Translations under genes and position numbers: made by a program | Assembly (NCBI RefSeq): GCF_988243305.1 | Contig: NZ_OZ547136.1 | Strand: one strand, 5' to 3' | Length of the DNA: 64,000 bases | Shown: positions 1 to 64,000 of the stretch, one piece after another | How the letters are laid out: every line of letters begins with the position of its first letter | Position numbering within the stretch: the stretch's first letter is position 1 | Notes under the pieces: generated by a model | Seen by the model: the letters and a program-made list of their open reading frames with translations, nothing else | The model's database searches: none | Told to the model about the DNA's origin: nothing

Positions 1-1730
1 AAAACAGTGACTCACCCTTTAAAGATGTTTTTTCTAATGCGCATGAAGTCACAGCAGAAACGAAAGAAAATCGAACAATATACACACAGGTATTTGAAAT
101 TGATAATGGCATCGAGAAAAGATGCATTAATCACTGGCATACATTATGCAATCTGCCAGCCAGCGATCATGCTGTTTATATTTGTGGTTGGCAAGATATT
201 ACCGAGACGCGTGATTTAATTCACGCTCTCGAAGTAGAGAGAAATAAAGCGATCAATGCAACTGTCGCAAAAAGTCAGTTTCTGGCAACAATGAGTCACG
301 AAATAAGAACACCAATAAGCTCCATTATGGGCTTCCTGGAACTTCTGTCGGGTTCTGGTCTTAGCAAGGAACAACGGGTGGAGGCGATTTCACTTGCCTA
401 CGCCACCGGACAATCACTCCTCGGCTTAATTGGTGAAATCCTTGATGTCGACAAAATTGAGTCGGGTAACTATCAACTTCAACCACAATGGGTCGATATC
501 CCTACTTTAGTCCAGAACACTTGTCACTCTTTCGGTGCGATTGCTGCAAGCAAATCGATCGCATTAAGTTGCAGCAGTACGTTTCCTGAACATTACCTGG
601 TTAAGATCGACCCTCAGGCGTTTAAGCAGGTCTTATCTAATTTACTGAGCAATGCTCTCAAATTTACCACCGAGGGGGCAGTAAAAATTACGACCTCCCT
701 GGTTAACATTGATGACAACCACGCTGTAATCAAAATGACGATTATGGATTCTGGAAGTGGATTATCACAGGAAGAACAACAACAACTGTTTAAACGCTAT
801 AGCCAAACAAGTGCAGGTCGTCAGCAAACAGGTTCTGGTTTAGGCTTAATGATCTGCAAAGAATTAATTAAAAACATGCAGGGCGATTTGTCATTAGAAA
901 GTCATCCAGGCATAGGAACGACATTTACGATCACAATCCCGGTAGAAATTACCCAACAAGTGGCGACTGTCGAGGCAAAAGCAGAACAACCCATGACACT
1001 CCCTGAAAAGTTGAGCATATTAATCGCGGATGATCATCCGACCAACAGGCTATTACTCAAACGCCAGCTAAACCTATTAGGATATGATGTTGATGAAGCA
1101 ACTGATGGTGTGCAAGCGCTACACAAAGTCAGTATGCAACATTATGATCTGCTTATTACTGACGTTAATATGCCGAATATGGATGGTTTTGAGTTGACTC
1201 GCAAACTCCGTGAGCAAAATTCTTCCTTACCCATCTGGGGGCTTACAGCCAACGCACAGGCTAACGAACGTGAAAAAGGGTTAAATTGCGGCATGAACTT
1301 ATGTTTGTTCAAACCGTTGACCCTGGATGTACTGAAAACACATTTAAGTCAGTTACACCAGGTTGCGCCTATTGCACCTCAGTATCGCCACCTTGATATC
1401 GAGGCCCTGAAAAATAATACGGCGAACGATCTACAACTGATGCAGGAGATTCTCATGACTTTCCAGCATGAAACGCATAAAGATCTACCCGCTGCGTTTC
1501 ATGCACTAGAAGCTGGCGACAACAGAACTTTCCATCAGTGTATTCATCGCATCCACGGTGCAGCTAACATCCTGAATTTGCAAAAGTTGATTAATCTTAG
1601 CCATCAGTTAGAAATAACACCTGTTTCAGATGACAGTAAGCCTGAAATTCTTCAGCTGCTGAACTCTGTTAAAGAACACATTGCAGAGCTGGACCAGGAG
1701 ATAGCTGTTTTCTGTCAACAAAATGACTAA
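1..1730 (+). CDS. evgS: Hybrid sensor histidine kinase EvgS, C-terminal part (5' end lies outside the window)
   Basis: Frame 0 is open from the window edge with no stop until 1728-1730. H-box motif ATMSHEIRTP near 285-315, followed by an ATPase region, a receiver domain (LIADDHPTNR...DVNMPNMDG) and a C-terminal HPt-like segment. Listed ORF 291-1730 is the Met-initiated tail of this longer frame. Confidence 0.9.
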   Translation, partial: NSDSPFKDVFSNAHEVTAETKENRTIYTQVFEIDNGIEKRCINHWHTLCNLPASDHAVYICGWQDITETRDLIHALEVERNKAINATVAKSQFLATMSHEIRTPISSIMGFLELLSGSGLSKEQRVEAISLAYATGQSLLGLIGEILDVDKIESGNYQLQPQWVDIPTLVQNTCHSFGAIAASKSIALSCSSTFPEHYLVKIDPQAFKQVLSNLLSNALKFTTEGAVKITTSLVNIDDNHAVIKMTIMDSGSGLSQEEQQQLFKRYSQTSAGRQQTGSGLGLMICKELIKNMQGDLSLESHPGIGTTFTITIPVEITQQVATVEAKAEQPMTLPEKLSILIADDHPTNRLLLKRQLNLLGYDVDEATDGVQALHKVSMQHYDLLITDVNMPNMDGFELTRKLREQNSSLPIWGLTANAQANEREKGLNCGMNLCLFKPLTLDVLKTHLSQLHQVAPIAPQYRHLDIEALKNNTANDLQLMQEILMTFQHETHKDLPAAFHALEAGDNRTFHQCIHRIHGAANILNLQKLINLSHQLEITPVSDDSKPEILQLLNSVKEHIAELDQEIAVFCQQND

Positions 1731-1736
1731 ATAGCG

Positions 1737-1763
1737 GCTCCCACAATATTCAAATGTGGGAGC
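1737..1763. terminator. Hairpin between convergent evgS and yfdE (GCTCCCACA-loop-TGTGGGAGC), likely bidirectional terminator
   Basis: Perfect 9 bp inverted repeat with 9 nt loop lying between the two convergent stop codons, flanked by A/T-rich sequence. Confidence 0.6.
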
Positions 1764-1785
1764 TATTTACCAGCACATCTTACAT

Positions 1786-2931
1786 TTATGATGAGAACTC
1801 CTGGCGAATTTGTTCCCCATGTTGGTCGAGCGTTGCCGCTCCCGGCATAACATGCGGGTCCGCGCAGCCGCTGATTTTTATCGGATTACCTGGCATCATT
1901 ATTCCCCCGGCTTCAATCAACATATTTCTCGCCTGAGTTTGTGGCAAATTAATGGCCTCAGCCACACTTAATAACGGCGCGACGGGCACACCAACTTCAT
2001 GTATTTTGGCTAACCAAACTTCAGCTGCCTGCGTTTTTAACGTTCGCTCAATATATTGTTTAAGAATAGCCTGGTTTTGTACGCGTAAAATATTGCTGCT
2101 AAATCGGGGATCATTAACCAGTTCCGTAAGCTCCAGTGCCTGGCATAACGCAGAAAAAAGCTTGTCATTACCACAACAAATAGTAATCGGCTTATCCTGA
2201 GTATCAAAAACATCAAAAGGTGCCATGTAGGGATGGCGATTTCCCAGGCGTTGTGGTGACTTCCCTGTCGCAATATATGCCATCAGACCATGCTCCAGAA
2301 AACTCAGCGTGGCATCAAACATCGCTATATCGACATGCGCCCCTCTCTGGCTCTTTTCGCGGCCATAAAGTGCACTCACTATTCCGCTGAATAAATAGAC
2401 ACCGCCACATAAATCCGCAAGAGAGGTACCCACGCGCACTGGCGGAGCATCAGGGTACCCTGTTTCCATCATTATCCCGCTCATTGCCTGAATGATGGTA
2501 TCGTAGGCTGGAGCATCTTTTAGCGGGCCGGTATGCCCAAAACCTGACGATGAAGCATATATGAGACGCGGGTTGATTTCTTGTAGCGTTTCCCATGAAA
2601 ACCCCAGTTTTTCCATTGTACCTGGGCGAAAATTCTCAGCTAATACATCAGCTTGTTTAAGCATATTTATAAATATACTTTTATCGTGATCATTCTTTAA
2701 ATCAAGAACCACACTCTCTTTGCCATGATTAATAAAACTGTAATAGAGTGACTGTCCATCCACATAGGGACCAAATGTGCGGGTATCATCACCATGACCC
2801 GGCGGCTCAACTTTAATTACCCTTGCGCCCATATTACAAAGAAGTTGAGTTCCGAAAGGTCCATTAAGGACATGTGTCATATCGATAACTAATAAGCCTT
2901 CAAACGGCCCTTTGCATTCATTATTTGTCAT
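1786..2931 (-). CDS. yfdE: Acetyl-CoA:oxalate CoA-transferase, family III CoA-transferase
   Basis: ORF 1786-2970; translation matches family III CoA-transferases (CaiB/BaiF-like). I prefer the ATG at 2931 (MTNNECKGPF...) over the upstream GTG at 2970. Confidence 0.85.
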   Translation of the reverse strand: MTNNECKGPFEGLLVIDMTHVLNGPFGTQLLCNMGARVIKVEPPGHGDDTRTFGPYVDGQSLYYSFINHGKESVVLDLKNDHDKSIFINMLKQADVLAENFRPGTMEKLGFSWETLQEINPRLIYASSSGFGHTGPLKDAPAYDTIIQAMSGIMMETGYPDAPPVRVGTSLADLCGGVYLFSGIVSALYGREKSQRGAHVDIAMFDATLSFLEHGLMAYIATGKSPQRLGNRHPYMAPFDVFDTQDKPITICCGNDKLFSALCQALELTELVNDPRFSSNILRVQNQAILKQYIERTLKTQAAEVWLAKIHEVGVPVAPLLSVAEAINLPQTQARNMLIEAGGIMMPGNPIKISGCADPHVMPGAATLDQHGEQIRQEFSS

Positions 2932-2945
2932 TTGCTTATGCCTTG

Positions 2946-2976
2946 AAAAAAGCCGAAGGTGAAAAGACACTTCGGC
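2946..2976 (-). terminator. Stem-loop plus U-tract between yfdV stop and yfdE start (intra-operon terminator or attenuator candidate)
   Basis: On the minus strand, GCCGAAG-loop-CTTCGGC is followed by TTTTTT. It sits between the yfdV stop (3005) and the yfdE start (2931). Confidence 0.5.
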
Positions 2977-3004
2977 ATTTATGTAAAATCAATAACATGA
3001 TTAA

Positions 3005-3949
3005 TTATGAAACCAGTCGACTGACATAAATCCACAAAGGAGCCGTGACGACAAAGCCCAGTACGCTCACAGCCAATGATGCTGTACCAGTGCGGGTGTA
3101 GACATTAAACCGGCTGGCAATAATGATTCCGGAGAATGCCGGCGGTAAGGCGCCTGCCAGTACCATCATCTGCAAATGTTCGCTGTTCAAATGACATGCC
3201 ATACCCACGAGAAGCAGCGCCAGTGGCATCAGAATCAGCTTCAGGAAGGTGTTATAAGCAATTTCAGCACTGAACTCGAATTTATGTGCAGCCAGAGTCA
3301 ACCCCGCAGCGAATACCGCTACCCCTGAGTTAGCCTTCGCAATCAGATTAAAGGTTGGGTCCCATGCTGCCGGAATTTTTACCCCAACCAACACCAGGAT
3401 CGTTGCCAGAACAGGTGCCCATACTACTGGCTCCTTTGCCGCAGAAATTAATGCGCTCAGATTACTATTCTTCTTACCATCTGCTCCTGAGGAAGGATTC
3501 AGCAAATACAGACCAATAGGAATAGTAATTGCGTTAACAATAATAGAAATAATTGCTACAACTAAACCTGTTGATACGGAATCACCATAAATAGGATCGA
3601 GAACTGCAAATCCCAGGAATCCGATGGTAGGTGAACCTGCAATTAATGCACATACTGCTGCTTCTGCATGAGTACGTTTAAAAAATTTGTAGCAACCAAA
3701 CCAGGAGAAAAAGAAACATCCGACAATAACCACAAGTGATACAAGGGTCAGGCGAGTGTCCGCAAAAATCATTTCCCTGTTTGCCCGGGTAATAGAAACA
3801 AATAGGGCCGCAGGAAGAGCGTAGTTTAATACCAGTTTATTAAATGCCCGGGCTTGATCTTCTGAAAAAGTTTCTCGTCTGCCGCTAAAATAACCCAACA
3901 GCATGATTACGATAATAGGCAATAAATCGCCAATAAAAAATGTTAGCAT
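3005..3949 (-). CDS. yfdV: AEC-family (auxin efflux carrier-like) membrane transporter, putative oxalate/formate-linked
   Basis: 314 aa polytopic hydrophobic ORF; sits in an operon between oxc and yfdE. Confidence 0.85.
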
Positions 3950-4017
3950 AATAGTATTTCCGATAAGGGTCCCCTCACCATCGATAATGAGTTGGCAAGA
4001 GGAGACGATGTCAGTAT

Positions 4018-5712
4018 TTAATTACCAGCGACTTGTTTTGGGTTAAGTTTGGTAATATGGCCACTTTCAGTTCCTGCTGCAGGGTCGATGACCACATTAA
4101 TAATGGTCGGTTTGCGCGACTGAATACCGGTGGTTAAAGCATGACGAAGTTCATCTGTCGTAGTGACGTTATAGCCAACGCCACGAAACGCATCCATTAA
4201 TTTGTCATACCTTGCATGGTGCAATAGATCTGTTGGTGATGGTGCACCAGCGCCACTGAGATCAACACCGTCTCCTCTGTAGATGCCGCCATTATTAAAA
4301 ATAACGATCGTCACCGGCAGGTTATATCGACAAATCGTTTCAATCTCCATCCCACTGAAACCAAAAGCACTATCACCTTCAATGGCGACAACCGGAGAAC
4401 CAGAGGTCACGCTAGCACCGATGGCATAGCCCATACCGATGCCCATGACACCCCAGGTACCACAATCCAGACGGCGACGTGGTTTATACATATCAATAAT
4501 ATTTCGTGCATTATCCAGGGTATTTGCACCTTCATTAACTAAATAAATATCCTGGTTCTCGCGCAATACATCGCGCACAGCACTTAATGCATTAAAGTAA
4601 TTTAATGGTTGAGTATCTGTACTTAATTTTTCATGCATTTTTTGTGCATTTTGCTGCTTGTGGATATTTAAAATATCGCGCCATACCAGTGGAGTCGTAA
4701 ATGTGTTTTGTTTCAGTTCTGCCAGCATACCTTGCATACTGGATGCAATATCGCCAACGACTGGCACAGCAATGGGGCGGTTGCTGTCAATTTCCTGCGG
4801 TTCAATATCCAGTTGAATAAACTGTGTATCTGCCGCCCATCCTTTTTTACCGTGTGCCAGTAACCAATTCAGTCGTGCACCAACAAGCATGACAACGTCA
4901 GCATTTGCCAGGGCAAACGAACGCGCAGTTGCCGCAGAAAGTGGATGTGTATCTTCGAGGATCCCTTTCGCCATAGACATTGGCAGGAATGGAATCTGGG
5001 CACTTTCAATAAATTCACGAAGCTGTTCATCCGCTTGTGAATACGCCGCGCCTTTGCCAAGGATAACTAATGGTCGTTCAGCTTTTGCTAAAAGCGAAAT
5101 TGCGCTAGTGACTGACTTCGGGCATGGCAATAATGCTGGCGACGGATTTTCAACTTTTACAATCGTGGTTAACGCTTCGTCTTTTTCCATCGTCGCGGCC
5201 AGGACATTTGCTGGTAAATCAAGATAAACTCCGCCAGGGCGACCCGATACTGAGACCCGGATAGCGCGTGCCAATGCAATGCCAAGATCCTGCGGCTGAT
5301 TAACGCGAAATGCTGCTTTGGCATACGGTTTTGCCGCATTCATTTGGTCCAGCTCTTCATAATCACCTTGCTGTAGGTCGACGATCGCGCGGTCGCTGGA
5401 GCCGCTAATCATGATCATCGGAAAACCATTTACCGTTGCGTTGGCCAATGCGGTCAAACCATTGAGGAATCCTGGCGCAGACACTGTCAGGCAGATCCCT
5501 GGTTTTTGGGTAAGAAAACCGCTTGCCGCAGCGGCATAGCCTGCCGACTGCTCATGACGAAAACCAATATAACGAATGCCTTCCGCCTGGGCATGGCGTG
5601 CCATATCCGTCACAGGAATACCTACAACACCATAAATAGTGTCAATATTATTCTGTTTTAATGCTTCAACGATGATATGCATACCATCTGTCATTTGAAG
5701 TTGATCTGACAT
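4018..5712 (-). CDS. oxc: Oxalyl-CoA decarboxylase (thiamine-diphosphate dependent)
   Basis: 564 aa ORF with ThDP-enzyme architecture including a [14 protein letters not shown]-type ThDP-binding motif. Confidence 0.9.
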
Positions 5713-5765
5713 GATTAATAACCTCGAAATTTTTATAAATTGGGAGCCAGAAGCCCCCGTTAATA

Positions 5766-7016
5766 TCAGATGGCGTGGTTTTGCTTCATTGCAGCAATTT
5801 CATCGTCGCTATAACCCAGCTCCTGCAATACCACAGCGGTATGTTCACCTAATAGCGGCGCAGCTTTAATATCCGGCGTAAAGGCAGAGAATTTCATTGG
5901 ACAACCAACTGTCAGATATTTTCCACGCAACGGTTGTTCCACTTCAACAACACTGCCACTTTGGCGCAAAGAGGGATCAAGTGAAATTTCTTTCATACTT
6001 AAAACCGGTGCACAAGGAATATCAAACTGAGTCAAATAGGCCACTGCTTCATGTTTATCAATAGTGACAGTGTATTTTTCGATTTCAGCAAAAATATCGA
6101 AAATATGTGGCTGTCGGGCATGGGCTGTACTGTATGCCGGATCGGTAATCCAATCTGGTTTGCCGATGGCTTTACAGGTGTTTTCCCAGTTTTGCTCCTG
6201 AATAGTGAAATAAATATAGGCATTAGGATCGGTTTCCCAGCCTTTACATTTCAGGATCCAGCCAGGCTGACCGCCACCACCCGCATTACCACCGCGGGGA
6301 ACTGCATCACCAAATGTGCCATTCGGATACTGCGGGTATTCTTCCAGATAACCCAATTTATCGAGACGCTGCTGGTCGCGTAATTTCACGCGGCAAAGGT
6401 TCAATACGGCATCCTGCATTGACATGGTGACTCGTTGCCCACGCCCCGTTTTTTCGCGATGCAGCAAAGCAGCAAGTAAACCGATCAGTAAATGCATTCC
6501 GGTGTTGCTGTCACCCAACGCTGCAGCGCTTACCAGCGGCGGACCGTCCCAAAACCCCGTAGTGGATGCCGCGCCACCCGCTGCCTGAGCAACGTTTTCA
6601 TAGGCTTTTACATTCACATAAGGCGAACACTCATCAAACCCTTTGATCGAACCAAAAATCAGACGTGGATTGATTTCTTGAATATGCTCCCAGGTGAAGC
6701 CCATGTGATCAATGGCCCCTGGATGAAAGTTCTCGACTAAGATATCAGCTTCGCGGATCAGCTTTTCCATTACCTCTTTGCCTTCCGCTGTTTTGGTATT
6801 TAATTCAATAGAACGTTTGTTACTGTTAAGCATGGTGAAGTAAAGCGCATCGATATCAGGAATATCTCGCAGCTGGTGACGCGTTACGTCACCAACGCCG
6901 GGACGTTCAATTTTAATGACGTCAGCGCCAAACCAGGCCAGCATTTGAGTACAAGATGGGCCAGATTGCACACCGGTGAAATCGAGAACTTTAATTCCTT
7001 GAAGTGGAGTTGACAT
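5766..7016 (-). CDS. frc: Formyl-CoA:oxalate CoA-transferase
   Basis: 416 aa family III CoA-transferase immediately upstream of oxc in the same orientation. Confidence 0.9.
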
Positions 7017-7267
7017 AGCAATACCTATTAGTTAATTAAATATATGTTAATTTAGCGTTTATTTAAGGCATAACGCCCTCTATAAATAATCCGCAAAATA
7101 TCGTCGTAGCTGCACTCGATATTTTTAAATTCCTGTATCAAGTGCTGAAAATCATTTCATCGCCACTTCCAATTCCTTTCTGCATGGTAAGTAGTGAGGA
7201 CGAAAAGAAGAATATGATAAATATTGGTTCGCGGTAATCAGAGAGAGCCGCGACATTTGTGATGTTA

Positions 7268-7285
7268 TTCTTACAACTGTAAGAA
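7268..7285. promoter_or_regulatory. EvgA-box-like inverted repeat TTCTTACA-AC-TGTAAGAA upstream of frc
   Basis: Perfect 8-2-8 palindrome matching the EvgA consensus (TTCPyTACA N2 TGTAPuGAA), about 250 bp upstream of the frc start. Confidence 0.6.
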
Positions 7286-7528
7286 GCGCCGGTGATTTAC
7301 AAGTAAGGGTATGATTACGCCTTTTAAAGCGTACCATAAAACATAACATAATAAATGATTTGTGATGACACGGGATTATTGCGGTTTACTTTGAGGAAGA
7401 TAAAATGCGAGTTTATAGAACCGCGAGCGCCAAATAATTTTATGACCACAACCTGTCGTATTGTGGTCATAAAAAATTGTCGGCTGGAGGGAGTTAAATC
7501 CTTTACCTCAATATACTGCCTGTCAGCG

Positions 7529-8161
7529 TTAGTTCACAAACAGTGCTTCGCTATCGACGATGATTCCATCTTCCGCACCTTTAAGCGCCAGGTTTGCCTC
7601 GTAGTATTGCTTTTTATCAAGCAGTTTCTGCGCATCAGCAAGTGCATTACGAGTCTGTTTGAGCGGCATCAGATATTGGTTTTCCATTACGCCAACACCG
7701 GCCAGGCGCAGCTCTTCCATTGCGCCCTTTTTATCCCCTTTCGCCATTTTTTCGTTGGCAATTTTTATCGCGGCTTCTTTTTCGGGTGTCGCTACATAAC
7801 TCTCAGAAATTCCGACAGATGCATTAATGACAATATATTGGTCATCATTGACATTGGTCTTTTTACCTGGCTTAGCGAACTTTGCCCATTCGGTACTGTC
7901 ATCTGACAACAAAGCTGAAGCTTCATTGGTCAGTTCTTTTGCCTTTTCCGGATCGCCATGAAACAGAGCCAAGCGCGCTACCTGCACGTCACGCATCGCA
8001 TATAAACCTTGTTCAGAGATACGCTCTGCTGCTGCCGTTTTCTGGGTTTGCTGAACTTGCTGAGTTTGCTGTTGTGCCGCTACCGGTGCATTATCAGCCG
8101 CCCATACAGTTGAAGATGCCAGAATTGCTGTGACCATCGTAGCCATAATTAAACGTTTCAT
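7529..8161 (-). CDS. yfdX: YfdX-family periplasmic protein (EvgA-induced)
   Basis: 210 aa ORF with an N-terminal signal peptide ([21 protein letters not shown]) and a Q-rich region. Confidence 0.8.
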
Positions 8162-8258
8162 ACTTACCTCATTCTTTAACAGTTTTAGAAAACGCCGCCA
8201 TCATATTGGGTGAGCATGAAATGAGAAATCAGAGAGCAACGGTCATTTTGAAAGGGTT

Positions 8259-8276
8259 ATCTTACAGTTGTAGTTA
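8259..8276. promoter_or_regulatory. EvgA-box-like site (TCTTACA-GT-TGTAGTTA) upstream of yfdX
   Basis: Imperfect 8-2-8 inverted repeat of the EvgA-box type in the yfdX-ypdI divergent intergenic region. Confidence 0.45.
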
Positions 8277-8296
8277 TTATCGCAAGAAGTATTTTA

Positions 8297-8314
8297 GTCT
8301 TACAATTGTAGGAA
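8297..8314. promoter_or_regulatory. EvgA-box-like site (GTCTTACA-AT-TGTAGGAA) upstream of yfdX
   Basis: Second near-consensus EvgA-type palindrome, about 140 bp upstream of the yfdX start. Confidence 0.5.
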
Positions 8315-8456
8315 TATGCTTCCTGTCACAGAGAACTATTCTTATATACCAAAAAGAGATGTCATTTATTATATCGATGTAAATACTGATTAATTATATG
8401 TAAATACAGCAATAACGTCGTAGGTTTTCAGTGAACCATTTTCAGGATAACTTTCT

Positions 8457-8732
8457 ATGAAAGTAAACTTAATGCTTTTTAGCTTATTTTTATTGGTCTC
8501 TATTATGGCATGCAATGTTTTTGCATTTTCTATTTCTGGTGGTGGTAGTGAGGCGAGCTATAAAGAGACGGAAAAAACGTCAGCGATGACGACAACTCAC
8601 TCTACAAAATTTCAGCCATCACAGGCGATTTTGTTAAAAATGAGAGAAGATGCGCCACCATTAAACCTCACAGAAGAAATTCCGCCCCCTTTTCCGACAA
8701 AGGCGAATTATCTTATCCATCCTGTGCGATAG
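8457..8732 (+). CDS. ypdI: Small putative lipoprotein YpdI
   Basis: 91 aa ORF; signal peptide ending in a lipobox-like ...IMAC. Confidence 0.7.
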   Translation: MKVNLMLFSLFLLVSIMACNVFAFSISGGGSEASYKETEKTSAMTTTHSTKFQPSQAILLKMREDAPPLNLTEEIPPPFPTKANYLIHPVR

Positions 8733-8808
8733 CGTCTGTCACACGGCAGGTGAACAATCATGTCTGATGCTGATGTGAACACCTGCCCAAATGAGCCATC
8801 CTGACCCA

Positions 8809-9051
8809 CTACCGCCTGCCATATCCCACCATAAAGCGAATCATCAAGCCACAAGCCGGGGCAAGAAACATAAATATCCCCGTCACCAGTTCATTACCGC
8901 CAGTTAACCACATGGTGAAGTAATAAATGAGTGCAGCGAGGATCACCATGCCGAAGAAAGAAGAGACCGCCGATACCACGTTCAGTACCTGACCGATGTA
9001 TCCGCTTACGCAGACAATACACAGGGCGAGAAACATCCATAAATAAATCAT
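8809..9051 (-). CDS. yfdY: Small inner-membrane protein YfdY
   Basis: 80 aa ORF with two predicted TM segments. Confidence 0.7.
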   Translation of the reverse strand: MIYLWMFLALCIVCVSGYIGQVLNVVSAVSSFFGMVILAALIYYFTMWLTGGNELVTGIFMFLAPACGLMIRFMVGYGRR

Positions 9052-9403
9052 AGCTCAACCTCCTGCCGCGCTAAAAAACCTGTAACTTCAGTCACTTTAA
9101 TAGTAAGACAATCCTTAACCTCTGGCAATTTTTGCTAAGCATCAATGAAAACAGCATGTTAAATGCAAGACTGTTGCGTACGGAAAAATATTTACTTTGC
9201 ACGATTAATAATCAGTAGCTGAAAGCAGTCAGCGAGTGATAAAGTACAGATACCGCATTCATGCTCCTCGTGGTTATGTCCTGACTAGTCTTTACACTCT
9301 TTACAGGAACCATTGTCGTACATGATGGCCTAATCAATTGAGTGTACCGCTGTCGACATGGAATCTTCTGCGATACAACAATTCGTATCTACAGAAGGTA
9401 ACT

Positions 9404-10324
9404 ATGTTTCCAAAATGCAAATTTTCCCGCGAGTTTCTGCATCCTCGCTACTGGCTCACGTGGTTTGGGCTTGGTGTACTCTGGCTTTGGGTACAGCTTC
9501 CTTATCCTGTTCTCTGCTTTCTCGGCACGCGTATTGGCGCAATGGCGCGACCATTCCTGAAACGGCGTGAATCTATCGCCCGTAAAAACCTGGAACTTTG
9601 TTTCCCACAGCATTCTGCGGAAGAACGCGAGAAGATGATTGCCGAAAACTTTCGTTCACTCGGCATGGCGCTGGTAGAAACCGGCATGGCGTGGTTCTGG
9701 CCCGACAGTCGCGTACGTAAATGGTTTGATGTTGAAGGGTTGGATAACCTTAAACGCGCACAAATGCAAAATCGCGGCGTAATGGTTGTCGGCGTCCATT
9801 TTATGTCGCTGGAACTGGGCGGCCGCGTGATGGGACTGTGCCAACCAATGATGGCTACCTATCGTCCACATAATAATCAGCTGATGGAATGGGTGCAGAC
9901 CCGTGGGCGCATGCGCTCTAACAAAGCGATGATCGGCAGAAATAATCTGCGCGGCATTGTCGGTGCACTGAAGAAAGGTGAAGCGGTATGGTTTGCTCCC
10001 GATCAGGATTATGGTCGTAAAGGCAGCTCCTTCGCGCCGTTCTTTGCGGTGGAAAATGTTGCCACAACCAATGGTACGTATGTCCTTTCACGTCTCTCTG
10101 GCGCAGCCATGTTAACCGTAACGATGGTAAGAAAAGCGGATTACAGCGGATATCGTTTGTACATCACCCCAGAGATGGAAGGCTACCCGGCAGATGAAAA
10201 TCAAGCCGCTGCCTATATGAACAAGATTATCGAAAAAGAGATCATGCGCGCACCGGAGCAGTACCTCTGGATCCACCGTCGCTTTAAAACGCGCCCGGTG
10301 GGAGAATCGTCGCTATACATTTAA
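9404..10324 (+). CDS. lpxP: Lipid A biosynthesis palmitoleoyl acyltransferase (cold-induced)
   Basis: ORF 9338-10324; I prefer the ATG at 9404 (MFPKCKFSREF...), preceded by AAGGT. LpxL/LpxP-family acyltransferase, 306 aa. Confidence 0.85.
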   Translation: MFPKCKFSREFLHPRYWLTWFGLGVLWLWVQLPYPVLCFLGTRIGAMARPFLKRRESIARKNLELCFPQHSAEEREKMIAENFRSLGMALVETGMAWFWPDSRVRKWFDVEGLDNLKRAQMQNRGVMVVGVHFMSLELGGRVMGLCQPMMATYRPHNNQLMEWVQTRGRMRSNKAMIGRNNLRGIVGALKKGEAVWFAPDQDYGRKGSSFAPFFAVENVATTNGTYVLSRLSGAAMLTVTMVRKADYSGYRLYITPEMEGYPADENQAAAYMNKIIEKEIMRAPEQYLWIHRRFKTRPVGESSLYI

Positions 10325-10679
10325 CAAACTGCTCTTACTCTTTCCCTCCTCAAATCAGCCATAATAACCTCATGGTTTTTATGGCTTTTTTCTTAAGGTT
10401 TTTTCCTTCGCTGAATCTCTAATTATTACCGTCAGAAATTAAACTGTCGCCGATATGAGACACCTGTAAGTTACTAAAAGTAAATAAGAAAATGCCTCTT
10501 GTCTCGTTTTAGTTTTAGGCGTACATTAGCGCCGTCTGGAGCAGTTTAGCTCAGAATTCTGGGGTGATGCCCACGGTAAAATACAGGACTTTTAAGGTCG
10601 TTTTGCCCGGTGTCAACTCACTGTATCAGGTGTAATGAAGTCATTCAGGCGTAACAGTAATTACGCGGAGAGATGTAAA

Positions 10680-10751
10680 GTGAAATATTTCTTTATGGGC
10701 ATTTCTTTTATGGTCATCGTTTGGGCCGGTACTTTTGCCCTGATGATCTAA
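10680..10751 (+). CDS. ypdK: Small hydrophobic protein (23 aa) YpdK-like
   Basis: GTG-initiated ORF V/M-KYFFMGISFMVIVWAGTFALMI with GGAGAG 7-8 nt upstream. Below the ORF-track cutoff; found by reading the lpxP-alaC intergenic region. Confidence 0.5.
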   Translation: MKYFFMGISFMVIVWAGTFALMI

Positions 10752-10815
10752 AAGCAAACTGTGCAATGAAAAACAGGAGCCATCTGGCTCCTGTTTGCAT
10801 TTCTGGCGATGGTGT

Positions 10816-12054
10816 TTATTCCGCGTTTTCGTGAATATGTTTGCTGCTGGCGGGTAGTAAACCGTCGGCACGGAACATCGCTTTAATTCCACGAATCGCC
10901 TGACGAATACGGTCGCGGTTTTCAATCAGTGCAAAGCGAACATGCGTGTCGCCGTAGTCGCCAAAGCCAATCCCCGGAGAGACACAGACCTTCGCTTCGT
11001 TCAGCAGCTTCTTGGCAAATTCCAGCGAGCCCATGGCAGCATACGGTTCCGGGATTTTCGCCCAGACATACATCGAAGCCTTCGGCATTTCGACCATCCA
11101 GCCCGCTTCATGCAGCCCTTTAACCAGTACATCACGGCGGCGTTTGTACTGTTCGGCAATATCGCGCACGCACTGTTGATCGCCCTCCAGCGCCGCAATC
11201 GCTGCCACCTGCAACGGCGTAAAGGTGCCGTAATCGTGATAGCTTTTAATACGTGCCAGCGCGCTGACCAGCGTTTTGTTGCCAACCATAAAGCCGATAC
11301 GCCAGCCCGCCATGTTGTAGCTTTTCGACAGCGTAAAGAACTCGACCGCCACATCGCGTGCACCCGGCACCTGCATGATTGACGGCGCTTTCCAGCCATC
11401 GTAGACGATATCGGCATAGGCCAGGTCATGGACCACCAGCACATCGTAGCGTTTCGCCAGCGCCACAACCTTCTCAAAGAATTCCAGTTCCACGCATTGC
11501 GCGGTTGGGTTCGACGGGAAGCCGAGGATCATCATCTTCGGTTTCGGATAACTTTCGCGAATGGCGCGTTCCAGTTCGTTGAAGAAATCGACACCTTCCA
11601 CCAGCGGCACTGAGCGTACCTGCGCCCCGGCAATCACCGCGCCGTAAATATGAATCGGGTAGCTTGGATTAGGCACCAGTACAGTGTCACCATGATCCAG
11701 CGTCGCCAGCATCAGATGCGCCAGTCCCTCTTTCGAACCAATGGTGACGATAGCTTCTGATTCCGGGTCGATCTCGACGTCGTAGCGATCCTGATACCAG
11801 TGTGAAATGGCGCGACGTAGCCGCGGAATGCCGCGTGAAGTGGAGTAACCATGCGTGTCCGGGCGCTGGGCCACCGTACATAATTTTTCGACGATGTGCG
11901 GCGGAGTCGCACCGTCCGGGTTACCCATACTGAAATCGATAATATCTTCGCCGCGCCGACGCGCAGCCATTTTCAGTTCAGCGGTAATATTAAAAACGTA
12001 GGGCGGGAGACGATCAATGCGCGTAAAGCGACGTTCAGGGCGAGTGTCAGCCAT
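10816..12054 (-). CDS. alaC: Glutamate-pyruvate aminotransferase (PLP-dependent, class I/II)
   Basis: 412 aa ORF with aminotransferase fold motifs (...[12 protein letters not shown]...). Confidence 0.9.
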
Positions 12055-12430
12055 AATTTCCTCAGATTAACGTTAGCGCCCGGACCGTCCGAGCGACGCT
12101 GCCACGATGGTGGCTGTTTTGAAAATAGCCTGATTAATTTCTGTCTGTCCAGCGTTTTAGAACATTTTTATCAATGGCTTTAAATGAGGAACGCCACTTC
12201 AAAAACAGGAAATTTATCTGCGCTAACAAGAAAATTACCACTCATTTTATTAACATTATAATTTCAATAAATTTACCAAGCAGATGTGCATTATCAAGAG
12301 ATGCATTGCTAATACACCATTTATCTTTCAATCCCCTTTTAAAATTGTGGTTTTTCCTCAAAAACGGCCTGCTGGTCATCAGCCTTCAGGTTACCTATCA
12401 TAGAGGTTTAATCCTTATTCAGAGTCACCC

Positions 12431-14128
12431 GTGCACGAAATATTCAACATGCTGCTGGCGGTCTTCGATCGGGCAGCGTTAATGCTTATCTGCCTGTTCT
12501 TTCTCATCCGTATCCGCCTGTTTCGCGAACTGTTGCACAAGTCGGCGCACTCCCCAAAAGAGCTGCTCGCTGTTACCGCCATTTTCTCGCTGTTCGCCCT
12601 GTTCAGCACCTGGTCCGGCGTTCCCGTAGAAGGCTCGCTAGTGAACGTTCGTATTATCGCGGTGATGTCAGGCGGGATTCTGTTTGGCCCGTGGGTAGGC
12701 ATCATTACCGGCGTGATTGCGGGTATTCACCGGTATTTAATTGATATCGGCGGCGTGACGGCGATCCCCTGCTTTATCACCAGCATTCTGGCGGGTTGTA
12801 TATCGGGCTGGATCAACCTGAAAATCCCCAAAGCACAGCGCTGGCGCGTCGGTATTCTCGGCGGCATGTTATGTGAAACGTTGACCATGATTCTGGTGAT
12901 TGTCTGGGCACCAACTACCGCGTTGGGGATCGATATCGTCTCTAAAATCGGCATTCCGATGATCCTCGGTAGCGTCTGTATCGGCTTTATTGTGCTGCTG
13001 GTGCAAAGCGTTGAGGGCGAAAAAGAGGCCAGCGCCGCGCGGCAGGCCAAGCTGGCGCTGGATATCGCCAACAAAACGCTGCCGCTGTTTCGCCATGTCA
13101 ATAGCGAGTCATTACGCAAAGTTTGTGAAATTATCCGCGATGATATTCACGCCGATGCGGTGGCGATTACTAATACCGATCATGTGCTGGCCTATGTCGG
13201 CGTGGGCGAACACAACTATCAGAATGGCGATGACTTCATTAGCCCGACTACCCGACAGGCGATGAATTACGGAAAAATCATCATTAAAAACAATGATGAA
13301 GCCCACCGCACACCAGAGATTCATTCCATGCTGGTGATCCCATTGTGGGAGAAAGGCGTTGTGACCGGAACGCTGAAAATTTACTACTGCCACGCGCATC
13401 AGATCACTTCCTCATTACAGGAAATGGCGGTCGGTCTGTCGCAAATCATCTCCACGCAACTGGAGGTTTCACGCGCCGAGCAGCTACGTGAAATGGCAAA
13501 TAAGGCAGAGCTTCGCGCCCTGCAAAGCAAAATTAATCCCCATTTCCTGTTTAACGCTTTGAACGCTATTTCATCGTCAATCCGTCTGAATCCGGATACC
13601 GCTCGCCAGCTGATCTTTAATCTGTCGCGTTATCTGCGCTATAACATTGAATTAAAAGACGATGAGCAAATCGATATCAAAAAAGAGCTGTATCAAATTA
13701 AAGACTATATTGCCATTGAGCAGGCCCGCTTTGGCGACAAGCTGACGGTTATCTATGATATTGATGAAGAGGTGAATTGCTGCATTCCCAGCCTGCTGAT
13801 CCAGCCGTTGGTGGAAAACGCCATTGTCCACGGTATCCAGCCTTGCAAAGGTAAAGGCGTTGTCACCATCAGCGTTGCAGAGTGCGGTAATCGGGTACGT
13901 ATTGCGGTGCGAGATACCGGGCACGGCATCGATCCAAAGGTGATTGAGCGGGTCGAAGCGAACGAAATGCCGGGCAATAAAATTGGCCTGCTGAATGTCC
14001 ATCATCGCGTGAAGTTATTGTATGGCGAGGGGCTGCATATCCGCCGCCTGGAACCGGGGACGGAAATTGCGTTTTACATTCCTAACCAACGCACCCCAGT
14101 CGCCTCACAGGCTACGTTATTGCTTTGA
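12431..14128 (+). CDS. ypdA: LytS-type sensor histidine kinase (pyruvate-responsive YpdA)
   Basis: 565 aa, GTG start; N-terminal multi-TM 5TMR-LYT domain, GAF-like region, His-kinase core. Confidence 0.85.
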
Positions 14129-14142
14129 GCCGGAGTGATATT

Positions 14143-14877
14143 GTGAAAGTCATCATTGTTGAAGACGAATTCCTGGCACAACAGGAACTGAGCTGGCTAA
14201 TTAAAGAGCACAGCCAGATGGAGATTGTCGGCACCTTTGACGACGGTCTGGACGTGTTGAAGTTTTTGCAGCATAACCGCGTCGACGCCATTTTTCTGGA
14301 TATCAATATTCCGTCGCTGGATGGCGTGTTGCTGGCGCAAAACATCAGCCAGTTCGCCCATAAACCGTTTATTGTGTTCATCACCGCGTGGAAAGAACAT
14401 GCGGTAGAAGCATTTGAACTGGAAGCGTTTGACTACATTCTCAAACCGTATCAGGAGTCACGCATTACCGGGATGCTGCAAAAACTGGAAGCGGCCTGGC
14501 AACAACAGCAGACCAGCAGTACGCCTGCCACGACGGTAACGCGTGAGAATGACACCATTAATCTGGTGAAAGATGAGCGAATCATTGTCACGCCAATTAA
14601 CGATATCTATTACGCCGAAGCGCACGAGAAAATGACCTTTGTCTATACGCGGCGTGAATCCTACGTAATGCCGATGAACATTACCGAGTTTTGCAGCAAG
14701 CTGCCGCCGTCGCATTTTTTCCGCTGCCATCGCTCATTTTGTGTCAATCTGAACAAAATCCGCGAGATCGAACCGTGGTTTAATAACACCTATATTCTGC
14801 GGCTGAAAGATCTGGATTTTGAAGTGCCAGTCAGCCGCAGCAAAGTTAAAGAATTCCGCCAGTTAATGCATCTTTAA
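14143..14877 (+). CDS. ypdB: LytTR-family response regulator
   Basis: ORF 14125-14877; I prefer the GTG at 14143 (MKVIIVEDE...). Receiver domain plus C-terminal LytTR DNA-binding domain. Confidence 0.85.
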   Translation: MKVIIVEDEFLAQQELSWLIKEHSQMEIVGTFDDGLDVLKFLQHNRVDAIFLDINIPSLDGVLLAQNISQFAHKPFIVFITAWKEHAVEAFELEAFDYILKPYQESRITGMLQKLEAAWQQQQTSSTPATTVTRENDTINLVKDERIIVTPINDIYYAEAHEKMTFVYTRRESYVMPMNITEFCSKLPPSHFFRCHRSFCVNLNKIREIEPWFNNTYILRLKDLDFEVPVSRSKVKEFRQLMHL

Positions 14878-14889
14878 TCGGGAACTTTC

Positions 14890-15747
14890 ATGAAAGCACC
14901 AGGCTTGCCCGCCGATCAACAATTTTTCGCCGATCTGTTCAGCGGCCTGGTGCTTAACCCGCAACTACTGGGGCGCGTCTGGTTTGCCAGCCAGCCTGCC
15001 TCGTTACCGGTGGGCAGTTTATGTATTGATTTTCCCCGTCTGGATATCGTGCTGCGCGGCGAATACGGCAATCTGCTGGAAGCAAAGCAGCAACGTATGG
15101 TTGAAGGAGAAATGCTGTTTATTCCAGCGCGCGCGGCTAATTTACCGATCAACAACAAACCGGTGATGCTGTTAAGCCTGGTGTTCGCACCGACCTGGCT
15201 TGGGTTATCGTTTTACGATAGCCGTACCACGTCGTTGTTGCATCCTGCTCGCCAGATCCAGCTTCCCAGCCTGCAACGCGGCGAAGGTGAAGCAATGCTT
15301 ACTGCCCTCACCCATCTTAGCCGTTCGCCGCTGGAGCAGAATATCATTCAGCCGCTGGTGTTAAGTTTGCTGCATCTTTGCCGCAACGTGGTGAATATGC
15401 CGCCGGGTAATTCGCAGCCGCGCGGCGATTTTCTTTATCACAGCATTTGTAACTGGGTTCAGGATAATTATGCCCAGCCGCTCACCCGTGAGAGCGTGGC
15501 GCTGTTTTTTAATATCACGCCCAATCATCTGTCAAAACTGTTTGCGCAGCATGGAACAATGCGTTTTATCGAATATGTGCGTTGGGTGCGAATGGCGAAG
15601 GCGAGGATGATTTTGCAGAAATATCATCTGTCGATTCATGAAGTGGCGCAGCGTTGCGGCTTTCCGGACAGCGACTATTTTTGTCGCGTCTTCCGGCGTC
15701 AGTTTGGTCTGACGCCGGGAGAGTACAGCGCCCGCTTTCAGGGCTAA
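14890..15747 (+). CDS. ypdC: AraC-family transcriptional regulator
   Basis: 285 aa with a C-terminal AraC-type HTH. Confidence 0.8.
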   Translation: MKAPGLPADQQFFADLFSGLVLNPQLLGRVWFASQPASLPVGSLCIDFPRLDIVLRGEYGNLLEAKQQRMVEGEMLFIPARAANLPINNKPVMLLSLVFAPTWLGLSFYDSRTTSLLHPARQIQLPSLQRGEGEAMLTALTHLSRSPLEQNIIQPLVLSLLHLCRNVVNMPPGNSQPRGDFLYHSICNWVQDNYAQPLTRESVALFFNITPNHLSKLFAQHGTMRFIEYVRWVRMAKARMILQKYHLSIHEVAQRCGFPDSDYFCRVFRRQFGLTPGEYSARFQG

Positions 15748-15749
15748 CT

Positions 15750-18245
15750 TCAGAAGGTTAATTCCGTTTCCAGCAGCGTCAGGATGCTTTGCGCATCTTG
15801 CGCGGCGAACAGCGACTGGCGGAAGTTTTTATTCACCAGTTTACGCGCCAGCTGCGAGAAGACTTTCACATGATTCATCCCTTCGTTAGCGCCCAGTGTC
15901 AGCATGATCACCAGTTCGACTTCGCCCATTTCTGACTGCCAGTCAACCGGTTTCACTAGCCGGGCAATGCTGATACTGGAATGACGGATCCACTGAGATT
16001 TGGTGTGCGGGATCGCTACGCCAAAACCAACGCCTGTGGTAACAATCTCTTCCCGCTGCCAGACATCCTCTTCCAGCTCGAACGGATGTTCAGTGCGCCC
16101 GTTAACGCCGAGGTTACCGCACAGGAACTGGATCGCCTGCTCTTTATTGCTAAAGGACTGATCAACAAAGATATTCTCCAGCGCCAGCAGTGGGCGAACG
16201 TCTTCTTCCGGCGTAAAGGCGGTGAGTAACGCTTCAATTTCCTGCGCGCTGCGGCATTCACATGCCTGACGCGCCAGTTCCCGACACGCCTCGCTATCCA
16301 GTTGACGAAGCTGGCTTTTCACCGCCGGAATGCGCGGGCTACTCATACTTAACTCGTCCAGGCCCAGCCCAAGCAGTAGCGGCAGATAACGGCTTTCACC
16401 GCCCAGTTCACCGCAAATGCCTACCCATTTACCCCGCTGATGCGCAGTGGTAATAATCTGCTGCAACATGCGCAGGAACGATGGCGTAATCGGGTTATAC
16501 AGCGGCGATACGCGCGGGTTATTACGATCGACCGCATACAGATACTGGGTCATATCGTTAGAACCGATACTGAAGAAATCTACCTCATCGCAAAAGTGAT
16601 CGATGATGTAGCACACCGACGGCACTTCCACCATGATACCCAGCGTAATCGTCTCTGCATGACGCAGGCCATCGCGCTTAAGCTCAACGATCGCTTTTTG
16701 GATCTCGCCCTTCACCCATAAGATCTGATCGAGGCTGTGAACCATTGGGATCATCAACTGGGCGTTGCCGAAACTGGCGGCGCGCAAAATGGCCCGCAGT
16801 TGAGTGCGGAACAGGCCAGCAAATTCCGGGTAAATTCGTACCGCACGATAGCCGAGGAACGGGTTCTCTTCCTGGGGAATATTCAGATAAGGAATGCTTT
16901 TATCGCCGCCGATGTCCATTGTGCGGAAGATAATCGGCTTGTCGCCCGCTGCCAGTAGCACCTGCTGGTAGGCTTCAAATTGCTCCTGCTCGTCCGGCGC
17001 GCTGTCGCGATCCATATAGAGCATTTCAGTACGGAACAGCCCGACGCCTTCCGCGCCGTTGGCAAACGCGCCAGGCGCTTCCAGAGCGGTGCCAATATTC
17101 GCCGCGATATCAATACGCTTGTTATCACGGGAATAAGCCAGCTGCGCGGCAGCCTGCGCCTGCTGCTGCTGACGTTTATCTGCCAGCGTCTGCGCAACCT
17201 GATAATAACCGCTCACCGCGTCATCAGGATTAATCGCCAGCACGCCGCACTGGGCGTCAAGCACCGCCGGTTGCCCGGCATAACGCGCGATCGCATCCTG
17301 CGGCAAGCCACTCAGTACCGGGATCGCCGAGGCACGGGCCAGAATCAGGGTATGCGAGGTGCGCCCGGTTTTCTCCAGAATCATGCCCGCAAGATTTTTT
17401 AAATCGAGGCTCAAAAACTGGCTTGGGGTTAAATCCTCGGCCACCAGAATAGTCGGTTTTTCCAGCACCAGATTGTTGCGCGGCTTCAGTTCCGGCCAGG
17501 TGATATGCAGCAACTGTTCGCTGATATCGCGAATGTCGCTGACCCGCTCGCGCAGATAATCGCTGGCAGAAGCAGATAGTTTGGCGCAAACCTGCTCCAT
17601 ATTGCTGATGATCGCCGCCCCCAGTCCCTGATGCTGTTCTGCCATAAGGCGACGGATATTGCCTGCAAATTCATCATCCTGAATCAGCGACAAATGGGCG
17701 CTGAGGATAGTTTTGCTTTCGCCGTCACGCTCACGCAGCTGCTGGTTCAGTTGCTCGGCAAGCGTTGCCAGGCTGTGCTCCAGCCGGGTGGAGTCTTGCG
17801 CACTGGCAGGGATTACCCGATAACTATCGAGGCTGTCGCTCTGTAACAGGGTCAGCGTACCCACGCCGACGCCGCTTGCCAGCACATTGCCGTACAGTAA
17901 ATCAGGATTCAGACGGCTTAATGAACGCGGCAGCGGATGCGCCGTCAGTTCTGCCTGTGTTGGCTGGATGCTGTCGCTGTCGATAAAGCGCACCTGGATG
18001 TACTCTTCCAGCACGCGCCGCGCCTGCTCTTCATCGCTGCCGCTAATGTTCAGGCTGCAACTGTCATTAAATAAAGTGCCGGTGCCAATCAGCGCCAGCG
18101 AACTTTTCGCATCGGCCTTTGCGTTCTGGCGATGGTTGATGAAGGTGATTTCGCTTTGCCACTGGCTGCACTGTTCTTTAAGTTCCCACGCCGGACGAGC
18201 ATGCAGACCGTTTGGCAAAGGACAGAGAAATTGAATCGTTAACAT
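15750..18245 (-). CDS. fryA: PTS multiphosphoryl transfer protein (fused HPr-like, Enzyme I-like and EIIA-Fru-like domains)
   Basis: 831 aa ORF; the central region is Enzyme I-like (PEP-utilising enzyme) with HPr-like and EIIA-like modules. Confidence 0.9.
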   Translation of the reverse strand: MLTIQFLCPLPNGLHARPAWELKEQCSQWQSEITFINHRQNAKADAKSSLALIGTGTLFNDSCSLNISGSDEEQARRVLEEYIQVRFIDSDSIQPTQAELTAHPLPRSLSRLNPDLLYGNVLASGVGVGTLTLLQSDSLDSYRVIPASAQDSTRLEHSLATLAEQLNQQLRERDGESKTILSAHLSLIQDDEFAGNIRRLMAEQHQGLGAAIISNMEQVCAKLSASASDYLRERVSDIRDISEQLLHITWPELKPRNNLVLEKPTILVAEDLTPSQFLSLDLKNLAGMILEKTGRTSHTLILARASAIPVLSGLPQDAIARYAGQPAVLDAQCGVLAINPDDAVSGYYQVAQTLADKRQQQQAQAAAQLAYSRDNKRIDIAANIGTALEAPGAFANGAEGVGLFRTEMLYMDRDSAPDEQEQFEAYQQVLLAAGDKPIIFRTMDIGGDKSIPYLNIPQEENPFLGYRAVRIYPEFAGLFRTQLRAILRAASFGNAQLMIPMVHSLDQILWVKGEIQKAIVELKRDGLRHAETITLGIMVEVPSVCYIIDHFCDEVDFFSIGSNDMTQYLYAVDRNNPRVSPLYNPITPSFLRMLQQIITTAHQRGKWVGICGELGGESRYLPLLLGLGLDELSMSSPRIPAVKSQLRQLDSEACRELARQACECRSAQEIEALLTAFTPEEDVRPLLALENIFVDQSFSNKEQAIQFLCGNLGVNGRTEHPFELEEDVWQREEIVTTGVGFGVAIPHTKSQWIRHSSISIARLVKPVDWQSEMGEVELVIMLTLGANEGMNHVKVFSQLARKLVNKNFRQSLFAAQDAQSILTLLETELTF

Positions 18246-18269
18246 AACCGCTCCGGGTTAATCAGGAGA

Positions 18270-19307
18270 TCATCTGAAATCCGTCAGTTGAACAACCGTC
18301 TCACGGGTAAGACGTTGAATAAGGGCAGATAAAAGTTGCTGCATCTGCAAAATGTCGCGGCAATCGGCAATCGATGCCGCACAATGTCCGTGGCGCGTCG
18401 CTGGCCCCATCACCACCGTGGGTACGCCGGTGTCAGTTAAATGCACCGCTCCACCGTCCGTGCCGCCGTTGCTGAACATATCTGCCTGTAACGGCACGCC
18501 AATTTCTGCCGCCACGGTTTCAATCCACGCGGTAAGTTTTGGCGGCGCAATCAGCGACTTGTCGCTTAATACCAGCATCGGGCCGTTACCAATCTGGCGA
18601 TGGTTAGCCGCGCCATAATCAAAGTTTTTCGCCCAGCAGGCGGTATCCAGCACAATCGCAACGTCCGGTGAAACCGCACGGGTAGCGGTTTGCCCGCCGC
18701 GTAATCCCACCTCTTCGCTGGAGCTGGCCACCAGCCACACCTCCGCAGGCAGTTCGGCGTCGTGCAGCTCACGTAGTAACGTCACCAGCAGATAGCAACC
18801 GAGGCGATCATCAAAGGCTTTCCCCATCACCCGCTGGTGAGGGAGAACCTGAAAAGTTGTATCAAAGGTGACGCGATCGCCTGGACGAATTCCCGCCTGC
18901 ATCACTTCGTCATACGAGCGCGCACCAATGTCCACGCGCATGGCGCTGACGTCATTCCCCTGCCGGTCGCCGTCAAGCAGGCCTGGAATTTTGCACTCTT
19001 CACGGGTAGTGATACGCACCGACTGAAGCTGGCGGGCAGCCATGCGTACATTGCCAACCGGCAACACATCGATCGCCCCTTCGCGGGAGATGCTGCGCAC
19101 CATAAATCCCACTTCATCCATATGCGCACAGATCATCACCTTCGGACCTGTCGATTCATTGAGGCGGATCAGCACCGATCCCAGGCCATCAAATCGCACT
19201 TCTTTTTGCAGGCGATCCGCTTCTTCCAGCAGGATCTGCCGTACTTCCTGTTCCGAGGAGGCGATCGCATCTGCCTCGCTCAACGCTTTTAATAGCGATA
19301 AATCCAT
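18270..19307 (-). CDS. ypdE: M42-family aminopeptidase
   Basis: 345 aa ORF of the FrvX/YpdE metallo-aminopeptidase family; its start overlaps the ypdF stop by 1 nt. Confidence 0.85.
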
Positions 19308-20392
19308 TATGCCTCTCCCGTGAGCAACACTGTTTTCGGCATGGCGTAGAGCACTTCTGCGCCTTGCGGGGTAACCAGCACAACATCTTCGATGCGCACG
19401 CCCCCTTGCCCTGGCAAATAAATCCCCGGCTCCACGGTCAGCAACATGCCTGGCTGTAGCGTCGTGGTGTCCCGCGGTGAAAAACGCGGATCTTCATGGA
19501 CTTCAATACCGATGGCATGACCGGTGTTATGACCGAAATAGTCGCCAAATCCAGCCTCGGTAATCACCCGGCGCGCGGCGTCGTCAACCTGCTGGCAGCG
19601 CACGCCGGGGCGAATCGAGGAGATTGCTGCGAGCTGTGCCTGCAAAACAATCTGATAGACGTCAAACAGCGGGTGAAATTCGGCGCTCACCCCTTCGCCA
19701 TTCACAAGCAAGGTACGCGTCATATCAGAGCAGTACCCCTGATACAGCGCACCGAAATCGAGAGTGACAAACTCGCCCGCTGCAACAATCTTGTCGCTGG
19801 CTTTGCCGTGCGGCAGCGCCCCACGCCAGCCGCTGGCGACAATGGTATCGAAAGAGGCTTTTTCTGCGCCCTGCTGGCGCATAAACCACTCCAGTTCAGC
19901 GGCTATCTCGCGCTCGCTCATCCCCGCCTGAATAAAGCGGCGAATATGCTCAGCACCGCGATCGGCAATCCCACAGGCGAGGCGGATTTTCTCCACCTCC
20001 TCTGGCGTTTTGATTTGCCGCAGCACATCCGGCGTGGCGCTAACCAGTTTCGCATTGAGTTCAGACTGCCAGCGGTGCGCGGTTTCCCAACATACCTGCT
20101 GGCCTTCAAAACCGAGCGTTTGCAACTGCTCATCGGCAATGATTTGATTGACGATAGTGGTAAGCGTGTTCGTCGCGTCAAGCAAATGCAGCTGGTAGCC
20201 TTGCGTGCGGGCTTCTACATCCGCGTAATAGCGCGAGTCCACCAGAATGTGCGCACTTTCACGGCTAATCAGCACATAGCCTGATCCGGTGGAGATCCCC
20301 AGATGCGGCTGTTTGTTCTGCCGTGAGGAGAGAAGCACCGCATCCAGTTGTTGCGCCTTAAGCCAGTCACGCAGCGAAGCGAGTAATGTCAT
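19307..20392 (-). CDS. ypdF: M24-family Xaa-Pro aminopeptidase
   Basis: 361 aa ORF with creatinase/prolidase fold motifs. Confidence 0.85.
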
Positions 20393-20406
20393 CTGGATTT
20401 TCCTTC

Positions 20407-21654
20407 TTACAGGCTATCGATTAACAATTTGCCTTTACGGAACATCATCAGACGCAGGAACACCACCATCAGCGCAGTTATGACTGCCCCCAGCGCGATC
20501 CCCGCCATGTAGACGCCGAGGTTAGTGACCAGCGGCCATGCCCAGATAGCGGACTCCGGGAACCATTGCACTGCGCCCAGCCAGACTGCAGCGGTTGAGC
20601 CGACAATCGCGCCGACCATATAGGACGGAATGGCGGTGATGGGGCTTTCCAGTGCAAACGGAATCGCACCTTCACTGATCCCCATAAAGGCCAGGAACAT
20701 GGCGGTTTTACCCTGCGGATAAAGCTGAGCGTTGAACAGGCGTTTGCCGGTTAAACGGCGGTCGATAATGGTCGCCAGACCCAGACCAATCGGCGGAATA
20801 ACGATAGCGATAGAACGTGCGGTGACCGGTAATACGTGGTCCGTGGTAAAGCTGAAGGCAACGAAACCAGCTGCTTTGTTGATCGGGCCACCAAGGTCGA
20901 TTGCTGTCGCCGCGGCGATCCCCATCGCGTACATCAGCGCGCCCTTCTCACCTGCGGCAGTCAGCACGGTACGGATACCGCCGTTGATCCAGCCGCCAAA
21001 GGGGGTGATGACGTAGTACATCGCCAGCATGACAAAAATGGCGGAAAGAATCGGTAGCAAAAAAGTGGTTTTGAACGCTAACAGGAAATCCGGTAACTGG
21101 ATTTTCTGGTTCATCCATTTCACAAGGTAACCAGCAACGATAGAAATAATCAGGGCACCAATGAAGGTGGACGGCACCGGCGAAGAGGTCGCCCATTGCA
21201 TAGTGCTGGGATCGAAGTTCAGCAGTTGCGTCGGCTGGGTAGACATCAAGCCGCCGATAAAACCAGCCGGGAACGCCAGTTTGCCACCGATAGAGTTCGC
21301 CACAAATGCAGCAAACATCGGAATGGCGAAACCAAACAACACGCCGCCGAAGGATTGCGACAGCCAGGCAAATTTCAGTAAGGAAAGGTCGAAACCGGAG
21401 AATTTCCCGCTATTAAGAGCATCCATGATGCCGATATCAGCAGGAATTTTAAGCCAGCTATAAGCAATCAGCTGGCTGAAAGCGAGGATCACACCGCCCA
21501 TAATTAAGGTCGGCACCATGCGTGAAATCCCTGACATCACATGCTGCGGGAGTTCACCCCAGAAGCTGCTTTTAGAGGCCTGCGGATTCTTAACTGCCGC
21601 TGCCGCACCGGATGCGCCAGGCACAACGGTTGCACTGCGTTTTTTAATGGCCAT
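20407..21654 (-). CDS. fryC: PTS fructose-like EIIC component
   Basis: 415 aa polytopic membrane ORF of the EIIC-Fru family. Confidence 0.85.
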
Positions 21655-21675
21655 AACAATTATCCCTGTCGAATA

Positions 21676-22002
21676 TTACTGTTGTTCAGAGGCAATCATC
21701 TCTTCGATTTCTTTGATGATGCCCGCAGCGTTTTTAATTGCGTCCTGCAAAGTGATTTCATAAACGTCGCGTGATTCGAAACGTTCGTTATCTTCCGGGG
21801 TAACCGCCACGGAGTGGATGATGATGGTCGCTTCGGCGATATCCTGCGCGGTCAGACGATTCTGGATACCGTCCGCACCCTGGGTTTCAATTTTCACTTC
21901 ATAACCGGCTTCTACCGCCGCTTCTTCCAGCGCCTGAGCGGCCATAAAGGTGTGAGCCAGGCCCATTGGGCAGGCACATAAGGCAATCAGTTTCTTACTC
22001 AT
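21676..22002 (-). CDS. fryB: PTS fructose-like EIIB component
   Basis: ORF 21676-22053; I prefer the ATG at 22002 (MSKKLIALCACPMGLAHT...), which carries the EIIB active-site Cys motif. Confidence 0.8.
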   Translation of the reverse strand: MSKKLIALCACPMGLAHTFMAAQALEEAAVEAGYEVKIETQGADGIQNRLTAQDIAEATIIIHSVAVTPEDNERFESRDVYEITLQDAIKNAAGIIKEIEEMIASEQQ

Positions 22003-22221
22003 CGTTAATTCCTCGTTCAGTGATAGTTGACGAGTGAAATTATGAACGTGCAAAACAAATCGCCGTTACCAGACAAATAATGCATTTACTGGAGAATTAA
22101 TCCCGCTGTACGGAAGTGTGACGCAGGTCGGCCTTGTGAGGAGGACGCAAAGAAAAATTGAATTAACTGTATGATTTAAAAGATTATCGGGAGAGTTACC
22201 TCCCGATATAACAGGAAGGAT

Positions 22222-23187
22222 TTACAGAATGTGACCTAAGGTCTGGCGTAAATGTGCACCGGAACCGAGAAGACCCGGATTGTCATGGACGATGAGATAC
22301 ACCGGAATATCATGGACATATTCTTTAAAGCGCCCTTTATCTTCAAATGCGGCACGGAAACCGGAGGCTTTGAAGAACTCAAGGAAGCGCGGCACGATAC
22401 CGCCCGCAATAAACACGCCGCCAAATGTCCCGAGATTGAGCGCCAGATTGCCGCCAAAACGGCCCATAATGACGCAAAACAGCGACAATGCGCGGCGGCA
22501 ATCGGTGCAGCTGTCAGCCAGCGCGCGTTCGGTAATATCTTTTGGCTTGAGATTTTCTGGCAGGCGGTTGTCGGCTTTCACAATTGCGCGATACAAATTC
22601 ACCAGCCCAGGGCCAGAAAGCACACGTTCCGCCGAAACATGACCAATTTCCGCACGCAATATTTCGAGGATAATGGCCTCTTCTTCACTGTTCGGCGCAA
22701 AATCAACGTGACCGCCTTCGCCTGGCAAGCTTACCCAACGCTTATCTACATGGACCAGATGCGCAACCCCAAGCCCCGTTCCGGCACCGTAAACCGCAAT
22801 AGGCTTACCTTCGACCGGTTCTGCGCCACCAAACTGAATCAGATGCTCTTTTTTCAGCATCGGGATCGCCATCGATACAGCGGTAAAATCGTTAATAATT
22901 TCCAGATGGCTAAAACCGAGATTCTTTTTCATTTCGGCAATTGAGAACGCCCAGGTATGGTTGGTCATTGCCACCCAGTCACCGGTAATTGGGCAAGCGA
23001 TGGCAATACAGCCGTCTTTCACCTCGACCTTATGTTCTTCAAGATAAACGCGAATGACCGCTTCGAGGCTGGGGTAATCAAGCCCTGAATAGGTCTTAGC
23101 CTGCGAGATTTCACCACTGGCAATATCACACAGAGCAAGACGTGCGTTGGTGCCGCCCACATCACCGACTAATGCATACTTTGTCAT
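22222..23187 (-). CDS. glk: Glucokinase
   Basis: 321 aa ORF with the ROK-like/glucokinase N-terminal ATP motif ([14 protein letters not shown]). Confidence 0.95.
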
Positions 23188-23390
23188 TCTTCAACTGCTC
23201 CGCTAAAGTCAAAATAATTCTTTCTCACACTGTAAATACCTGGGGGCATAACAACAACGCCGGAAAGGCAGGCTCCCTGTAAATATCGATCTGGGTCACA
23301 CAATTACTTTATCGTTTCAGCACCAATTGCAGCGATGCCTTTTTGCAAGCTGGGCAAACTAAGTATCTGACCCCGCATAAGGAATAGAAT

Positions 23391-24647
23391 ATGCTCCATC
23401 CGCGAGCCAGAACCATGTTGTTATTATCGCTCCCCGCCGTGGCAATTGGGATTGCGTCCAGTCTTATTCTGATTGTGGTGATGAAAATCGCCTCGGCATT
23501 ACAGAATTTGCTCTGGCAACGACTGCCGGGAACTTTGGGGATAGCCCAGGATTCACCTTTCTGGATCATCGCCATATTAACGCTAACAGGTATTGCGGTG
23601 GGGTTGGTTATCCGTTTCAGCCAGGGGCATGCCGGACCAGACCCCGCCTGTGAACCGCTGATCGGCGCACCGGTTCCGCCCTCTGCGCTACCAGGGCTTA
23701 TCGTAGCATTAATTCTTGGTCTTGCTGGTGGCGTCAGCCTGGGGCCAGAACATCCGATCATGACCGTCAATATCGCCCTTGCGGTTGCCATTGGCGCTCG
23801 TCTGTTACCGCGCGTCAACCGAATGGAGTGGACTATTTTAGCCTCTGCCGGAACCATCGGCGCGCTGTTTGGCACACCTGTTGCGGCGGCGTTGATATTT
23901 TCGCAAACCTTAAATGGCAGTAGTGAAGTTCCGCTATGGGATCGTCTTTTTGCGCCGTTAATGGCGGCAGCAGCTGGTGCACTTACTACCGGATTATTTT
24001 TCCATCCCCATTTTTCACTGCCCATTGCGCATTACGGACAAATGGAAATGACCGATATTCTCAGCGGTGCAATTGTCGCGGCGATTGCCATCGCAGCAGG
24101 GATGGTCGCCGTATGGTGCTTACCACGGTTGCACGCGATGATGCATCAAATGAAAAATCCGGTGCTCGTGCTGGGTATTGGCGGATTTATTCTCGGTATT
24201 CTGGGGGTTATTGGTGGACCAGTTTCGCTGTTTAAAGGGCTGGATGAGATGCAGCAGATGGTGGCAAATCAGGCTTTCAGCACCAGCGATTACTTTTTGC
24301 TGGCGGTGATTAAACTTGCCGCCCTGGTCGTTGCTGCCGCCAGTGGCTTTCGCGGTGGGCGAATCTTCCCGGCAGTGTTTGTCGGGGTGGCATTAGGGTT
24401 GATGCTGCATGAGCACGTTCCCGCCGTTCCAGCGGCAATAACCGTTTCCTGCGCTATTCTCGGCATCGTGCTGGTGGTAACACGCGATGGCTGGTTAAGT
24501 CTTTTTATGGCGGCAGTCGTTGTACCCAATACCACATTGCTACCGCTGCTCTGTATCGTCATGCTTCCGGCATGGCTGTTATTAGCAGGTAAGCCGATGA
24601 TGATGGTCAATCGTCCGAAGCAACAGCCACCCCACGATAACGTTTAG
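23391..24647 (+). CDS. yfeO: Putative ion channel / ClC-like membrane protein YfeO
   Basis: 418 aa polytopic membrane ORF. Confidence 0.8.
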
Positions 24648-24761
24648 CAAAAAATGCTCTCCTTTATGATTTAAGAGTTATGGCGATGATACGGGGCTTT
24701 ACCTCCCCGTAATATTGCGTTAACAGGCCGCTGACGGCTTCGATCGTGAAGGAGAATAACA

Positions 24762-25088
24762 ATGTTCAGGTCACTGTTTCTGGCGGCCGCCCTGATGGCA
24801 TTTACCCCGCTTGCGGCAAACGCAGGTGAAATCACCCTACTGCCATCAATCAAATTACAAATTGGCGATCGCGATCATTACGGCAATTACTGGGACGGTG
24901 GTCACTGGCGCGACCGTGACTACTGGCATCGCAATTATGAATGGCGTAAGAACCGCTGGTGGCGTCATGATAATGGCTACCACCGTGGCTGGGATAAGCG
25001 TAAAGCGTATGAGCGTGGCTATCGTGAAGGCTGGCGCGATCGTGACGATCATCGCGGAAAAGGCCGCGGACATGGACACCGCCATTAA
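24762..25088 (+). CDS. ypeC: Secreted low-complexity protein YpeC (Arg/Asp/Trp/His-rich)
   Basis: 108 aa ORF with a signal peptide, then repeated RDxxW/HR motifs and a C-terminal GHGHRH. Confidence 0.7.
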
Positions 25089-25112
25089 ACACATTCGCCA
25101 ATGGAGCACAAT

Positions 25113-25225
<113 letters not shown>

Positions 25226-25228
25226 CAA

Positions 25229-26476
<1,248 letters not shown>

Positions 26477-26479
26477 CTA

Positions 26480-26501
26480 AAACATAGCCTTTGCTATGTT
26501 T
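26480..26501. promoter_or_regulatory. MntR operator palindrome AAACATAGC-CTTT-GCTATGTTT in the mntH leader
   Basis: Perfect 9-4-9 inverted repeat about 13 bp upstream of the mntH start codon. Confidence 0.75.
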
Positions 26502-26516
26502 CATGCTATGCCAAAC

Positions 26517-26535
26517 GAGAATGATTATCAAATTC
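26517..26535. promoter_or_regulatory. Fur-box-like site GAGAATGATTATCAAATTC upstream of mntH
   Basis: Close match to the 19 bp Fur consensus GATAATGATAATCATTATC, adjacent to the MntR palindrome. Confidence 0.65.
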
Positions 26536-26802
26536 ATTTAAATGGGTTGTGGTGATTTCTCTGATAGACCAGGATTATGACTACGAAAAGATTGATGACT
26601 TGAATGTTATGGTTATGTTTAATGTTAGCACATTTACATAACTTTCAGCTTCCATACACAACATAGCAGAAATGTATGACAGCTCACTATTTTTGAAGCT
26701 TGTCACAGGACGTCATTATAGTGTGTGTCAGATCTCGTTTTCCTTAACCATGTTACATAGAATGTGCACGGAAATTTAACCTGCCTCATATTTGGAGCAA
26801 AT

Positions 26803-28005
26803 ATGGACCGCGTCCTTCATTTTGTACTGGCACTTGCCGTTGTTGCGATTCTCGCACTGCTGGTAAGCAGCGACCGCAAAAAAATTCGTATCCGTTATGT
26901 TATTCAACTGCTTGTTATCGAAGTGTTACTGGCGTGGTTCTTCCTGAACTCCGACGTTGGTCTAGGCTTCGTGAAAGGCTTCTCCGAAATGTTCGAAAAA
27001 CTGCTCGGATTTGCCAACGAAGGGACTAACTTCGTCTTTGGTAGCATGAATGATCAAGGCCTGGCATTCTTCTTCCTGAAAGTGCTGTGCCCAATCGTCT
27101 TTATCTCTGCATTGATCGGTATTCTCCAGCACATTCGCGTGTTGCCGGTGATTATCCGCGCAATTGGTTTCCTGCTCTCCAAAGTCAACGGCATGGGCAA
27201 ACTGGAATCCTTTAACGCCGTCAGCTCCCTGATTCTGGGTCAGTCTGAAAACTTTATTGCCTATAAAGATATCCTTGGCAAAATCTCCCGTAACCGTATG
27301 TACACCATGGCAGCAACGGCGATGTCCACCGTGTCGATGTCCATCGTTGGTGCATACATGACCATGCTGGAACCGAAATACGTCGTTGCAGCGCTGGTAC
27401 TGAACATGTTCAGCACCTTTATCGTGCTGTCGCTGATCAACCCTTACCGTGTTGATGCCAGCGAAGAGAACATTCAGATGTCCAACCTACACGAAGGTCA
27501 GAGCTTCTTCGAAATGCTGGGTGAATACATTCTGGCAGGTTTCAAAGTTGCCATTATCGTTGCCGCAATGCTGATCGGCTTTATCGCCCTGATCGCCGCG
27601 CTGAACGCACTGTTTGCTACCGTGACTGGCTGGTTTGGCTACAGCATCTCCTTCCAGGGCATCCTGGGCTACATCTTCTATCCGATTGCATGGGTGATGG
27701 GTGTTCCTTCCAGTGAAGCACTGCAAGTGGGCAGTATCATGGCGACCAAACTGGTTTCCAACGAGTTCGTTGCGATGATGGATCTGCAGAAAATTGCTTC
27801 CACGCTCTCTCCGCGTGCTGAAGGCATCATCTCTGTGTTCCTGGTTTCCTTCGCTAACTTCTCTTCTATCGGGATTATCGCCGGTGCGGTTAAAGGCCTG
27901 AATGAAGAGCAAGGTAACGTGGTTTCTCGCTTCGGTCTGAAGCTGGTTTACGGCTCTACCCTGGTGAGTGTGCTGTCTGCGTCAATCGCAGCACTGGTGC
28001 TGTAA
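26803..28005 (+). CDS. nupC: Nucleoside:H+ symporter (CNT family)
   Basis: ORF 26764-28005; I prefer the ATG at 26803 ([10 protein letters not shown]...), preceded by GGAG. 400 aa. Confidence 0.9.
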
Positions 28006-28014
28006 GACCATACA

Positions 28015-28046
28015 TAAAAAAGCCGGGGATCATTCCCCGGCTTTTT
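28015..28046. terminator. Bidirectional rho-independent terminator between nupC and pdeA (AAAAAAGCCGGGGAtcaTTCCCCGGCTTTTTT)
   Basis: GC-rich hairpin flanked by an A-tract and a T-tract between the convergent stops. Confidence 0.85.
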
Positions 28047-28054
28047 TACGCCTG

Positions 28055-30244
28055 TTAATCAGCTAATGGCTGCGGGCGACCAATCAAATACCCTTGCAGA
28101 TATTGCACCCCGAGCTTATGCAATAGCGCCTGCTGCTGTTGCGTCTCGACAAACTCCGCGACCACACTCAATGACTTCGCTTTCGCCAGATCGGTAATTG
28201 ATCTCACAATCATCGCATCCAGCGTATTCGTGACGATATCTTTCACAAAGACGCCATCAATTTTGATGATATCAGCCTGCAAACGCTTTAACCGTTCGTA
28301 GTTGGCATAACCGGTGCCAAAGTCATCAATCGCAATCCGGAAACCAAACTTATGCAGTTGCTCGATGTTGTACATGCTGCTTTCTGCGTTAGAAAACGCC
28401 TGCTCCTCGGTGATCTCAAGAATGACCGCCTGCGGGGAGATGTTATAACGCTTAAACAGACGAATAATCCGCCCGGCAATATTCTTTTGCAGCAGCGTGA
28501 GCGGCATTAAATTGACTGAAAAGCGCGGGCCTTTTTTGTCGCAAGGATGTGTTGCCAGCCACTTCAACAGGGATTCCAGCACTTGCAAATCAAAACGCGC
28601 GCTAAGGTTAAACTGAGCAATAAGGGGCAGAAACTTATCCGGGGTCATAATGCCACCGTCATATTTCAGTCGCGCGAGGATCTCATCATAACCTTCACCC
28701 TCTTTGTTGCGAATTGGCTGGGCGTAGAGCAGCAAATCACCCTGATCTAACGCCGTGCGAATGGTATTCAGCAATAGCACCTGTTTAGTGGTCTGCCCGG
28801 AAACCATCTCCTCTCTGCTATCCAGCGCCAGCACATGGTGATGTGCGCAGGATTGCTCCGCCAGCCAGCTTAACTGCCCCAACAAGGGTTGCAGGGTTTC
28901 CTGATTTCCATCAAAACGCCCCCAGGCAGCACCATAGCCCATATCCAGCCCAGTATTGTTCCAGTGAATTTGCCGACTATTCAGGATGTTAACCATATGC
29001 TGGAGTCGCCCTTCCGTTTCCGGTCCACTCAGCACTAACAGCAGTTCACTACCCGGCAATTGATACAACTTTTCGTTTTCCTGCATCAACGGCAGCAGCG
29101 TACGGTAAATTGAGCGGATACAGTGAACGCGCATCATTAAGCCGTAATGACGACTCATAAACTCAAGATTATCAATGCGCAGGCAGCAAAAACTCTTGCC
29201 CGCCTCTTGCTCCGGCGCTTGCTCCAACGCACGAAAGTTGGGTAGGAGCGTTAACGGATCGGTCAGCGCCTGCAAATGCCAGCGGCGATTAAGCCATTCA
29301 CTGCGATGATAAATGCGCACCATATAGAGCAGGCAAACGCTAAAGGAAATCAGCACCGCGAGAATAAATGCCAGCGAATATTCGGTTAGTACCCCTTGCA
29401 AAAAGTTCTGGTTGTAATTCAGCAGGCAAAGCGTTGAAACAGCCCAGGTGAGATTTAAAAACGGATAGCGAAGCTTACCGACACCGAGGGTAAAGATGAT
29501 AAAGAAAACAGGTACCAGGTAACCGGCAATAAAGTCATTCTCATACGGTGTGCACATCAGAAGTAGCAGCACGCTAAGAGCTGCCAGCCAGCTTAAGGTA
29601 AATGCGCGTTTCTCTTTGCTCAACGACGGAGCGATATCCCTGCGCCACAATATCTGCGCAAAGTGGGGACTTACAATCATGCGAGTGAGATAGTAGAAAA
29701 GCATGTTGTAAATCAGCACAGCGGTGAAAAGGCTTAGTAAATCAACGACTGTGAAAATGGCATCCGCATCGCCGAAAAAGGTGGATATCTTTAGCGGGAA
29801 ATCAAAAAAGCTCCCCACAAGATACATGCTGCATTTGATGCCGATCGGCGTCACCAAACCAAGCCAGAAAAGACGTTGCCAGACATATCGGCTGGTCAAT
29901 CCATAACGCCAACGCGTCCCCAGCTGCCAGCGTAATATTGCGCAGGCACACAACACAACAAACGTCTGGCTGCCGAGCATGACCGCGGTCTGTAAAAAAG
30001 AGAGATGAAAGTTCCACAGATTGGTGCAAAACATCCCGCATAAAACGGGAACGACACCGCGCCAGCCAAAGATAAACAAGATTGACAGCATTACGCACAG
30101 TGGCATCCACGCCAGAAAGATATAACTGGAATGGATAATGGCAAGTGGCGAAATAAAACGGGATAGCTGAATAAGTACCACGGTGAGCGTAAACGCTAGT
30201 GTGAATATCTTGATATTTTTTATCAGGTTATGCTCCACAAACAT
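28055..30244 (-). CDS. pdeA: c-di-GMP phosphodiesterase with MASE1 membrane domain, degenerate GGDEF and EAL domain
   Basis: ORF 28055-30304; the likely start is the ATG at 30244 (MFVEHNLIKN...). The EAL domain is in the C-terminal region. Confidence 0.85.
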   Translation of the reverse strand: MFVEHNLIKNIKIFTLAFTLTVVLIQLSRFISPLAIIHSSYIFLAWMPLCVMLSILFIFGWRGVVPVLCGMFCTNLWNFHLSFLQTAVMLGSQTFVVLCACAILRWQLGTRWRYGLTSRYVWQRLFWLGLVTPIGIKCSMYLVGSFFDFPLKISTFFGDADAIFTVVDLLSLFTAVLIYNMLFYYLTRMIVSPHFAQILWRRDIAPSLSKEKRAFTLSWLAALSVLLLLMCTPYENDFIAGYLVPVFFIIFTLGVGKLRYPFLNLTWAVSTLCLLNYNQNFLQGVLTEYSLAFILAVLISFSVCLLYMVRIYHRSEWLNRRWHLQALTDPLTLLPNFRALEQAPEQEAGKSFCCLRIDNLEFMSRHYGLMMRVHCIRSIYRTLLPLMQENEKLYQLPGSELLLVLSGPETEGRLQHMVNILNSRQIHWNNTGLDMGYGAAWGRFDGNQETLQPLLGQLSWLAEQSCAHHHVLALDSREEMVSGQTTKQVLLLNTIRTALDQGDLLLYAQPIRNKEGEGYDEILARLKYDGGIMTPDKFLPLIAQFNLSARFDLQVLESLLKWLATHPCDKKGPRFSVNLMPLTLLQKNIAGRIIRLFKRYNISPQAVILEITEEQAFSNAESSMYNIEQLHKFGFRIAIDDFGTGYANYERLKRLQADIIKIDGVFVKDIVTNTLDAMIVRSITDLAKAKSLSVVAEFVETQQQQALLHKLGVQYLQGYLIGRPQPLAD

Positions 30245-30416
30245 GAGTACACTACTCTCACTGATCGGGGTTTTCAGGCACACAAATAATAAGTTTATTC
30301 GCATCGCGAAGCAAACAGGGGCCAGCCTGTTGCCGATTTTTCATCCAATGATGCTTTCACCAGGCGGCGCTAACCCGGACGTAGACTGTATTACAAAAGC
30401 GGCAAAAAGCAGAGAC

Positions 30417-30442
30417 AAAAAACCCCCGCTTTGCAGCGAGGG
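30417..30442 (-). terminator. Terminator of the tRNA-Ala operon
   Basis: On the minus strand, CCCTCGCtgcaaaGCGGGGG is followed by TTTTTT, downstream of alaX. Confidence 0.6.
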
Positions 30443-30451
30443 TTGGAAATT

Positions 30452-30527
<76 letters not shown>

Positions 30528-30566
30528 ACGATGCGTTTACGTACCAAATTTGCTGGGTGCAAAATT

Positions 30567-30642
<76 letters not shown>

Positions 30643-30674
30643 GTCACGTAAAGCTTGTCGAGTTGACGGGCGGC

Positions 30675-30703
30675 ATCATATGAATTCCGCCCGAATGTGT
30701 CAA
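30675..30703 (-). promoter_or_regulatory. Sigma70 promoter of the alaW-alaX operon (TTGACA, 17 bp spacer, TATGAT, then GC-rich discriminator)
   Basis: Minus-strand reading gives TTGACA (30703-30698) and TATGAT (30680-30675) followed by GCCGCCCG, a stringent-type discriminator. Confidence 0.65.
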
Positions 30704-30877
30704 CGGCAAATTGCAACGTGTAGTTTCAATCGCTGAAAAATCAGGCAAATGAACAATTTTGGAAAACCGCTCGCATTCAGTAGTTATTCATGTCACGGTT
30801 TCCTGTAAAGTGGTGTTATAAAATGAACTACTAATAGACCCACATACATTCAGGGAATTGTTATGTTCAAGGAGAGG

Positions 30878-31222
30878 ATGACGCCAGATGAACTTGCCAG
30901 ACTGACCGGCTATAGCCGCCAGACCATTAATAAATGGGTACGCAAGGAAGGCTGGACAACGTCACCAAAACCAGGCGTCCAGGGTGGCAAAGCCCGACTG
31001 GTTCACGTCAATGAACAGGTTCGTGAATATATTCGCAATGCTGAACGTCCAGAAGGTCAGGGAGAAGCGCCTGCCCTGTCTGGTGATGCGCCGCTTGAAG
31101 TGTTGCTGGTGACACTGGCGAAAGAGATGACGCCAGTTGAACAAAAACAGTTTACATCCTTGCTTCTGCGGGAAGGGATTATCGGATTATTACAACGCTT
31201 AGGGATTCGCGATAGCAAATAA
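30878..31222 (+). CDS. yfeC: Small putative HTH DNA-binding protein YfeC (YfeC/YfeD family)
   Basis: ORF 30863-31222; alternative ATG at 30878 (MTPDELARL...). Paralogous to the adjacent yfeD. Confidence 0.75.
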   Translation: MTPDELARLTGYSRQTINKWVRKEGWTTSPKPGVQGGKARLVHVNEQVREYIRNAERPEGQGEAPALSGDAPLEVLLVTLAKEMTPVEQKQFTSLLLREGIIGLLQRLGIRDSK

Positions 31223-31223
31223 T

Positions 31224-31616
31224 ATGAAAAGATTACGCAATAAAATGACCACCGAAGAACTGGCTGAATGCCTCGGTGTGGCTAAACAAACTGTTAACCG
31301 TTGGATCAGAGAAAAAGGCTGGAAAACGGAAAAATTTCCTGGCGTGAAAGGCGGTCGTGCCAGACTTATTCTGGTCGATACGCAAGTTTGCGAGTTTATT
31401 CAGAACACGCCAGCCTTCCATAACACGCCGATGCTTCTGGAAGCCGAAGAACCCCTTGCCGAATACGCACCGGGGATTCGCACTCCTGCTTATCGGCAAA
31501 TCATCAGCGCAATAGACAACATGACTCACAGTGAGCAGGAAAAAGTTGCGCAATTTTTGTCACGCGAAGGAATTCGTAATTTCCTTGCTCGTCTCGACAT
31601 AGATGAATCAGAATAA
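31224..31616 (+). CDS. yfeD: Small putative HTH DNA-binding protein YfeD (paralog of YfeC)
   Basis: 130 aa ORF sharing the T-EELA...G-QT-N-W-R-GW-T...PGV-GG-ARL pattern with yfeC. Confidence 0.8.
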   Translation: MKRLRNKMTTEELAECLGVAKQTVNRWIREKGWKTEKFPGVKGGRARLILVDTQVCEFIQNTPAFHNTPMLLEAEEPLAEYAPGIRTPAYRQIISAIDNMTHSEQEKVAQFLSREGIRNFLARLDIDESE

Positions 31617-32325
31617 ATAAATATCCTCCGGCATAGCCGGAGGTTTTTCAAATGCGCCTATAAGGCTCTCTTACCAGCCGCGCCCTAACAGGCGCACACG
31701 ATCTGACATTTGCATCCAACTTCGTTACTTACGGCCCGTAAACGGGCTGCCCGGATAGGGAATCGATAACTGCTCTCCCATTTTATCCTCTTCAAGCTGG
31801 TGCTTTATGTAATCCTGTATCTTCGCCGTGTTCTTACCCACCGTATCGACGTAATACCCTCTGCACCAGAACTCCCTGTTCCTGTATTTGAATTTCAAAT
31901 CACCAAACTGCTCGTAAAGCATCAGACTGCTTTTCCCTTTCAGATATCCCATAAAGCCTGATACGCTCATTTTGGGCGGGATCTCCACAAGCATATGGAT
32001 ATGATCTGCACAGCATTCAGCTTCCAGAATCCGTACACTTTTCCACTCACACAGCTTTCTCAAAATACAGCCTATTGCTCTACGCTTCTCTCTGTAGAAC
32101 ACCTGTCTTCGGTATTTTGGCGCAAATACTATGTGATATTTACAGTTCCATCGGGTGTGCGCTAAGCTCTTTTCGTTCCCCATTGGGACCCCCTTTTGAT
32201 TTCTTGTTTGACACTTGCAGTTGCCAGACCGCAAGGTGTTTTAACAAATCAAAAGGGGTTTTAATAACTGGCTCAAAGCTGAAAGCTTTCCGGAACCCCC
32301 AGCCTAGCTGGGGGTTTTCTGTGCA
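31617..32325 (-). mobile_element. IS200 (IS200/IS605 family), complete copy of about 709 bp; boundaries approximate
   Basis: Contains an IS200 tnpA, a subterminal hairpin CCTCCGGCATAGCCGGAGG (31625-31643) at the transposase-distal end, and at the transposase-proximal end a GC hairpin (32296-32314) plus a long stem-loop that sequesters the tnpA RBS. No terminal inverted repeats, as expected for IS200. Confidence 0.75.
31725..32183 (-). CDS. tnpA: IS200 transposase TnpA (HUH/Y1 single-strand transposase)
   Basis: 152 aa from MGNEKSLAHTRWNCKYHIVFAPKYRR..., with the HUH motif (ADHIHML) and a catalytic Tyr region. The ORF-track start at 32234 is an in-frame upstream extension. Confidence 0.9.
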   Translation of the reverse strand: MGNEKSLAHTRWNCKYHIVFAPKYRRQVFYREKRRAIGCILRKLCEWKSVRILEAECCADHIHMLVEIPPKMSVSGFMGYLKGKSSLMLYEQFGDLKFKYRNREFWCRGYYVDTVGKNTAKIQDYIKHQLEEDKMGEQLSIPYPGSPFTGRK

Positions 32326-32329
32326 CAAT

Positions 32330-32363
32330 AAAAAACGGCAGGGGTATCTCTCCTGCCGTTTAT
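32330..32363 (-). terminator. gltX rho-independent terminator
   Basis: Minus-strand RNA reads AAACGGCAGGagagataccCCTGCCGTTTTTT, 15 nt downstream of the gltX stop. Confidence 0.85.
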
Positions 32364-32377
32364 CTTTTATGCGCTAA

Positions 32378-33793
32378 TTACTGCTGATTTTCGCGTTCAG
32401 CAATAAAAGCCAGCGCTTTGTTGATACGCTCGATACTGCGGGTCTTACCGATTGCGTGAACGGTAACATCCAGCGCCGGAGACTGCCCCGCACCGGTTAC
32501 GGCGACACGCAGCGGCATACCAACTTTACCCATCCCCACTTCCAGCTCATCCGCCGTCGCCTGAATAGCGTGATGAACGTTTTCAGCGGTCCAGTCAGTA
32601 ATCGCGGCCAGTTTGTCACGAACCACTTCCAGCGGCTGACGCGCTACCGGACGCAGATGTTTTTTCGCGGCGTCGGCATCGAACTCAGCAAAATCTTCGT
32701 AGAAATAGCGGCAGCTCTGTGCCATCTCTTTCAGCGTCTTGCAGCGTTCACCCAGTAGTTTCACCAGATCAGCCAGCTGCGGGCCGTTACGGGTATCGAT
32801 ATTTTCCTGCTCAATGTGCCACTGTAAGTGAGTAGCAACATACTCCGGCGGCAGCGCGTTAATGTAGTGATGGTTCAGCCACAGCAGCTTGTCGGTGTTG
32901 AACGCACTGGCAGATTTGCTGACGGCATTCAGAGTGAAGTATTTGATCATCTCTTCACGAGTGAAGATTTCCTGATCGCCGTGGGACCAGCCCAGACGCA
33001 CCAGATAGTTCAGCAGTGCTTCTGGCAAATAACCGTCATCACGATACTGCATTACGCTGACCGCCCCGTGACGTTTGGACAGTTTTTTGCCGTCATCGCC
33101 GTTGATCATAGAAACGTGCGCGTAAACCGGTACCGGCGCTTTCAGTGCTTTAAGAATGTTGATCTGGCGTGGCGTGTTGTTGATATGGTCTTCGCCACGG
33201 ATAACGTGGGTGATTTCCATATCCCAGTCGTCAACCACCACACAGAAGTTATAGGTTGGAGAACCATCGGTACGACGGATAATCAGATCATCCAGCTCCT
33301 GGTTGCTGAATTCGATCGGACCACGGATCTGATCGTCAAAAACAACAGAACCTTCCTGCGGGTTAGCAAAACGTACAACACACGGTTCATCATCAGCATG
33401 ATGCTCATGGCTGTGGCGGCAGCGACCGTCATAACGCGGCTTCTCACCTTTCGCCATTTGCTCTTCGCGCAGCGCTTCCAGGCGCTCTTTAGAGCAATAG
33501 CATTTATAAGCAGTGCCCTCTTCCAGCATCTGATCGATCACCGCGTTGTAGCGATCAAAACGTTTGGTCTGGTAGTACGGACCTTCATCCCACTCCAGGC
33601 TCAGCCAGTTCATGCCATCCATAATGGCTTCGATAGCTTCCGGCGTGGAACGCTCAAGATCGGTGTCTTCAATACGCAGCACGAACTCACCGCCGTGGTT
33701 ACGTGCAAAAAGCCAGGAGTAAAGAGCAGTACGCGCGCCGCCAACGTGCAGATAGCCTGTTGGGCTTGGCGCGAAGCGAGTTTTGATTTTCAT
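32378..33793 (-). CDS. gltX: Glutamyl-tRNA synthetase
   Basis: 471 aa class I aaRS with a HIGH-type motif ([14 protein letters not shown]) and a KMSKS-type motif (KLSKR). Confidence 0.95.
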
Positions 33794-34006
33794 GAAATGG
33801 CCTTACGTTTAGAAAGATGCCGACAACCGGCAAATCCTGGAAAAATTGAGTGGGCGATATTCTATCACTCCCGCCTGATTCCTCAATGTAGTTCGGGTTG
33901 CAACCTTACGCATTATTGTTTTCGTTGACAAATTGCGCAACACGGTCTGTTTTGCGATCATCTTGCTTAAATTTACGACGAACGAACAATTTCTTTAGAA
34001 AATGCG

Positions 34007-34034
34007 TTGACTCATTTTGAACTCTCCCTATAAT
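34007..34034 (+). promoter_or_regulatory. Sigma70 promoter of the valU-valX-valY-lysV tRNA operon (TTGACT, 16 bp spacer, TATAAT)
   Basis: -35 at 34007-34012 and -10 at 34029-34034, about 17 bp upstream of the first tRNA. Confidence 0.75.
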
Positions 34035-34051
34035 GCGACTCCACACAGCGG

Positions 34052-34127
34052 GGGTGATTAGCTCAGCTGGGAGAGCACCTCCCTTACAAGGAGGGGGTCG
34101 GCGGTTCGATCCCGTCATCACCCACCA
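34052..34127 (+). tRNA. valU: tRNA-Val (anticodon UAC)
   Basis: GGGTGATTAGCTCAGCTGGGAGAGCACCTCCCTTACAAGGAGGGGGTCGGCGGTTCGATCCCGTCATCACCCACCA (76 nt). Confidence 0.95.
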
Positions 34128-34171
34128 ACTACTTTATGTAGTCTCCGCCGTGTAGCAAGAAATTGAGAAGT

Positions 34172-34247
34172 GGGTGATTAGCTCAGCTGGGAGAGCACCT
34201 CCCTTACAAGGAGGGGGTCGGCGGTTCGATCCCGTCATCACCCACCA
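34172..34247 (+). tRNA. valX: tRNA-Val (anticodon UAC)
   Basis: Identical 76 nt sequence, second copy. Confidence 0.95.
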
Positions 34248-34293
34248 CTTTCTCGCCAGCTAAATTTCTTGTAAAAATGTGAAGTACCGAAGT

Positions 34294-34369
34294 GGGTGAT
34301 TAGCTCAGCTGGGAGAGCACCTCCCTTACAAGGAGGGGGTCGGCGGTTCGATCCCGTCATCACCCACCA
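34294..34369 (+). tRNA. valY: tRNA-Val (anticodon UAC)
   Basis: Identical 76 nt sequence, third copy. Confidence 0.95.
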
Positions 34370-34373
34370 CTTC

Positions 34374-34449
34374 GGGTCGTTAGCTCAGTTGGTAGAGCAG
34401 TTGACTTTTAATCAATTGGTCGCAGGTTCGAATCCTGCACGACCCACCA
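34374..34449 (+). tRNA. lysV: tRNA-Lys (anticodon UUU)
   Basis: GGGTCGTTAGCTCAGTTGGTAGAGCAGTTGACTTTTAATCAATTGGTCGCAGGTTCGAATCCTGCACGACCCACCA (76 nt). Confidence 0.95.
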
Positions 34450-34454
34450 ATGTA

Positions 34455-34480
34455 AAAAAGCGCCCTAAAGGCGCTTTTTT
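34455..34480 (+). terminator. Terminator of the val/lys tRNA operon (AAAAAAGCGCCctaaaGGCGCTTTTTT)
   Basis: Perfect hairpin with flanking A-tract and T-tract immediately after lysV. Confidence 0.85.
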
Positions 34481-34586
34481 GCTATCTGCGATACTCAAAG
34501 ATTCGAACCTGCAGCAGGTTCGAGTTGAGCGCAGCGAAACAACGGAGCCGCTCGCGGCGACGGCCCGAAGGGCGAGCGAAGCGAGT

Positions 34587-34645
34587 CATCCTGCACGACC
34601 CACCAATGCAAAAAAGCGCCCTAAAGGCGCTTTTTTGCTATCTGC
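34587..34645 (+). repeat. Direct repeat of the lysV 3' end (from the T-arm) plus its terminator; tRNA-Lys 3' remnant
   Basis: ATCCTGCACGACCCACCAATGcAAAAAAGCGCCCTAAAGGCGCTTTTTTGCTATCTGC duplicates 34431-34488 with one mismatch; preceded by GCAGGTTCGAG and an inserted GC-rich segment. Confidence 0.7.
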
Positions 34646-34715
34646 AATTTGCGAAATTGCCTGATGCGCTTCGCTTATCAGACCAACTATGTCCGGCAGT
34701 TCCCGTGCCTCTCAT

Positions 34716-35600
34716 CTACTGCGCCAACGCCGCCAGCAGTTTAACCATCGCGGGCGTCACCTGCTGTGTTTCATAAACAATATATAAATCTGCAGGGATG
34801 CGCTGTTTGAGCGGACGGAAAATGACACCTGGCCAGTTCATTTGTGCGTAGCTGTCCGCTATCAATGTGATACCAATGCCCATACTGACCATAGCGAGTA
34901 CCGTTTGCGGTTCATTAACTTCGCGAATAACAACCGGTGAAAATCCCACCTGCTGGCAAACTCGCTGCAAAAAATCCCAGTCAGTGTAAACGGGCGGCAT
35001 TGTAACGAAATACTCGTCACCTAGCGCTTCCAGCGGGACGGTGGAAAATGATGAGAGATGATGCTCTTCAGGCATCGCCACCAGAAACGCCGATTCATGC
35101 AACCGTAAGCTGGTAAAACCTGCCGGTGGTTCTGTCGCCATTCTCCAGATTCCGGCATCGAGTTCACGTCGTTCCAGCAGGGCCATTTGCATCGCGGGCA
35201 TCTTTTCGCGAAAAAGAACGTCAACGTTAGGATTTTCCCTGAGGAATCGCCGCATAACCGGGCGCATCCGTCCCCACATTGCCGTTCCCACAACCCCGAG
35301 TTCAATCCGCCCTGCTTCTCCCCGACCTATTTGTTCAACCCGAGCCAATACATTATTTGCATTCACCAGCAATCGACGCGATTCTTCCATCAAGATTTTG
35401 CCCGCATGTGTCAGTACGACGCTGCGCGAATGGCGAATAAAAAGCTGCGTGCCGAGTTGATTTTCCAGCTCTTTAATATGAATACTGAGCGGAGGCTGAG
35501 ACATATTTAAACGCGCTGCTGCGCGACCAAAATGCAACTCTTCCGCTACGGCAAGAAAATAACGGAGCAACTTAAGATCTGTTCTATATACGCGTTCCAT
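34716..35600 (-). CDS. xapR: LysR-family regulator of the xanthosine operon
   Basis: ORF 34716-35615; I prefer the ATG at 35600 (MERVYRTDLKLLRYF...). N-terminal LysR HTH. Confidence 0.85.
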   Translation of the reverse strand: MERVYRTDLKLLRYFLAVAEELHFGRAAARLNMSQPPLSIHIKELENQLGTQLFIRHSRSVVLTHAGKILMEESRRLLVNANNVLARVEQIGRGEAGRIELGVVGTAMWGRMRPVMRRFLRENPNVDVLFREKMPAMQMALLERRELDAGIWRMATEPPAGFTSLRLHESAFLVAMPEEHHLSSFSTVPLEALGDEYFVTMPPVYTDWDFLQRVCQQVGFSPVVIREVNEPQTVLAMVSMGIGITLIADSYAQMNWPGVIFRPLKQRIPADLYIVYETQQVTPAMVKLLAALAQ

Positions 35601-35851
35601 AATTAAGTGCTCCATATAATAAATACATCGTATTAAATTATCATGGCATAAAGTATTTCACCACCAGATATCCGACATACATAAACACGATGGATAATAT
35701 ACCCGGCAATACATTTGGAACAGGAATAGGTAATCGCACGATTGTAAACAAAGCACCAATGCCAAAACCAACGCCAGAAGAAAATAAAATATCTTTCACT
35801 AATTAACCTTTATCATAAAAGCAGCCCCAAGGAACAGAGCTGCGAATCCTT

Positions 35852-37108
35852 TTAATGTGTAACTGAACGATGCGTTATCTTTTCAGGGTCATGGTTATAT
35901 TTAAACCCAAAGAAAAATATCACTGCGAGGAAAAGAGCATACCCTGCAAACATCAGCCAAATGGTATGCCAGTCTTTTACGCCATCCACCGAAAAGTAAT
36001 CTACTGCCATGCCACTCAGAATCGAGCCAACCCATGCGCCGACACCATTTACCATGGTCATAAAGAGCCCCTGCGCGCTGGCACGAATGCTGGAATCAAC
36101 TTCCTGTTCGACAAATACCGAACCAGAAATATTGAAGAAATCGAATGCACAGCCATAAACAATCATCGACAGCAGCAGCAAAATAAATCCGGTTGTTGAC
36201 GGATCGCCATAGGCGAAGAAGCCAAAGCGCAGCGTCCACGCCACCATACTCATCAGCATGACGGTTTTAATACCGAAACGCTTCAAAAAGAACGGTATCG
36301 TCAGAATGAAACCGACTTCAGCCATCTGTGAAACTGACAGTAAAATGGACGGGTATTTCACCACGAAGCTATCAGCAAACTCAGGATTACGGGCGAAATC
36401 ATGCAGGAACGGGTTGCCAAAAACGTTGGTAATTTGCAGCACCGCGCCCAGCATCATGGCGAAGAGGAAAAAGATAGCCATGCGTGGATTTTTAAACAGC
36501 ACGAAGGCATCCAGACCCAGCTTGCTGGCAAGCGATGTAGTCGCTTTTTTCTCCGCAACCGGAATCTTCGGCAAAGTCAGCGCATAAGCCGACAGCAGCA
36601 ATGACGCACCGGACGCGATATACAGCTGCAGACTACTCAATTCCAGATGCAGCAGGCTTACTGCCCACATGGCGACAATGAACCCCACCGTACCAAAAAC
36701 GCGAATGGGCGGGAAAGCGGTCACCGGGTCAAGCCCTGCCTGGGCAAGACAGGAATAAGAGACGCTGTTCGATAACGCAATAGTCGGCATAAACGCCATC
36801 GCATTGACTAACATCACCCAAAACATCATATCCGGATCAGTTACGGATGCCGCATAAAAAAGTACGCCTGCACACACCAGGTGACACAGCATGTATGCAC
36901 GTTCTGCACGCAGCCATTTGTCTGCGATGATCCCCATTATACCAGGCATAATAATCGCGGCGATCCCTTTGGAACTGTAAACCATGCCAACATTAGCGCC
37001 GGTGAAATGAAGGGTATTAATCATGTAAGAACCGAGGGTAACCAGCCAGCTCCCCCAGATAAAATATTGCAAAAAGGACATTACCTTTAAGCGCAAAGCG
37101 ATGCTCAT
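35852..37108 (-). CDS. xapB: Xanthosine:H+ symporter (MFS, nucleoside:H+ symporter family)
   Basis: 418 aa ORF with 12 predicted TM segments, NupG-like. Confidence 0.9.
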   Translation of the reverse strand: MSIALRLKVMSFLQYFIWGSWLVTLGSYMINTLHFTGANVGMVYSSKGIAAIIMPGIMGIIADKWLRAERAYMLCHLVCAGVLFYAASVTDPDMMFWVMLVNAMAFMPTIALSNSVSYSCLAQAGLDPVTAFPPIRVFGTVGFIVAMWAVSLLHLELSSLQLYIASGASLLLSAYALTLPKIPVAEKKATTSLASKLGLDAFVLFKNPRMAIFFLFAMMLGAVLQITNVFGNPFLHDFARNPEFADSFVVKYPSILLSVSQMAEVGFILTIPFFLKRFGIKTVMLMSMVAWTLRFGFFAYGDPSTTGFILLLLSMIVYGCAFDFFNISGSVFVEQEVDSSIRASAQGLFMTMVNGVGAWVGSILSGMAVDYFSVDGVKDWHTIWLMFAGYALFLAVIFFFGFKYNHDPEKITHRSVTH

Positions 37109-37167
37109 AATCGTTTCCTTGTCGCATCATTTGGCCTCACCCGCGAGGCCGTTTCTTATTGTTTTTC

Positions 37168-38001
37168 TCAGGCAATTTTGCGCAGAAAGCCACAAATAAG
37201 GTTGATGAAGTTCTGCTTAGAGAGCTCCGCAGCCGCCAGCGTTTGCGCATGTGACAATTTCACATCGCTTAAACCTTCCGCCATGTTGGTAATCGCAGAG
37301 ACCGCAACGACTTTAAGTTCGCAATGGCGAGCAGAAATAACCTCAGGCACCACAGACATACCAACAACATCCCCACCAATAATTTGCATCATGCGAATTT
37401 CCGCCGCAGTCTCGAAATTCGGACCCGGATACGAGACGAACACGCCCTCCGTCAGAGGGAACCCCTCTTCTTTCGCCACTTTTTGTAACAGTGCGCGGTA
37501 TTCCGCATCGTAGGCATTCGCCAGCGAGAAGAAGCGCTCACCAAAACGTTCATCATTAAGACCCACCATCGGCGTTCCCGGCATGGTGTTGATGTGATCT
37601 TTCAATGCGACCAGACTGCCGGCCCCCACTTCAGGACGCAGTGAGCCAGCCGCATTGGTGCAGAACAGCAACTCGCAGCCCAGCAACTTAAAGGTACGGA
37701 TTGCATCCATCATGATGGTCATCCCACGACCTTCGTAGAAATGTCCGCGACCTTTCATGCACGCCACTGGCACCCCCTGAAGATAACCCAGCACCAGCTC
37801 ACCCGCATGACCGTGTACGGTACTTACCGGGAACCCAGGCAGCTTTTCGTAGGAAATTGCGACCGCGTTCTCAATCTGATCGGCCAGCGCGCCCAGCCCG
37901 GAACCTAAAATAAAGGCCACTCGTGGCGTGAAATCAGGTTTATAAGTCTTGATAATATCTACGCAATACAGTGGGTTATGAGAAAACTGAGCCTGATACA
38001 T
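37168..38001 (-). CDS. xapA: Purine nucleoside phosphorylase II (xanthosine phosphorylase)
   Basis: 277 aa ORF of the PNP/MTAP family I. Confidence 0.9.
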   Translation of the reverse strand: MYQAQFSHNPLYCVDIIKTYKPDFTPRVAFILGSGLGALADQIENAVAISYEKLPGFPVSTVHGHAGELVLGYLQGVPVACMKGRGHFYEGRGMTIMMDAIRTFKLLGCELLFCTNAAGSLRPEVGAGSLVALKDHINTMPGTPMVGLNDERFGERFFSLANAYDAEYRALLQKVAKEEGFPLTEGVFVSYPGPNFETAAEIRMMQIIGGDVVGMSVVPEVISARHCELKVVAVSAITNMAEGLSDVKLSHAQTLAAAELSKQNFINLICGFLRKIA

Positions 38002-38249
38002 ATATATCCTTTTTTTGTAGGGTGGAATCTAACGCCTTTTTATAACGAGATTGCCCTAACTCATACCAATACACTTTTTTCATGTATCCGATAGTTATTC
38101 GATATCGATATATTTATATTTTTTCACTATTAATAGGCGGAAAAAACTGTATTGGTACTCTCCTTTCCATTGCATTAACAATATGCCGCTTTTAATCAAC
38201 CTTTTTATTAAGCAATCAACTAATAACGATCGGCATAGGGAATTATGCT

Positions 38250-39014
38250 ATGAAAAAACATCTTTTTACTCTGACACTCTCTTCTGTATTGGCAATACCA
38301 GCAGTATCCCATGCAGAATTTAAAGGCGGTTTTGCTGATATAGGTATTCATTATCTTGACTGGACTAGCAGAACCACTGAGAAATCGTCGACCAAATCAC
38401 ACAAAGATGATTTTGGATATCTGGAACTGGAAGGTGGCGCTAACTTTAGTTGGGGAGAAATGTACGGGTTCTTCGACTGGGAAAACTTTTATAATGATCG
38501 TCATGATAAACCGGGTAGCGAGCAGCGTTATACATTTAAAAATACCAACCGTATTTACCTGGGTGACACCGGATTTAATCTTTACCTGCACACGTATGGT
38601 ACCTACGGGTCTGCGAATCGTGTGAATTTCCACGACGATATGTTCCTGTACGGTGTCGGCTACAATTTCACCGGCAGCGGTTGGTGGTTCAAACCGTTCT
38701 TTGCAAAACGCTATACAGACCAAACCTATTATACCGGCGATAACGGTTATGTCGCCGGTTGGGTTGCAGGTTACAGCTTTATGCTGGGCAGTGAGAAATT
38801 CACCCTCACCAACTGGAACGAGTACGAGTTTGATCGTGATGCCACCTACGCGGCAGGTAATGGCGGCAAAGAAGGTCTGAACGGTGCCGTCGCACTTTGG
38901 TGGAATGCAACTTCACACATCACCACAGGGATTCAGTATCGTTATGCGGATGACAAACTGGGCGAAGATTTTTACCAGGATGCAATAATCTACTCCATCA
39001 AATTTAATTTCTGA
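38250..39014 (+). CDS. yfeN: Putative outer-membrane beta-barrel protein YfeN (possibly a Tsx/OmpK-like nucleoside channel)
   Basis: 254 aa ORF with a signal peptide (MKKHLFTLTLSSVLAIPAVSHA), Tyr/Gly/Asn/Trp-rich composition and a C-terminal ...KFNF typical of OMP barrels. Divergent from xapA. Confidence 0.7.
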   Translation: MKKHLFTLTLSSVLAIPAVSHAEFKGGFADIGIHYLDWTSRTTEKSSTKSHKDDFGYLELEGGANFSWGEMYGFFDWENFYNDRHDKPGSEQRYTFKNTNRIYLGDTGFNLYLHTYGTYGSANRVNFHDDMFLYGVGYNFTGSGWWFKPFFAKRYTDQTYYTGDNGYVAGWVAGYSFMLGSEKFTLTNWNEYEFDRDATYAAGNGGKEGLNGAVALWWNATSHITTGIQYRYADDKLGEDFYQDAIIYSIKFNF

Positions 39015-39051
39015 TTGATTACTGCCGGGGCTCCCGGCAGTATGAATAGCT

Positions 39052-39978
39052 CTATATCTGATACAACGGATCCCCTTCCCGCCCAGCCATTAGCGCACGG
39101 CCCTGGCCTCGTACCACGTCCCATAACGCTTGTGCGGCGGTGGAAAGTGAACGGTTCTTCCTGCGCACCAGCATCAACTGGCGTTCCACCACCGGCGTAA
39201 TGCGCTTTACCACCAGCGGGCTACCTTCAGGTAACGGCAGCGCCAGTGCGGGAAGAATACTAATGCCGATGCCTGCGGCTACCATCGGGAACAGCGTCGC
39301 CGGATGACCAATCTCCTGCACAATATTCGCCTGAATACCGTTGCGCGCCAGCGCTGCGTCAATCAGCGGTCGGCTGCCTGACGCGTAATCCTGCAACACC
39401 AATTTCGCTCCCTGTAATGCCTGCCAGGGTACATAATCTTCCGCGGCCAAAGCGCTATCGCGATGGCAAAGCAAGAAGAAAGGCTCGGAAAGAATCGCTT
39501 CACATTGCAGATCGCCCACTGGGCCTGGATCGATGACGATGCCAAAATCGACATCTCCCTGGCGAATACTTTCCATCACCCACTGCTGCGGACGATCGTG
39601 CAGGATAAACTGAATATCTGGATAGCGGCGATGGCTTTCAGCAATGCATTGCGGAATAAGATGCGCGGAAATGGTCTGGCTGGCAGCGACCCGAACTTTT
39701 CCGCTCAGTTGTTGCCCCATACGCCCGGTATCGCGCAACGTGCTGTTAAGTTCATCCAGCAGTCGCTCAAGACGCAAAGCCAACTGCTGCCCTGCATCTG
39801 TAAGCACCACTTCACGCGTGGTTCTGTCCAGCAGGCGAACACCAGTATGATTTTCCAGCTCCTTCACACTGTGACTCACTGCCGACTGGCTCAGGCCGAT
39901 ACGCTCTCCTGCACGACTAAAACTTTTCTCCTGCGCTACTGTGACGAAAACCTTTAATTGTTTTAAAGAATAATTCAT
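39052..39978 (-). CDS. yfeR: LysR-family transcriptional regulator
   Basis: 308 aa ORF with an N-terminal LysR HTH ([32 protein letters not shown]). Confidence 0.8.
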
Positions 39979-40067
39979 CTGTTTTCTTTATGAATGGATG
40001 CAATAAATCAATTTTATTTCTCAAACTGGAAGAAGCACAATAGAACCATCGATCATCTGGAGTCTTT

Positions 40068-41066
40068 ATGAAACTTTTTCGTATCCTCGATCCTTTCACC
40101 TTAACCCTGATCACGGTGGTGTTGCTGGCCTCTTTCTTTCCGGCCAGAGGCGATTTCGTCCCCTTCTTTGAAAATCTGACCACCGCAGCGATTGCCCTGC
40201 TGTTTTTTATGCACGGCGCGAAGTTGTCGCGTGAGGCGATTATTGCTGGCGGTGGGCACTGGCGACTGCATTTGTGGGTAATGTGCAGCACCTTCGTGCT
40301 GTTTCCTATTCTGGGCGTGCTGTTTGCCTGGTGGAAACCGATAAATGTCGACCCGATGCTCTACTCCGGTTTTCTCTACTTGTGCATTCTCCCCGCTACC
40401 GTGCAGTCTGCAATCGCCTTCACGTCAATGGCGGGCGGTAACGTTGCGGCGGCGGTTTGTTCTGCGTCAGCATCCAGCCTGCTGGGTATTTTCCTTTCAC
40501 CATTGCTGGTTGGCCTGGTGATGAATGTTCACGGTGCAGGGGGCAGCCTTGAGCAGGTCGGTAAAATTATGCTGCAACTGCTGCTGCCGTTTGTGTTGGG
40601 GCATCTTTCCCGGCCGTGGATTGGTGACTGGGTGTCGCGCAATAAAAAATGGATTGCGAAAACTGACCAGACGTCCATTCTGTTGGTGGTTTATACAGCG
40701 TTCAGTGAAGCCGTCGTTAATGGTATCTGGCATAAAGTTGGCTGGGGATCATTGCTGTTTATCGTGGTGGTCAGCTGCGTTCTTCTGGCTATCGTGATTG
40801 TAGTTAACGTCTTTATGGCACGCCGACTGGGCTTCAATAAAGCAGATGAAATTACTATCGTCTTTTGTGGTTCGAAAAAGAGTCTGGCAAATGGCATCCC
40901 GATGGCAAACATTCTTTTCCCCACAGCGGTGATCGGTATGATGGTGCTGCCTCTGATGATTTTCCATCAGATCCAATTGATGGTCTGTGCGGTGCTGGCG
41001 CGTCGATACAAACACCAAACCGAACAGTTACAGGCGCAGCAGGAAAGCCGCGCCAATAAAGCTTAA
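40068..41066 (+). CDS. yfeH: Putative bile acid:sodium symporter (BASS) family transporter
   Basis: 332 aa polytopic ORF divergent from yfeR. Confidence 0.8.
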   Translation: MKLFRILDPFTLTLITVVLLASFFPARGDFVPFFENLTTAAIALLFFMHGAKLSREAIIAGGGHWRLHLWVMCSTFVLFPILGVLFAWWKPINVDPMLYSGFLYLCILPATVQSAIAFTSMAGGNVAAAVCSASASSLLGIFLSPLLVGLVMNVHGAGGSLEQVGKIMLQLLLPFVLGHLSRPWIGDWVSRNKKWIAKTDQTSILLVVYTAFSEAVVNGIWHKVGWGSLLFIVVVSCVLLAIVIVVNVFMARRLGFNKADEITIVFCGSKKSLANGIPMANILFPTAVIGMMVLPLMIFHQIQLMVCAVLARRYKHQTEQLQAQQESRANKA

Positions 41067-41281
41067 AGAGGACGCTTCAGGGGCTGGACCAGTTGCGTCA
41101 GCCCCTCAGTTTTAATCAGCAGCGTGATTTGCATTAGCTCACCGAGCTTCCCTGCCGGGAACTCATCTTTGCGGGCAAACCACAGAAGATACTCCTCCGG
41201 CAGGTCGATTAAGCGACGCCCTTTGTATTTGCCAAACGGCATTATCGTATTGGCTATTTCAATCAGCTGCTCTTTTTCCAT
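41063..41281 (-). CDS. ypeB: Small conserved protein YpeB (DUF3820), co-transcribed downstream of ligA
   Basis: ORF 41063-41374; I prefer the ATG at 41281 (MEKEQLIEIANTIMPFGKYKGRRLIDLPEEYLLWF...), immediately after the ligA stop. Confidence 0.7.
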   Translation of the reverse strand: MEKEQLIEIANTIMPFGKYKGRRLIDLPEEYLLWFARKDEFPAGKLGELMQITLLIKTEGLTQLVQPLKRPL

Positions 41282-41282
41282 C

Positions 41283-43307
<2,025 letters not shown>

Positions 43308-43368
43308 TCAATGCTAAAAACCCCCGACAAGCGGGGGTTCGAAGAGGAGTTAATTTGCCTTAAGTGTA

Positions 43369-44355
43369 TCAGGCGTTGGCGTCTTTGACTTCGCGGATGA
43401 TGTCCTGGTACTCGCGCAATTTCTGCGGAGTCATCATACGGCGCTGATCGTCAAGCACTACACCGCCCACTTCATCGGCAATATGCTGCGCAGATTGCAG
43501 CATCAGCTTGAAGTTCTGCAGCTCGTCACCGTAAGACGGTACCTGCATAAAGATAGTGACACCCGGAGTAGTGAAATCCTTCATTTCAGGATCAAAGGTT
43601 CCCGGTTTCACCATATTCGCCAGGCTGAATAACGCCGGGCCGCTGCCATCCGGGCTAAGATGACGATGGTAAATATTCATATCGCCAAAAATGAAGCCCG
43701 CTTGTTGAATGCTGTTAAGAAGCAGTTCACCGTTTAGCTCGCTACCGTGATGCGCCGCGACGTTCATGATAATCACCGCTTCTTTGCGCTTCGGTTTATC
43801 CATAACTGGAGCCGGTTCCGCTACAGGCTCAGGCTGTGGTGCCGCTACGGGTTCTGCAGGCTGGAAAGCCTGTTGTGCCGGTTGCGGTGCTGAATGCACT
43901 GGCTGCGGCGCTGACGCGACTTGTGGCGAAACTGGCTGCTGCAACGGCTGTTCAGGCTGCGGCTGATAGGCAGGCTGCTGCACCGGCTGCGCTGGACGCG
44001 GAGCATGTTGCGGCGGTACCTGCGCTTCAGGCGGCTGCTGGACCGGTTGACGCGGCTGCGCAGACGCATAAGGCGGTTGGTACTGGTGTTGCGGCGACGG
44101 ACGAGCAGCCTCATGCTCCTGGGCGTTAGCCGGGGCATGATTCACGCGGTGAACACGAACCTCACCAACGCCCTCATCATCTTCGACATCCTCGTCATAA
44201 GAATCGTCGTCACGTTTTGACTTCATTCGTTTTAATGGCCGATCGCGGAACATAGAAGATCGTTCTTTACGGCTGGTCCAGAAACCATGTACCAGTAAAG
44301 CGATTATGGCGATCGCGCCAACAATGATTAATATCAGACGCAAATCCTGCATCAT
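43369..44355 (-). CDS. zipA: Cell division protein ZipA (FtsZ membrane anchor)
   Basis: ORF 43369-44406; I prefer the start at [18 protein letters not shown]... N-terminal TM segment, P/Q-rich linker, C-terminal FtsZ-binding domain. Confidence 0.9.
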
Positions 44356-44584
44356 TATATTCTCTGTTGTTCTAACACCTTGCCACCACGGCAAACATTT
44401 ACTCACTAAGAGTATTTGCCGATTACCTCAAGTGCAAGTGCACTATTAACTTTCACAGCACAAAGATAGATGAAATCGTGCTTTTTGCTGTTTTTTCGAA
44501 CATATCCTAACTGTCCATTGCGCAATTACCCGGTAAAATACGCAGAATTTTCCTGGGATTGGTCAAAAGGAGCTCATCCTGATT

Positions 44585-45346
44585 ATGGTTTCATCATTCA
44601 CATCTGCCCCACGCAGCGGTTTTTACTATTTTGCGCAAGGCTGGAAGCTCGTCTCGCAACCTGGGATTCGGCGTTTCGTTATTTTACCGCTGCTGGTCAA
44701 TATTTTGTTGATGGGGGGCGCATTCTGGTGGCTCTTTACGCAACTCGATGTCTGGATCCCGACTCTCATGAGTTATGTTCCGGACTGGTTACAATGGCTG
44801 AGCTATCTGTTGTGGCCTCTGGCTGTCATCTCTGTGCTGTTAGTGTTTGGCTATTTCTTCTCAACGATTGCTAACTGGATTGCCGCTCCGTTCAATGGTT
44901 TATTGGCTGAACAACTGGAAGCACGATTGACTGGCGCTACACCGCCAGATACCGGGATTTTCGGTATCATGAAAGATGTGCCGCGAATCATGAAACGCGA
45001 ATGGCAAAAATTTGCCTGGTATCTGCCGCGCGCAATTGTATTGCTAATTCTTTACTTCATCCCTGGTATTGGGCAAACCGTCGCGCCGGTACTGTGGTTC
45101 CTGTTTAGCGCCTGGATGTTAGCCATCCAGTATTGCGATTACCCCTTCGATAACCACAAAGTGCCGTTTAAAGAGATGCGCACCGCCCTGCGCACACGCA
45201 AAATCACCAATATGCAGTTTGGTGCTTTAACCAGCCTGTTTACGATGATCCCTCTGCTTAATCTGTTCATCATGCCCGTTGCCGTTTGTGGTGCGACGGC
45301 GATGTGGGTCGATTGCTATCGCGATAAACACGCGATGTGGCGGTAA
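44585..45346 (+). CDS. cysZ: Sulfate transporter CysZ
   Basis: 253 aa membrane ORF divergent from zipA and upstream of cysK. Confidence 0.9.
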
Positions 45347-45530
45347 CAATCTACCGGTTATTTTGTAAACCGTTTGTGTGAAACAGGGGTGGCTTATGCC
45401 GCCCCTTATTCCATCTTGCATGTCATTATTTCCCTTCTGCATATAGATATGCTAAATCCTTACTTCCGCATATTCTCTGAGCGGGTATGCTACCTGTTGT
45501 ATCCCAATTTCATACAGTTAAGGACAGGCC

Positions 45531-46502
45531 ATGAGTAAGATTTTTGAAGATAACTCGCTGACTATCGGTCACACGCCGCTGGTTCGCCTGAATCGCATCG
45601 GTAACGGACGCATTCTGGCGAAGGTGGAATCTCGTAACCCCAGCTTCAGCGTTAAGTGCCGTATCGGTGCTAACATGATTTGGGATGCCGAAAAGCGCGG
45701 CGTGCTGAAACCAGGCGTTGAACTGGTTGAACCAACCAGCGGTAATACCGGGATTGCACTGGCCTATGTCGCTGCCGCTCGCGGTTACAAACTTACCCTG
45801 ACCATGCCAGAAACCATGAGTATTGAACGCCGCAAGCTGCTGAAAGCGTTAGGTGCAAACCTGGTGCTGACCGAAGGTGCTAAAGGCATGAAAGGCGCAA
45901 TCCAAAAAGCAGAAGAAATTGTCGCCAGCAATCCAGAGAAATACCTGCTGCTGCAACAATTCAGCAATCCGGCAAACCCTGAAATTCACGAAAAAACCAC
46001 CGGTCCGGAGATCTGGGAAGATACCGACGGTCAGGTTGATGTATTTATTGCTGGCGTTGGGACTGGCGGTACGCTGACTGGCGTCAGCCGCTACATTAAA
46101 GGCACCAAAGGCAAGACCGATCTTATCTCTGTCGCCGTTGAGCCAACCGATTCTCCAGTTATCGCCCAGGCGCTGGCAGGTGAAGAGATTAAACCTGGCC
46201 CGCATAAAATTCAGGGTATTGGCGCTGGTTTTATCCCGGCTAACCTCGATCTCAAGCTGGTCGATAAAGTCATTGGCATTACCAATGAAGAAGCCATTTC
46301 TACCGCCCGTCGTCTGATGGAAGAAGAAGGTATTCTTGCAGGTATCTCTTCTGGAGCAGCTGTTGCCGCGGCGTTGAAACTACAAGAAGATGAAAGCTTT
46401 ACCAACAAGAATATTGTGGTTATTCTACCGTCATCGGGTGAGCGTTATTTAAGCACCGCATTGTTTGCCGATCTCTTCACTGAGAAAGAATTGCAACAGT
46501 AA
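45531..46502 (+). CDS. cysK: Cysteine synthase A (O-acetylserine sulfhydrylase A)
   Basis: 323 aa PLP enzyme with the SVKCR PLP-lysine motif. Confidence 0.95.
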
Positions 46503-46524
46503 TGCCAGCTTGTTAAAAATGCGT

Positions 46525-46552
46525 AAAAAAGCACCTTTTCAGGTGCTTTTTT
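46525..46552 (+). terminator. cysK terminator (AAAAAAGCACCttttcAGGTGCTTTTTT)
   Basis: Perfect hairpin plus T-tract 22 nt after the cysK stop. Confidence 0.85.
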
Positions 46553-46885
46553 GTGGCCTGCTTCAAACTTTCGCCCCTCCTGGCATTGATTCAGCCTGTC
46601 GGAACTGGTATTTAACCAGACTAATTATTTTGATGCGCGAAATTAATCGTTACAGGAAAAGCCAAAGCTGAATCGATTTTATGATTTGGTTCAATTCTTC
46701 CTTTAGCGGCATAATGTTTAATGACGTACGAAACGTCAGCGGTCAACACCCGCCAGCAATGGACTGTATTGCGCTCTTCGTGCGTCGCGTCTGTTAAAAA
46801 CTGGCGCTAACAATACAGGCTAAAGTCGAACCGCCAGGCTAGACTTTAGTTCCACAACACTAAACCTATAAGTTGGGGAAATACA

Positions 46886-47143
46886 ATGTTCCAGCAAGAA
46901 GTTACCATTACCGCTCCGAACGGTCTGCACACCCGCCCTGCTGCCCAGTTTGTAAAAGAAGCTAAGGGCTTCACTTCTGAAATTACTGTGACTTCCAACG
47001 GCAAAAGCGCCAGCGCGAAAAGCCTGTTTAAACTGCAGACTCTGGGCCTGACTCAAGGTACCGTTGTGACTATCTCCGCAGAAGGCGAAGACGAGCAGAA
47101 AGCGGTTGAACATCTGGTTAAACTGATGGCGGAACTCGAGTAA
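46886..47143 (+). CDS. ptsH: PTS phosphocarrier protein HPr
   Basis: 85 aa [26 protein letters not shown]... with the active-site His15 context. Confidence 0.95.
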
Positions 47144-47187
47144 TTTCCCGGGTTCTTTTAAAAATCAGTCACAAGTAAGGTAGGGTT

Positions 47188-48915
47188 ATGATTTCAGGCA
47201 TTTTAGCATCCCCGGGTATCGCTTTCGGTAAAGCTCTGCTTCTGAAAGAAGACGAAATTGTCATTGACCGGAAAAAAATTTCTGCCGACCAGGTTGATCA
47301 GGAAGTTGAACGTTTTCTGAGCGGTCGTGCCAAGGCATCAGCCCAGCTGGAAACGATCAAAACGAAAGCTGGTGAAACGTTCGGTGAAGAAAAAGAAGCC
47401 ATCTTTGAAGGGCATATTATGCTGCTCGAAGATGAGGAGCTGGAGCAGGAAATCATAGCCCTGATTAAAGATAAGCACATGACAGCGGACGCAGCTGCTC
47501 ATGAAGTTATCGAAGGTCAGGCTTCTGCCCTGGAAGAGCTGGATGATGAATACCTGAAAGAACGTGCGGCTGACGTACGTGATATCGGTAAGCGCCTGCT
47601 GCGCAACATCCTGGGCCTGAAGATTATCGACCTGAGCGCCATTCAGGATGAAGTCATTCTGGTTGCCGCTGACCTGACGCCGTCCGAAACTGCACAGCTG
47701 AACCTGAAGAAGGTGCTGGGTTTCATCACCGACGCGGGTGGCCGTACTTCCCACACCTCTATCATGGCGCGTTCTCTGGAACTGCCTGCTATCGTGGGTA
47801 CCGGTAGCGTCACCTCTCAGGTGAAAAATGACGACTATCTGATTCTGGATGCCGTAAATAATCAGGTTTACGTCAATCCAACCAACGAAGTTATTGATAA
47901 GATGCGCGCTGTTCAGGAGCAAGTGGCTTCTGAAAAAGCAGAGCTTGCTAAACTGAAAGATCTGCCAGCTATTACGCTGGACGGTCACCAGGTAGAAGTG
48001 TGCGCTAACATTGGTACGGTTCGTGACGTTGAAGGTGCAGAGCGTAACGGCGCTGAAGGCGTTGGTCTGTATCGTACTGAGTTTCTGTTCATGGACCGCG
48101 ACGCGCTGCCCACTGAAGAAGAACAGTTTGCTGCTTACAAAGCAGTGGCTGAAGCGTGTGGCTCGCAGGCGGTTATCGTTCGTACCATGGACATCGGCGG
48201 CGACAAAGAGCTGCCATACATGAACTTCCCGAAAGAAGAGAACCCGTTCCTCGGCTGGCGCGCTATCCGTATCGCGATGGATCGTAAAGAGATCCTGCGC
48301 GATCAGCTCCGCGCTATCCTGCGTGCCTCGGCTTTCGGTAAATTGCGCATTATGTTCCCGATGATCATCTCTGTTGAAGAAGTACGTGCACTGCGCAAAG
48401 AGATCGAAATCTACAAACAGGAACTGCGCGACGAAGGTAAAGCGTTTGACGAGTCTATTGAAATCGGCGTAATGGTGGAAACACCGGCTGCCGCAACAAT
48501 TGCACGTCATTTAGCCAAAGAAGTTGATTTCTTTAGTATCGGCACCAATGATTTAACGCAGTACACTCTGGCAGTTGACCGTGGTAATGATATGATTTCA
48601 CACCTTTACCAGCCAATGTCACCGTCCGTGCTGAACTTGATCAAGCAAGTTATTGATGCTTCTCATGCTGAAGGCAAATGGACTGGCATGTGTGGTGAGC
48701 TTGCAGGCGACGAACGTGCTACACTTCTGTTGCTGGGGATGGGTCTGGACGAATTCTCTATGAGCGCCATTTCTATCCCGCGCATTAAGAAGATTATCCG
48801 TAACACGAACTTCGAAGATGCGAAGGTGTTAGCAGAGCAGGCTCTTGCTCAACCGACAACGGACGAGTTAATGACGCTGGTTAACAAGTTCATTGAAGAA
48901 AAAACAATCTGCTAA
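47188..48915 (+). CDS. ptsI: PTS Enzyme I
   Basis: 575 aa ORF; phosphohistidine domain ([21 protein letters not shown]) and PEP-binding domain. Confidence 0.95.
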
Positions 48916-48955
48916 TCCACGAGATGCGGCCCAATTTACTGCTTAGGAGAAGATC

Positions 48956-49465
48956 ATGGGTTTGTTCGATAAACTGAAATCTCTGGTTTCCGACGACAAG
49001 AAGGATACCGGAACTATTGAGATCATTGCTCCGCTCTCTGGCGAGATCGTCAATATCGAAGACGTGCCGGATGTCGTTTTTGCGGAAAAAATCGTTGGTG
49101 ATGGCATTGCTATCAAACCAACTGGAAACAAAATGGTCGCGCCTGTAGACGGCACCATTGGTAAAATCTTTGAAACCAACCACGCGTTCTCTATCGAATC
49201 TGATAGCGGCGTTGAACTGTTCGTCCACTTCGGTATCGACACCGTTGAACTGAAAGGCGAAGGCTTCAAGCGTATTGCTGAAGAAGGTCAGCGCGTGAAA
49301 GTTGGCGATACTGTCATTGAATTTGATCTGCCGCTGCTGGAAGAGAAAGCCAAGTCTACCCTGACTCCGGTTGTTATCTCCAACATGGACGAAATCAAAG
49401 AACTGATCAAACTGTCCGGTAGCGTAACCGTGGGTGAAACCCCGGTTATCCGCATCAAGAAGTAA
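48956..49465 (+). CDS. crr: PTS glucose-specific EIIA (EIIA-Glc)
   Basis: 169 aa [19 protein letters not shown]... Confidence 0.95.
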
Positions 49466-49480
49466 TTCTTGCCGCAGTGA

Positions 49481-49507
49481 AAAATGGCGCCCATCGGCGC
49501 CATTTTT
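49481..49507. terminator. Bidirectional terminator between crr and pdxK (AAAATGGCGCCcatcGGCGCCATTTTTT)
   Basis: Perfect hairpin with flanking A and T runs; overlaps the pdxK stop codon. Confidence 0.85.
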
Positions 49508-50358
49508 TATGCTTCCGCCAGCGGCGGCAAAATCAATTCATCGCTCTCATGCTGCTGGGTGTAGCGCATCACTTCCAGTACGCGTAATCCCGCGCTATGT
49601 ACCGCGTCAGTTAATTCCTTACCTTTCAACAAGCCACTGATAAGCTGAGCACAAAACAGGTCGCCAGTCCCTTTCAGGTCAGTTTTAACCCGTGAATGGG
49701 AAATGACATTCACGCTGTCGGCACTGACCACCACCACCTGCATCTCCTGATTTTCTTCATTACCGGAGGCGCTGGTAATCACCACCCATTTTAATGTGTC
49801 TGAAAGCAGACTTTTTGCGGCAGCAATGGCACTGTCGAGATCGCGGCAATTTTTACCGGTCAGGATTTCCAGCTCAAAGATATTGGGGGTAATTCCCTGC
49901 GCTAGCGGCAGTAAATATTGTCGATACGCCTCGGGAAGGTCAGGTTTGACATAAATTCCGCTATCAATATCGCCAATCACCGGATCGACCATGATCAATA
50001 GGTCAGGATGGTCTTTGCGTAGTGCAGTCAGCCACTCGGCAAGGATTTTGATTTGCGATGCCGTTCCCATATAGCCCGTGGTTACAGCTCGAAGTTGGCG
50101 CAGCGCATCACGCTCCTGAAGCGCACGCAAATAGCCGCTAAACCATTCGTCCGGAATCGCACCACCGTAGAAAGTGTCATAATGCGGTGTATTGCTCAGC
50201 AATACCGTCGGCACGGCAAAGACATTCAGGCCGTTCTGTTTGATAGCAGGCACGGCAATGCTGTTGCCTACGCTGCCGTACACTACCTGCGACTGCACGG
50301 CGACGATATCCGCCTGCAATGCCCTGCTCTTATCGTTAAACAACAACAAACTACTCAT
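49507..50358 (-). CDS. pdxK: Pyridoxal/pyridoxine/pyridoxamine kinase
   Basis: 283 aa ORF of the PfkB/ribokinase superfamily. Confidence 0.9.
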
Positions 50359-50399
50359 TTAATTTTTTCTCCTTGCCGATGATCCTCATCGTATTCCAG

Positions 50400-50831
<432 letters not shown>

Positions 50832-50833
50832 TC

Positions 50834-51745
50834 TTAAATCCCCGCCCCCTGGCTAAAGTGTTCTTCCCCAAACACGCCGGTGGAGAGGTAGCGATCGCCG
50901 CGATCGCAGATGATCGCCACAACCACCGCGCCGGGGTTAGCTTTTGCCACGCGCAGTGCTCCGGCAACCGCGCCGCCGGAGCTAACGCCACAGAATATTC
51001 CTTCCCGCACCGCCAGTTCACGCATGGTGTTTTCCGCATCGCTCTGATGAATATCCAGCACCTCATCCACCAGCGAAGCGTTGAAAATCCCCGGCAGATA
51101 TTCCGCAGGCCAGCGGCGAATGCCGGGAATGCTACTGCCCTCTTCCGGCTGCAGGCCAACAATGGTCACCGGTTTGGATTGTTCGCGCATAAAGCGTGAA
51201 ACGCCGGTGATAGTGCCGGTTGTTCCCATGCTGGAGACAAAATGGGTAATGCGCCCGCCGGTTTGCTGCCAGATTTCCGGCCCGGTGGTGGTGTAATGGG
51301 CGTAAGGGTTATCAGGATTATTGAACTGATCGAGCAGCTTTCCTTCGCCACGATTCGCCATCTCCAGCGCCAGATCGCGCGCACCTTCCATGCCCTGCTC
51401 TTTGGTGACAAGAATCAGTTCCGCACCATAAGCACGCATCGCCGCACGGCGTTCCTGGCTCATGTTGTCGGGCATCAGCAATTTCATGCGATAGCCTTTA
51501 AGCGCGGCAATCATTGCCAGCGCAATGCCGGTGTTACCACTGGTGGCTTCGATCAGCACGTCACCCGGTTTAATTTCCCCGCGCTTTTCCGCCTCGACGA
51601 TCATCGAAAGCGCCGCACGATCTTTCACCGAACCTGCCGGGTTATTGCCTTCCAGTTTTAACCACACTTCACTGCCGTTATCCGGCCCCATTCGCTGCAA
51701 CTTCACCAGAGGCGTATTGCCAATTGTTTGTTCTAATGTACTCAC
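50834..51745 (-). CDS. cysM: Cysteine synthase B (O-acetylserine sulfhydrylase B)
   Basis: ORF 50834-51823; I prefer the GTG at 51745 (V/M-STLEQTIGNTPLVKL...). 303 aa. Confidence 0.9.
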   Translation of the reverse strand: MSTLEQTIGNTPLVKLQRMGPDNGSEVWLKLEGNNPAGSVKDRAALSMIVEAEKRGEIKPGDVLIEATSGNTGIALAMIAALKGYRMKLLMPDNMSQERRAAMRAYGAELILVTKEQGMEGARDLALEMANRGEGKLLDQFNNPDNPYAHYTTTGPEIWQQTGGRITHFVSSMGTTGTITGVSRFMREQSKPVTIVGLQPEEGSSIPGIRRWPAEYLPGIFNASLVDEVLDIHQSDAENTMRELAVREGIFCGVSSGGAVAGALRVAKANPGAVVVAIICDRGDRYLSTGVFGEEHFSQGAGI

Positions 51746-51768
51746 GATCTCTATCCATACGTGGTGTT

Positions 51769-51804
51769 GCCTGATGCGACGCTTGCGCGTCTTATCAGGC
51801 CTAC
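51769..51804. repeat. REP element (GCCTGATGCGACGCTTGCGCGTCTTATCAGGCCTAC) between cysA and cysM
   Basis: Canonical REP palindrome in the cysA-cysM intercistronic gap. Confidence 0.8.
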
Positions 51805-51878
51805 AGGTTACAAACCTTGCCATTAAAAAGCCCGGATCGCGGGAAGCGCCTCCGGGCGTTTAACATTCACTCAACCTA

Positions 51879-52976
51879 TCAGGCGCTTTGTGCGAGAGCA
51901 AGTTCCTCATCGCGGGTTTCAATACGCTCGTCGCCGTTATACAGCCGCGCATGTTGCAGACCAACGAATAAACGCTCGCCACGTTGCGGGGCGTCGTCGC
52001 CGTGCATCACGACCGTCAGCGCTTCGTTGTACCACCCCAGCGGCTGCACGACTAATTGGGTGTAGTGGCCTTTCGGGCTGGCTTCCAGTACCTGTACCGG
52101 CAGCGGCGAATCGAGGCTGGTACGGCGGCTGATATCCACTTCCCACGGGCGCAGGAAGAGATCCACCGGCCCCTGATACGCAGGTGTATAGCCCAGCGGC
52201 CAGCGATGTGCGCCAACATGGAACTGCCCGCCGCGAATGGTTCCCTGCAGGCGGTTCACTTCGCCCATAAATTCGAGCACAAAGCGGGTCGCTGGTTCGC
52301 GCCATACCTGATCCGGCGCATCAGCCTGCTCGATATTGCCCTGGCTCATCACCACTACACGATCGGCTACTTCGGTCGCTTCTTCCTGGTCATGGGTCAC
52401 GAATACGCTGGTAAATTTCAGTTCTTCATGCAGTTGACGCAACCAGCGACGCAGCTCTTTACGCACCTGCGCATCCAGCGCGCCAAACGGTTCATCAAGC
52501 AGCAGAATTTGCGGTTCTACAGCAAGCGCACGCGCCAGCGCCACACGCTGTTTCTGCCCGCCGGAAAGCTGCGCCGGATAACGATCCGCCAGATGGGCAA
52601 GCTGGACCATCTCGAGCAATTTTGTCACTTTCGCTTTGATAGCTGCGGCATTCGGGCGCTCGCGACGCGGCAGCACCGTCAGGCCAAAAGCGATATTGTC
52701 GAACACCGTCATATGGCGGAACAGCGCGTAATGCTGAAACACGAAACCGACTTTACGATCGCGCGCATGCAGGCGGCTGACGTCGGTGCCGTGGAAGCGA
52801 ATATGCCCGCTGGTTTGATGCTCAAGCCCGGCGATAATCCGCAGCAGCGTGGTTTTCCCGGAACCAGACGGCCCCAGCAATGCGACCATCTGACCAGAAG
52901 GAATATCCAGTGAGATATCGTTCAGCACCTGGGTGCGACCAAACGACTTCTTAATATTGGCAATCTCAATGCTCAT
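51879..52976 (-). CDS. cysA: Sulfate/thiosulfate ABC transporter ATP-binding protein
   Basis: 365 aa ORF with Walker A (GPSGSGKTT), ABC signature (LSGGQKQR) and Walker B (LLLDEP). Confidence 0.95.
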
Positions 52977-53841
52977 GATGTTCCTCCTGCTGCGCGCGTT
53001 TTTCCTGATTCTCCAGACGCCACTGCAACATACTCTTTAAAAACAGGGTGATAATCGCCATCAGCGTCAACAACGCGGCAGCGGTAAAGGAGCCGACGGT
53101 GTTGTAGTCTTGCTCCAGCAATTCAATCTGTAGCGGCAGCGAAAGTGTTTCGCCGCGAATCGAGCCGGAAACCACCGACACCGCACCAAACTCGCCAATC
53201 GCGCGGGCGTTGGTCAGCACCACGCCATAAAGCAGCGCCCAGCGGATGTTCGGCAGCGTGACGCGGCGAAACATCTGCCAGCCAGACGCGCCAAGCAAAA
53301 TCGCCGCTTCGTCTTCCTGGCTGCCCTGGCTTAACATCACCGGCACCAGCTCACGCACCACAAACGGACACGTCACGAAGATGGTGACCAGCACCATTCC
53401 CGGCCAGGAGAACATAATTTGCAGATTATGTTCATCCAGCCAGCCACCGAGCGGGCCGTTAGAGCCGTAAAACAGCAGATACACCAGACCGGCAACCACC
53501 GGCGACACGGCAAACGGAATGTCCAGCAGCGTCAGCAGCAACTGGCGTCCGGGGAAGTTAAAGCGCGTCACCAGCCAGGCCAGCAGAATGCCGAACACCA
53601 GGTTCACCGGCACGGCAATCAGCGCAATCATCACCGTCAGCCAGATGGCGTGCAGCATGTCCGGATCGGCCAGATTCTGTAAAACTGGCATCAGCCCTTT
53701 GCTGAATGCCTGCACGAAGATGTAAATCATCGGCACCAGCAGGATGAACGCCGAAACCAGCATCCCGATGCCAATCAGAAACCATTTGCCCCAGTTAATC
53801 GGGCGCGCGTCATAACGCTTCAATTGGGTAACTTCCGCCAT
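52966..53841 (-). CDS. cysW: Sulfate/thiosulfate ABC transporter permease
   Basis: 291 aa permease ORF; its start overlaps the cysU stop by 1 nt. Confidence 0.9.
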
Positions 53842-54674
53842 TAATGACCTACCACACGCCGACCAAAGCGACTTTGCAGAGTGTTAATTGAGAACAGCAG
53901 CAGCAGGGATGCCGCGAGGATCACCGAAGCAATCGCGCTCGCCGCCGGGTAATCAAACTCCTGCAAGCGCACAAAAATCATCAGCGACGTCACTTCCGTC
54001 TTCCAGGCAATGTTCCCGGCGATAAAAATTACCGCGCCAAACTCACCGAGGCTGCGGGTAAACGACAGCGCCACGCCCGCCACCAGCGCCGGAGAAAGCT
54101 CCGGCAGCACCACTTTGCAGAAACTCTGCCAGCGCGTTGCGCCGAGCGTTTCCGCCGCTTCTTCATATTCCGGGCCTAACTCTTCCAGCACCGGCTGCAC
54201 GGTACGCACCACAAACGGAATACTGGTAAAAGCCATCGCCACCGCAATCCCCAGCCAGGTATAGGTAACTTTGATATCAAACTTCGCCAGCCATTCACCG
54301 TAAAAACCGTTCACGGAAAAGAGCGAGGCCAGCGTCAAACCGGCGACTGCCGTTGGCAGCGCAAAGGGTAAATCCATCAGCGCATCAAGCAGCGTGCGGC
54401 CCGGAAAGCGATAACGGGTTAAGATCCACGCCATCAGCAGGCCGAAAACGCCGTTAAAAATTGATGCCACAAACGCCGACAGCAGCGTCACTTTGTAGGC
54501 CGCGACCACTTGTGGGTTGGTGATCACCTCCCAGTACTGCGCCCAGCTCATCTGAGCCAGCTGCATCACCAGCGCGGAGAGCGGCAGCAGCAAAATAAGG
54601 CACACAAACAGCAGACTGGTGCCGAGGCTTAAGGTAAAGCCCGGCAGCACGCGTCTTGATGAAACTGCAAACAT
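53841..54674 (-). CDS. cysU: Sulfate/thiosulfate ABC transporter permease
   Basis: 277 aa permease ORF; its start overlaps the cysP stop by 1 nt. Confidence 0.9.
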   Translation of the reverse strand: MFAVSSRRVLPGFTLSLGTSLLFVCLILLLPLSALVMQLAQMSWAQYWEVITNPQVVAAYKVTLLSAFVASIFNGVFGLLMAWILTRYRFPGRTLLDALMDLPFALPTAVAGLTLASLFSVNGFYGEWLAKFDIKVTYTWLGIAVAMAFTSIPFVVRTVQPVLEELGPEYEEAAETLGATRWQSFCKVVLPELSPALVAGVALSFTRSLGEFGAVIFIAGNIAWKTEVTSLMIFVRLQEFDYPAASAIASVILAASLLLLFSINTLQSRFGRRVVGH

Positions 54675-55690
54675 TAATTACGCCCCGCCGCTAACAGCTT
54701 GTCTAACTCGCCGCCGCTGGTGAAGTGGGTTTTCATCACTTCCGGCCAGGAGCCAAATTTGTCTTCCACGCGGAACAGTTCGGTCTGCGGGAATTTGTCT
54801 TTCAGTTTGTCCATGACTTCCGGGTTATTTACGCGGTAGTAATAGTCGGTGATGATGGTTTGCGCCTGCGGGCTGTAGAGCCAGTTCAGGTAAGCTTTTG
54901 CTGTTTTTTCCGTACCGTTGGCCTGCACGTTTTTATCGACCCACGCCACCGGGAATTCCGCCAGAATATTGGTTTTCGGAATCACCACTTCAAAGCCTTG
55001 CGCTTCATACTGTTTGCGAATGTTGTTCACTTCCGATTCAAAGCTAATCAGTACATCGCCCAGCCCGCGCTCGGCAAAAGTGGTGGTCGCGCCACGACCG
55101 CCGGTATCGAACACTTCAACGTTTTTCAGGAACTGGGTCATAAACTGTTCGGTTTTGGCTTTGTCGCCACCGTCAGCTTTATCCGCTGCGCCCCATGCCG
55201 CCAGATAGGTATAACGCGCGTTACCCGACGTTTTCGGATTCGGGAAAATCAGCTTCACGTCGGAGCGCACGAGGTCGTTCCAGTCGTGAATATTCTTCGG
55301 GTTGCCCTTACGCACCAGGAAGCCCATGGTGGAGTAGAACGGCGAGCTATTATTCGGCAGGCGCGACTGCCAGTCGGCCGGGATCAGCTTGCCTTTATCG
55401 TGCAGGATTTGTACGTCGGTCACCTGGTTATAAGTGACAACGTCGGCTTTTAAGCCCTGTAAAATCGCCAGCGCCTGTTTTGATGACCCGGCATGTGATT
55501 GTTTTATCGTCAGTTTGTCGCCGCCGTTATCTTTTGCCCATTGTTGCTCAAACGGCGGATTCAGGGCGGCAAACAGCTCGCGGGAGACGTCATAAGAACT
55601 GTTCAGCAGTTCCGTTGCCTGTACATGGCCCGCCAGCAGCAGAGAAGCGACCAGCGCGAGTGAGTTCTTTTTCAGTAAGTTAACGGCCAT
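54674..55690 (-). CDS. cysP: Periplasmic thiosulfate-binding protein
   Basis: 338 aa ORF with a signal peptide; sulfate/thiosulfate-binding protein family. Confidence 0.9.
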
Positions 55691-55860
55691 TGCGCACCCT
55701 TATAAATTTAATGACTTTCTAATAGCCATCATATTTATAACGGACGTGAAAGGAGTAACGGTTTTATATACCGTTTGGTGATTTGGAAGTTGAAAAGGGA
55801 ATAAGAACCGGGTTCAAGACGAAATCCTCCCCACAAATGCAGGGAGGAAACAGAGGTGAA

Positions 55861-56652
55861 TCAGATGCCGACGCTAACCGTCTCCGGCAGTGTGCTGCCG
55901 CCATCAATCACATTCTGTGTACCGGTTAAATAACTTGATTCATCCGATGCGAGGAAGGCTGCCAGTTCGCCGACTTCCAGCGGATCGGCGAGGCGACGCA
56001 TCGGGATTGCTTTTGCCATTTCAGTCAGCACCGATTCTGGATCTTCCGGGTTCGACTGGCGGGCAATGCTTTCCGCCATTGGCGTGCGAACGTATCCCGG
56101 GCAGATGGCGTTAACGCGAATACCAGACTGCGCGTACTCCACCGCCAGCGATTTAGTCAGGCCAACAATCGCCGCTTTCGTTAAGGCATACGCCGTTTCA
56201 CCCGGATCGGCCACCATATCGCCAGTGACTGAAGACATCATCACAATGCGACCATCTTTGCGGGCAATCATCTCCGGCAGCACCGCCTTCGTGACGTTCC
56301 ATACGCCTTTAATATTGATATCAATATGGAAATCGCGATCTTCATCGCTCATATCGAGGAAACTGCCCAGACGACAAACGCCTGCGTTATTCACCAGAAT
56401 ATCAATGCGCCCTTCTTTTTCCTTCGCGCGCTTAATAGCTGCGGCTACCGACGCCGGGTCACGCACATCGGCGACAACCGCCGTACAGCGATGACCACGA
56501 CCACACAGTTCGTCCGCCAGCTTTTCGATCTCAGGGGAGATATCCAGCAAGATTAGGTTTGCGCCATGACGCGCAAAAGTTCTGGCAATTCCTTCGCCAA
56601 TTCCCTGCAATGCGCCCGTAATCAGTGCTGTCTTGCCCGTGAGTTTACCCAT
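55861..56652 (-). CDS. ucpA: Short-chain dehydrogenase/reductase (SDR) oxidoreductase
   Basis: ORF 55861-56718; I prefer the ATG at 56652 (MGKLTGKTALITGALQGIG...). Rossmann TGxxxGIG motif; 263 aa. Confidence 0.85.
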   Translation of the reverse strand: MGKLTGKTALITGALQGIGEGIARTFARHGANLILLDISPEIEKLADELCGRGHRCTAVVADVRDPASVAAAIKRAKEKEGRIDILVNNAGVCRLGSFLDMSDEDRDFHIDINIKGVWNVTKAVLPEMIARKDGRIVMMSSVTGDMVADPGETAYALTKAAIVGLTKSLAVEYAQSGIRVNAICPGYVRTPMAESIARQSNPEDPESVLTEMAKAIPMRRLADPLEVGELAAFLASDESSYLTGTQNVIDGGSTLPETVSVGI

Positions 56653-56780
56653 TTTAATGCTCTCCTTGTTAATACAGAGCGTTACACTCCATTCCCTCTG
56701 AAAATACAGGATAAACAAAATATTGCTGCGGATCAGCTCACTAATTCAGGAAAATCTCAATCCAGTCGCTGCTTTATGCA

Positions 56781-57638
56781 TCATTTCAGGCGTTGCGTTA
56801 GCTCACTGCTGCGCTCAATCATTTTCAATGACTCCACATCATTGAGTTGCACAAGGCCAACAAACAGTAAATCGGTAACAGAATTTTGCGCCGTGCGGGT
56901 GGACATCGACGAGCTGCGCCATTCGGTTTCGCCAGAAACGGTATCGAGAGTGTAATGCGCCAGCCGCCGCAGCGGGGAATCGGTTAATGAGGTAATGGCA
57001 ATCACCGTTGCCCCCTGCTTTCGCGCTGCCTCGGCGCACAAGACAATCTCTTTTTTACTGCCGCTGTAAGAGATAGCGATTTGTACATCGCCTTTTTTCA
57101 GCGCCTGGGAAACGGTGGCTTGTACATGCGTGTCAGCTTCACAGGCCACACGATAACCAATTTTCATCAGTTTGAATGAAAGATCGCGCCCCACCAGCGC
57201 CGACCCGCCCAGGCCCGTTATCTGGATAAATGGCGCTTTACTGATGACCTCAATGATTTTTTGCAGCCGCGCGTAGTCGAACAACGCGCAGGTTTGCTCC
57301 AGCGCCAGCTCTTTTTCGCGATTCAGTTTGCGGGCAATCACTTCCAGCGAATCATCACTGGTAATCGAACTGTGCAGGTGCAGCGCCGTGGCATTCGTTT
57401 TCTCCCGGCTGGCACTGTATTCGCCAATTAACGCCATACGCAATTCAGTAAATCCTTGCGCGCCGAGCTTCTGGGCAAATTTCACAATGCTCGACTGACT
57501 GATGCCGAGCTGTTTCGCCATCTTGCGCGAAGAGACGGATTTCAGCTCACTCACGTTGGCCCGCAGAAAGTCAGCAATTTTTTGCTCGTTCTCGGTAAAT
57601 TCACTTTCCGCATTGCGTATTTTCGTCAGGTACAACAT
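56781..57638 (-). CDS. murR: RpiR/MurR-family regulator (HTH plus SIS domain) of murQP
   Basis: ORF 56781-57893; I prefer the ATG at 57638 ([14 protein letters not shown]...). 285 aa, divergent from murQ. Confidence 0.85.
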
Positions 57639-57801
57639 CTTCCACTCTCCTGGGCTGGCAGCAAAAATTCCGCTTAAGTTCTTATGACGCTCTTCACACT
57701 CTGCGAGTGTAGACTCAATGATTCCTTTAAGTCTGTCAATTCGGGATATATGATTCCATACATCTGCAATTATTTGATCGTAAATAGTAAGGTCACCACC
57801 G

Positions 57802-58698
57802 ATGCAACTTGAAAAGATGATTACCGAAGGCTCGAACGCCGCCTCGGCTGAAATTGACCGCGTATCAACGTTGGAAATGTGCCGGATTATCAACGATGAA
57901 GATAAAACCGTACCGCTTGCCGTTGAGCGCGTACTGCCGGATATCGCCGCGGCGATCGATGTTATCCACGCCCAGGTAAGCGGCGGCGGTCGACTGATTT
58001 ATCTCGGTGCGGGAACATCCGGTCGTCTGGGGATTCTGGATGCCAGCGAATGTCCGCCCACCTACGGCGTGAAACCGGGTTTGGTGGTTGGATTAATTGC
58101 TGGCGGCGAATATGCCATTCAGCACGCGGTGGAAGGCGCTGAAGATAGCCGGGAAGGTGGTGTTAATGATTTGAAAAACATCGGCTTAACCGCGCAGGAT
58201 GTGGTGGTTGGCATTGCGGCCAGTGGTCGCACGCCGTATGTAATTGCCGGACTGGAATACGCACGCCAGCTCGGCTGCCGCACAGTGGGAATTTCCTGTA
58301 ATCCCGGGAGCGCCGTTTCAACCACCGCTGAGTTTGCCATTACGCCAGTTGTTGGGGCCGAAGTGGTCACGGGTTCTTCGCGAATGAAAGCTGGCACGGC
58401 GCAGAAACTGGTGCTCAATATGCTCTCCACCGGGCTGATGATTAAATCCGGCAAAGTGTTCGGCAACCTGATGGTCGATGTGGTCGCCACCAACGAAAAA
58501 CTGCATGTGCGCCAGGTCAATATCGTCAAAAACGCCACCGGATGTAGCGCTGAGCAAGCGGAAGCGGCATTGGTTGCCTGCGACCGCAACTGTAAAACGG
58601 CCATTGTGATGGTGCTGAAAAATCTCGATGCCGCAGAAGCTAAAAAACGCCTGGATCAACACGGCGGCTTTATTCGTCAGGTTTTAGACAAGGAATAA
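57802..58698 (+). CDS. murQ: N-acetylmuramic acid 6-phosphate etherase (SIS domain)
   Basis: 298 aa ORF. Confidence 0.9.
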
Positions 58699-58701
58699 CC
58701 C

Positions 58702-60126
<1,425 letters not shown>

Positions 60127-60130
60127 TAAT

Positions 60131-61432
60131 ATGAAACGGACAATGCTCTATCTTTCTCTGCTGGCTGTCAGCTGTAGCGTCAGCGCCGCAAAATACCCTG
60201 TTCTGACAGAAAGTTCGCCAGAGAAAGCAAGGTTCAACGTCGAACGGCTTAACCAGATGGATCGCTGGATTAGCCAGCAAGTGGACGCCGGTTATCCCGG
60301 CGTAAACCTGCTGATTATAAAAGATAATCAGATTGTGTATCGCAAAGCCTGGGGAGCGGCGAAAAAGTACGATGGCAGCGTATTGATGGAACAGCCTGTC
60401 AAAGCCACCACCGGGACGCTGTATGACCTGGCTTCCAATACCAAGATGTACGCCACTAACTTTGCTCTGCAAAAGCTAATGAGCGAAGGCAAGCTGCATC
60501 CTGACGATCGGATTGCGAAATATATTCCGGGATTTGCCGATAGTCCAAATGACACCATCAAAGGCAAAAACACGCTGCGGATTTCTGACCTGCTGCATCA
60601 CAGCGGCGGTTTCCCGGCAGATCCGCAATACCCGAATAAAGCGGTCGCGGGCGCGTTATATTCCCAGGATAAAGGCCAGACGCTGGAGATGATCAAGCGC
60701 ACGCCGCTGGAGTATCAGCCCGGCAGCAAGCATATCTACAGCGATGTCGATTATATGCTGCTTGGATTTATCGTCGAGTCGGTTACCGGTCAGCCACTTG
60801 ACCGCTATGTTGAAGAGTCGATTTATCGCCCGCTCGGCCTGACGCATACGGTGTTTAATCCGCTACTGAAAGGCTTTAAACCGCAACAAATTGCCGCCAC
60901 GGAACTCAACGGCAATACCCGCGATGGCGTGATCCATTTCCCGAATATCCGCACCTCCACTCTCTGGGGTCAGGTGCACGATGAAAAAGCCTTTTATTCG
61001 ATGGGCGGCGTTTCCGGGCACGCAGGTTTGTTTTCCAATACCGGCGATATTGCGGTGTTAATGCAAACGATGCTGAACGGCGGCGGCTATGGCGATGTGC
61101 AGCTGTTCAGTGCGGAAACGGTGAAGATGTTCACCACCAGCTCTAAGGAAGATGCCACTTTTGGCCTCGGCTGGCGCGTGAATGGTAATGCCACTATGAC
61201 GCCGACGTTTGGCACGCTGGCAAGCCCGCAAACCTACGGTCACACTGGCTGGACCGGGACGGTGACCGTTATCGATCCGGTGAATCATATGGCGATTGTG
61301 ATGTTAAGCAATAAGCCGCATTCGCCAGTAGCCGATCCGCAAAAGAATCCCAATATGTTCGAAAGCGGTCAGTTGCCGATTGCAACTTATGGTTGGGTGG
61401 TTGATCAGGTGTATGCGGCGTTAAAGCAGTAA
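60131..61432 (+). CDS. yfeW: Serine beta-lactamase-like / penicillin-binding protein family protein (PBP4B-like)
   Basis: ORF 60044-61432; I prefer the ATG at 60131 (MKRTMLYLSLLAVS...). Signal peptide and SxxK-type motif (SNTK). Confidence 0.85.
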   Translation: MKRTMLYLSLLAVSCSVSAAKYPVLTESSPEKARFNVERLNQMDRWISQQVDAGYPGVNLLIIKDNQIVYRKAWGAAKKYDGSVLMEQPVKATTGTLYDLASNTKMYATNFALQKLMSEGKLHPDDRIAKYIPGFADSPNDTIKGKNTLRISDLLHHSGGFPADPQYPNKAVAGALYSQDKGQTLEMIKRTPLEYQPGSKHIYSDVDYMLLGFIVESVTGQPLDRYVEESIYRPLGLTHTVFNPLLKGFKPQQIAATELNGNTRDGVIHFPNIRTSTLWGQVHDEKAFYSMGGVSGHAGLFSNTGDIAVLMQTMLNGGGYGDVQLFSAETVKMFTTSSKEDATFGLGWRVNGNATMTPTFGTLASPQTYGHTGWTGTVTVIDPVNHMAIVMLSNKPHSPVADPQKNPNMFESGQLPIATYGWVVDQVYAALKQ

Positions 61433-61489
61433 TAAAAAGGCCAGTCAGTTGTGATACTGGCTGGACTTTAATCATCGAATCAGAAACGA

Positions 61490-62473
<984 letters not shown>

Positions 62474-62484
62474 TCAGACGCAAA

Positions 62485-63060
62485 TTAACGCCGCCAGATA
62501 ATTTTACTGACTTTCCAGTTTTTCAGGGTATCGTCCGAAGGCATTAACCCTTCAGGACCACTCCATTCCCCGCTGAACTGGTAGCTAATATGTTGACTGC
62601 CTTCGGCTTTACATTCGACGGCACGATTATCATCACCATCAGCTTTTTGGCAATTGCCAAATGCTTTGCTGTAAAGGTCGCTAAACGGTGTACCGATTTT
62701 AACACCGGTGTCAGCAGGAATATCGCTATCCAGCACATCAATGCGGCTGATCGTACCCTGATCGCCGTTAATCACCATCGCCACGTTGTCGCCTTTCATC
62801 ACTTCAAAAAAGCGCACCACGTTGCCGTTCGCGGTTTTCATTCCGCTGCGCAGGCGATAATCGCCATCAAGCGCATCGGCAATGGCTTGTTCTTGCAGTG
62901 GTGTGGACGCCGTTAATTCACCAACGCCCTGCTCGCTCACTTTGGTGGACGACCCAAACCAGTTCCACGGGTTAGCGGCAGACCAGTTAACTGACGACAT
63001 CGTGGAACAGCCGGTCAGCATCAACGGCATAGCGCATAACATTAAACGCAGCGATTTCAT
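62485..63060 (-). CDS. yfeY: Putative outer-membrane lipoprotein YfeY
   Basis: 191 aa ORF; signal peptide with a lipobox (LTGCS). Confidence 0.75.
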   Translation of the reverse strand: MKSLRLMLCAMPLMLTGCSTMSSVNWSAANPWNWFGSSTKVSEQGVGELTASTPLQEQAIADALDGDYRLRSGMKTANGNVVRFFEVMKGDNVAMVINGDQGTISRIDVLDSDIPADTGVKIGTPFSDLYSKAFGNCQKADGDDNRAVECKAEGSQHISYQFSGEWSGPEGLMPSDDTLKNWKVSKIIWRR

Positions 63061-63120
63061 GTCACTTCCTTTGGTTATTCAATAACGTTGCTTGGAGTGC
63101 AAATTCACCAAAAAGTGCCG

Positions 63121-63570
63121 TTATTCTTTTTCTTCATTAAAACAAGCGCGTAAACGTCGATTGGTCAGCAGCCAGATTAACGCCACAATATCCGCCACTA
63201 CCAGCGCCAGCCCGATACCGCTAACGGATTCACCGTTCAGCCACAGCCACGGTTGCCAGCAAAGTAAAACCACCTGCGCCAACAGCAACAGAAAATAGAG
63301 CACATGCCAGATACGGGGAAATGAAGCCCGCCGACCACTCAGCAAAAACGCCAGCACCGCCGGAATGCCGGGAATCAACCCCAGCCAGAAATTATCGTGA
63401 TCGGGATAAAACAGATTTAGCAGCGCAGTACCCTGCTCGCGCGACGCACCAGCAATGACAAACAGCACCCAGGTTCGCGCCTGAAGCAATAGCACAAGCC
63501 AGAAGAGCAAGGGTAAACGCAGGCGACCGTGCGCATCATAATGGACAGGATGAAACTCAGTACTCTTCAT
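63121..63570 (-). CDS. yfeZ: Inner-membrane protein YfeZ
   Basis: ORF 63121-63576 (start ambiguous between 63576 and 63570); 4 predicted TM segments. Confidence 0.7.
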
Positions 63571-63982
63571 CTTCAATCAAACGCTTACCCAGACTCAGCA
63601 CGTCGGCGTGTTCATATCCCAGGCGTTCATACATTCCGAGCACCATGTCGTTATCTTCCGGCACGTTGATCTGAATTTTCGGGCAGCCGCGAGCAATCAG
63701 CTTTTTCTCCAACCGATTAAGCAACGCATTAGCAATCCCACGCCCACGAAACTCTGGATGCACGCCAAGATAATAAGCAGACCCGCGATGACCATCATAA
63801 CCGCCCATCACCGTTCCGACCACTTCACCGTTTACCTCAGCGACCAGAAACAAACTGACGTCATGGTTCATCTTACGCTCGATGTCCATTTCCGGATCGT
63901 TCCACGGACGCAGCAAGTCGCAACGCTCCCAAAGGGTGATGACCTCTTCGAAATCTTCCTGGCGAAATACGCGTATCTCCAT
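63557..63982 (-). CDS. ypeA: GNAT-family N-acetyltransferase
   Basis: 141 aa ORF with acetyl-CoA binding motif region ([10 protein letters not shown]); its 3' end overlaps the yfeZ start. Confidence 0.8.
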
Positions 63983-64000
63983 GGTATTCGTTACCTTTTT

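Follow-up and report, generated by a model that had tools for sequence, protein, structure and literature searches.

The window analysed here, a 64-kb stretch of an E. coli chromosome, carries near its left end the genes evgS (3' part), yfdE, yfdV, oxc, frc, yfdX, ypdI, yfdY, lpxP and alaC (Table 1). The gene names given in a preliminary description of this DNA were all confirmed by the RefSeq annotation, by comparison with K-12 and by Pfam. The evgAS-emrKY genes and yfdXWUVE (yfdX-frc-oxc-yfdV-yfdE) of K-12 occupy the same locus with the same gene order and EvgA boxes, and the open reading frames of the present strain are full-length and intact, with 96.9–98.8% nucleotide identity per gene. 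The strain is a non-K-12 one, in which yfdX is one codon shorter (633 versus 636 nt) and ypdI is only 94% identical at the nucleotide level. Gene functions were assigned here from the 97–99% nucleotide identity to K-12, in which the function of YfdE and the functions and regulation of the EvgA regulon, including transcription that depends on acid and on EvgA and the acid tolerance induced by oxalate, have been demonstrated (PMC3720670).

Table 1 Features of the evgS–yfdY region in the 64-kb window, with third-position GC content (GC3) of the genes.
Feature	Position	Strand	GC3	Description
evgS, 3' 1.7 kb	1..1730	+	0.409	Acid-sensing hybrid histidine kinase; 96.9% nucleotide identity to K-12 evgS; GC of fragment 0.427
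yfdE	1786..2931	-	0.402	Acetyl-CoA:oxalate CoA-transferase; Pfam CoA_transf_3, E=2e-114; annotated as CoA:oxalate CoA-transferase
yfdV	3005..3949	-	0.404	Putative transporter, Mem_trans/AEC family; Pfam PF03547, E=2.4e-80
oxc (yfdU)	4018..5712	-	0.394	Oxalyl-CoA decarboxylase; three TPP-enzyme domains and annotation
frc (yfdW)	5766..7016	-	0.433	Formyl-CoA:oxalate CoA-transferase; Pfam CoA_transf_3, E=4.9e-93
EvgA box upstream of frc	7268..7285			Perfect 18-bp palindrome TTCTTACAACTGTAAGAA, 0 mismatches
Terminator-like hairpin downstream of yfdX	7438..7474	-		15-pair stem followed by TTATTTGG; consensus match only
yfdX	7529..8161	-	0.429	Periplasmic YfdX-family protein; Pfam PF10938, E=2.2e-44
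EvgA boxes upstream of yfdX	8259..8314			8297-8314 (1 mismatch) and 8259-8276 (3 mismatches)
ypdI	8457..8732	+	0.363	Small lipoprotein gene; orphan of low GC bordering the cassette
Right junction of the low-GC domain	8733..8808			Spacer separating convergent ypdI and yfdY

The domains of the Frc and Oxc chemistry were found with strong E-values (PF02515 for the class III CoA-transferase, and PF02776, PF00205 and PF02775 for the ThDP-dependent Oxc). No OxlT-type MFS oxalate:formate antiporter was found by Pfam, and YfdV (Mem_trans) is the sole transporter of the module.

A scan of the window with the EvgA consensus gave three hits where 0.44 were expected, and all of them lie in the frc and yfdX promoter regions. 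The perfect box upstream of frc stands at the equivalent position in K-12 and Yersinia, and the EvgA boxes in general occupy equivalent sites in these two. Inverted repeats bound by EvgA have been reported ahead of yfdX and of yfdW, and the yfdXWUVE operon is activated by EvgA (PMC3720670). A candidate terminator-like hairpin may set yfdX apart from the frc-oxc-yfdV-yfdE unit, as judged from its match to the consensus; scans for promoter and terminator consensus sequences gave no enrichment over shuffles. An Rfam scan of positions 1-12500 (E<=0.1) gave no match to a known RNA family, the 512-bp frc/yfdX spacer included.

The region 1786-9060 had been described by eye as more A/T-rich than its surroundings, and towards the right this is borne out, with a GC content of 0.446 compared with 0.515 for positions 9061-64000 and 0.505 for the whole window, which ranks it in the lowest 16 of 568 equal-size windows. 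Coding GC is likewise lower (0.459 versus 0.526), and the GC3 of the six genes yfdE, yfdV, oxc, frc, yfdX and ypdI is 0.36–0.43, compared with a mean of 0.578 (sd 0.067) for 42 background genes (Mann-Whitney p=0.0009 for the seven genes yfdE-yfdY, that is, these six and yfdY). Codon usage also departs from the background, both in the distance B (0.449 versus 0.330, p=0.0075) and in a local codon adaptation index (0.495 versus 0.566, p=0.027), whose weights were taken from ptsHI-crr-cysK-gltX of the same window and whose values are thus local and approximate. The dinucleotide signature distance is 59.1, beyond the maximum (52.4) of a null of 34.6±7.5. An A/T run quoted in the preliminary description is present at 2672-2706, within yfdE. 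The intergenic region 7017-7528, singled out there as AT-rich, proved unexceptional: its GC of 0.369 is about 1.2 sd below that of the other intergenic regions of the window (0.436±0.058, lowest 0.319).

The same analyses moved both boundaries of the block. It had been said to begin at 1786 and to be more A/T-rich than the adjacent evgS, but the GC of positions 1-1785 is 0.426, the GC3 of full-length evgS is 0.371, and evgS, evgA and emrKY are all more AT-rich than the yfdE-yfdY block. Unsupervised GC segmentation placed no boundary near 1786; it placed one at -5569 relative to the window start, which is the dsdA/emrY junction, together with a sub-boundary within evgS (GC 0.401 to 0.447). GC3 is 0.36–0.43 across emrY-ypdI, compared with 0.48–0.53 in dsdCXA on the left and 0.54–0.62 in yfdY, lpxP and alaC on the right. 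Therefore, the low-GC domain runs on through evgS, evgA and emrKY, and evgS is part of the low-GC cassette rather than its flank. On the other side, GC3 rises from 0.363 to 0.600 across the ypdI/yfdY junction, so that yfdY, which had been counted as a member of the island, is of normal composition. In Citrobacter the gene order is alaC-lpxP-yfdY followed by unrelated genes, and the nucleotide homology to Citrobacter stops around 8814-8825, within yfdY and close to its stop codon. Thus yfdY, kept beside lpxP, is conserved backbone. The AT-rich stretch first noticed makes up the two thirds on the right of a roughly 14-kb low-GC domain, which comprises emrY-emrK-evgA-evgS-yfdE-yfdV-oxc-frc-yfdX and an edge orphan, ypdI.

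The orphan differs from its neighbours in several respects. ypdI has no Pfam match, gave no tblastn match in any non-E. coli locus, is absent from the cassettes of other genera and is unusually polymorphic in sequence among E. coli. It looks like a later local addition, and no other gene of the domain does. The gene next to it, yfdX, closes the cassette in Yersinia, Winslowiella and a further locus, L094. The true unit is accordingly the nine-gene cassette yfdX-frc-oxc-yfdV-yfdE-evgS-evgA-emrK-emrY.

To see where else this unit occurs, we compared 80 species loci anchored at alaC, a set that left out Salmonella and other Escherichia, apart from an uninformative E. albertii contig that stops 53 bp past alaC. 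ypdI-yfdE was located at this site in E. coli alone, and the cassette was missing from the alaC-lpxP neighbourhood in all 78 non-E. coli species loci reaching beyond alaC. The syntenic site lacks the genes in the other genera sampled, and the break relative to Citrobacter falls at the yfdY stop codon. Within E. coli, 5388 of 5426 complete genomes (~99%) matched a 12.5-kb query containing the block and its flanks over >=80% of its length. The nine genes are in identical order at different chromosomal sites in Yersinia, where they adjoin arsRBC, and in Winslowiella, where they lie between hdeAD and slp, and also in L094. In K. variicola, a conjugative IncFIB plasmid carries an IS-bracketed remnant of seven genes, yfdX through evgA, with an emrK stub, and an E. 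coli IncFIB plasmid carries IS1-flanked evgA with a truncated evgS. The four-gene core frc-oxc-yfdV-yfdE is found without evgAS in Klebsiella sp. BIGb0407, L085 and Providencia. Other plasmid candidates were discarded: NZ_CP070008.1, an E. coli "plasmid" with 81% Frc, is a mislabelled chromosome that carries ypdE-ptsP-ypdABC-alaC-lpxP-yfdY and a fragmented evgS, and the plasmid-collection records H42–H45 (1.4–4.9 Mb) are chromosome-sized.

The E. coli locus resembles classical tRNA-associated genomic and pathogenicity islands in its atypical composition, patchy distribution and adaptive cargo, but differs from them in lacking a tRNA target, an integrase, direct repeats and instability, and in being fixed in ~99% of E. 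coli. No tRNA was found near the block in a search of 79 kb (the window and 15 kb to its left), no integrase, transposase or other mobility gene lies between dsdA and lpxP, and a search for repeats shared by the dsdA/emrY and ypdI/yfdY junctions gave short chance matches only. It is therefore not a classical island. The DNA to the left of emrY, which holds dsdCXA and the CPS-53 prophage, is accessory in its own right.

By pairwise identity, the Yersinia copy is the closest to the E. coli cassette (92.5% and 85.1% amino-acid identity), ahead of the copies of Erwiniaceae (84.1% and 64.5% for Winslowiella) and of the K. variicola type (81.5% and 62.8%). For the backbone proteins AlaC and YpdA, Yersiniaceae are no closer than Erwiniaceae. 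At the nucleotide level the E. coli and Yersinia cassettes are 80.9% identical, and the control, the housekeeping gene lysS, is 79.5% identical; a "recent transfer", first read from the 80.9%, was dropped after this control. Since the cassette has diverged as much as lysS, the level of divergence alone is also compatible with an old vertical inheritance followed by many losses. The copies of Winslowiella and of the K. variicola plasmid have a host-like GC content (GC3 0.47–0.64), which indicates that low GC is not intrinsic to this gene set.

We read the locus as a self-regulated acid-stress and efflux cassette of nine genes, horizontally acquired before E. coli diversified and not ameliorated in composition, and give this reading a probability of roughly 0.8. 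The lack of a tRNA, integrase or flanking repeat, the lysS-like divergence and the host-like GC of other copies count against it. The preliminary view of a horizontally acquired, EvgA-controlled acid-resistance block holds as far as the acquisition and the EvgA boxes are concerned, and is supported by the odd composition, the absence from the syntenic site, the occurrence at different sites as well as on a plasmid elsewhere, and the boxes; it fails in treating evgS as a GC-normal core neighbour and in including yfdY. The observation was thus real and correctly sensed but mis-bounded, and it was already known. The evgAS genes have been described as low-GC, H-NS-bound foreign DNA missing from close relatives (PMC7641745), and the control of yfdXWUVE by EvgA has been published too.

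A broader history, compatible with many of the same data, is tentative and in our judgement improbable. The cassette could be a mobile, IS- and plasmid-borne element circulating among families of Enterobacterales, with one AT-rich lineage, from a low-GC donor, that E. coli and Yersinia share and one GC-neutral lineage in Winslowiella and K. variicola, and the evg-yfd locus and the acid fitness island may be remnants of a split super-island. The acid fitness island of E. coli (slp-dctR-yhiD-hdeBA-hdeD-gadE-mdtEF-gadWX-gadA) is under the EvgA-YdeO-GadE cascade. It is likewise an acid-resistance cluster that is partly low in GC (GC3 0.36–0.40 for gadE, hdeAB and gadX). Homologues of slp and of hdeA/hdeD directly flank the evg-yfd cassette in Winslowiella and L094, and arsRBC adjoins the acid fitness island in E. 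coli and the cassette in Yersinia. This repeated placement beside slp, hde and ars genes is what suggests that the two acid loci of E. coli may once have been one. However, the acid fitness island is a separate locus in E. coli, and Winslowiella Slp, HdeA and HdeD are only 32–45% identical to its proteins, a level that does not establish a common origin with the Winslowiella flanks and that led us to set aside a single ancestral island as weakly supported.

It is also improbable that the region is native and ancient, descending from an early Enterobacterales cassette through repeated loss and relocation, with low GC kept by selection, for example through H-NS silencing or low expression. The divergence close to that of lysS, the lack of mobility hallmarks in E. 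coli, the near-universal presence in this species and a GC content that follows the host in Winslowiella and Providencia all agree with such a history. However, it needs the cassette to have been lost from almost every one of the 78 other species loci sampled and to occupy a different chromosomal site in each carrier lineage, the similarity ranks conflict with the family relationships, IS elements on a conjugative plasmid demonstrably carry the cassette, and both GC3 and dinucleotide signature are outliers.

We consider it very unlikely that the domain is a mosaic built within E. coli, with emrKY-evgAS, the frc-oxc-yfdV-yfdE core, yfdX and ypdI arriving as separate insertions at a recombination hot spot. 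The GC sub-boundary within evgS, the core standing alone in three taxa, the restriction of ypdI to E. coli and the accessory nature of the DNA left of emrY could be read in this way, but the same nine-gene order in three other lineages indicates that the cassette was assembled before it reached E. coli, and the matrix of pairwise identities already points to a like topology for the core and the evgAS/emrKY genes. Hardly credible is a discrete yfdE-yfdY island (1786-9060) inserted beside a native, GC-normal evgS and then captured by that two-component system, which would fit the AT-richness relative to the right flank, the EvgA boxes and the cores without evgAS, but not the greater AT-richness of evgS, evgA and emrKY, the absence of a compositional boundary at 1786, the movement of evgAS together with yfdE-yfdX in Yersinia, Winslowiella, L094 and a plasmid, the normal GC3 of yfdY and its place beside lpxP in Citrobacter, or the publication of evgAS itself as foreign DNA (PMC7641745).

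For the acquired nine-gene cassette, the working scheme demonstrated in K-12 would, given the 97–99% nucleotide identity, hold in this strain as well. Mild acidity would be sensed by EvgS, leading to phosphorylation of EvgA, which would bind the 18-bp palindromes upstream of yfdX, frc and emrK/evgA and activate transcription. YfdE would then form oxalyl-CoA from acetyl-CoA and oxalate, and Oxc would convert it to formyl-CoA and CO2, a step for which proton consumption has been proposed; Frc would move the CoA onto a new oxalate with release of formate. Beyond the K-12 scheme, YfdV might exchange oxalate for formate. Oxalate-induced acid tolerance requires YfdW and YfdU (PMC3720670). The lasting AT-richness may reflect a low-GC source together with retention as an H-NS-silenced locus that is switched on by EvgA.

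Related systems share parts of this scheme. The type II pathway of Oxalobacter formigenes (Frc, Oxc and OxlT) uses the same chemistry of Frc CoA-transferase and ThDP-dependent Oxc (Pfam; PMC3720670), whereas the E. coli module has, instead of the MFS protein OxlT, the Mem_trans protein YfdV and an extra priming transferase, YfdE, and serves acid tolerance rather than energy metabolism (PMC3720670). In the kvhAS-hdeB1 and yfdX-hdeDB cluster of Klebsiella pneumoniae, an EvgAS orthologue similarly lies together with yfdX and genes for Hde chaperones and is involved in acid survival, but no frc-oxc-yfdV-yfdE genes are described there and RcsB is the regulator (PMC6394985).

The locus is among the best-studied stress regulons of E. 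coli, and the finding adds no new biology to it. What it corrects is the place of the two-component system, which is cargo of the same acquired block and not an ancestral neighbour that captured it, making this a case of a foreign regulator that arrived with part of its own regulon. The comparison of cassettes, with nine genes in Yersinia and Winslowiella and a seven-gene remnant on a Klebsiella plasmid, offers a testable picture of how an acid-resistance regulon spreads in enterics.

The first 12.5 kb of the window was identified as E. coli chromosome, with strain K_EC180 as the best match (99.6%) and K-12-type strains at 97.6%, and this query was found at ≥80% coverage in 5388 of 5426 complete E. 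coli genomes. The RefSeq annotation of matching loci was transferred onto the window, where the ORFs were intact. Pfam searches found CoA_transf_3 twice, three TPP-enzyme domains, Mem_trans, YfdX and DUF2545, and no family for ypdI. The RefSeq and Pfam results confirmed the gene names used in the preliminary description, and the locus is the known E. coli evgAS-emrKY/yfdXWUVE locus.

Features of the evgS-alaC region (window coordinates)
Feature	Coordinates	Strand	Location	Basis
evgS, 3' part	1-1730	+		RefSeq mapping
yfdE	1786-2931	-		RefSeq mapping
yfdV	3005-3949	-		RefSeq mapping
oxc	4018-5712	-		RefSeq mapping
frc	5766-7016	-		RefSeq mapping
yfdX	7529-8161	-		RefSeq mapping
ypdI	8457-8732	+		RefSeq mapping
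yfdY	8809-9051	-		RefSeq mapping
lpxP	9404-10324	+		RefSeq mapping
ypdK			between lpxP and alaC	RefSeq mapping
alaC	10816-12054	-		RefSeq mapping
Candidate EvgA box	7268-7285		upstream of frc	perfect match to TTCYTACANNTGTARGAA
Candidate EvgA box	8297-8314		upstream of yfdX	one mismatch
Candidate EvgA box	8259-8276		upstream of yfdX	three mismatches

The preliminary description had regarded the block from yfdE to yfdY (1786-9060) as more A/T-rich than both of its flanks, evgS and lpxP-alaC. GC content was 0.446 in the block, 0.515 in 9061-64000 and 0.505 in the whole window, and the AT signal was located in coding sequence (coding GC 0.459 vs 0.526 in the background). GC3 was 0.36-0.43 for yfdE, yfdV, oxc, frc, yfdX and ypdI, compared with a mean of 0.578 (sd 0.067) for 42 background genes. 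The codon-usage distance to the background pool was 0.449 in the block vs 0.330 (p=0.0075), the local CAI, with weights taken from ptsHI-crr-cysK-gltX, was 0.495 vs 0.566 (p=0.027), and the dinucleotide signature distance was 59.1, against 34.6±7.5 (maximum 52.4) for equal-sized chunks. The block was thus distinguishable from its right-hand flank in GC content and codon usage, and the AT run originally quoted is present at 2672-2706, inside yfdE. The intergenic region 7017-7528, described as AT-rich, had a GC content of 0.369, within the range of the other intergenic regions of the window (0.436±0.058, lowest 0.319), and yfdY was normal in composition (GC3 0.600).

The contrast did not hold on the left, where the GC content of 1-1785 (0.426) was below that of the block. 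In the 15 kb left of the window, read from a K-12-type locus (L001), GC3 was 0.371 for full-length evgS, 0.422 for evgA, 0.375 for emrK and 0.418 for emrY, and 0.48-0.53 for dsdCXA further left. Unsupervised entropy segmentation placed boundaries at -5569 (the dsdA/emrY junction), 330 and 10840, and none near 1786; the step at 330, inside evgS, was minor (GC 0.401 to 0.447). By the same segmentation, evgA, emrKY and the N-terminal sensor half of evgS were more AT-rich than the C-terminal half of evgS and the yfd genes.

Low GC3 was also observed outside the block, in a DUF1427 small ORF between xapR and xapB (35641-35799, 0.346) and in yfeN (38250-39014, 0.469), which is only 95.3% identical in nucleotide sequence to the closest strain and adjoins an xapA/yfeN spacer with a GC content of 0.319. 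GC-rich segments flagged by segmentation were ptsP-ypdE-ypdF-fryC (16181-21010, GC 0.566) and cysM-cysA-cysW-cysT (50841-54590, GC 0.574), with a GC3 of 0.739 in cysW.

For the right junction, we compared 80 species-level loci anchored on the backbone gene alaC with 10-kb flanks. The distribution of frc-oxc-yfdV-yfdE and yfdX, a check proposed in the preliminary description, was restricted at this site to E. coli, as was that of ypdI; an E. albertii contig that stops shortly after alaC gave no information. Citrobacter spp. keep alaC-lpxP-yfdY, with yfdY 61-75% identical, and carry nothing more of the locus beyond yfdY, where an ECF sigma/anti-sigma pair, a lipoprotein, a GGDEF protein and an AraC regulator are found. 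E. coli and Citrobacter are homologous in nucleotide sequence as far as ~8814-8825, within yfdY and close to its stop codon. The yfdY gene is therefore backbone, the flank beyond it differs from genus to genus, and composition and synteny concur in placing the right junction in the 76-bp spacer 8733-8808.

The ypdI gene, an orphan at the cassette edge found only in E. coli among the loci compared, is unusually polymorphic in this species. The stretch 8162-8830 (669 bp; yfdX/ypdI spacer, ypdI and junction) was below 95% identity in 1424 of 5422 genomes, compared with one genome for the whole 12.5 kb, and YpdI of the window shares 71% amino acid identity with that of the GTDB representative E. 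coli.

YfdE identities showed a gap between E. coli/Shigella (at least 98%) and the Yersinia frederiksenii/alsatica cluster (89%), followed by Winslowiella (79%), Klebsiella-labelled sequences (77%), Providencia and Morganella (72-74%) and Burkholderiales (66-71%). In Yersinia, arsRBC is followed by nine genes, yfdX-frc-oxc-yfdV-yfdE-evgS-evgA-emrK-emrY, and then by unrelated genes; this cassette is colinear with that of E. coli (80.9% nucleotide identity) and is also AT-rich (GC3 0.33-0.42 vs 0.47-0.56 for ars). The low-GC domain of E. coli coincides with the nine-gene cassette, ypdI excepted. The identical nine genes lie between hdeD-hdeA and slp in Winslowiella, and between an IS3-type transposase fragment and slp on a metagenomic contig (L094). 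A 378-kb conjugative IncFIB plasmid of K. variicola KV1 (L096, NZ_CP103421.1, 9700-24900) carries yfdX through evgA and the first 80 codons of emrK, with IS1-IS3-IS5 before and an IS6 that truncates emrK after, in a stretch 99.8% identical to L094. The frc-oxc-yfdV-yfdE core alone was found in other contexts in Klebsiella sp. BIGb0407, Providencia rettgeri and a further enterobacterial locus, L085. The 12.5-kb query matched 22 plasmid places in complete E. coli genomes; the E. coli plasmid pCP131-IncFIB (L095, 5446-10016) carries a divergent evgA and a C-terminally truncated evgS between two IS1 copies, matching the window over 262 bp at 92% nucleotide identity. Another record filed as a plasmid (L097, NZ_CP070008.1, E. 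coli FDAARGOS_1288 'plasmid unnamed1', linear, 198 kb) was rejected as probably mis-assembled or mislabelled, since its gene content is chromosomal (ypdE-ptsP-ypdABC-alaC-lpxP-yfdY-ypdI-yfdX and a fragmented evgS). Several plasmid-collection records of 1.4-4.9 Mb are chromosome-sized.

As between acquisition and ancient vertical descent, the composition, the absence at the syntenic site, the differing insertion contexts and the plasmid and IS carriage together support horizontal acquisition. E. coli and Yersinia share 92.5% identity in the four core proteins and 85.1% in the remaining five (YfdX, EvgS, EvgA, EmrK and EmrY), Winslowiella and L094 share 88.4% and 77.3%, and identities between these two pairs are only 80-84% and 63-64%; from these pairwise values the cassette appears to form two lineages. 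Backbone AlaC is ~91% identical to that of E. coli in both Yersiniaceae and Erwiniaceae, and YpdA is 74% identical in Yersiniaceae vs 77-80% in Erwiniaceae. Backbone proteins of Yersiniaceae are thus no closer to E. coli, and by pairwise identity the E. coli-Yersinia pairing of the cassette is incongruent with host taxonomy. The divergence level alone is no proof of recent exchange, because lysS, a housekeeping gene flanking the Yersinia cassette, is at 79.5% nucleotide identity to E. coli lysS, level with the cassette. Low GC is no inherent property of the cassette genes: GC3 was 0.47-0.64 in the Winslowiella and K. variicola plasmid copies, and in Providencia the composition of the copies follows that of the AT-rich host. 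No tRNA, integrase or flanking repeat was found at the E. coli junctions, and the cassette is fixed in the species, which together point to DNA acquired long ago and since domesticated rather than to a classical island. The acquired, EvgA-controlled island of the preliminary description therefore stands as to acquisition and control, with its boundaries redrawn and the regulator evgAS itself as cargo.

IS200 placement differs between near-identical strains: it lies between yfeD and gltX in the window (31725-32183), and K_EC180 (L002, 5055-5513) instead has IS200C inside the cassette, between yfdE and yfdV, and a frameshifted evgA. In the 1.36-kb murP-yfeX interval of the window (60131-61432) lies an intact ORF (60044..61432 if read from an upstream ATG) whose translation looks beta-lactamase/PBP-like, presumably yfeW/pbp4B; only ~180 bp and a pseudogene remnant remain there in K_EC180.

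The sequence TTCYTACANNTGTARGAA, which we take to be the EvgA-binding consensus, had three matches in the 64-kb window vs 0.44 expected, all in the two promoter regions of the block. These boxes are also present in K-12, with one more between emrK and evgA. In Yersinia, boxes precede frc and occur in the evgA-emrK interval; none within two mismatches was found in the diverged Winslowiella and L094 copies. In L085, frc is preceded by an EvgA-type box with one mismatch (5700-5717), yet there is no evgAS within 10 kb; 4 kb downstream (15080-18766) are a very AT-rich AraC gene and EmrK/EmrY-like pair (49% and 70% identical, GC3 0.24-0.35). A hairpin at 7438-7474, after yfdX, is consistent with separate transcripts for yfdX and frc-oxc-yfdV-yfdE. 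In K-12, the yfdXWUVE genes are activated by EvgA, and EvgA-binding inverted repeats lie ahead of yfdX and yfdW (PMC3720670). Given 97-99% identity to K-12, the oxalate cycle of this strain is probably the same: YfdE would prime oxalyl-CoA, Oxc would decarboxylate it in a proposed proton-consuming step, and Frc would recycle CoA. We infer that YfdV may be the oxalate/formate carrier.

In K. pneumoniae, the evgAS orthologue kvhAS is clustered with yfdX and hdeDB (PMC6394985). The arsRBC genes abut the slp-gadA acid fitness island in E. coli and the cassette in Yersinia, and slp and hde homologues flank the Winslowiella cassette. These Slp/Hde proteins are only 32-45% identical to those of the E. 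coli island, so that a common origin is not established and a link between the two loci is speculative. In substance, the finding was known before. The literature searched did not yield a statement that Yersinia and Winslowiella carry the nine genes as one colinear cassette and that a conjugative plasmid has a truncated version of it, and this recurrence represents a modest extension of a known locus, not a new kind of system.

Follow-up and report, generated by a model that had tools for sequence, protein, structure and literature searches.

A terminator-like hairpin between two genes of one operon raises the question of how much of the transcript continues into the second gene. Such a hairpin was described in an earlier note on this DNA, which placed a GCCGAAG/CTTCGGC stem followed by TTTTTT on the minus strand, in the 73-bp gap between yfdV and yfdE, and proposed either partial termination that lowers yfdE or a separate yfdE transcription unit. 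The sequence and an exact pattern search agree on the element itself; the two proposed consequences fare differently.

Layout of the yfdV-yfdE junction

The window (the whole stretch of 64,000 nucleotides that was analysed) comes from an Escherichia coli chromosome. Over the yfdV-yfdE junction it is 100% identical to strain Res13-Lact-PER13-34, and its identity to K-12 is about 98.5%. Gene names are those of the RefSeq annotation of the identical sequence, and K-12 coordinates equal window positions plus 2,486,237, an offset derived from gene ends. The RefSeq annotation and the list of open reading frames place frc (7016-5766) and oxc (5712-4018) on the minus strand, followed by yfdV (3005-3949, 314 aa, with its TAA stop at 3007-3005) and yfdE (1786-2931, 381 aa, with its ATG at 2931-2929), both also on the minus strand. 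Together the four genes form the oxalate acid-resistance operon of E. coli, with yfdV and yfdE last. YfdV has 100% amino acid identity to its K-12 counterpart, and YfdE is an acetyl-CoA:oxalate CoA-transferase (PMC3720670). The convergent gene evgS ends at 1730 in the RefSeq annotation. The longest open reading frame for yfdE (394 aa) begins at a GTG at 2970 on the minus strand, within the 5' arm of the hairpin, but this is not the annotated start; annotated and crystallised YfdE begins at ATG 2931 (381 aa), leaving a gap of 73 nt from the yfdV stop (3005).

The sequence GCCGAAGTGTCTTTTCACCTTCGGCTTTTTT lies at 2976-2946 on the minus strand and has one copy in the window by exact pattern search. 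Read along the minus strand, the junction consists of the yfdV stop codon UAA, 28 nt, GCCGAAGUGUCUUUUCACCUUCGGC, UUUUUU, CAAGGCAUAAGCAA, and the yfdE AUG. The 28 nt form an A+U-rich linker (2977-3004) between the yfdV stop and the hairpin, so that the element is wholly within the spacer and outside coding sequence. The 5' arm of the stem, GCCGAAG (2970-2976), and the 3' arm, CUUCGGC (2952-2958), enclose an apical part (2959-2969) in which RNAfold predicts a bulged C, two further pairs beyond it (UG/CA), and the loop UCUUUU. The terminal GC of the 3' arm adjoins the U6 tract (2946-2951; K-12 2489183-2489188), which is the predicted region of transcript release. A minus-strand AAGG at 2941-2944, 9 nt 5' of the ATG, is the likely Shine-Dalgarno sequence of yfdE; it starts 2 nt past the U-tract, and the predicted fold leaves it unpaired and thus free of the hairpin.

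The RNAfold structure is a perfect 7-bp stem with five G-C pairs and the two apical pairs, with a free energy of −12.4 kcal/mol and a z-score of −3.0 relative to dinucleotide shuffles. Stem pair probabilities are 0.63-1.0 in a 231-nt context and also in nascent RNA ending at the U-tract. The loop has 6 nt if the two apical pairs across the bulged C form and 11 nt otherwise; loops of intrinsic terminators typically have 3-8 nt. The U-tract begins at the first base past the stem and gives six U in the first eight positions, with a T-weight of 4.23. Efficient termination has been reported to require GC(U)7RU at the bubble edges (the HUB motif; bioRxiv 10.64898/2026.05.29.728758). Against this motif the element reads GC-UUUUUU-C-A-A: the -11G, -10C, and -2 purine match, six of the seven U are present, and the -1U is absent, so that three of the four bubble-edge positions are matched.

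A standard terminator scan of the window did not list this site because the scan is limited to loops of 3-8 nt without bulges. Other identities for the structure were considered and set aside. An Rfam scan of 1500-8500 at E ≤ 1 returned a spurious rRNA fragment alone and no relevant match; there was thus no covariance-model match to a riboswitch, leader, or attenuator, and no competing fold was found. No anti-terminator fold was seen in the predicted ensemble, which is dominated by the terminator stem with a probability of about 1. A REP- or BIME-type repeat was rejected because the sequence is single-copy, with one occurrence in the window and, across E. coli genomes, a median of one location.

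Terminator motifs in the window and conservation of the hairpin

Both strands of the window were examined with a custom scan for perfect stems of 7 bp or more that contain four or more G-C pairs, enclose a loop of 3-12 nt, and are followed immediately by seven positions with six or more T. The scan found six sites in the 64 kb, compared to 0.16 ± 0.44 expected from 100 dinucleotide-preserving shuffles, and for a pattern search for the yfdV-yfdE element with up to two mismatches the chance expectation was 0.00. The yfdV-yfdE hairpin is not a chance motif. The remaining five sites are all at gene 3' ends: those of nupC and pdeA, where a single bidirectional site was found on both strands, and those of gltX, cysK, and crr; therefore, motifs of this quality mark transcript ends in this genome. 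The yfdV-yfdE site is the only one of the six within an annotated operon.

The element belongs to the same motif class as the five window terminators and has a comparable core hairpin energy, although its −11.2 kcal/mol is near the weak end of their range (−9.2 to −17.7 kcal/mol). The five have complementary A-tracts and loops that are 4 nt long or otherwise regular, and they are located at the ends of transcription units, whereas the yfdV-yfdE element has a bulge, a bigger loop, and a partial A-tract (AAAU), and is located inside an operon. The bidirectional site, at 28021-28042 between the convergent nupC and pdeA, is a perfect terminator with the arrangement A6-GCCGGGG-loop-CCCCGGC-U6, and the window does not have the IS186 copy that is present at this spot in K-12.

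Motifs of a hairpin followed by U5 also occur in the K-12 same-strand spacers zipA>ligA and cysA>cysM (record L104, 35178-35247 and 44585-44717). Terminator-like hairpins are therefore common between co-directional genes in this region, and the presence of one tells little by itself about regulatory importance. Within a small control set of K-12 same-strand spacers, hairpins, some of them U5-tailed, were common in spacers of at least about 60 nt, and none was found in shorter ones.

K-12 MG1655 has exactly the same 73-nt spacer, and an 85-nt query from the junction had zero mismatches in 4,440 of 5,405 E. coli records (~82%). Single-nucleotide changes, sampled from 7 of the 965 variant E. coli records, were at 3002 and 2990 in the linker, 2967 (T>C) in the loop, and 2940, with none in the stem or the U-tract. 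A divergent Escherichia (L035), with a YfdE that is 96% identical, keeps GCCGAAG/CUUCGGC and has an altered apex and U7. Two Escherichia-like loci with 89% identity in YfdE, one from a record titled Yersinia vastinensis (L003) and one from a metagenomic contig (L103), have ACCGAAGUA-CAUAUUU-UACUUCGGU followed by A and U8. In these two, both bases of the basal G-C pair have changed to give A-U, the apex has a new sequence that still pairs, and the U-tract has grown; the 28-nt linker has accumulated numerous substitutions and an indel. Pairing is likewise retained in the apical part of L035 despite the difference in sequence. At the level of sequence, a kept stem, a compensatory change, and a longer U-tract are the pattern expected from selection on a terminator. 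A 3'-UTR-derived Hfq-binding small RNA would be expected to have a terminator hairpin with a long U tail, Hfq binding, and a conserved seed; the element has a hairpin and a U6 tail, and the 28 nt upstream are poorly kept in L003.

Expression along the operon and probable partial termination

Arrays comparing an evgS-constitutive S600I mutant with the wild type were reported by Johnson et al. 2014 (PMC4283999, Table S4), with log2 fold changes of 8.37 for frc, 6.97 for yfdX, 6.59 for oxc, 6.16 for yfdV, and 3.57 for yfdE. The steps along frc-oxc-yfdV-yfdE are 1.8, 0.4, and 2.6 log2, with the largest (about 6-fold) at yfdV-yfdE; these are array fold changes rather than abundances, and any one of three other causes could produce a step at this junction: background of the array probes, a distal segment that decays more rapidly, or convergent transcription of evgS that interferes. 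The sizes of the three steps rank with the T-weights of the U-rich tails in the corresponding spacers (1.05, 0.32, and 4.23). Smaller steps are seen in other EvgA-dependent operons in the same data, with 1.4 log2 for emrK>emrY and 0.6 log2 for mdtE>mdtF. Expression of yfdE is still induced about 12-fold in the mutant, and therefore some transcripts read through from the operon promoter.

Other published data add little at this junction. The Term-seq list of PMC7815308, from cells in LB and M63, includes no 3' end on the minus strand at yfdV or yfdE, which is uninformative because the operon needs EvgA activation and is probably silent in such media. An array table in PMC5811628 has internally inconsistent values for frc and oxc and does not include yfdV or yfdE. 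A literature search returned no paper linking yfdE, yfdV, and "terminator," and searches by gene name returned nothing on transcript ends.

The element is probably a partial intrinsic (Rho-independent) terminator of moderate strength within the EvgA-activated frc-oxc-yfdV-yfdE unit. Of the two consequences proposed in the earlier note, a lowering of yfdE by partial termination is thus the better supported, by the canonical motif, its position, the compensatory change, and the coincidence with the largest expression step, while the proposal of a separate yfdE unit is not supported. With six of seven U, a missing -1U, and an irregular apex, leaky termination is predicted, which matches the step of about 6-fold as well as the remaining induction of yfdE. 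The cause of the step is presumably termination rather than decay, and an efficiency of roughly 50-85% would be implied.

In the proposed sequence of events, the GC-rich hairpin would fold in the nascent RNA while RNA polymerase transcribes the U6 tract, and a fraction of transcripts would be released. Because the hairpin begins 28 nt past the yfdV stop, a ribosome terminating there should not block its folding, and melting of the hairpin by ribosomes at this stop was judged unlikely at such a distance. The released transcripts would be frc-oxc-yfdV mRNAs with a hairpin cap that may protect them against 3' exonucleases. Polymerases that read through would produce the full-length mRNA, and since the AAGG is unpaired and past the U-tract, these transcripts should be independently translatable, with yfdE probably served by this site of its own. 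The net result would be less of YfdE, an accessory "priming" CoA-transferase, than of Frc, Oxc, and YfdV. The accessory role proposed for YfdE is to prime the Frc/Oxc cycle with oxalyl-CoA (PMC3720670); a lower amount of YfdE would agree with this role, which may supply the physiological rationale. If confirmed, the terminator would explain why yfdE responds to EvgS activation about 6-fold less than its neighbours. The annotation of a yfdXWUVE or frc-oxc-yfdVE operon would then change to two transcripts, a predominant frc-oxc-yfdV mRNA and a less abundant full-length mRNA, which is relevant to reporters or deletions at this junction and to engineered oxalate degradation in E. coli.

Partial intrinsic terminators inside operons are well known in E. 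coli, for example the rplL-rpoB attenuator and the rpsU-dnaG terminator. As in these, the yfdV-yfdE spacer has a GC-rich hairpin with an adjacent U-tract, followed by a distal gene with its own ribosome-binding site that would be expressed at a lower level through read-through. The yfdV-yfdE element differs in its shorter U-tract (6 U) and irregular apex, and as a terminator it is predicted from sequence. The tuning of downstream expression by terminators has also been described recently (bioRxiv 10.64898/2026.05.29.728758). A leaky terminator at this position is ordinary fine-tuning of an operon, a well-known kind of element that involves no new mechanism, and it leaves current views of termination and of acid resistance as they are.

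Distant relatives and alternative functions

More distant comparisons used 14 loci with the order frc-oxc-yfdV-yfdE (including the window), which are mostly metagenomic contigs and are not phylogenetically independent; many of them also have yfdX and evgAS. A stable hairpin is present in the yfdV-yfdE spacer in 13 of the 14, with a median best energy of −15.8 kcal/mol and a mean z-score for spacer folding of −2.7. The hairpins of the distant relatives are unrelated in sequence, cannot be aligned, and usually have no U-tract. A U-rich tail (at least six U in eight) was found in four of the 14 loci, namely the window, L035, L003, and Orbus (L030), which counts against the terminator reading, since the broadly conserved feature is then the hairpin and not the terminator.

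The other two spacers have minus-strand hairpins as well, each with a structure conserved in 13-14 relatives. The frc-oxc hairpin, GGGGGCUUCUGGCUCCC (5742-5758), has a weak U-rich tail, AAUUUAU, and the oxc-yfdV hairpin (3969-4006) has no U-tract. Mean folding z-scores are −1.9 for the frc-oxc spacer and −2.7 for the oxc-yfdV spacer, and none of these 28 spacers in the 14 loci has a tail of at least six U in eight. In the frc-oxc hairpin, the GGAGC...GCUCC core is kept and double changes occur at three of seven pairs. What is conserved across the order is thus a predicted hairpin after each cistron, and the terminator form of the last one is largely an Escherichia trait.

The strongest of the alternatives follows from this pattern. 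The yfdV-yfdE hairpin could be mainly an RNA-stability or processing element that sets segmental half-lives, with little real termination, either by blocking 3'-5' exonucleases once an endonuclease has cut the transcript or by capping the 5' end of a processed yfdE mRNA. In about 14 relatives each of the three junctions has a hairpin, mostly without a U-tract, which suggests that the conserved function needs the hairpin alone, and the A+U-rich linker upstream, probably single-stranded, resembles a segment accessible to RNase E. Intercistronic stabilising hairpins are known from E. coli, such as the REP elements of malE-malF, where a stem-loop after a cistron may shield it from 3' exonucleases and give segments of different stability; the hairpin-only versions in distant relatives resemble these. 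Unlike REP or BIME elements, the yfdV-yfdE element is single-copy and has a canonical U-tract in Escherichia. This U-tract adjoins the stem directly and is either preserved or extended (U6, U7, and U8), which a decay barrier would not need, and the motif equals that of bona fide terminators in the window. Stabilisation as the main function is therefore unlikely, though far from negligible; the two roles are compatible, and because terminated transcripts would be protected by their 3' hairpin, a decay barrier would complement termination rather than exclude it.

A broader and distinctly improbable proposal is that the hairpins at the three spacers act as graded "punctuation" that fixes Frc > Oxc ~ YfdV > YfdE across Enterobacterales, with the last, in Escherichia, being a conditional terminator. 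Read-through would then be modulated, for example, by acid stress, by oxalate, by Hfq or an sRNA that binds the U-tailed 3' end, or by convergent evgS transcription. If this were true, the priming activity of YfdE could be switched on apart from the core cycle.

The hairpin could instead be relevant on the plus strand, as a bidirectional terminator that halts antisense transcription originating inside yfdE or in evgS read-through, ahead of yfdV, oxc, and frc. On the plus strand, the hairpin has an equally good predicted fold (−13.8 kcal/mol), next to which stands AUUUAUGU, with five U in eight; in addition, the evgS terminator is weak. A hairpin, GCUCCCACA-N9-UGUGGGAGC (1737-1763), is common to the convergent ends of yfdE and evgS and has weak U tails on both strands; the internal terminator motif of the operon is therefore better than the terminal one. 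The sole local entry in Supplementary file 2 of PMC7815308 is a Rho termination region at K-12 2488340 on the plus strand, antisense to yfdE, an observation consistent with evgS read-through. This region points to antisense transcription at the locus, but with the hairpin about 850 nt farther on, little of that transcription should extend so far. The tail on the plus strand is also poor (T-weight 1.84, compared to 4.23 on the minus strand), and the long U-tracts of the relatives are on the minus strand, which makes a plus-strand function very unlikely.

A complete terminator that ends an frc-oxc-yfdV operon, with yfdE as an independent unit under its own promoter, would correspond to the separate yfdE unit of the earlier note. 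The best intrinsic-terminator motif of the locus does precede yfdE rather than follow it. However, the U-tract and the ATG are just 14 nt apart, and no minus-strand sigma-70-like site was found from 2950 to about 3300, a region of about 350 bp upstream of the hairpin. The sole nearby match (2949-2920, minus strand) would begin transcription within yfdE, and minor-sigma SELEX peaks at the locus (PMC5493296) are in oxc and frc and not at the yfdV-yfdE junction. In addition, yfdE is co-induced with the operon, about 12-fold, in the evgS-constitutive mutant, and yfdWUVE have been treated as co-expressed (PMC3720670). A separate yfdE promoter was rejected on these grounds, and an independent yfdE unit is highly improbable.

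Gene order is variable among relatives: Providencia has oxc-yfdV-frc-yfdE, with a short frc-yfdE spacer without a hairpin, and many Burkholderiales do not have yfdV; these differences imply that the operon was reassembled during evolution. That the hairpin is fortuitous or a vestige, such as the remnant of an ancestral operon end predating the addition of yfdE, would fit this history but has scant probability given the negligible chance expectation, the invariance of the spacer in most E. coli, the compensatory change and retained U-tract in relatives, and the expression step at the element.

Two of the compared records have features of their own. In E. coli ETEC1701 (L102, NZ_CP122938.1), an IS200C with annotated tnpA (1565-2290) is inserted directly past the last U of the U6 tract, corresponding to a site between window positions 2946 and 2945. 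The hairpin and U6 are upstream of the insertion and CAAGGCATAAGCAAATG, with the yfdE ribosome-binding site and start, is downstream, making this strain a natural insertion mutant of the yfdV-yfdE junction. The record titled Yersinia vastinensis (NZ_CACVAF010000001.1) has an Escherichia-like evgS-yfdE-yfdV-oxc-frc cluster at 390-7438, with the same yfdE/evgS hairpin. Its Frc, Oxc, YfdV, and YfdE are 96%, 91%, 93%, and 89% identical to those of E. coli, which is far above expectation for Yersinia and may reflect horizontal transfer, or else contamination or mislabelling of the assembly.

Follow-up and report, generated by a model that had tools for sequence, protein, structure and literature searches.

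The 18-bp palindrome located upstream of frc in this Escherichia coli DNA very probably binds phosphorylated EvgA (EvgA~P) as a dimer and stands before an internal promoter that serves frc-oxc-yfdV-yfdE. The reading of this element as an EvgA operator is correct and already published. The present analysis established the sequence of the palindrome, how improbable it is by chance, how well it is conserved, and that its motif recurs at other promoters of the EvgA regulon; EvgA binding and EvgA-dependent induction are taken from the literature. The EvgA box of the K-12 frc (yfdW) promoter is said to have been described by Masuda and Church in 2002/2003 and by Itou, Eguchi, and Utsumi in 2009.

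Several further sources connect EvgA with this locus. EvgA-binding inverted repeats are marked before both yfdX and yfdWUVE in the legend of Fig. 2 of the YfdE structure paper (PMC3720670). In a review, the frc promoter is named as one of those that EvgA “strongly binds” (PMC8147483). Constitutive evgS mutants show the highest fold increase for frc; in the same work, oxc is singled out as the EvgS-regulated gene with the strongest induction, and the EvgA sites detected were confined to targets already known (PMC4283999). Ribosome profiling combined with RNA-seq under acid stress records the co-induction of yfdX, frc, yfdV, and oxc (PMC10746267). By genomic SELEX, the spacer between frc and yfdX contains one site for RNA polymerase and one for H-NS (PMC3946193). 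Direct EvgAS control of the oxalate genes, as proposed in the first-pass annotation, is thus supported by the exact motif, its recurrence at EvgA targets, the literature, and the near-invariance of the site in E. coli.

The palindrome and its genomic setting

The window is the whole stretch of DNA analyzed, 64,000 nt in length. Of 5426 complete E. coli genomes, 5420 contain the segment from 6600 to 8600, and several (e.g., CFSAN061763) match it at 100% identity. The window also encodes part of the cognate EvgS/EvgA system, namely the 3′ part of evgS, while evgA, which adjoins evgS in K-12, lies outside. The sensor kinase gene had been placed just upstream of the oxalate module; it is indeed present in the window, on the plus strand, but it is convergent with yfdE and abuts the 3′ end of the operon instead of lying upstream of it. 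The features are collected in Table 1.

Table 1. Features of the window around the frc operator. The gene layout combines the list of open reading frames (ORFs) with RefSeq annotation moved over from a 100% identical record (offset 1401).
Feature	Position	Strand	Basis and remarks
evgS, sensor kinase, 3′ part only	1-1730	+	RefSeq transfer; convergent with yfdE
yfdE, acetyl-CoA:oxalate CoA-transferase, final operon gene	1786-2931	-	RefSeq transfer (3187-4332 minus the offset); function from PMC3720670
yfdV, putative transporter	3005-3949	-	ORF list and RefSeq transfer
oxc (yfdU), oxalyl-CoA decarboxylase	4018-5712	-	ORF list and RefSeq transfer
frc (yfdW), formyl-CoA transferase	5766-7016	-	ATG at 7016; ORF list and RefSeq transfer
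Predicted frc 5′ leader, ~190 nt, AT-rich	7017-7207	-	Deduced from the candidate promoter
Candidate -10 hexamer TATCAT of an EvgA-dependent frc promoter	7214-7219	-	Predicted
EvgA box, 18-bp perfect palindrome TTCTTACA-AC-TGTAAGAA	7268-7285	.	Sequence read; frc promoter operator
yfdX terminator-like hairpin	7438-7474	-	Terminator scan; RNA fold -18.7 kcal/mol, z -6.7
yfdX-frc spacer, non-coding, AT-rich	512 bp between yfdX and frc		
yfdX, gene upstream of frc, with a separate EvgA-controlled promoter	7529-8161	-	ORF list, RefSeq, and PMC3720670
Weaker EvgA-box-like site, 3 mismatches	8259-8276	.	Pattern scan; 38 bp from the 8297-8314 box
EvgA box upstream of yfdX, GTCTTACAATTGTAGGAA, 1 mismatch	8297-8314	.	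Pattern scan; same site in K-12
ypdI	8457-8732	+	Annotation transfer

The two arms of TTCTTACAACTGTAAGAA are exact reverse complements held 2 nt apart, as an 8-2-8 inverted repeat is expected to be and as had been stated. The box lies upstream of frc, within the spacer, and its end is 251 nt from the frc ATG, in agreement with the distance of about 250 bp first given. Measured against TTCYTACANNTGTARGAA, the palindrome has 0 mismatches; by chance, 5.6e-5 exact matches are expected per 64 kb, and for the AT-rich 512-bp spacer the figure is 1.4e-6. When up to three mismatches are allowed, the window contains three matches, compared with 0.44 expected, and all of them are upstream of frc or yfdX. 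Duplication of a common promoter region was considered and set aside, as the alignment of the frc and yfdX promoter regions covers only the box and 6 nt, with no extended paralogy.

The sole other perfect 8-2-8 inverted repeat of the window, AGGAGCCATCTGGCTCCT, is at 10775-10792, between the convergent genes ypdK (plus strand, ending at 10751) and alaC (minus strand, ending at 10816). This repeat is probably the stem of a bidirectional terminator.

EvgA boxes at other promoters and across genomes

The 18-bp arrangement TTCYTACA-N2-TGTARGAA is what we take to be the EvgA recognition consensus. A full-text literature search with the printed consensus and the box sequence returned no relevant match. 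An empirical check of this pattern covered ~54 kb of K-12 sequence around further published EvgA targets. The frc box of K-12 has 0 mismatches and ends 251 nt from the ATG, while the boxes of safA and yegR have one mismatch each (111 and 106 nt, respectively). The two yfdX sites carry one and three mismatches at 135 and 97 nt, ydeP has two mismatches at 243 nt, and a box with two mismatches occupies the common divergent spacer of emrK and evgA (173 and 224 nt to the respective ATGs). In the K-12 segment examined, the ydeP box is at 8731-8748 and its ATG is at 8487. At a limit of two mismatches, the ~54 kb yields one further match only, inside mdtE. The claimed match to the EvgA consensus is supported by 0 mismatches at the palindrome and by recurrence of the pattern at other K-12 EvgA targets. 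Among the EvgA sites examined, the frc box alone combines 0 mismatches with perfect dyad symmetry, the others having one to three mismatches. The scan of the K-12 gadE locus, a reported EvgA target, found no box with four or fewer mismatches upstream of the gene; because of this, the pattern is considered to miss some EvgA sites.

The boxes of ydeP, safA-ydeO, yegR, emrKY/evgAS, and yfdX thus share the same 18-bp repeat with frc. A -10-like hexamer also begins 56-62 nt past the box centre at frc, yfdX (counted from the proximal box), safA, emrK, ydeP, and yegR. In the window, the spacing between the 8259-8276 site and a TATGAT hexamer is much like that between the frc box and TATCAT. The promoter of ydeP resembles that of frc in its long distance from box to ATG (243 and 251 nt, respectively). 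In contrast to frc, yfdX harbors two boxes, which are 38 bp apart.

A more distant parallel is found in Bordetella, in which the EvgA homologue BvgA controls a different regulon in a different organism. BvgA sites are inverted repeats with a TTTC(C/T)TA-like half-site, which are bound by a phosphorylated dimer of the NarL/FixJ family and are located upstream of sigma-70 promoters. These sites presumably resemble the frc EvgA box, with half-site spacing and sequence that are not identical.

Within E. coli, the box is nearly invariant. The K-12 box (NC_000913.3, 2493506-2493523) is identical and has the same position relative to frc; the two strains carry one and the same element, with no functional difference. 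The 512-bp spacer is ~97% identical to that of K-12, and none of the ~15 substitutions in the window strain falls in the box. When 44 nt covering the box and its flanks are used as the query, 4176 records match at 100% identity and a further 1060 at 93%. The latter type was sampled in FDAARGOS_1267 and NR379 and differs at three positions, all just outside the box (CACCGGCGC to CACTGACAC). In the three sampled genomes FDAARGOS_1267, ECE313, and NR379, every flank SNP is outside the box. Queries of 30 nt, for which each match needs a 28-nt exact word across the whole box, recovered the window-type flank in 4326 genomes and the variant flank in 1037. At least 5363 of 5426 complete E. coli genomes thus retain an intact box, and the box region is altogether absent from ~20 of the 5426. 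In strain MIN12 (NZ_CP069657.1), frc has given way to an IS1A element (1749-2446 of the locus segment), along with most of the spacer, the EvgA box included, and the 5′ end of oxc. MIN12 is thereby a naturally occurring knockout for the oxalate module.

Outside Escherichia, the closest Frc proteins among the matches listed (species representatives) are those of Moellerella and Providencia, with 86% identity, followed by Paraburkholderia with 78%. The frc-oxc loci of Moellerella wisconsensis and Providencia stuartii are preceded by AT-rich regions of 540-800 bp and by upstream genes other than those in E. coli. The Providencia upstream ORFs resemble, by eye, the Fe-S and cytochrome b subunits of formate dehydrogenase. 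The frc upstream regions of Moellerella and Providencia contain no EvgA-like box and have no significant similarity to the E. coli spacer. On the basis of these closest loci among the matches listed, the frc box therefore appears to have been recruited to EvgA control in a lineage-specific manner.

Candidate promoter, leader, and terminator elements around the box

A terminator-like hairpin follows yfdX, and the box is downstream of it, a point absent from the first-pass annotation. In ECE313, the hairpin stem carries a compensatory double change from A:U to G:C (ATGACC...GGTCAT to ATGGCC...GGCCAT), and the preserved pairing suggests that the stem is under selection. Because a strong hairpin separates yfdX from the box, frc is considered to have its own promoter region. 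The box stands between yfdX and frc, and the usual description of the locus is yfdXWUVE with two entry points under EvgA control.

The putative promoter of frc is defined by the TATCAT hexamer, which starts 57 nt downstream of the centre of the frc box. No good -35 element is present downstream of the box. With this hexamer, transcription of frc would start near 7207, and the box would be centred near -70. In FDAARGOS_1267 and NR379, which have the variant flank, the hexamer is TATTAT, nearer to consensus, and this flank type is present in about 1040-1060 genomes. The TATTAT variant could alter basal frc expression.

A different promoter was predicted for K-12 frc in the genomic SELEX study (PMC3946193). 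That sigma-70 prediction, TTTATA-18-AATAAT, corresponds to ~7404-7375 (minus strand) of the window; it thus precedes the box by ~100 bp instead of following it, and the window strain reads TTTATC in place of the first hexamer. The predicted element may be a second, EvgA-independent start that is either constitutive or silenced by H-NS. Transcription from 7404-7375 would cross the operator.

The leader between operator and start codon had been called unusually long. The 251-nt distance from box to ATG is confirmed, but it is not unique (ydeP, 243 nt), and the leader itself, estimated from the candidate promoter, would be ~190 nt. Both ydeP and frc are among the genes most strongly induced by EvgA, and their deduced leaders are ~180-190 nt in length. 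The fold of the frc leader is unremarkable (z-score -1.84). An Rfam scan of 6800-8700 identified no family, the only matches being two sub-threshold ones to miRNA models on unrelated hairpins, and no characterization of the frc leader was found in the accessible literature. The leader includes a 15-codon ORF, MQKGIGSGDEMIFST, at 7138-7185 on the minus strand. It is intact in all five aligned strains, among which one Gly-to-Ser and one synonymous change occur. An obvious Shine-Dalgarno sequence is lacking for the MQKGIGSGDEMIFST ORF, and the ORF does not appear in the searchable part of the acid-stress ribosome-profiling supplements. On these two grounds, with the profiling limited to the part searched, a functional role for MQKGIGSGDEMIFST was set aside, and the ORF is probably a chance occurrence.

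A broader proposal holds that EvgA has its highest affinity for the frc box, which would make frc the first and strongest responder, and that the long AT-rich leader adds a second layer of control via downstream H-NS silencing, binding of CsrA to GGA motifs, or the ORF at 7185-7138. This proposal is speculative and rather unlikely.

Proposed mechanism and alternative explanations

The proposed mechanism starts from the acid-sensing EvgS/EvgA two-component system, of which EvgA is a NarL/FixJ-type response regulator. Mild acid would activate EvgS, and the resulting EvgA~P dimer would occupy the box. As judged from the predicted geometry, a weak sigma-70 promoter, with a poor -35 element and TATCAT as its -10 element, would lie ~70 bp downstream of the box centre, and EvgA~P would recruit or stabilize RNA polymerase at this promoter. 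EvgA~P probably also relieves H-NS silencing of the AT-rich spacer by counter-silencing. The transcript would begin at ~7207 and run through a leader of ~190 nt into frc. Since yfdX has a strong terminator and its own pair of EvgA boxes, the two units would be co-induced from separate operators.

Three other explanations of the palindrome have been weighed. The TAAGAA half-site presumably resembles RcsB-type half-sites, and a different LuxR/NarL-type helix-turn-helix regulator of the acid or envelope stress network, for example RcsB or GadE, might be the main user of the site. RcsB is reported to regulate yfdX in Klebsiella (PMC6394985). Against such a regulator, the full 18-bp arrangement recurs specifically at promoters of the EvgA regulon, published work assigns the site to EvgA (PMC3720670, PMC8147483), and frc induction tracks evgS-constitutive alleles (PMC4283999). 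Principal use by another such regulator is judged to be very improbable. The palindrome might instead act not as a DNA operator but as an RNA hairpin for processing, stability, or attenuation. The locus is often called a single yfdXWUVE operon, so read-through RNA from yfdX to frc could include the palindrome, which is able to fold into a stem of 7 bp capped by 4 unpaired nt. However, little stability is predicted for this hairpin (-6 kcal/mol, z -1.4), and 22 of 200 shuffled sequences fold as well. The hairpin is AU-rich and lacks a U tract, the terminator scan gave no call on it, and a far stronger terminator is located upstream at 7474-7438. A hairpin would also leave unexplained the recurrence of the sequence at unrelated EvgA promoters, and an RNA role is given slightly less credence still than the use of the site by another regulator. 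The palindrome was rejected as an intrinsic terminator on the same fold values and the same missing U tract.

That the palindrome is a functionless chance repeat in AT-rich intergenic DNA draws on the frequency of generic perfect 8-2-8 inverted repeats: about one occurs per 64 kb, and two are observed in the window for ~1.1 expected. The specific sequence, however, is expected only 5.6e-5 times per window, more than 5300 genomes keep the box intact despite variation in the neighboring bases, and like sites are present at five other EvgA-regulon promoters. A chance origin is effectively refuted and has the least probability of all. The palindrome is accordingly best read as the EvgA operator of the internal frc promoter.

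EvgA control of frc-oxc-yfdVE has been on record since 2002-2009, and the biological gain is small. Sequence reading alone nevertheless recovered a genuine published operator. The small additions are that this box is the sole perfect palindrome among the EvgA sites examined and that it is intact in ~99% of 5426 complete E. coli genomes. Further small additions are that the ydeP box is similarly distant from its gene and that the frc loci closest to that of E. coli outside Escherichia, among the matches listed, lack the box.

Follow-up and report, generated by a model that had tools for sequence, protein, structure and literature searches.

The yfdX-ypdI locus

The DNA studied here is a window of 64,000 nucleotides, by which we mean the whole stretch that was analysed. 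It is the Escherichia coli chromosome region evgS'–yfdE–yfdV–oxc–frc–yfdX/ypdI. Genes were identified from the RefSeq annotation of K-12 and of E. coli genomes that match the window. As in K-12, the genes run from evgS (truncated where the window starts) through yfdE, yfdV, oxc and frc to yfdX, all on the minus strand, and then come ypdI on the plus strand, yfdY and lpxP. Over positions 7400-9000 the window has the same sequence as strain CFSAN061763 (100% identity), and its identity to most other complete genomes is about 97%. The two genes of interest are divergent and are separated by an intergenic region of 295 bp with a G+C content of 33%.

7529-8161, minus strand: yfdX coding sequence, 210 amino acids, a YfdX family periplasmic protein (open reading frame list and RefSeq annotation of identical or near-identical genomes and of K-12)
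8457-8732, plus strand: ypdI coding sequence, 91 amino acids, a lipoprotein restricted to E. coli and Shigella (open reading frame list and annotation)

EvgA is a response regulator of the NarL/FixJ family, and the EvgS/EvgA system starts the acid-resistance and drug-efflux cascade of E. coli. The yfdX gene is among those most strongly induced by EvgA. The abstract of the 2003 study by Masuda and Church is said to describe one motif per upstream region, in six regions that serve seven operons. Reportedly ypdI is not among these seven direct-target operons and a second yfdX box is not described there. To our knowledge ypdI is not listed as a direct EvgA target. EvgA activates yfdXWUVE (PMC3720670, which cites Masuda & Church 2002 and 2003), and in the account that this paper gives of Masuda & Church 2003, EvgA binds inverted repeats upstream of yfdX and yfdW/frc. 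Acid stress induces yfdX, frc, oxc and yfdV (PMC10746267). From these reports the control of yfdX by EvgA through such a box is already established (PMC3720670, PMC10746267). Of the two boxes that we describe below, box 2 is probably the one published as the EvgA site upstream of yfdX.

Two EvgA-type boxes in the divergent region

The region between yfdX and ypdI contains two inverted repeats separated by a short linker. Both are identical in K-12, and no known RNA family was found at the site.

8259-8276, strand-neutral: box 1, an 18-bp inverted repeat ATCTTACAGTTGTAGTTA, which reads ATCTTACA-GT-TGTAGTTA; the weaker, yfdX-proximal box
8277-8296, strand-neutral: linker between the boxes, 20 bp, which together with one box makes up the 38-bp unit that is duplicated in some strains
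8297-8314, strand-neutral: box 2, an 18-bp inverted repeat GTCTTACAATTGTAGGAA, which reads GTCTTACA-AT-TGTAGGAA; the near-consensus, ypdI-proximal box

A sequence-only reading of the window had described two near-consensus EvgA-type palindromes about 20 bp apart in this region, and most of that description holds. Both palindromes are present, the linker is 20 bp long, and the distances that it gave to the two genes match those measured. Measured from the yfdX ATG (8161, minus strand), the centres lie at 106.5 bp (box 1) and 144.5 bp (box 2); measured from the ypdI ATG (8457), they lie at 189.5 bp and 151.5 bp. The position given for box 2 is exact, but the string given for box 1 has 17 letters and begins at 8260, one short of the full 18-bp site. 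The two centres are 38 bp or 3.6 helical turns apart, so the boxes lie on roughly opposite faces of the DNA.

The consensus for EvgA binding reportedly given by Masuda and Church in 2003 is TTCYTACA-N2-TGTARGAA. This consensus was validated by scanning K-12 for the known targets. The scan finds one site with 0 to 2 mismatches upstream of each of emrK/evgA, frc, safA, ydeP and yegR, and it also recovers both yfdX boxes. The term near-consensus fits box 2, which has a single mismatch to TTCYTACANNTGTARGAA, but not box 1, which has three mismatches to the consensus. Box 1 combines a good half-site, ATCTTACA, with a weak one, TAACTACA, and one of its mismatches falls on position 3 of a half-site, where other sites almost always have C.

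A half-site matrix was trained only on the other EvgA targets, with the yfdX boxes left out. The three highest-ranking sites in the window are the frc box (24.8 bits), box 2 (20.5 bits) and box 1 (13.0 bits), and the next best site scores 11.3 bits. The other K-12 sites score 21 to 25 bits. Box 2 is thus a strong site, but by score alone box 1 would not be convincing.

The window contains only three sites with at most three mismatches, compared with 0.44 expected from shuffled sequences. All of them fall in the yfdX/frc region, where boxes 1 and 2 are joined by a site without mismatches at 7268-7285, upstream of frc. Under the local AT-rich composition, a given site has a probability of 0.0035 to 0.008 of having another with at most three mismatches no more than 60 bp away. 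The window count against the shuffles and this local probability together make chance palindromes unlikely. Judged by sequence, box 1 and box 2 are EvgA-type binding-site motifs, as had been claimed.

A second box within 110 bp was not found, at up to five mismatches, at any of the other K-12 promoters examined (emrK/evgA, frc, safA, ydeP and yegR). For the K-12 promoters examined, this rules out that EvgA promoters generally have two boxes. Between box 1 and the yfdX core promoter there is no box with five or fewer mismatches.

A common promoter layout downstream of the box

Six K-12 EvgA-target promoters, a small set with some paralogues among them, were aligned on their boxes in the sense of the gene. 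They share a layout in which the box is followed by 25 nt, a TCYKAT element, about 20 nt and a -10 hexamer. Counted from the box, positions 26-31 conform to TC[CT][GT][AC]T, and the first base of a -10-like hexamer falls at position 53-55. The elements are TCTGATTT for yfdX (counted from box 1), TCTGATTA for frc, TCCTATTT for safA, TCTTATTT for ydeP, TCCTATTC for yegR and TCCTCTGT for emrK. The -10-like hexamers of the six promoters are TATGAT, TATTCT, TATATT, TAATTT, TATTAT and TAAATT. Relative to the predicted starts, the box is centred near -74 and the element spans about -40 to -33. Both sides of the yfdX-ypdI region contain the corresponding features.

8226-8233, minus strand: yfdX promoter-proximal element TCTGATTT, positions 26-33 after box 1, at about -40 to -33 of the predicted promoter
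8200-8205, minus strand: predicted yfdX -10 hexamer TATGAT, which would put the start near 8193 and leave a 5' UTR of about 32 nt
8340-8347, plus strand: ypdI promoter-proximal element TCTTATAT, positions 26-33 after box 2, in the predicted promoter
8367-8372, plus strand: predicted ypdI -10 hexamer TATTAT, which would put the start near 8379 and leave a 5' UTR of about 77 nt

Towards yfdX, box 1 is followed by 25 nt, TCTGATTT, 20 nt and TATGAT; towards ypdI, box 2 is followed by 25 nt, TCTTATAT, 19 nt and TATTAT. The centre of box 1 is at about -74.5 from the predicted yfdX start and that of box 2 at about -73.5 from the predicted ypdI start. In K-12 coordinates these predicted starts fall near 2,494,434 on the minus strand for yfdX and near 2,494,620 on the plus strand for ypdI. 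A promoter scan of the yfdX side gives TTCTCA-16-TATGAT, and the ypdI hexamer occupies positions 53-58 after box 2, which is the register of safA and ydeP. The yfdX element is found in the same register in frc, safA, ydeP, yegR and emrK, as well as upstream of yfdX in Yersinia, Buttiauxella, Dryocola and Klebsiella. In Yersinia the yfdX -10 hexamer lies at the same distance from the box, and in Buttiauxella its place is taken by TATTCT. The start-site tables of Kim 2012 contain no entry near the predicted yfdX and ypdI starts.

An element matrix was trained on five promoters, with yfdX and ypdI left out, and null distributions were taken from Markov sequences. The canonical offset is the top-scoring position on both the yfdX and the ypdI side (140 nt were scanned for ypdI). 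With this matrix, which is built from five sequences and gives weak leave-one-out scores for frc and yegR, the null P is 2.4e-4 for the yfdX element counted from box 1 and 0.003 for the ypdI element, or 1e-4 for the latter jointly with an equally good -10 hexamer.

The layout is present in 15 of 15 directions that point towards a regulated gene and in none of eight control directions, although many of the 15 fitting promoters are homologous and represent only about six or seven independent cases. Box 1 towards ypdI, box 2 towards yfdX and the evgA direction are among the controls that lack it. Measured against the predicted starts, the fixed geometry between box and core promoter is found from box 1 to yfdX and from box 2 to ypdI, and the reverse assignments fail.

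The TCYKAT element has TCYKA in common with the EvgA half-site and lacks its invariant CA. The element may be a weak proximal contact for EvgA or a specialised element adjacent to the -35 position.

Variation within E. coli

Twelve E. coli sequences (11 distinct) were chosen across the range of identity and aligned. Two of the 32 specified box sites are variable, compared with 10 of 24 positions in the linker and the N2 spacers (Fisher P 0.002); the linker alone varies at 7 of its 20 positions. When all predicted elements are taken together, 4 of 60 positions are variable, compared with 57 of 235 elsewhere (P 0.001). In box 1 the variable specified site is a position that is already non-consensus, and the N2 spacer also varies. 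Box 2 is invariant except for a G-to-T change in one divergent allele (L021), which turns it into a perfect consensus. The ypdI element varies at one of its eight positions. The predicted hexamers TATGAT of yfdX and TATTAT of ypdI are invariant in the 12 sequences, the latter between variable flanks. Linker length is constant among the two-box sequences, and the divergent alleles L021 to L024 retain both boxes. The conservation of the half-sites is, as far as the alignment goes, consistent with selection.

The number of boxes differs between strains. The window itself contains 1.5 units of a 38-bp repeat, for which Tandem Repeats Finder reports nothing. The unit is present in 2.4 copies in one allele (L018), as an exact duplication, and in 3.4 copies in another (L025), as a triplication. 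Strain EH53 carries an exact duplication of the unit, which gives three boxes. A junction-specific 42-mer that marks the duplication was found at 100% identity in 414 of 5,426 complete genomes. A two-junction probe, for which a match is expected only where the unit is present at least twice over, matched four genomes at 99% identity or more. The top match is IBS28, which is identical to the probe over its full length and in which Tandem Repeats Finder reports 3.4 copies, equivalent to four boxes. In these extra-copy alleles the flanking genes are intact and each outer box retains its own promoter geometry. The spacing between boxes in natural E. coli repeat variants is 76 or 114 bp. Across strains the 38-bp unit is a head-to-tail tandem repeat of variable copy number. 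The possibility that box 2 arose as a duplicate of box 1 is not supported by inspection of the sequence, as the two 38-bp units of the window are alike only in the box itself, even though present-day strains do duplicate the unit.

The boxes in other genera

In a cross-genus alignment the position that is retained is that of box 1. Here Y. vastinensis reads TAACTACAGCTGTCAGAT, which lines up with TTCTGACATATGTAAGAC, the yfdX-proximal box of Buttiauxella. From the box 1 position to a conserved CTCTGATTT block and the -10-like hexamer the alignment is free of insertions and deletions. Box 2 is found in E. coli only, apart from a degenerate form in Y. vastinensis, TTCTTACCGGTATAAGAC, which has mismatches in the otherwise invariant ACA/TGT core. 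Y. vastinensis lacks ypdI, and the genes upstream of its yfdX are arsRBC; it retains box 1 together with the yfdX layout but not the element on the ypdI side. The ypdI homologues with a source name are all from E. coli or Shigella and none is from elsewhere.

In Klebsiella, yfdX has a single box followed by TCTGATCC at positions 26-33 and TATTAT at 54-59. In Dryocola and Buttiauxella the yfdX gene is flanked by an EvgS-like hybrid kinase and by a divergent hdeD-hdeB-gadB cluster, and in Dryocola an EvgA-like regulator is also located beside yfdX. Two abutting boxes lie between hdeD and yfdX in these genera, each in register for its own gene, and in the hdeD direction the distal box is followed by TCTTATTT at exactly positions 26-33. 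Across lineages the distance between boxes is 18, 20 or 38 bp. The yfdX genes of Salmonella, Hafnia and Edwardsiella have no box, and in the loci fetched they are not linked to evgAS or frc.

Expression of ypdI with the EvgA regulon

Two published data sets include ypdI together with EvgA targets. On exposure to glutathione, ypdI is up 5.5-fold, yfdX 9.8-fold, yegR 11.9-fold and ydeO 5.3-fold (PMC5811628, Table 1), and the text of the same paper adds the acid-response genes emrK, frc and oxc to those that are up. On deletion of gadX at pH 5.5, ypdI is up by a log2 value of 0.85, and every EvgA direct target listed is up by 0.6 to 1.0 (PMC4918353, Supplementary Data 3). The co-variation of ypdI with the EvgA regulon is correlative and is drawn from long lists of differentially expressed genes in these two data sets. 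The sequence-only reading had suggested that the boxes may also affect ypdI. This suggestion is now backed more strongly than it was proposed, by the position of box 2 in the canonical ypdI register and by the co-variation.

A proposed assignment of one box to each promoter

We favour, with a probability of roughly 0.55, the interpretation that the region contains two back-to-back EvgA operators, each of which serves its nearest predicted promoter, box 1 that of yfdX and box 2 that of ypdI. The observations that bear on it are the motifs, their conservation, the common promoter layout and the co-variation of ypdI, and we infer the transcription starts, the pairing of boxes with genes and the role of the TCYKAT element. 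Mild acid would activate EvgS, and dimers of phosphorylated EvgA would then occupy each palindrome. The bound dimers would activate transcription outwards in both directions. Contact with RNA polymerase would probably be made through the conserved TCYKAT element, which is just upstream of the -35 position and overlaps its start. A point against the assignment of one box to each promoter is that the 13 bits of box 1 hardly exceed the 11.3 bits of the best background site. Given the weakness of box 1 and the strong induction of yfdX, it is plausible that box 2 additionally helps to load box 1.

The sequence-only reading had proposed that a double operator could underlie the strong induction of yfdX. 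In its full form this means that the high-affinity box 2 recruits a dimer cooperatively to the weak box 1, for yfdX only, and that ypdI is no direct target. The unequal strength of the boxes resembles that of the primary and secondary sites of BvgA, the Bordetella relative of EvgA, and yfdX is the only K-12 target examined that has two boxes within 110 bp. The constant linker of the two-box E. coli sequences and the reported absence of ypdI from the direct EvgA operons also fit a double operator. Against this, only box 1 is in the register common to the other EvgA-activated promoters; box 2 is 38 bp farther upstream and on roughly the opposite face, at 3.6 turns, unlike the same-face 22-bp spacing of BvgA sites. 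The missing second box at the other K-12 promoters examined also counts against it, as does the complete canonical layout of box 2 towards ypdI, with its joint null probability of about 1e-4, and the co-variation of ypdI with the EvgA regulon. Box 2 decays in Yersinia, where yfdX is kept and ypdI is absent, and the distance between boxes is conserved neither among lineages nor among E. coli alleles. Taken together, the 3.6 turns, the lineage-variable distance, the decay of box 2 without ypdI and the common extra-copy alleles disfavour a double operator, which we consider unlikely but the most serious of the alternatives.

If box 2 were the sole functional EvgA site, for yfdX, ypdI or both, box 1 would be a chance match or a decayed relic. 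The three mismatches of box 1, including the one at a near-invariant C, and a score close to the background maximum would be expected in that case. However, the chance of a box-1-like site within 60 bp of box 2 is below 0.01, and the half-sites of box 1 are invariant in E. coli where its spacer and the adjacent linker vary. The position of box 1 is conserved in Yersinia, Buttiauxella, Dryocola and Klebsiella, and of the two boxes it alone fits the register of the conserved yfdX core promoter. We regard a solitary role for box 2 as improbable.

Least probable by a wide margin is that the boxes are negative sites or serve another regulator, with EvgA or a NarL/FixJ protein such as RcsB occluding a promoter that runs across them: the promoter scan does find a minus-strand extended -10 promoter from 8305 to 8276 (TTGTAA-18-TGcGATAAT, with a TG motif) whose predicted start is inside box 1, its TGCGATAAT is conserved between E. 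coli and Yersinia, and yfdX is RcsB-dependent in Klebsiella pneumoniae (PMC6394985), but EvgA induces yfdX and does not repress it (PMC3720670), yfdX is up on acid stress (PMC10746267), Buttiauxella, Dryocola and Klebsiella lack the candidate promoter, and it is the EvgA consensus that the boxes match, not the RcsB motif given in PMC6394985.

The assignment of one box to each promoter can be joined with the layout and the repeat variation into a wider and more tentative reading, to which we give slightly less than even odds. In this combination ypdI would be an unrecognised direct member of the EvgA regulon with a canonical promoter driven by box 2. EvgA-activated promoters would obey a strict layout that implies a second contact, with EvgA or RNA polymerase, near -38. 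The two to four or more box copies that natural E. coli populations have through the 38-bp repeat could tune the acid-induced expression of yfdX and ypdI.

Implications

These results refine a known regulon, and the system they describe is not of a new type. What they may add is incremental: the promoter layout, the copy-number polymorphism of the box and a place for ypdI among the direct EvgA targets. Exact EvgA promoters and their geometry are useful for RegulonDB, for iModulons and for the prediction of sites in other enterobacteria. If each box does serve one promoter, ypdI, which encodes an orphan lipoprotein linked to colanic acid, would join the acid-induced envelope response. The promoter layout, if true, would predict EvgA targets more sharply than the palindrome alone, and the 38-bp copy-number variants would be natural alleles with which to relate operator number to induction. 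The general understanding of how response regulators act is unchanged.

Comparison with known systems

The other EvgA operators of K-12, at ydeP, safA-ydeO, yegR, frc/yfdW and emrKY/evgAS, have the same 18-bp inverted repeat and the same downstream layout as the boxes described here. They differ in that each has a single box within 110 bp, whereas the yfdX-ypdI region has two boxes 38 bp apart that face two divergent genes.

BvgA of Bordetella is a NarL/FixJ homologue of EvgA with the half-site TTTCCTA, compared with TTCCTACA for EvgA. The BvgA-activated promoters of fhaB and ptx contain a primary high-affinity inverted repeat and secondary low-affinity sites. BvgA dimers bind at adjoining sites, one about every 22 bp along the same face of the helix, as far as the -35 region. 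The yfdX region resembles these promoters in that a strong and a weak site precede a promoter that depends on an activator. It is unlike them in the spacing of 38 bp, in having no detectable intermediate site and in that the strong box has a predicted promoter of its own on the opposite strand. In place of a cooperative array of the BvgA type, only the half-site-like TCYKAT element is found, at about -40.

A parallel in arrangement is the hdeD-yfdX region of Dryocola and Buttiauxella. It also contains two back-to-back boxes, each in register, and its yfdX promoter is homologous to that of E. coli. It differs in that the boxes abut, with centres 18 to 20 bp apart, in the half-site variant TCTGACA and in the partner gene, which is hdeD and not ypdI. 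This arrangement matches the kvhAS-yfdX-hdeDB cluster of Klebsiella pneumoniae (PMC6394985).

Probable separate promoters for yfdX and frc

The yfdX gene (7529-8161, minus strand) is followed on the same strand by frc, and the interval between them contains a terminator-like hairpin and a second promoter-like arrangement. These features are as follows:

7438-7474, minus strand: terminator-like hairpin of 15 pairs, shortly after the end of yfdX and ahead of the frc box
7268-7285, minus strand: perfect EvgA box upstream of frc, TTCTTACAACTGTAAGAA, identified by motif match
7235-7242, minus strand: element CTCTCTGATTA after the frc box, in the same register as in the yfdX promoter
7209-7214, minus strand: TATTCT downstream of CTCTCTGATTA, after the frc box

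The position of the hairpin between yfdX and the frc box fits an arrangement in which yfdX is transcribed separately from frc-oxc-yfdV-yfdE and each of the two units has an EvgA box of its own. The CTCTCTGATTA block is common to the frc and yfdX promoters, and on sequence the two promoters look paralogous.

Related loci in other genera

In Yersinia vastinensis (L006 1-6612) a gene for a YfdX protein 83% identical to that of E. coli is followed by frc, and there is an EvgA-type box at each of the two genes, the box upstream of frc being conserved as well. This pair comes immediately after an arsR-arsB-arsC operon, a setting which suggests that yfdX and frc were transferred horizontally as a module. 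Dryocola and Buttiauxella have a cluster comprising a gadB-like gene, hdeB and hdeD that is divergent from yfdX, together with an evgS homologue convergent to yfdX; an evgA homologue is also present in Dryocola. The spacer between hdeD and yfdX contains two abutting EvgA-type boxes in both genera (L030 4862-4897 in Dryocola), in which the half-site variant TCTGACA is found.

The paired boxes and their linker

The half-sites of box 1 (8259-8276) and box 2 (8297-8314) are fixed while their central spacers vary. The central dinucleotide of box 1 (8267-8268) is GT or AC depending on the strain, these are reverse complements of each other and the centre of the palindrome is therefore mirrored, and the spacer of box 2 (8305) is AT or GT. 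In a divergent E. coli lineage (L021), whose ypdI allele is 71% identical, box 2 is the perfect consensus TTCTTACAATTGTAGGAA; the predicted ypdI -10 hexamer is retained and the sequence immediately downstream of it is rewritten.

A candidate promoter spans the linker between the boxes:

8276-8305, minus strand: promoter-like sequence of the extended -10 type, with TTGTAA and TGcGATAAT separated by 18 nt

Its -35 hexamer would lie within box 2 and its predicted start within box 1. The linker sequence TGCGATAAT shows no variation in E. coli and is kept in Y. vastinensis, and the half of the linker outside it is variable.

The 38-bp unit made up of box and linker (window 8259-8334) differs in copy number between E. 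coli strains. It is exactly duplicated in strain EH53, giving three boxes, and 414 of 5,426 complete genomes carry the duplication junction. A probe containing two junctions matches four genomes at 99% identity or more; IBS28, the one examined among these four, has 3.4 units, or four boxes (L025 364-491).

An RcsAB-box-like sequence on the ypdI side

The following sequence overlaps a predicted promoter element of ypdI:

8330-8343, minus strand: RcsAB-box-like sequence TAAGAATAGTTCTC

It agrees at 11 of 14 positions with the RcsAB box consensus, TaAGaatatTCctA. Across 12 E. coli sequences the block 8329-8345 shows no variation. The annotation describes ypdI as a colanic-acid lipoprotein. In Klebsiella, yfdX is RcsB-dependent (PMC6394985).

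Follow-up and report, generated by a model that had tools for sequence, protein, structure and literature searches.

The 72 nt at 10680-10751 of the window (the whole 64,000-nt stretch of contig NZ_OZ547136.1 that was analysed) are ypdK, a known and very probably independently transcribed gene for a protein of 23 residues. The initial annotation had read here a GTG...TAA frame of 23 codons with GGAGAG 7 nt upstream, and both the letters and the translation agree with this reading exactly. It had also placed the frame between lpxP and alaC and had recognised in it the small protein YpdK of E. coli K-12. The K-12 genome (NC_000913.3) bears this out. There, ypdK (b4680, 'putative membrane protein YpdK') is annotated at 2496921-2496992, between lpxP (b2378) and alaC (b2379). 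Amino acids, nucleotides, position, strand, GTG start and Shine-Dalgarno (SD) sequence are the same in both, with no difference between them, and this is the same gene in another strain. The finding is right and not new. It adds nothing to what is known, since annotations have included ypdK from 2008-2009 onwards and virtually all E. coli genomes contain it.

The frame is a true microprotein gene that was recovered by reading the sequence where standard ORF thresholds miss it. The invariant GTG, the conserved promoter, the structured leader, the terminator shared with alaC and the linkage to alaC and pyrS, as described below, may help to assign a function to the orphan YpdK. Promoter, leader, terminator and linkage point to where the regulation of ypdK is encoded and to which neighbours matter.

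Identity and reading frame of ypdK

The DNA from 10660 to 10760 is the K-12 sequence without any difference. The ypdK CDS annotated in DH1 and that of a strain with 100% identity to the window both map exactly onto 10680-10751 (Table 1), with WP_010723117.1 as the protein in each. The literal translation of these nucleotides is VKYFFMGISFMVIVWAGTFALMI followed by the stop codon at 10749-10751, and residue 1 becomes M on initiation. The 7 nt between the SD and the GTG (10673-10679) read ATGTAAA. The equivalog model for YpdK in NCBIfam (NF033437.1) gives the peptide 57.5 bits, where the cutoff is 30 (E = 9.4e-16), and residues 1-23 align to positions 1-23 of the 23 in the profile. The match to NF033437 is full-length and above the curated cutoff, the protein is identical to that of b4680, and its position is orthologous. 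The exact peptide bears the name YpdK in NCBI and UniRef (15-billion-protein collection).

The lpxP-alaC intergenic region (10325-10815) was used as a megablast query and matches 5422 of the 5426 complete E. coli genomes. All of the matches listed fall on a feature named 'ypdK: membrane protein YpdK'. Of 5423 E. coli records, 4771 have the 72-nt ORF at 100% identity to the window, and the whole intergenic region is at least 99% identical in only 814 E. coli records. That the frame had been missed by the ORF track, as the initial annotation stated, is plausible. An ORF list with a minimum of 20 aa gives the frame only inside a 38-aa ORF (10635-10751), and the default threshold of 60 aa would not list it. 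PMC3009722 counts ypdK among 18 newly found small ORFs that encode a putative single-transmembrane peptide, and credits it to Hemm et al.

Table 1. Features of the ypdK locus, with positions in the window.
Feature	Position	Strand	Remarks
lpxP	9404..10324	+	upstream neighbour in E. coli and a minority of other genera; outside the ypdK unit
A-rich block, putative UP element	10476..10493	+	upstream of the -35; AAAAAAAT in most other genera; A-tract in most loci
Predicted -35 hexamer TTGTCT	10499..10504	+	TTGTCA in many genera; inside conserved CTCTTGTC
Predicted -10 hexamer TACATT	10522..10527	+	17 nt from the -35; followed by conserved GC-rich AGCGCC
Predicted ypdK 5' leader, ~146 nt	10534..10679	+	conserved helices; MAFFT alignment and covariance model
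Helix H1	10535-10542/10549-10555	+	5' end of the leader
Helix H3	10561-10572/10608-10619	+	encloses the variable insert
Helix H5, weak	10642-10645/10672-10675	+	predicted pairing
Helix H4	10649-10654/10661-10666	+	abuts the SD
Shine-Dalgarno GGAGAG	10667..10672	+	7 nt before GTG; GGAG core in nearly all 76 loci
ATG-TAA 'start-stop' (sequence pattern)	10673..10678	+	out of frame with ypdK; abuts the SD without a spacer
ypdK CDS	10680..10751	+	GTG start, 23 codons, TAA stop; product MKYFFMGISFMVIVWAGTFALMI
Hairpin ACAGGAGCC-ATCT-GGCTCCTGT	10773..10794		A-tract 5', T-rich tract 3'; between convergent ypdK and alaC
alaC (alanine transaminase)	10816..12054	-	convergent neighbour; only linkage to ypdK kept across Enterobacterales

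Coding signature and predicted membrane product

For comparison, we used 80 loci from other Enterobacterales species that were anchored on alaC. In 75 of these, a YpdK ORF lies directly downstream of alaC and convergent with it. The other five are a locus at a contig edge (L005), a locus with a degraded copy (L070), and three loci without ypdK, from Serratia marcescens, Erwinia endophytica and Pseudomonas indica. Together with K-12, this gives 76 copies in genera that range from Escherichia to Pantoea, Erwinia and Serratia. Every one of these copies starts with GTG and none with ATG. The GGAG core lies 7-9 nt upstream of the GTG in nearly all of them, and it is invariant in the alignments of 35 leader sequences. 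Because the GTG, a weaker start codon, is so strictly retained, selection on the expression level or on local RNA pairing is suggested.

The 66 distinct nucleotide versions of the frame carry a protein-coding signature. The entropy at codon positions 1, 2 and 3 is 0.56, 0.17 and 1.12, with the third position the most variable, and the pooled pN/pS is 0.27 in frame as against 1.17 and 2.08 in the shifted frames. Judged from these versions, purifying selection acts on the protein encoded by the ypdK frame throughout the Enterobacterales, and translation starts at the GTG behind the conserved GGAG. Residues M1, Y3, M6, G7, S9, G17, T18 and F19 are invariant among the 41 protein variants. K2 is replaced by R only, W15 and M22 are near-invariant, positions 10-14 are occupied by differing hydrophobic residues, and core substitutions exchange one hydrophobic residue for another. 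Over the roughly 40 sequence variants, the conserved blocks can be written as MKY..MG.S and W.GTF..M. About half of the variants have one extra C-terminal residue, which is mostly E or K. Part of the near-invariance of codons 1-6 could stem from RNA structure near the start and not from protein function.

In E. coli O157:H7 SS17 (L085; NZ_CP008805.1 3281173-3281235), the annotated YpdK is only 20 aa long and reads VKYFFMGISFMVIVWAGTFA up to the stop. The cause is the loss of 1 nt from the CCC run at codon 20/21, either a real frameshift or a homopolymer sequencing error. The degraded copy CEICLNGNFFFVLLWVGTFVLMLK at the ypdK position of Candidatus Pantoea haifensis (L070) has no GTG-K-Y start region and looks like a pseudogene.

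The initial annotation had called the product a single-TM peptide, and the composition fits. YpdK has one charged residue (K2), a mean hydropathy (GRAVY) of 1.73 and a value of 2.12 in its best 19-residue window. On this composition, YpdK is probably a single-pass inner-membrane microprotein. An epitope-tagged form of the protein was reportedly detected by Hemm et al. in 2008. The coding substitution pattern and the tiling-array transcript described below indirectly support that YpdK is made. In essence, YpdK would consist of a single hydrophobic helix, with one positive charge at its N-terminal end (K2, replaced by R in some genera). From this arrangement and the positive-inside rule, we infer that it would insert as a single-pass protein of the inner membrane, with the N-terminus at the cytoplasmic face.

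Several single-helix microproteins act on larger membrane proteins: AcrZ on AcrB, CydX on CydAB, KdpF on KdpABC, MgtS on MgtA and MgrB on PhoQ. Like these, YpdK has fewer than 50 aa, one predicted hydrophobic helix, and its own SD and start, and its sequence is conserved beyond what membrane insertion requires. By analogy with this class, the most likely mode of action is that YpdK would bind and modulate a larger membrane protein. We propose such a partner because the two conserved blocks exceed the needs of generic membrane anchoring. The mechanism is drawn from analogy since searches with the YpdK peptide gave no Pfam family at E <= 1 and no PDB chain. In contrast to the likeness in form, YpdK therefore has no sequence relationship to AcrZ, CydX, KdpF, MgtS or MgrB at that Pfam threshold, the CydX family included. 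Unlike kdpF or cydX, ypdK is also not in an operon with a candidate partner. A small cytochrome bd subunit of the CydX/YbgT type, which was raised by the N-terminal M-x-Y-F motif, was rejected; no Pfam family matched, nor did any chain in the PDB, cytochrome bd complexes included. The conserved residues were also tested for a common helix face (moment 0.17, permutation p = 0.29). The picture of one interaction face is unsupported because conservation is not confined to one side of the helix.

Predicted promoter, leader and 3' end

The region upstream of ypdK contains a block of fixed order, namely an A-tract, CTCTTGTCT, 17 nt, TACATT and AGCGCC, in which the -35 part has the general form CTCTTGTC(A/T). 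In 60 of the 76 loci, the strict pattern TA[CT]ATTAG precedes the GTG by 72-192 nt, and mostly by 120-165 nt. When the -10 pattern is relaxed to admit the TAAATTAG of Pantoea and Erwinia, the number rises to 73 of 76. A simple promoter scan missed this promoter because only 8 of the 12 hexamer positions match, which is under its threshold. Going by the conserved block, ypdK probably has its own sigma-70-type promoter. The upstream neighbours differ between loci, so the gene must have a promoter of its own. The A-rich block at 10476-10493 possibly acts as an UP element.

The positions of the -35 and -10 hexamers give a predicted transcription start near 10534. Transcription would start there, pass through the structured leader of ~146 nt, and end at the hairpin shared with alaC, and we consider this course probable. 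The tiling-array data of PMC3009722 give a plus-strand transcript that starts 148 nt upstream of ypdK (2494795 versus 2494943 in the coordinates of that paper), and the predicted 5' end agrees with this start at -148. The same transcript is listed in its supplementary file 3 with an induction of ~2-fold after UV.

The promoter was compared with rrnB P1, the sequence of which was read from K-12. Both have an A/T-rich upstream block, CTCTTGTC(A/T) at the -35 and a GC-rich discriminator; the discriminator region is AGCGCCGTC in ypdK and GCGCCACC in rrnB P1. They differ in the spacer (17 nt in ypdK, 16 nt in rrnB P1) and in the -10 hexamer (TACATT versus TATAAT). Read from the two sequences, the likeness would be one of promoter architecture only.

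To describe the leader, 35 sequences from different genera and species were aligned with MAFFT. In this alignment, 91.7% of the cells are paired, as against 38-52% in slid controls, and 15 pairs are changed on both sides. The covariation score is 0.24, compared with at most 0.08 in the slid controls. Changes on both sides affect 7 of the 11 pairs of H3 and 5 of the 6 pairs of H4. The alignment supports helices H1, H3 and H4 with compensatory changes. A covariance model of the leader that was built on the aligned sequences (R1) finds a single copy in the window, at 10534-10682 with 106.7 bits. With the same model, the leader is also recovered from 13 held-out loci, among them Cedecea, Buttiauxella and Pseudocitrobacter. 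In this held-out set, 82.8% of the cells are paired as against 33-45% in slid controls, with compensatory change in 20 of 29 pairs; as the alignment was fitted to the covariance model, it leans towards structure. The R1 search did not find the leader in Pantoea, Erwinia, Mixta, Serratia or Mangrovibacter. A search of Rfam with the leader and transcript gave no credible family, only matches below threshold to a plastid UTR (24.3 bits, gathering 65.6) and a snoRNA (20.4 bits, gathering 48).

The GATG directly after the SD is conserved across Enterobacteriaceae, and in the window it gives rise to the ATG-TAA 'start-stop' at 10673-10678. In the predicted helix H5, it pairs with a conserved TTCATT (10640-10645 region) upstream of H4. 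In the minimum-energy fold of the window, the SD GGAGAGAUGU (10667-10676) pairs with codons 3-6, AUAUUUCUUU (10685-10694), and the GUG lies in the loop. Like the helices of RNA thermometers, this one is weak and contains many G-U pairs. Covariation cannot test this hairpin because all of its positions are invariant.

The 5' UTR of the neighbouring lpxP (~9338-9403 of the window) is described as a CspE-assisted cold-shock RNA switch (PMC13271884, 2025). The ypdK leader resembles this and other structured leaders that act on the translation of enterobacterial mRNAs, as a conserved 5' UTR with helices that flank or would sequester the SD and start. We consider it possible, though short of probable, that the ypdK promoter and leader form an undescribed cis-regulatory RNA element, which could be a translational switch, a thermosensor, or a docking site for an sRNA or protein. 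If this is true, an undescribed leader family would control a microprotein, and the conservation of ypdK, alaC and ypdA (pyrS) as a block would hint at a role in connection with pyruvate/alanine physiology.

In E. coli SCPM-O-B-8794 (L004), the leader is 33 nt shorter than that of the window. The inner portion of its H3 insert is lost, and yet it scores 83.8 bits with the leader model. LpxP of this strain is only 96% identical, and the strain may belong to a divergent Escherichia lineage. An upstream ORF within the leader (10564-10635, 23 aa, MMPTVKYRTFKVVLPGVNSLYQV, after the SD-like GGGGTGATG) was also considered. It is probably not a gene because the variable insert in which it lies is rich in indels, and Klebsiella and Enterobacter lack its start.

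At the 3' end, a GC-rich hairpin lies between the stop of ypdK (10751) and that of alaC (10816). It folds better than shuffled sequences on both strands, with z values of -3.5 and -2.6. Nearly all loci have an equivalent GC-rich hairpin whose stem differs in sequence (e.g. CAGGCGCC and GGGGCGAC). Because an A-tract on the 5' side and a T-rich tract on the 3' side flank it, the hairpin at 10773-10794 is likely a bidirectional intrinsic terminator for ypdK and alaC. A simple terminator scan did not report this shared hairpin. The sole result of the scan, a terminator-like match at 10711-10728, was disregarded as it lies inside the ypdK ORF.

The spacer between ypdK and alaC has grown from ~50 nt to 150-700 nt in five loci (L020, L030, L039, L047 and L078). 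There are further strong hairpins in the expanded spacers of L020 and L030, and the longest insert, of 701 nt, is found in Serratia bockelmannii (L078). The inserts may be repeat elements or genes.

Neighbours and alternative readings

An LpxP-like gene lies upstream of ypdK in only 20 of the 76 loci. Elsewhere, the upstream genes are unrelated, lie on either strand, and are 100-1500 nt (mostly 200-700 nt) away. An lpxP operon with ypdK at its distal end was therefore rejected as a general model. A block of ypdK, alaC and ypdA (pyrS) is conserved (10816-14128 region of the window; loci L004-L083). The gene ypdA adjoins alaC divergently in 63 of the 75 ypdK-positive loci. By this gene order, the conserved linkage of ypdK is to alaC and ypdA/pyrS, and not to lpxP.

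The co-occurrence of ypdK, alaC and ypdA gives rise to the idea that YpdK serves the pyruvate-sensing histidine kinase YpdA (PyrS) as an accessory or regulatory subunit, in parallel to MgrB on PhoQ. Besides the divergent arrangement in 63 loci, it is in keeping with this idea that the alaC loci of S. marcescens, Erwinia endophytica and Pseudomonas indica have neither ypdK nor ypdA in the flank, and that sensor kinases are often the targets of small single-helix proteins. Nevertheless, we hold it to be improbable. Shared ancestry confounds the co-occurrence, no ypdA lies within 2.5 kb in 12 of the ypdK-positive loci, and we know of no experimental link between YpdK and YpdA. A near-match to the YpdB/PyrR box within ypdK (GGCATTTCTT, 10698-10707) is at chance level and was rejected, with 6 matches in the window versus 7.8 expected. 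Unlikely, too, is that the functional unit is mainly RNA. The ypdK transcript of ~265 nt would then be regulatory or dual-function, with its 3' end facing alaC and the ORF secondary. The leader has about double the length of the ORF and is conserved, with covarying helices; conservation is stronger in the promoter than at many coding positions, and the transcript converges on alaC with a terminator common to both. The UV induction in the tiling-array study would also suit an RNA role. A structured leader is, however, equally expected of a cis-regulated mRNA. No complementarity of the ypdK RNA to a target was identified, and Rfam holds no family for it. The ORF has the signature of a protein, with its low in-frame pN/pS of 0.27, its third-position variation, the replacement of K2 by R only, and its conserved SD and start. 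These features argue for ypdK as a gene for the 23-residue protein.

It is very improbable that the true product is instead a 38-residue protein beginning MKSFRRNSNYAERCKVKYFF at the ATG at 10635. This ATG is in frame with ypdK without a stop between them, and ATG is a stronger start codon than GTG. But an in-frame ATG at -45 is present only in two Escherichia loci, while in most other genera there is a stop in frame or no start at this place. The ATG at 10635 has no SD, and the extension would lie inside leader helices H4 and H5. Of the 38-aa form, the NCBIfam model aligns to no more than the last 22 residues, and all annotations start ypdK at the GTG. We give practically no credence to a chance intergenic ORF that has been propagated by annotation. 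Chance ORFs are indeed abundant, and 74 of at least 20 codons overlap the 4.5-kb region at 8500-13000. Against this, 75 loci, which range from Escherichia to Pantoea, Erwinia and Serratia, retain the frame with substitutions of the coding type; on these comparative coding data, the reading is already refuted. On both strands of the 64-kb window, there are 57 ORFs of 20-50 codons with an SD-like 4-mer 5-10 nt upstream, and ypdK is the only one of them with a GRAVY of at least 1.5.

Follow-up and report, generated by a model that had tools for sequence, protein, structure and literature searches.

Why should two aminopeptidase genes lie embedded among the genes of a fructose-like phosphotransferase system (PTS)? 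The locus that raises this question belongs to a DNA stretch of 64,000 nucleotides (the window) whose source lineage shares at most 98.3% identity with any complete E. coli genome in RefSeq, and it corresponds to the annotated K-12 operon b2383-b2387, with ypdC as b2382 (Table 1). The ORF layout and the junctions, read directly, confirmed the order fryB-fryC-ypdF-ypdE-fryA on the minus strand given in a preliminary description made from the sequence alone, as well as the tight packing of the five-gene unit around the peptidases, with successive minus-strand spacers of 21 nt (fryB-fryC), 14 nt (fryC-ypdF), -1 nt (ypdF-ypdE, an overlap) and 24 nt (ypdE-fryA). The coupling of ypdF and ypdE had been described as an ATGA-type overlap of 1 nt; its length was correct but not its type, as an ATGA overlap would comprise four bases and the sequence here is gcaTAATGgat, in which stop and start share one base as TAATG. 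Twenty-two further Enterobacterales loci show these spacings too and, among the 23 loci with ypdC, 14 leave -4 to +4 bp between the convergent stops of ypdC and fryA; therefore, this layout is not due to chance.

Table 1. Positions in the window of the genes and predicted sequence elements of the fry locus.
Feature	Position	Strand	Description
ypdC	14890..15747	+	AraC-family regulator; Pfam HTH_18/HTH_AraC; predicted dedicated activator of the fry operon
ypdC stop TAA	15745-15747	+	Read from sequence
Gap between convergent ypdC and fryA stops	15748..15749		2 bp; read from sequence
fryA	15750-18245	-	HPr-EI-EIIA (Fru type) multiphosphoryl transfer protein, 831 aa
fryA stop TGA	15752-15750	-	Read from sequence
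ypdE	18270-19307	-	M42 aminopeptidase, 345 aa
ypdF	19307-20392	-	M24B Xaa-Pro-type aminopeptidase, 361 aa
fryC	20407-21654	-	Fructose-family PTS EIIC, 415 aa
fryB	21676-22002	-	PTS EIIB, 108 aa
Perfect 10-bp inverted repeat CCGGCGTCAG-N6-CTGACGCCGG	15693..15718		Inside the 3' end of ypdC
Predicted -10 hexamer CATAAT of the fryB promoter	22039..22044	-	Predicted start near 22032
Promoter-proximal half-site GCATTATTTGTCTGGTAAC	22065..22083	-	About -51 to -33; predicted YpdC site
Distal half-site GGATTAATTCTCCAGTAAA	22085..22103	-	About -71 to -53; conserved block
CRP-like site GCCGA-N6-TCACA	22117..22132	-	Centred near -92.5
glk intrinsic terminator	22185..22208	-	10-bp stem, then T run

The fry operon itself is already a known object; what is new here is the cassette shared with ypdC, the conserved upstream footprint and the orthologous Firmicutes operon. 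We found the operon in 5,424 of 5,426 complete E. coli genomes. It does not differ structurally from that of K-12, with identical gene order, gene lengths (including fryA, b2383) and junctions, and the fry genes and ypdC show 95-98% nucleotide and 97-100% amino-acid identity. All five fry genes are under strong purifying selection (pN/pS of 0.00-0.10 against K-12, 0.04 for fryA). Their GC content of 51-57% leaves a recent transfer from low-GC Firmicutes unsupported. As the preliminary description had stated, the substrate of this PTS is not established: the system is still termed putative or fructose-like in a paper of 2017 and in a review of 2023, the current K-12 annotation of the fry genes reads 'putative', and our searches of the literature retrieved no Fry substrate, no YpdC target and no PTS-M24-M42-lyase module. 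With no laboratory phenotype or inducer known, and with occasional damaged copies (a split ypdE in Escherichia sp. MOD1-EC7003, a split fryA in C. amalonaticus), one might think of a cryptic or decaying operon devoid of current function in E. coli. We consider this extremely improbable in view of the purifying selection on all five genes, their near-universal presence in the species, the conserved promoter footprint upstream of fryB and the effect that deleting ypdE has on fitness in vivo. In published work on uropathogenic E. coli (UPEC), this deletion gives a competitive index of 0.30 in the mouse bladder, which also suggests that the fry substrate is host-derived.

The domain content of the encoded proteins confirms their identities as PTS components and aminopeptidases. 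FryA carries the Pfam domains PTS-HPr, PEP-utilisers_N, mobile and C, and EIIA_2, that is, HPr, three EI domains and EIIA, five in order along a single chain as in multiphosphoryl transfer proteins. FryC (PTS_EIIC, PF02378), FryB (PTS_IIB, PF02302) and the EIIA domain (PF00359) all exceeded the gathering scores of these fructose-family enzyme II domains, and FryC scored 157.5 against NCBIfam TIGR01427, just below the cut-off of 157.55. YpdE is a Peptidase_M42 protein (PF05343, 2.8e-85; orthologue structure PDB 1YLO) with the His/Asp/Glu-Glu/Asp/His metal and catalytic residues of TET-type M42 aminopeptidases (H62, D166, E198, E199, D221 and H308), invariant in 11 sequences. YpdF combines Creatinase_N and Peptidase_M24 (PF01321 and PF00557; structure PDB 5CNX), and the Asp, Asp, His, Glu and Glu ligands of the pita-bread domain of M24B Xaa-Pro aminopeptidases/prolidases (D212, D223, H292, E321 and E335) are invariant.

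A terminator scan for a G+C-rich hairpin followed by a U tract detected no intrinsic terminator near 15750 on either strand, so the initial observation that the fryA stop faces the ypdC stop at 2 bp with no terminator between them holds. The inverted repeat in the 3' end of ypdC can form a hairpin 31 nt beyond the fryA stop (z = -4.0 for the minus-strand fold), but it lacks a U tract on both strands; its arms are exact in about 15 of 21 orthologues, with a variable wobble base in the loop. No Rfam family was found in positions 10000-26000. The sole convincing terminator of the region is that of glk, which shields the fry promoter against transcripts running on from glk. Within the operon, a consensus promoter scan found no minus-strand promoter-like sites in the fry intergenic gaps, the promoter-like matches overall being at chance level (13 found versus 10.2 expected). 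A single activator-dependent promoter upstream of fryB would thus transcribe all five genes.

Multi-species alignment of the region upstream of fryB uncovered a footprint conserved in 26 distinct sequences. The predicted -10 hexamer is kept in 25 of 27 aligned upstream regions and differs by one base in the other two; there is no match to a -35 hexamer, which is why the consensus promoter scan missed this promoter. Further upstream, two 19-bp half-sites form a direct repeat with a 20-bp period. This repeat is weak in a single sequence, where an intergenic repeat search did not report it, and becomes clear only from the multi-species consensus and from cross-PWM scans: a matrix derived from half-site 1 alone ranked the proximal half-site first among all non-self positions of the 64-kb window, and the half-sites were the only strong matches in it. 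The CRP-like site has a conserved right half and a conserved GA in its left half, and becomes TGTGA-N6-TCGCA in Serratia. With three mismatches, this match alone is not above chance, and the CRP consensus search (186 matches versus 220 expected) is uninformative by itself; fryB is, however, among the CRP genomic-SELEX targets (PMC3105977). Two direct-repeat half-sites at the -35 position, together with a missing -35 hexamer and a recognizable -10, constitute an AraC/XylS class II promoter architecture. In the araBAD and rhaBAD promoters, the half-sites likewise extend to the -35 position and a CRP site is found near -92.5/-93.5. The fry promoter shares with them the direct-repeat half-sites and the missing -35 hexamer, and has a candidate CRP site at a similar position, but its period is 20 bp instead of the 21 bp of AraC, and the gene of its predicted regulator faces the 3' end of the operon in convergent orientation, whereas those of ara and rha are divergent at the promoter. 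The conserved footprint fits an AraC-family activator.

A candidate for this activator travels with the operon. The five fry genes and the convergent ypdC form a cassette found across Enterobacterales in at least four chromosomal contexts. ypdC adjoins the cassette, facing fryA, in 23 of 26 loci; three loci retain the promoter footprint without an adjacent ypdC. The AF2 model of YpdC (pLDDT 86) shows an N-terminal cupin-like domain and an AraC DNA-binding domain; ChIP-exo, under the conditions used, detected no binding sites for YpdC. YpdC is likely a ligand-sensing activator of the fry operon, which would act at the two half-sites, with cAMP-CRP as a likely co-activator. The preliminary description had instead proposed the whole adjacent ypdA/ypdB/ypdC set as the controller. 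The ypdC part of this proposal agrees with its co-inheritance with the cassette and with a footprint of the AraC type, but control by YpdA/YpdB is not supported. In published work, yhjX is the sole direct target of YpdB. The direct repeat of the YpdA/YpdB (PyrSR) regulon has no match upstream of fryB (no GGCATTTCAT-like site with up to two mismatches in 22003-22221), and such matches across the window are fewer than expected by chance. Moreover, ypdAB occurs at only 8 of the 26 cassette loci and is missing from the other 18, and ypdC and the conserved promoter occur together in 15 loci that lack ypdAB. The direct form of YpdAB control is therefore already contradicted. An indirect form, through ypdC, can be envisaged in Escherichia and the Citrobacter freundii complex, where ypdC lies ~12-18 bp after ypdB and ypdABC is listed as one transcription unit, so that pyruvate could modulate ypdC dosage. 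We nevertheless regard control by YpdA/YpdB, whether direct or by driving ypdC, as highly improbable. The fry operon is probably switched on by YpdC and CRP, not by the pyruvate sensor YpdAB.

The association of permease and peptidases extends well beyond enterobacteria. Firmicutes possess an operon orthologous to fry that encodes a PRD regulator, EIIA, EIIB, EIIC, M24 and M42 peptidases and a MalY-like C-S lyase. In Tetragenococcus halophilus, Enterocloster, Lacrimispora and Solobacterium, the order EIIB-EIIC-M24-M42 is the same as in fry, with identities of 67-74% to FryB, 58-62% to FryC and within 40-45% for the peptidases (M24 40-44%, M42 41-42%). The two versions differ in their regulator (PRD/Mga versus AraC-type), in their phosphoryl transfer (a separate small EIIA with no private EI or HPr versus the HPr-EI-EIIA fusion) and in the lyase, whose gene shares 11-53 nt with the M42 gene in Firmicutes but is absent from the enterobacterial cassette, where fryA directly follows ypdE in all loci. 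In the four complete fry-type Firmicutes operons, the only enzymes from the regulator to the lyase are M24, M42 and the PatB/MalY-family lyase itself; no glycosidase, kinase or isomerase is found in that interval, and neither version contains a glycosidase or deglycase.

Wherever the surroundings of the nearest YpdE relatives and of FryC-like EIICs were informative, the four Firmicutes taxa above included, they contained PTS genes, a neighbouring M24 gene or the two together. A genome scan seeded with YpdF, in contrast, returned 55 stand-alone Firmicutes M24 loci (38-45% identical to YpdF), none with PTS or M42 neighbours within 10 kb. We rejected the idea of an enterobacteria-specific M24-PTS link, since the searches seeded with YpdE and FryC-like EIICs found the Firmicutes module. 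Because these 55 loci show no such association, the PTS-peptidase link is specific and not generic. Its genomic-context conservation, which the preliminary description had put forward as a check, thus spans from gut Firmicutes to enterobacteria. The same comparison bears on a purely regulatory role, in which FryA, FryB and FryC would work as a phosphorelay sensor like PTS-Ntr, tuning peptide catabolism rather than importing a substrate. The self-contained HPr-EI-EIIA chain of FryA, insulated from the general PTS, and the proximity of the operon to the pyruvate-sensing ypdAB and to alaC in Escherichia would agree with such a role. It is nonetheless very unlikely: FryC, a full permease, is more conserved between phyla than every component but FryB, the Firmicutes versions use a separate small EIIA and do without a private EI and HPr, and ypdAB and alaC are not conserved as neighbours of the operon.

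E. coli itself offers further cases. All three of its M42 paralogues sit in PTS operons, which belong to two unrelated EIIC families. As in fry, frvABXR and sgcXBCQAER have an M42 gene with conserved metal ligands (FrvX and SgcX) among their PTS genes, and FrvR, with HTH_11 and EIIA_2 domains, resembles the regulators of the Firmicutes modules. However, YpdE, FrvX and SgcX are only 29-34% identical to one another, the frv and sgc operons have neither an M24 gene nor an HPr-EI-EIIA fusion, and the sgc EIIC has no detectable similarity to FryC. The malX-malY operon pairs a PTS EIIBC with a PatB/MalY-family beta C-S lyase, as the Firmicutes modules pair permease and lyase; MalY is 38-42% identical to the fry-type Firmicutes lyases (29% for one variant locus), but this operon has no peptidases and MalX shows no detectable similarity to the module EIICs. 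AlaC was rejected as a remnant of the PLP enzyme of the module (19-27% identity, versus 38-42% for MalY). The PTS-peptidase pairing, to which the preliminary description had attached meaning, is hence seen with each of the three M42 genes of E. coli and again in the Firmicutes operon orthologous to fry. From the cassette, the footprint and that orthologous operon, it follows that the link has been selected.

Selection for co-expression might suffice if the two activities shared no substrate. In that case, fry would be a starvation or scavenging unit made of an orphan fructose-like permease and general cytoplasmic aminopeptidases acting on ordinary peptides, whether imported or endogenous. YpdE and YpdF reportedly hydrolyse ordinary, unmodified peptides in vitro, and so their activity needs no glyco-conjugate to explain it. 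The CRP-type site at the fryB promoter is typical of carbon-limitation genes, and the phenotype of an in-frame fryA deletion, better survival in prolonged culture, arises in peptide-rich LB. We nevertheless find this explanation rather unlikely, since EIIC, M24 and M42 genes stay adjacent across phyla even though regulator and phosphoryl-transfer arrangement have changed completely, M42 genes have joined PTS operons whose EIICs belong to two unrelated families, and the stand-alone Firmicutes M24 genes lack any PTS or M42 link.

Most likely, the PTS-peptidase unit serves the uptake of a sugar-amino-acid or sugar-peptide conjugate. FryA would provide a private PEP-to-HPr-to-EIIA phosphoryl chain feeding FryB and FryC, which would import and phosphorylate a fructose-family substrate. 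The cargo would consist of a sugar with an amino acid or short peptide attached, and the peptidases would strip this peptide part, YpdF taking off residues ahead of proline and YpdE acting as a broad aminopeptidase; the TAATG overlap may couple the amounts of both enzymes, which would act on the imported cargo. In the Firmicutes version, the MalY-like beta C-S lyase would then remove the last residue. The glycosylated or peptide-linked substrate suggested at the outset is strengthened by the recurrence of the PTS-peptidase pairing, although we still infer it. For the explanation as a whole, one operon with an activator-dependent promoter devoted to conjugate import and peptidase processing, we see an even chance. 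The broader reading, fry as the enterobacterial form of a cross-phylum module for sugar-amino-acid or sugar-peptide conjugates with YpdC as its sensor, is tentative, a possibility to which we give less credence. O- or S-glycosyl Ser/Cys peptides would be examples of such conjugates.

Fry is among the last PTS systems of E. coli K-12 without a substrate, and all three M42 peptidase genes of this species stand unexplained inside PTS operons. The permease-peptidase link kept from Lachnospiraceae and Enterococcaceae to Enterobacteriaceae offers a handle toward the inducer and substrate, as do the MalY-like lyase chemistry of the Firmicutes form, the araBAD-like promoter and the co-inherited AraC-type regulator of the E. 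coli form, and a YpdC-dependent fryB reporter. If the cross-phylum reading is true, beta-elimination by the module lyase would replace a glycosidase, and sugar-amino-acid or sugar-peptide conjugates would represent a hitherto undescribed class of PTS substrate.

The locus is that of the annotated K-12 fry operon, which is already known and whose odd composition has long been visible. The order fryB-fryC-ypdF-ypdE-fryA, in which the preliminary description had seen two peptidase genes between PTS genes, is borne out by the ORF table, the junction sequences and Pfam. On the minus strand, fryB and fryC are separated by 21 nt, fryC and ypdF by 14 nt, and ypdE and fryA by 24 nt, with a Shine-Dalgarno-like GGA or GAGG ahead of every start. 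The 1-nt ypdF/ypdE overlap is also as described, except for its type: the junction reads gcaTAATGgat, a TAATG and not an ATGA overlap. Certain E. coli proteins in the databases, 464-495 aa long (P0003, P0008, P0012), carry M24 and M42 domains together and may be products of frameshift read-through at this junction or gene-calling artefacts. Damaged copies were also seen, ypdE being split in Escherichia sp. MOD1-EC7003 (locus L007, 11086-12038) and fryA in Citrobacter amalonaticus (locus L018, 12146-14628).

Features of the fry locus and of the promoter region upstream of fryB
Feature	Position	Strand	Description
ypdA	12431-14128	+	sensor kinase
ypdB	14143-14877	+	LytTR-type response regulator
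ypdC	14890-15747	+	AraC-type regulator; stop TAA 15745-15747
fryA	15750-18245	-	HPr-EI-EIIA fusion; stop TGA 15752-15750
ypdE	18270-19307	-	M42 aminopeptidase
ypdF	19307-20392	-	Creatinase_N + M24 aminopeptidase
fryC	20407-21654	-	PTS EIIC
fryB	21676-22002	-	PTS EIIB
fryB ATG	22002	-	
-10 hexamer CATAAT	22044-22039	-	conserved footprint
half-site 2 (proximal)	22083-22065	-	conserved footprint; about -51 to -33
half-site 1 (distal)	22103-22085	-	conserved footprint; about -71 to -53
CRP-like site	22132-22117	-	conserved footprint; centre about -92.5
glk	22222-23187	-	glucokinase

By megablast, 5,424 of 5,426 complete E. coli genomes contain the 8-kb stretch, with its genes annotated as ypdC, fryA (sometimes 'ptsP'), ypdE, ypdF, fryC, fryB and glk; the same genes, equal in length, are b2382-b2388 of K-12 and are labelled 'putative' to date. 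Identity across 15000-23000 is at most 98.3% to any complete RefSeq E. coli genome and 95-99% per gene to K-12, so that the window derives from a divergent Escherichia/Shigella-type lineage. Relative to K-12, all five fry genes are under strong purifying selection (pN/pS 0.00-0.10). The least constrained and fastest-evolving of the cassette is ypdF (97.2% amino acid identity to K-12; pN/pS 0.10, against 0.00-0.06 for neighbouring genes); among Escherichia species it is 94-97% identical, and its flanking genes mostly 98-100%. An in-frame fryA deletion has been found to improve survival after prolonged LB culture, and a ypdE deletion mutant of UTI89 was out-competed in the mouse bladder (competitive index 0.30). 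Both the selection data and this in vivo phenotype contradict a view of the operon as cryptic and decaying: the five-gene unit is conserved and under selection.

The junction sequence confirmed that only two bases separate the ypdC and fryA stop codons, and a terminator scan, whose sole convincing match was the glk terminator (22208-22185), had no match there. Such a near-zero convergent gap means that the 3' ends of the fry and ypdC transcripts necessarily overlap. Folding of the fry-sense strand revealed a 10-bp perfect hairpin past the fryA stop, within the 3' end of ypdC (15693-15718), which lacks a U tract on either strand and is therefore not a canonical terminator. In this inverted repeat, RRQ codons are the reverse complement of LTP codons; its arms are exact in ~15 of 21 orthologues, and the wobble base in the loop is variable. 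Possible roles are those of a transcript 3'-end or stability element; alternatively, the repeat may simply reflect the protein motif together with codon bias. Within the operon, the sole minus-strand promoter-like consensus match (21659-21688; TGAACA-18-GATAAT, 9/12 matches) stops 4 nt short of the fryC ATG, which would give an essentially leaderless transcript, and matches of this kind are no more numerous than expected by chance.

A one-genome-per-species scan with YpdF, together with three earlier look-ups, provided 28 Enterobacterales loci from genera including Escherichia, Citrobacter, Salmonella (arizonae/diarizonae), Klebsiella (K. oxytoca), Kluyvera, Buttiauxella, Superficieibacter, Enterobacter, Pluralibacter and Serratia. 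A tblastn map showed fryB-fryC-ypdF-ypdE-fryA in every one of them, as far as the contigs reach. The site of the cassette differs: it adjoins glk in some genera, whereas in K. oxytoca it is flanked by a porin gene and by asnS, and in Buttiauxella it lies beside citrate-lyase genes. Convergent ypdC directly follows fryA in 23 of the 26 loci that reach beyond fryA, whereas ypdAB is present in only eight (Escherichia and the C. freundii complex); these counts and the differing neighbourhoods make ypdC, and not ypdAB, part of the cassette. The AraC-type gene is inherited with the operon. In 14 of the 23 loci, the fryA and ypdC stops are -4 to +4 bp apart, and the operon-internal spacings are conserved to the same degree; ypdF and ypdE overlap as T[AG]ATG in 17 of 22 loci and by 10-11 nt in the other five. 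Larger fryA-ypdC gaps hold inserted repeats, such as the REP-like palindromes of Salmonella arizonae/diarizonae (101-107 bp; L005, L014, L015, 14640-14750). The gap contains a 365-368-bp insert in the C. freundii complex (L013, L016, L025; about 13590-15010) and one of 200 bp in Serratia (L031; 6751-6952).

Of the adjacent ypdA/ypdB/ypdC set suggested to control the fry genes, ypdC, as a cassette member, is the likely regulator, and control by ypdAB is not supported. Direct YpdAB control is contradicted not only by this distribution but also by the literature, where yhjX is the only direct YpdB target, and by the YpdB repeat motif GGCATTTCAT, which has no match at ≤2 mismatches in the 219-nt glk-fryB spacer. 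Only in Escherichia and some Citrobacter could YpdAB act indirectly, by way of a ypdABC transcript.

When the 260 nt preceding fryB were aligned across 27 loci (26 distinct sequences), a very clear activator-type promoter footprint emerged, nCCGACnnnCGTCACAnTTC - N9 - GnATTAnTTnTCCAGTAAA - n - GCATnATTTnTCTGGTAAC - N20 - CATAAT, that is conserved regardless of chromosomal location. Reckoned from a predicted start near 22032, it comprises a CRP-like site, two half-sites with a period of 20 bp and a -10 hexamer; the fryB promoter has no -35 hexamer. A half-site PWM picked out these two sites only in the 64-kb window (scores of 29.6 and 24.5, next best 14.6). To avoid circularity, each half-site was also used by itself: a PWM from half-site 1 placed half-site 2 first among all other positions, and one from half-site 2 ranked half-site 1 second. 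The CRP-like element has a perfect right half and reads TGTGA-N6-TCGCA in Serratia; the E. coli match taken alone is not above chance. At araBAD, AraC binds the I1-I2 sites with CRP at -93.5, and rhaBAD combines RhaS with CRP at -92.5. The fryB promoter, with two half-sites and an upstream CRP-like site near -92.5, appears to be organised similarly. Independently, a genomic SELEX study listed fryB among new CRP targets.

The AlphaFold model of YpdC (pLDDT 86) combines an N-terminal cupin-like beta domain with an AraC-type DNA-binding domain, and Foldseek matched it over its full length to Rns, CsvR and ToxT and more weakly to the RhaR regulatory domain. We infer that YpdC binds the predicted half-sites. 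The footprint is kept in three loci without an adjacent ypdC, and a published ChIP-exo analysis reported no YpdC peaks under the conditions tested.

YpdE and YpdF were reportedly characterised as aminopeptidases by Zheng et al. in 2005. A YpdE orthologue (1YLO) and YpdF (5CNX) have known structures. As stated in the preliminary description, the substrate of the PTS is not established: a 2017 paper calls it unknown, a 2023 review gives FryABC only as 'fructose-like', and published accounts agree in assigning no function. Each of the three M42 paralogues of E. coli belongs to a PTS operon (ypdE to fry, frvX to frvABXR, sgcX to sgcXBCQAER). They share 29-34% identity, and SgcC has no detectable similarity to FryC, so that a single operon duplication cannot account for the pattern.

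An exhaustive HMMER search with YpdE placed its closest relatives outside the enterobacteria at 42-45% identity, and these have PTS genes, an adjacent M24 gene or both in every informative context. A search with the FryC-like EIIC belonging to one such relative, and look-ups of three named organisms, each recovered one and the same operon of seven genes: a PRD/Mga-type regulator, EIIA, EIIB, EIIC, M24, M42 and a PLP enzyme. Its carriers are Tetragenococcus halophilus, Enterocloster, Lacrimispora celerecrescens and a Solobacterium MAG. The operon's proteins are 67-74% (FryB), 58-62% (FryC), 40-44% (YpdF) and 41-42% (YpdE) identical to those of the window; the PTS-peptidase linkage is conserved in genomic context as an EIIB-EIIC-M24-M42 set. 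The PLP enzyme scores above the 340-bit cut-off for the PatB family of C-S lyases (344 bits in the Tetragenococcus operon, 360 in the variant locus L089). In fry-type operons it is 38-42% identical to E. coli MalY, and in the five fry-type Firmicutes loci its gene and the M42 gene share 11-53 nt. L089 carries the same M42/M24/lyase trio with a lactose/cellobiose-type PTS and alanine dehydrogenase, and its lyase is only 29% identical to MalY. MalY was the best match to the fry-type lyase among the E. coli proteins compared and in K-12 itself belongs to a PTS operon, malX-malY (L097; 3356-6130), a second PTS-lyase pairing. K-12 FrvR (L002; 3108-4856) has HTH_11 and EIIA_2 like the Firmicutes regulators, but a PRD domain was not detected in it; frv is possibly a reduced relative of this module type. 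In Solobacterium (L096; 7467-8951), an ISL3-family transposase gene lies between the EIIB and EIIC genes.

In both peptidase families, the enterobacterial and Firmicutes proteins share the same metal and catalytic residues without exception, and for M42 so do FrvX and SgcX. The fry permease is tied across phyla to two aminopeptidases with intact catalytic residues. The 55 Firmicutes M24 homologues retrieved with YpdF-derived patterns are stand-alone genes, indicating that the link tracks the FryC/YpdE lineage and not M24 proteins at large. It is possible that general peptidases are merely co-expressed with an orphan permease; however, this fits poorly with an adjacency kept across phyla despite a replaced regulator and phosphoryl-transfer chain. 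A purely regulatory PTS is unlikely, as the membrane permease is among the best-conserved parts.

Together, YpdC and cAMP-CRP would activate one promoter, FryA would pass phosphoryl groups to FryB and FryC, and these would take up a compound of the fructose family and phosphorylate it. YpdF, with its Xaa-Pro specificity, and YpdE, which is broad but blocked by proline, are probably made in coupled amounts and would jointly strip a peptide moiety off the cargo. No glycosidase, kinase, isomerase or deglycase is encoded from regulator to lyase in any of the four complete fry-type Firmicutes operons, where the two aminopeptidases and the beta C-S lyase are the sole enzymes; this is most simply read as pointing to a sugar that carries an amino acid or short peptide. 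The PTS-peptidase pairing behind the earlier idea of a glycosylated or peptide-linked substrate holds across phyla, and such a cargo is a tentative hypothesis to which we give at best an even chance. Beta-elimination would take off the final residue in Firmicutes, a role that could fall to MalY or MetC in E. coli unless the step is a different one there. Clusters with SIS-domain, PfkB-kinase and ABC/PTS transporter genes, a mix typical of Amadori-compound or amino-sugar utilisation, adjoin two modules (L094, 1-5247; L089, 1-5862), possibly by coincidence.

To the known operon, this analysis adds the assignment of ypdC rather than ypdAB, an araBAD-like promoter and an orthologous Firmicutes module with a MalY-like lyase, none of which we found in the literature searched. 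These three elements turn an old orphan operon into a testable problem.
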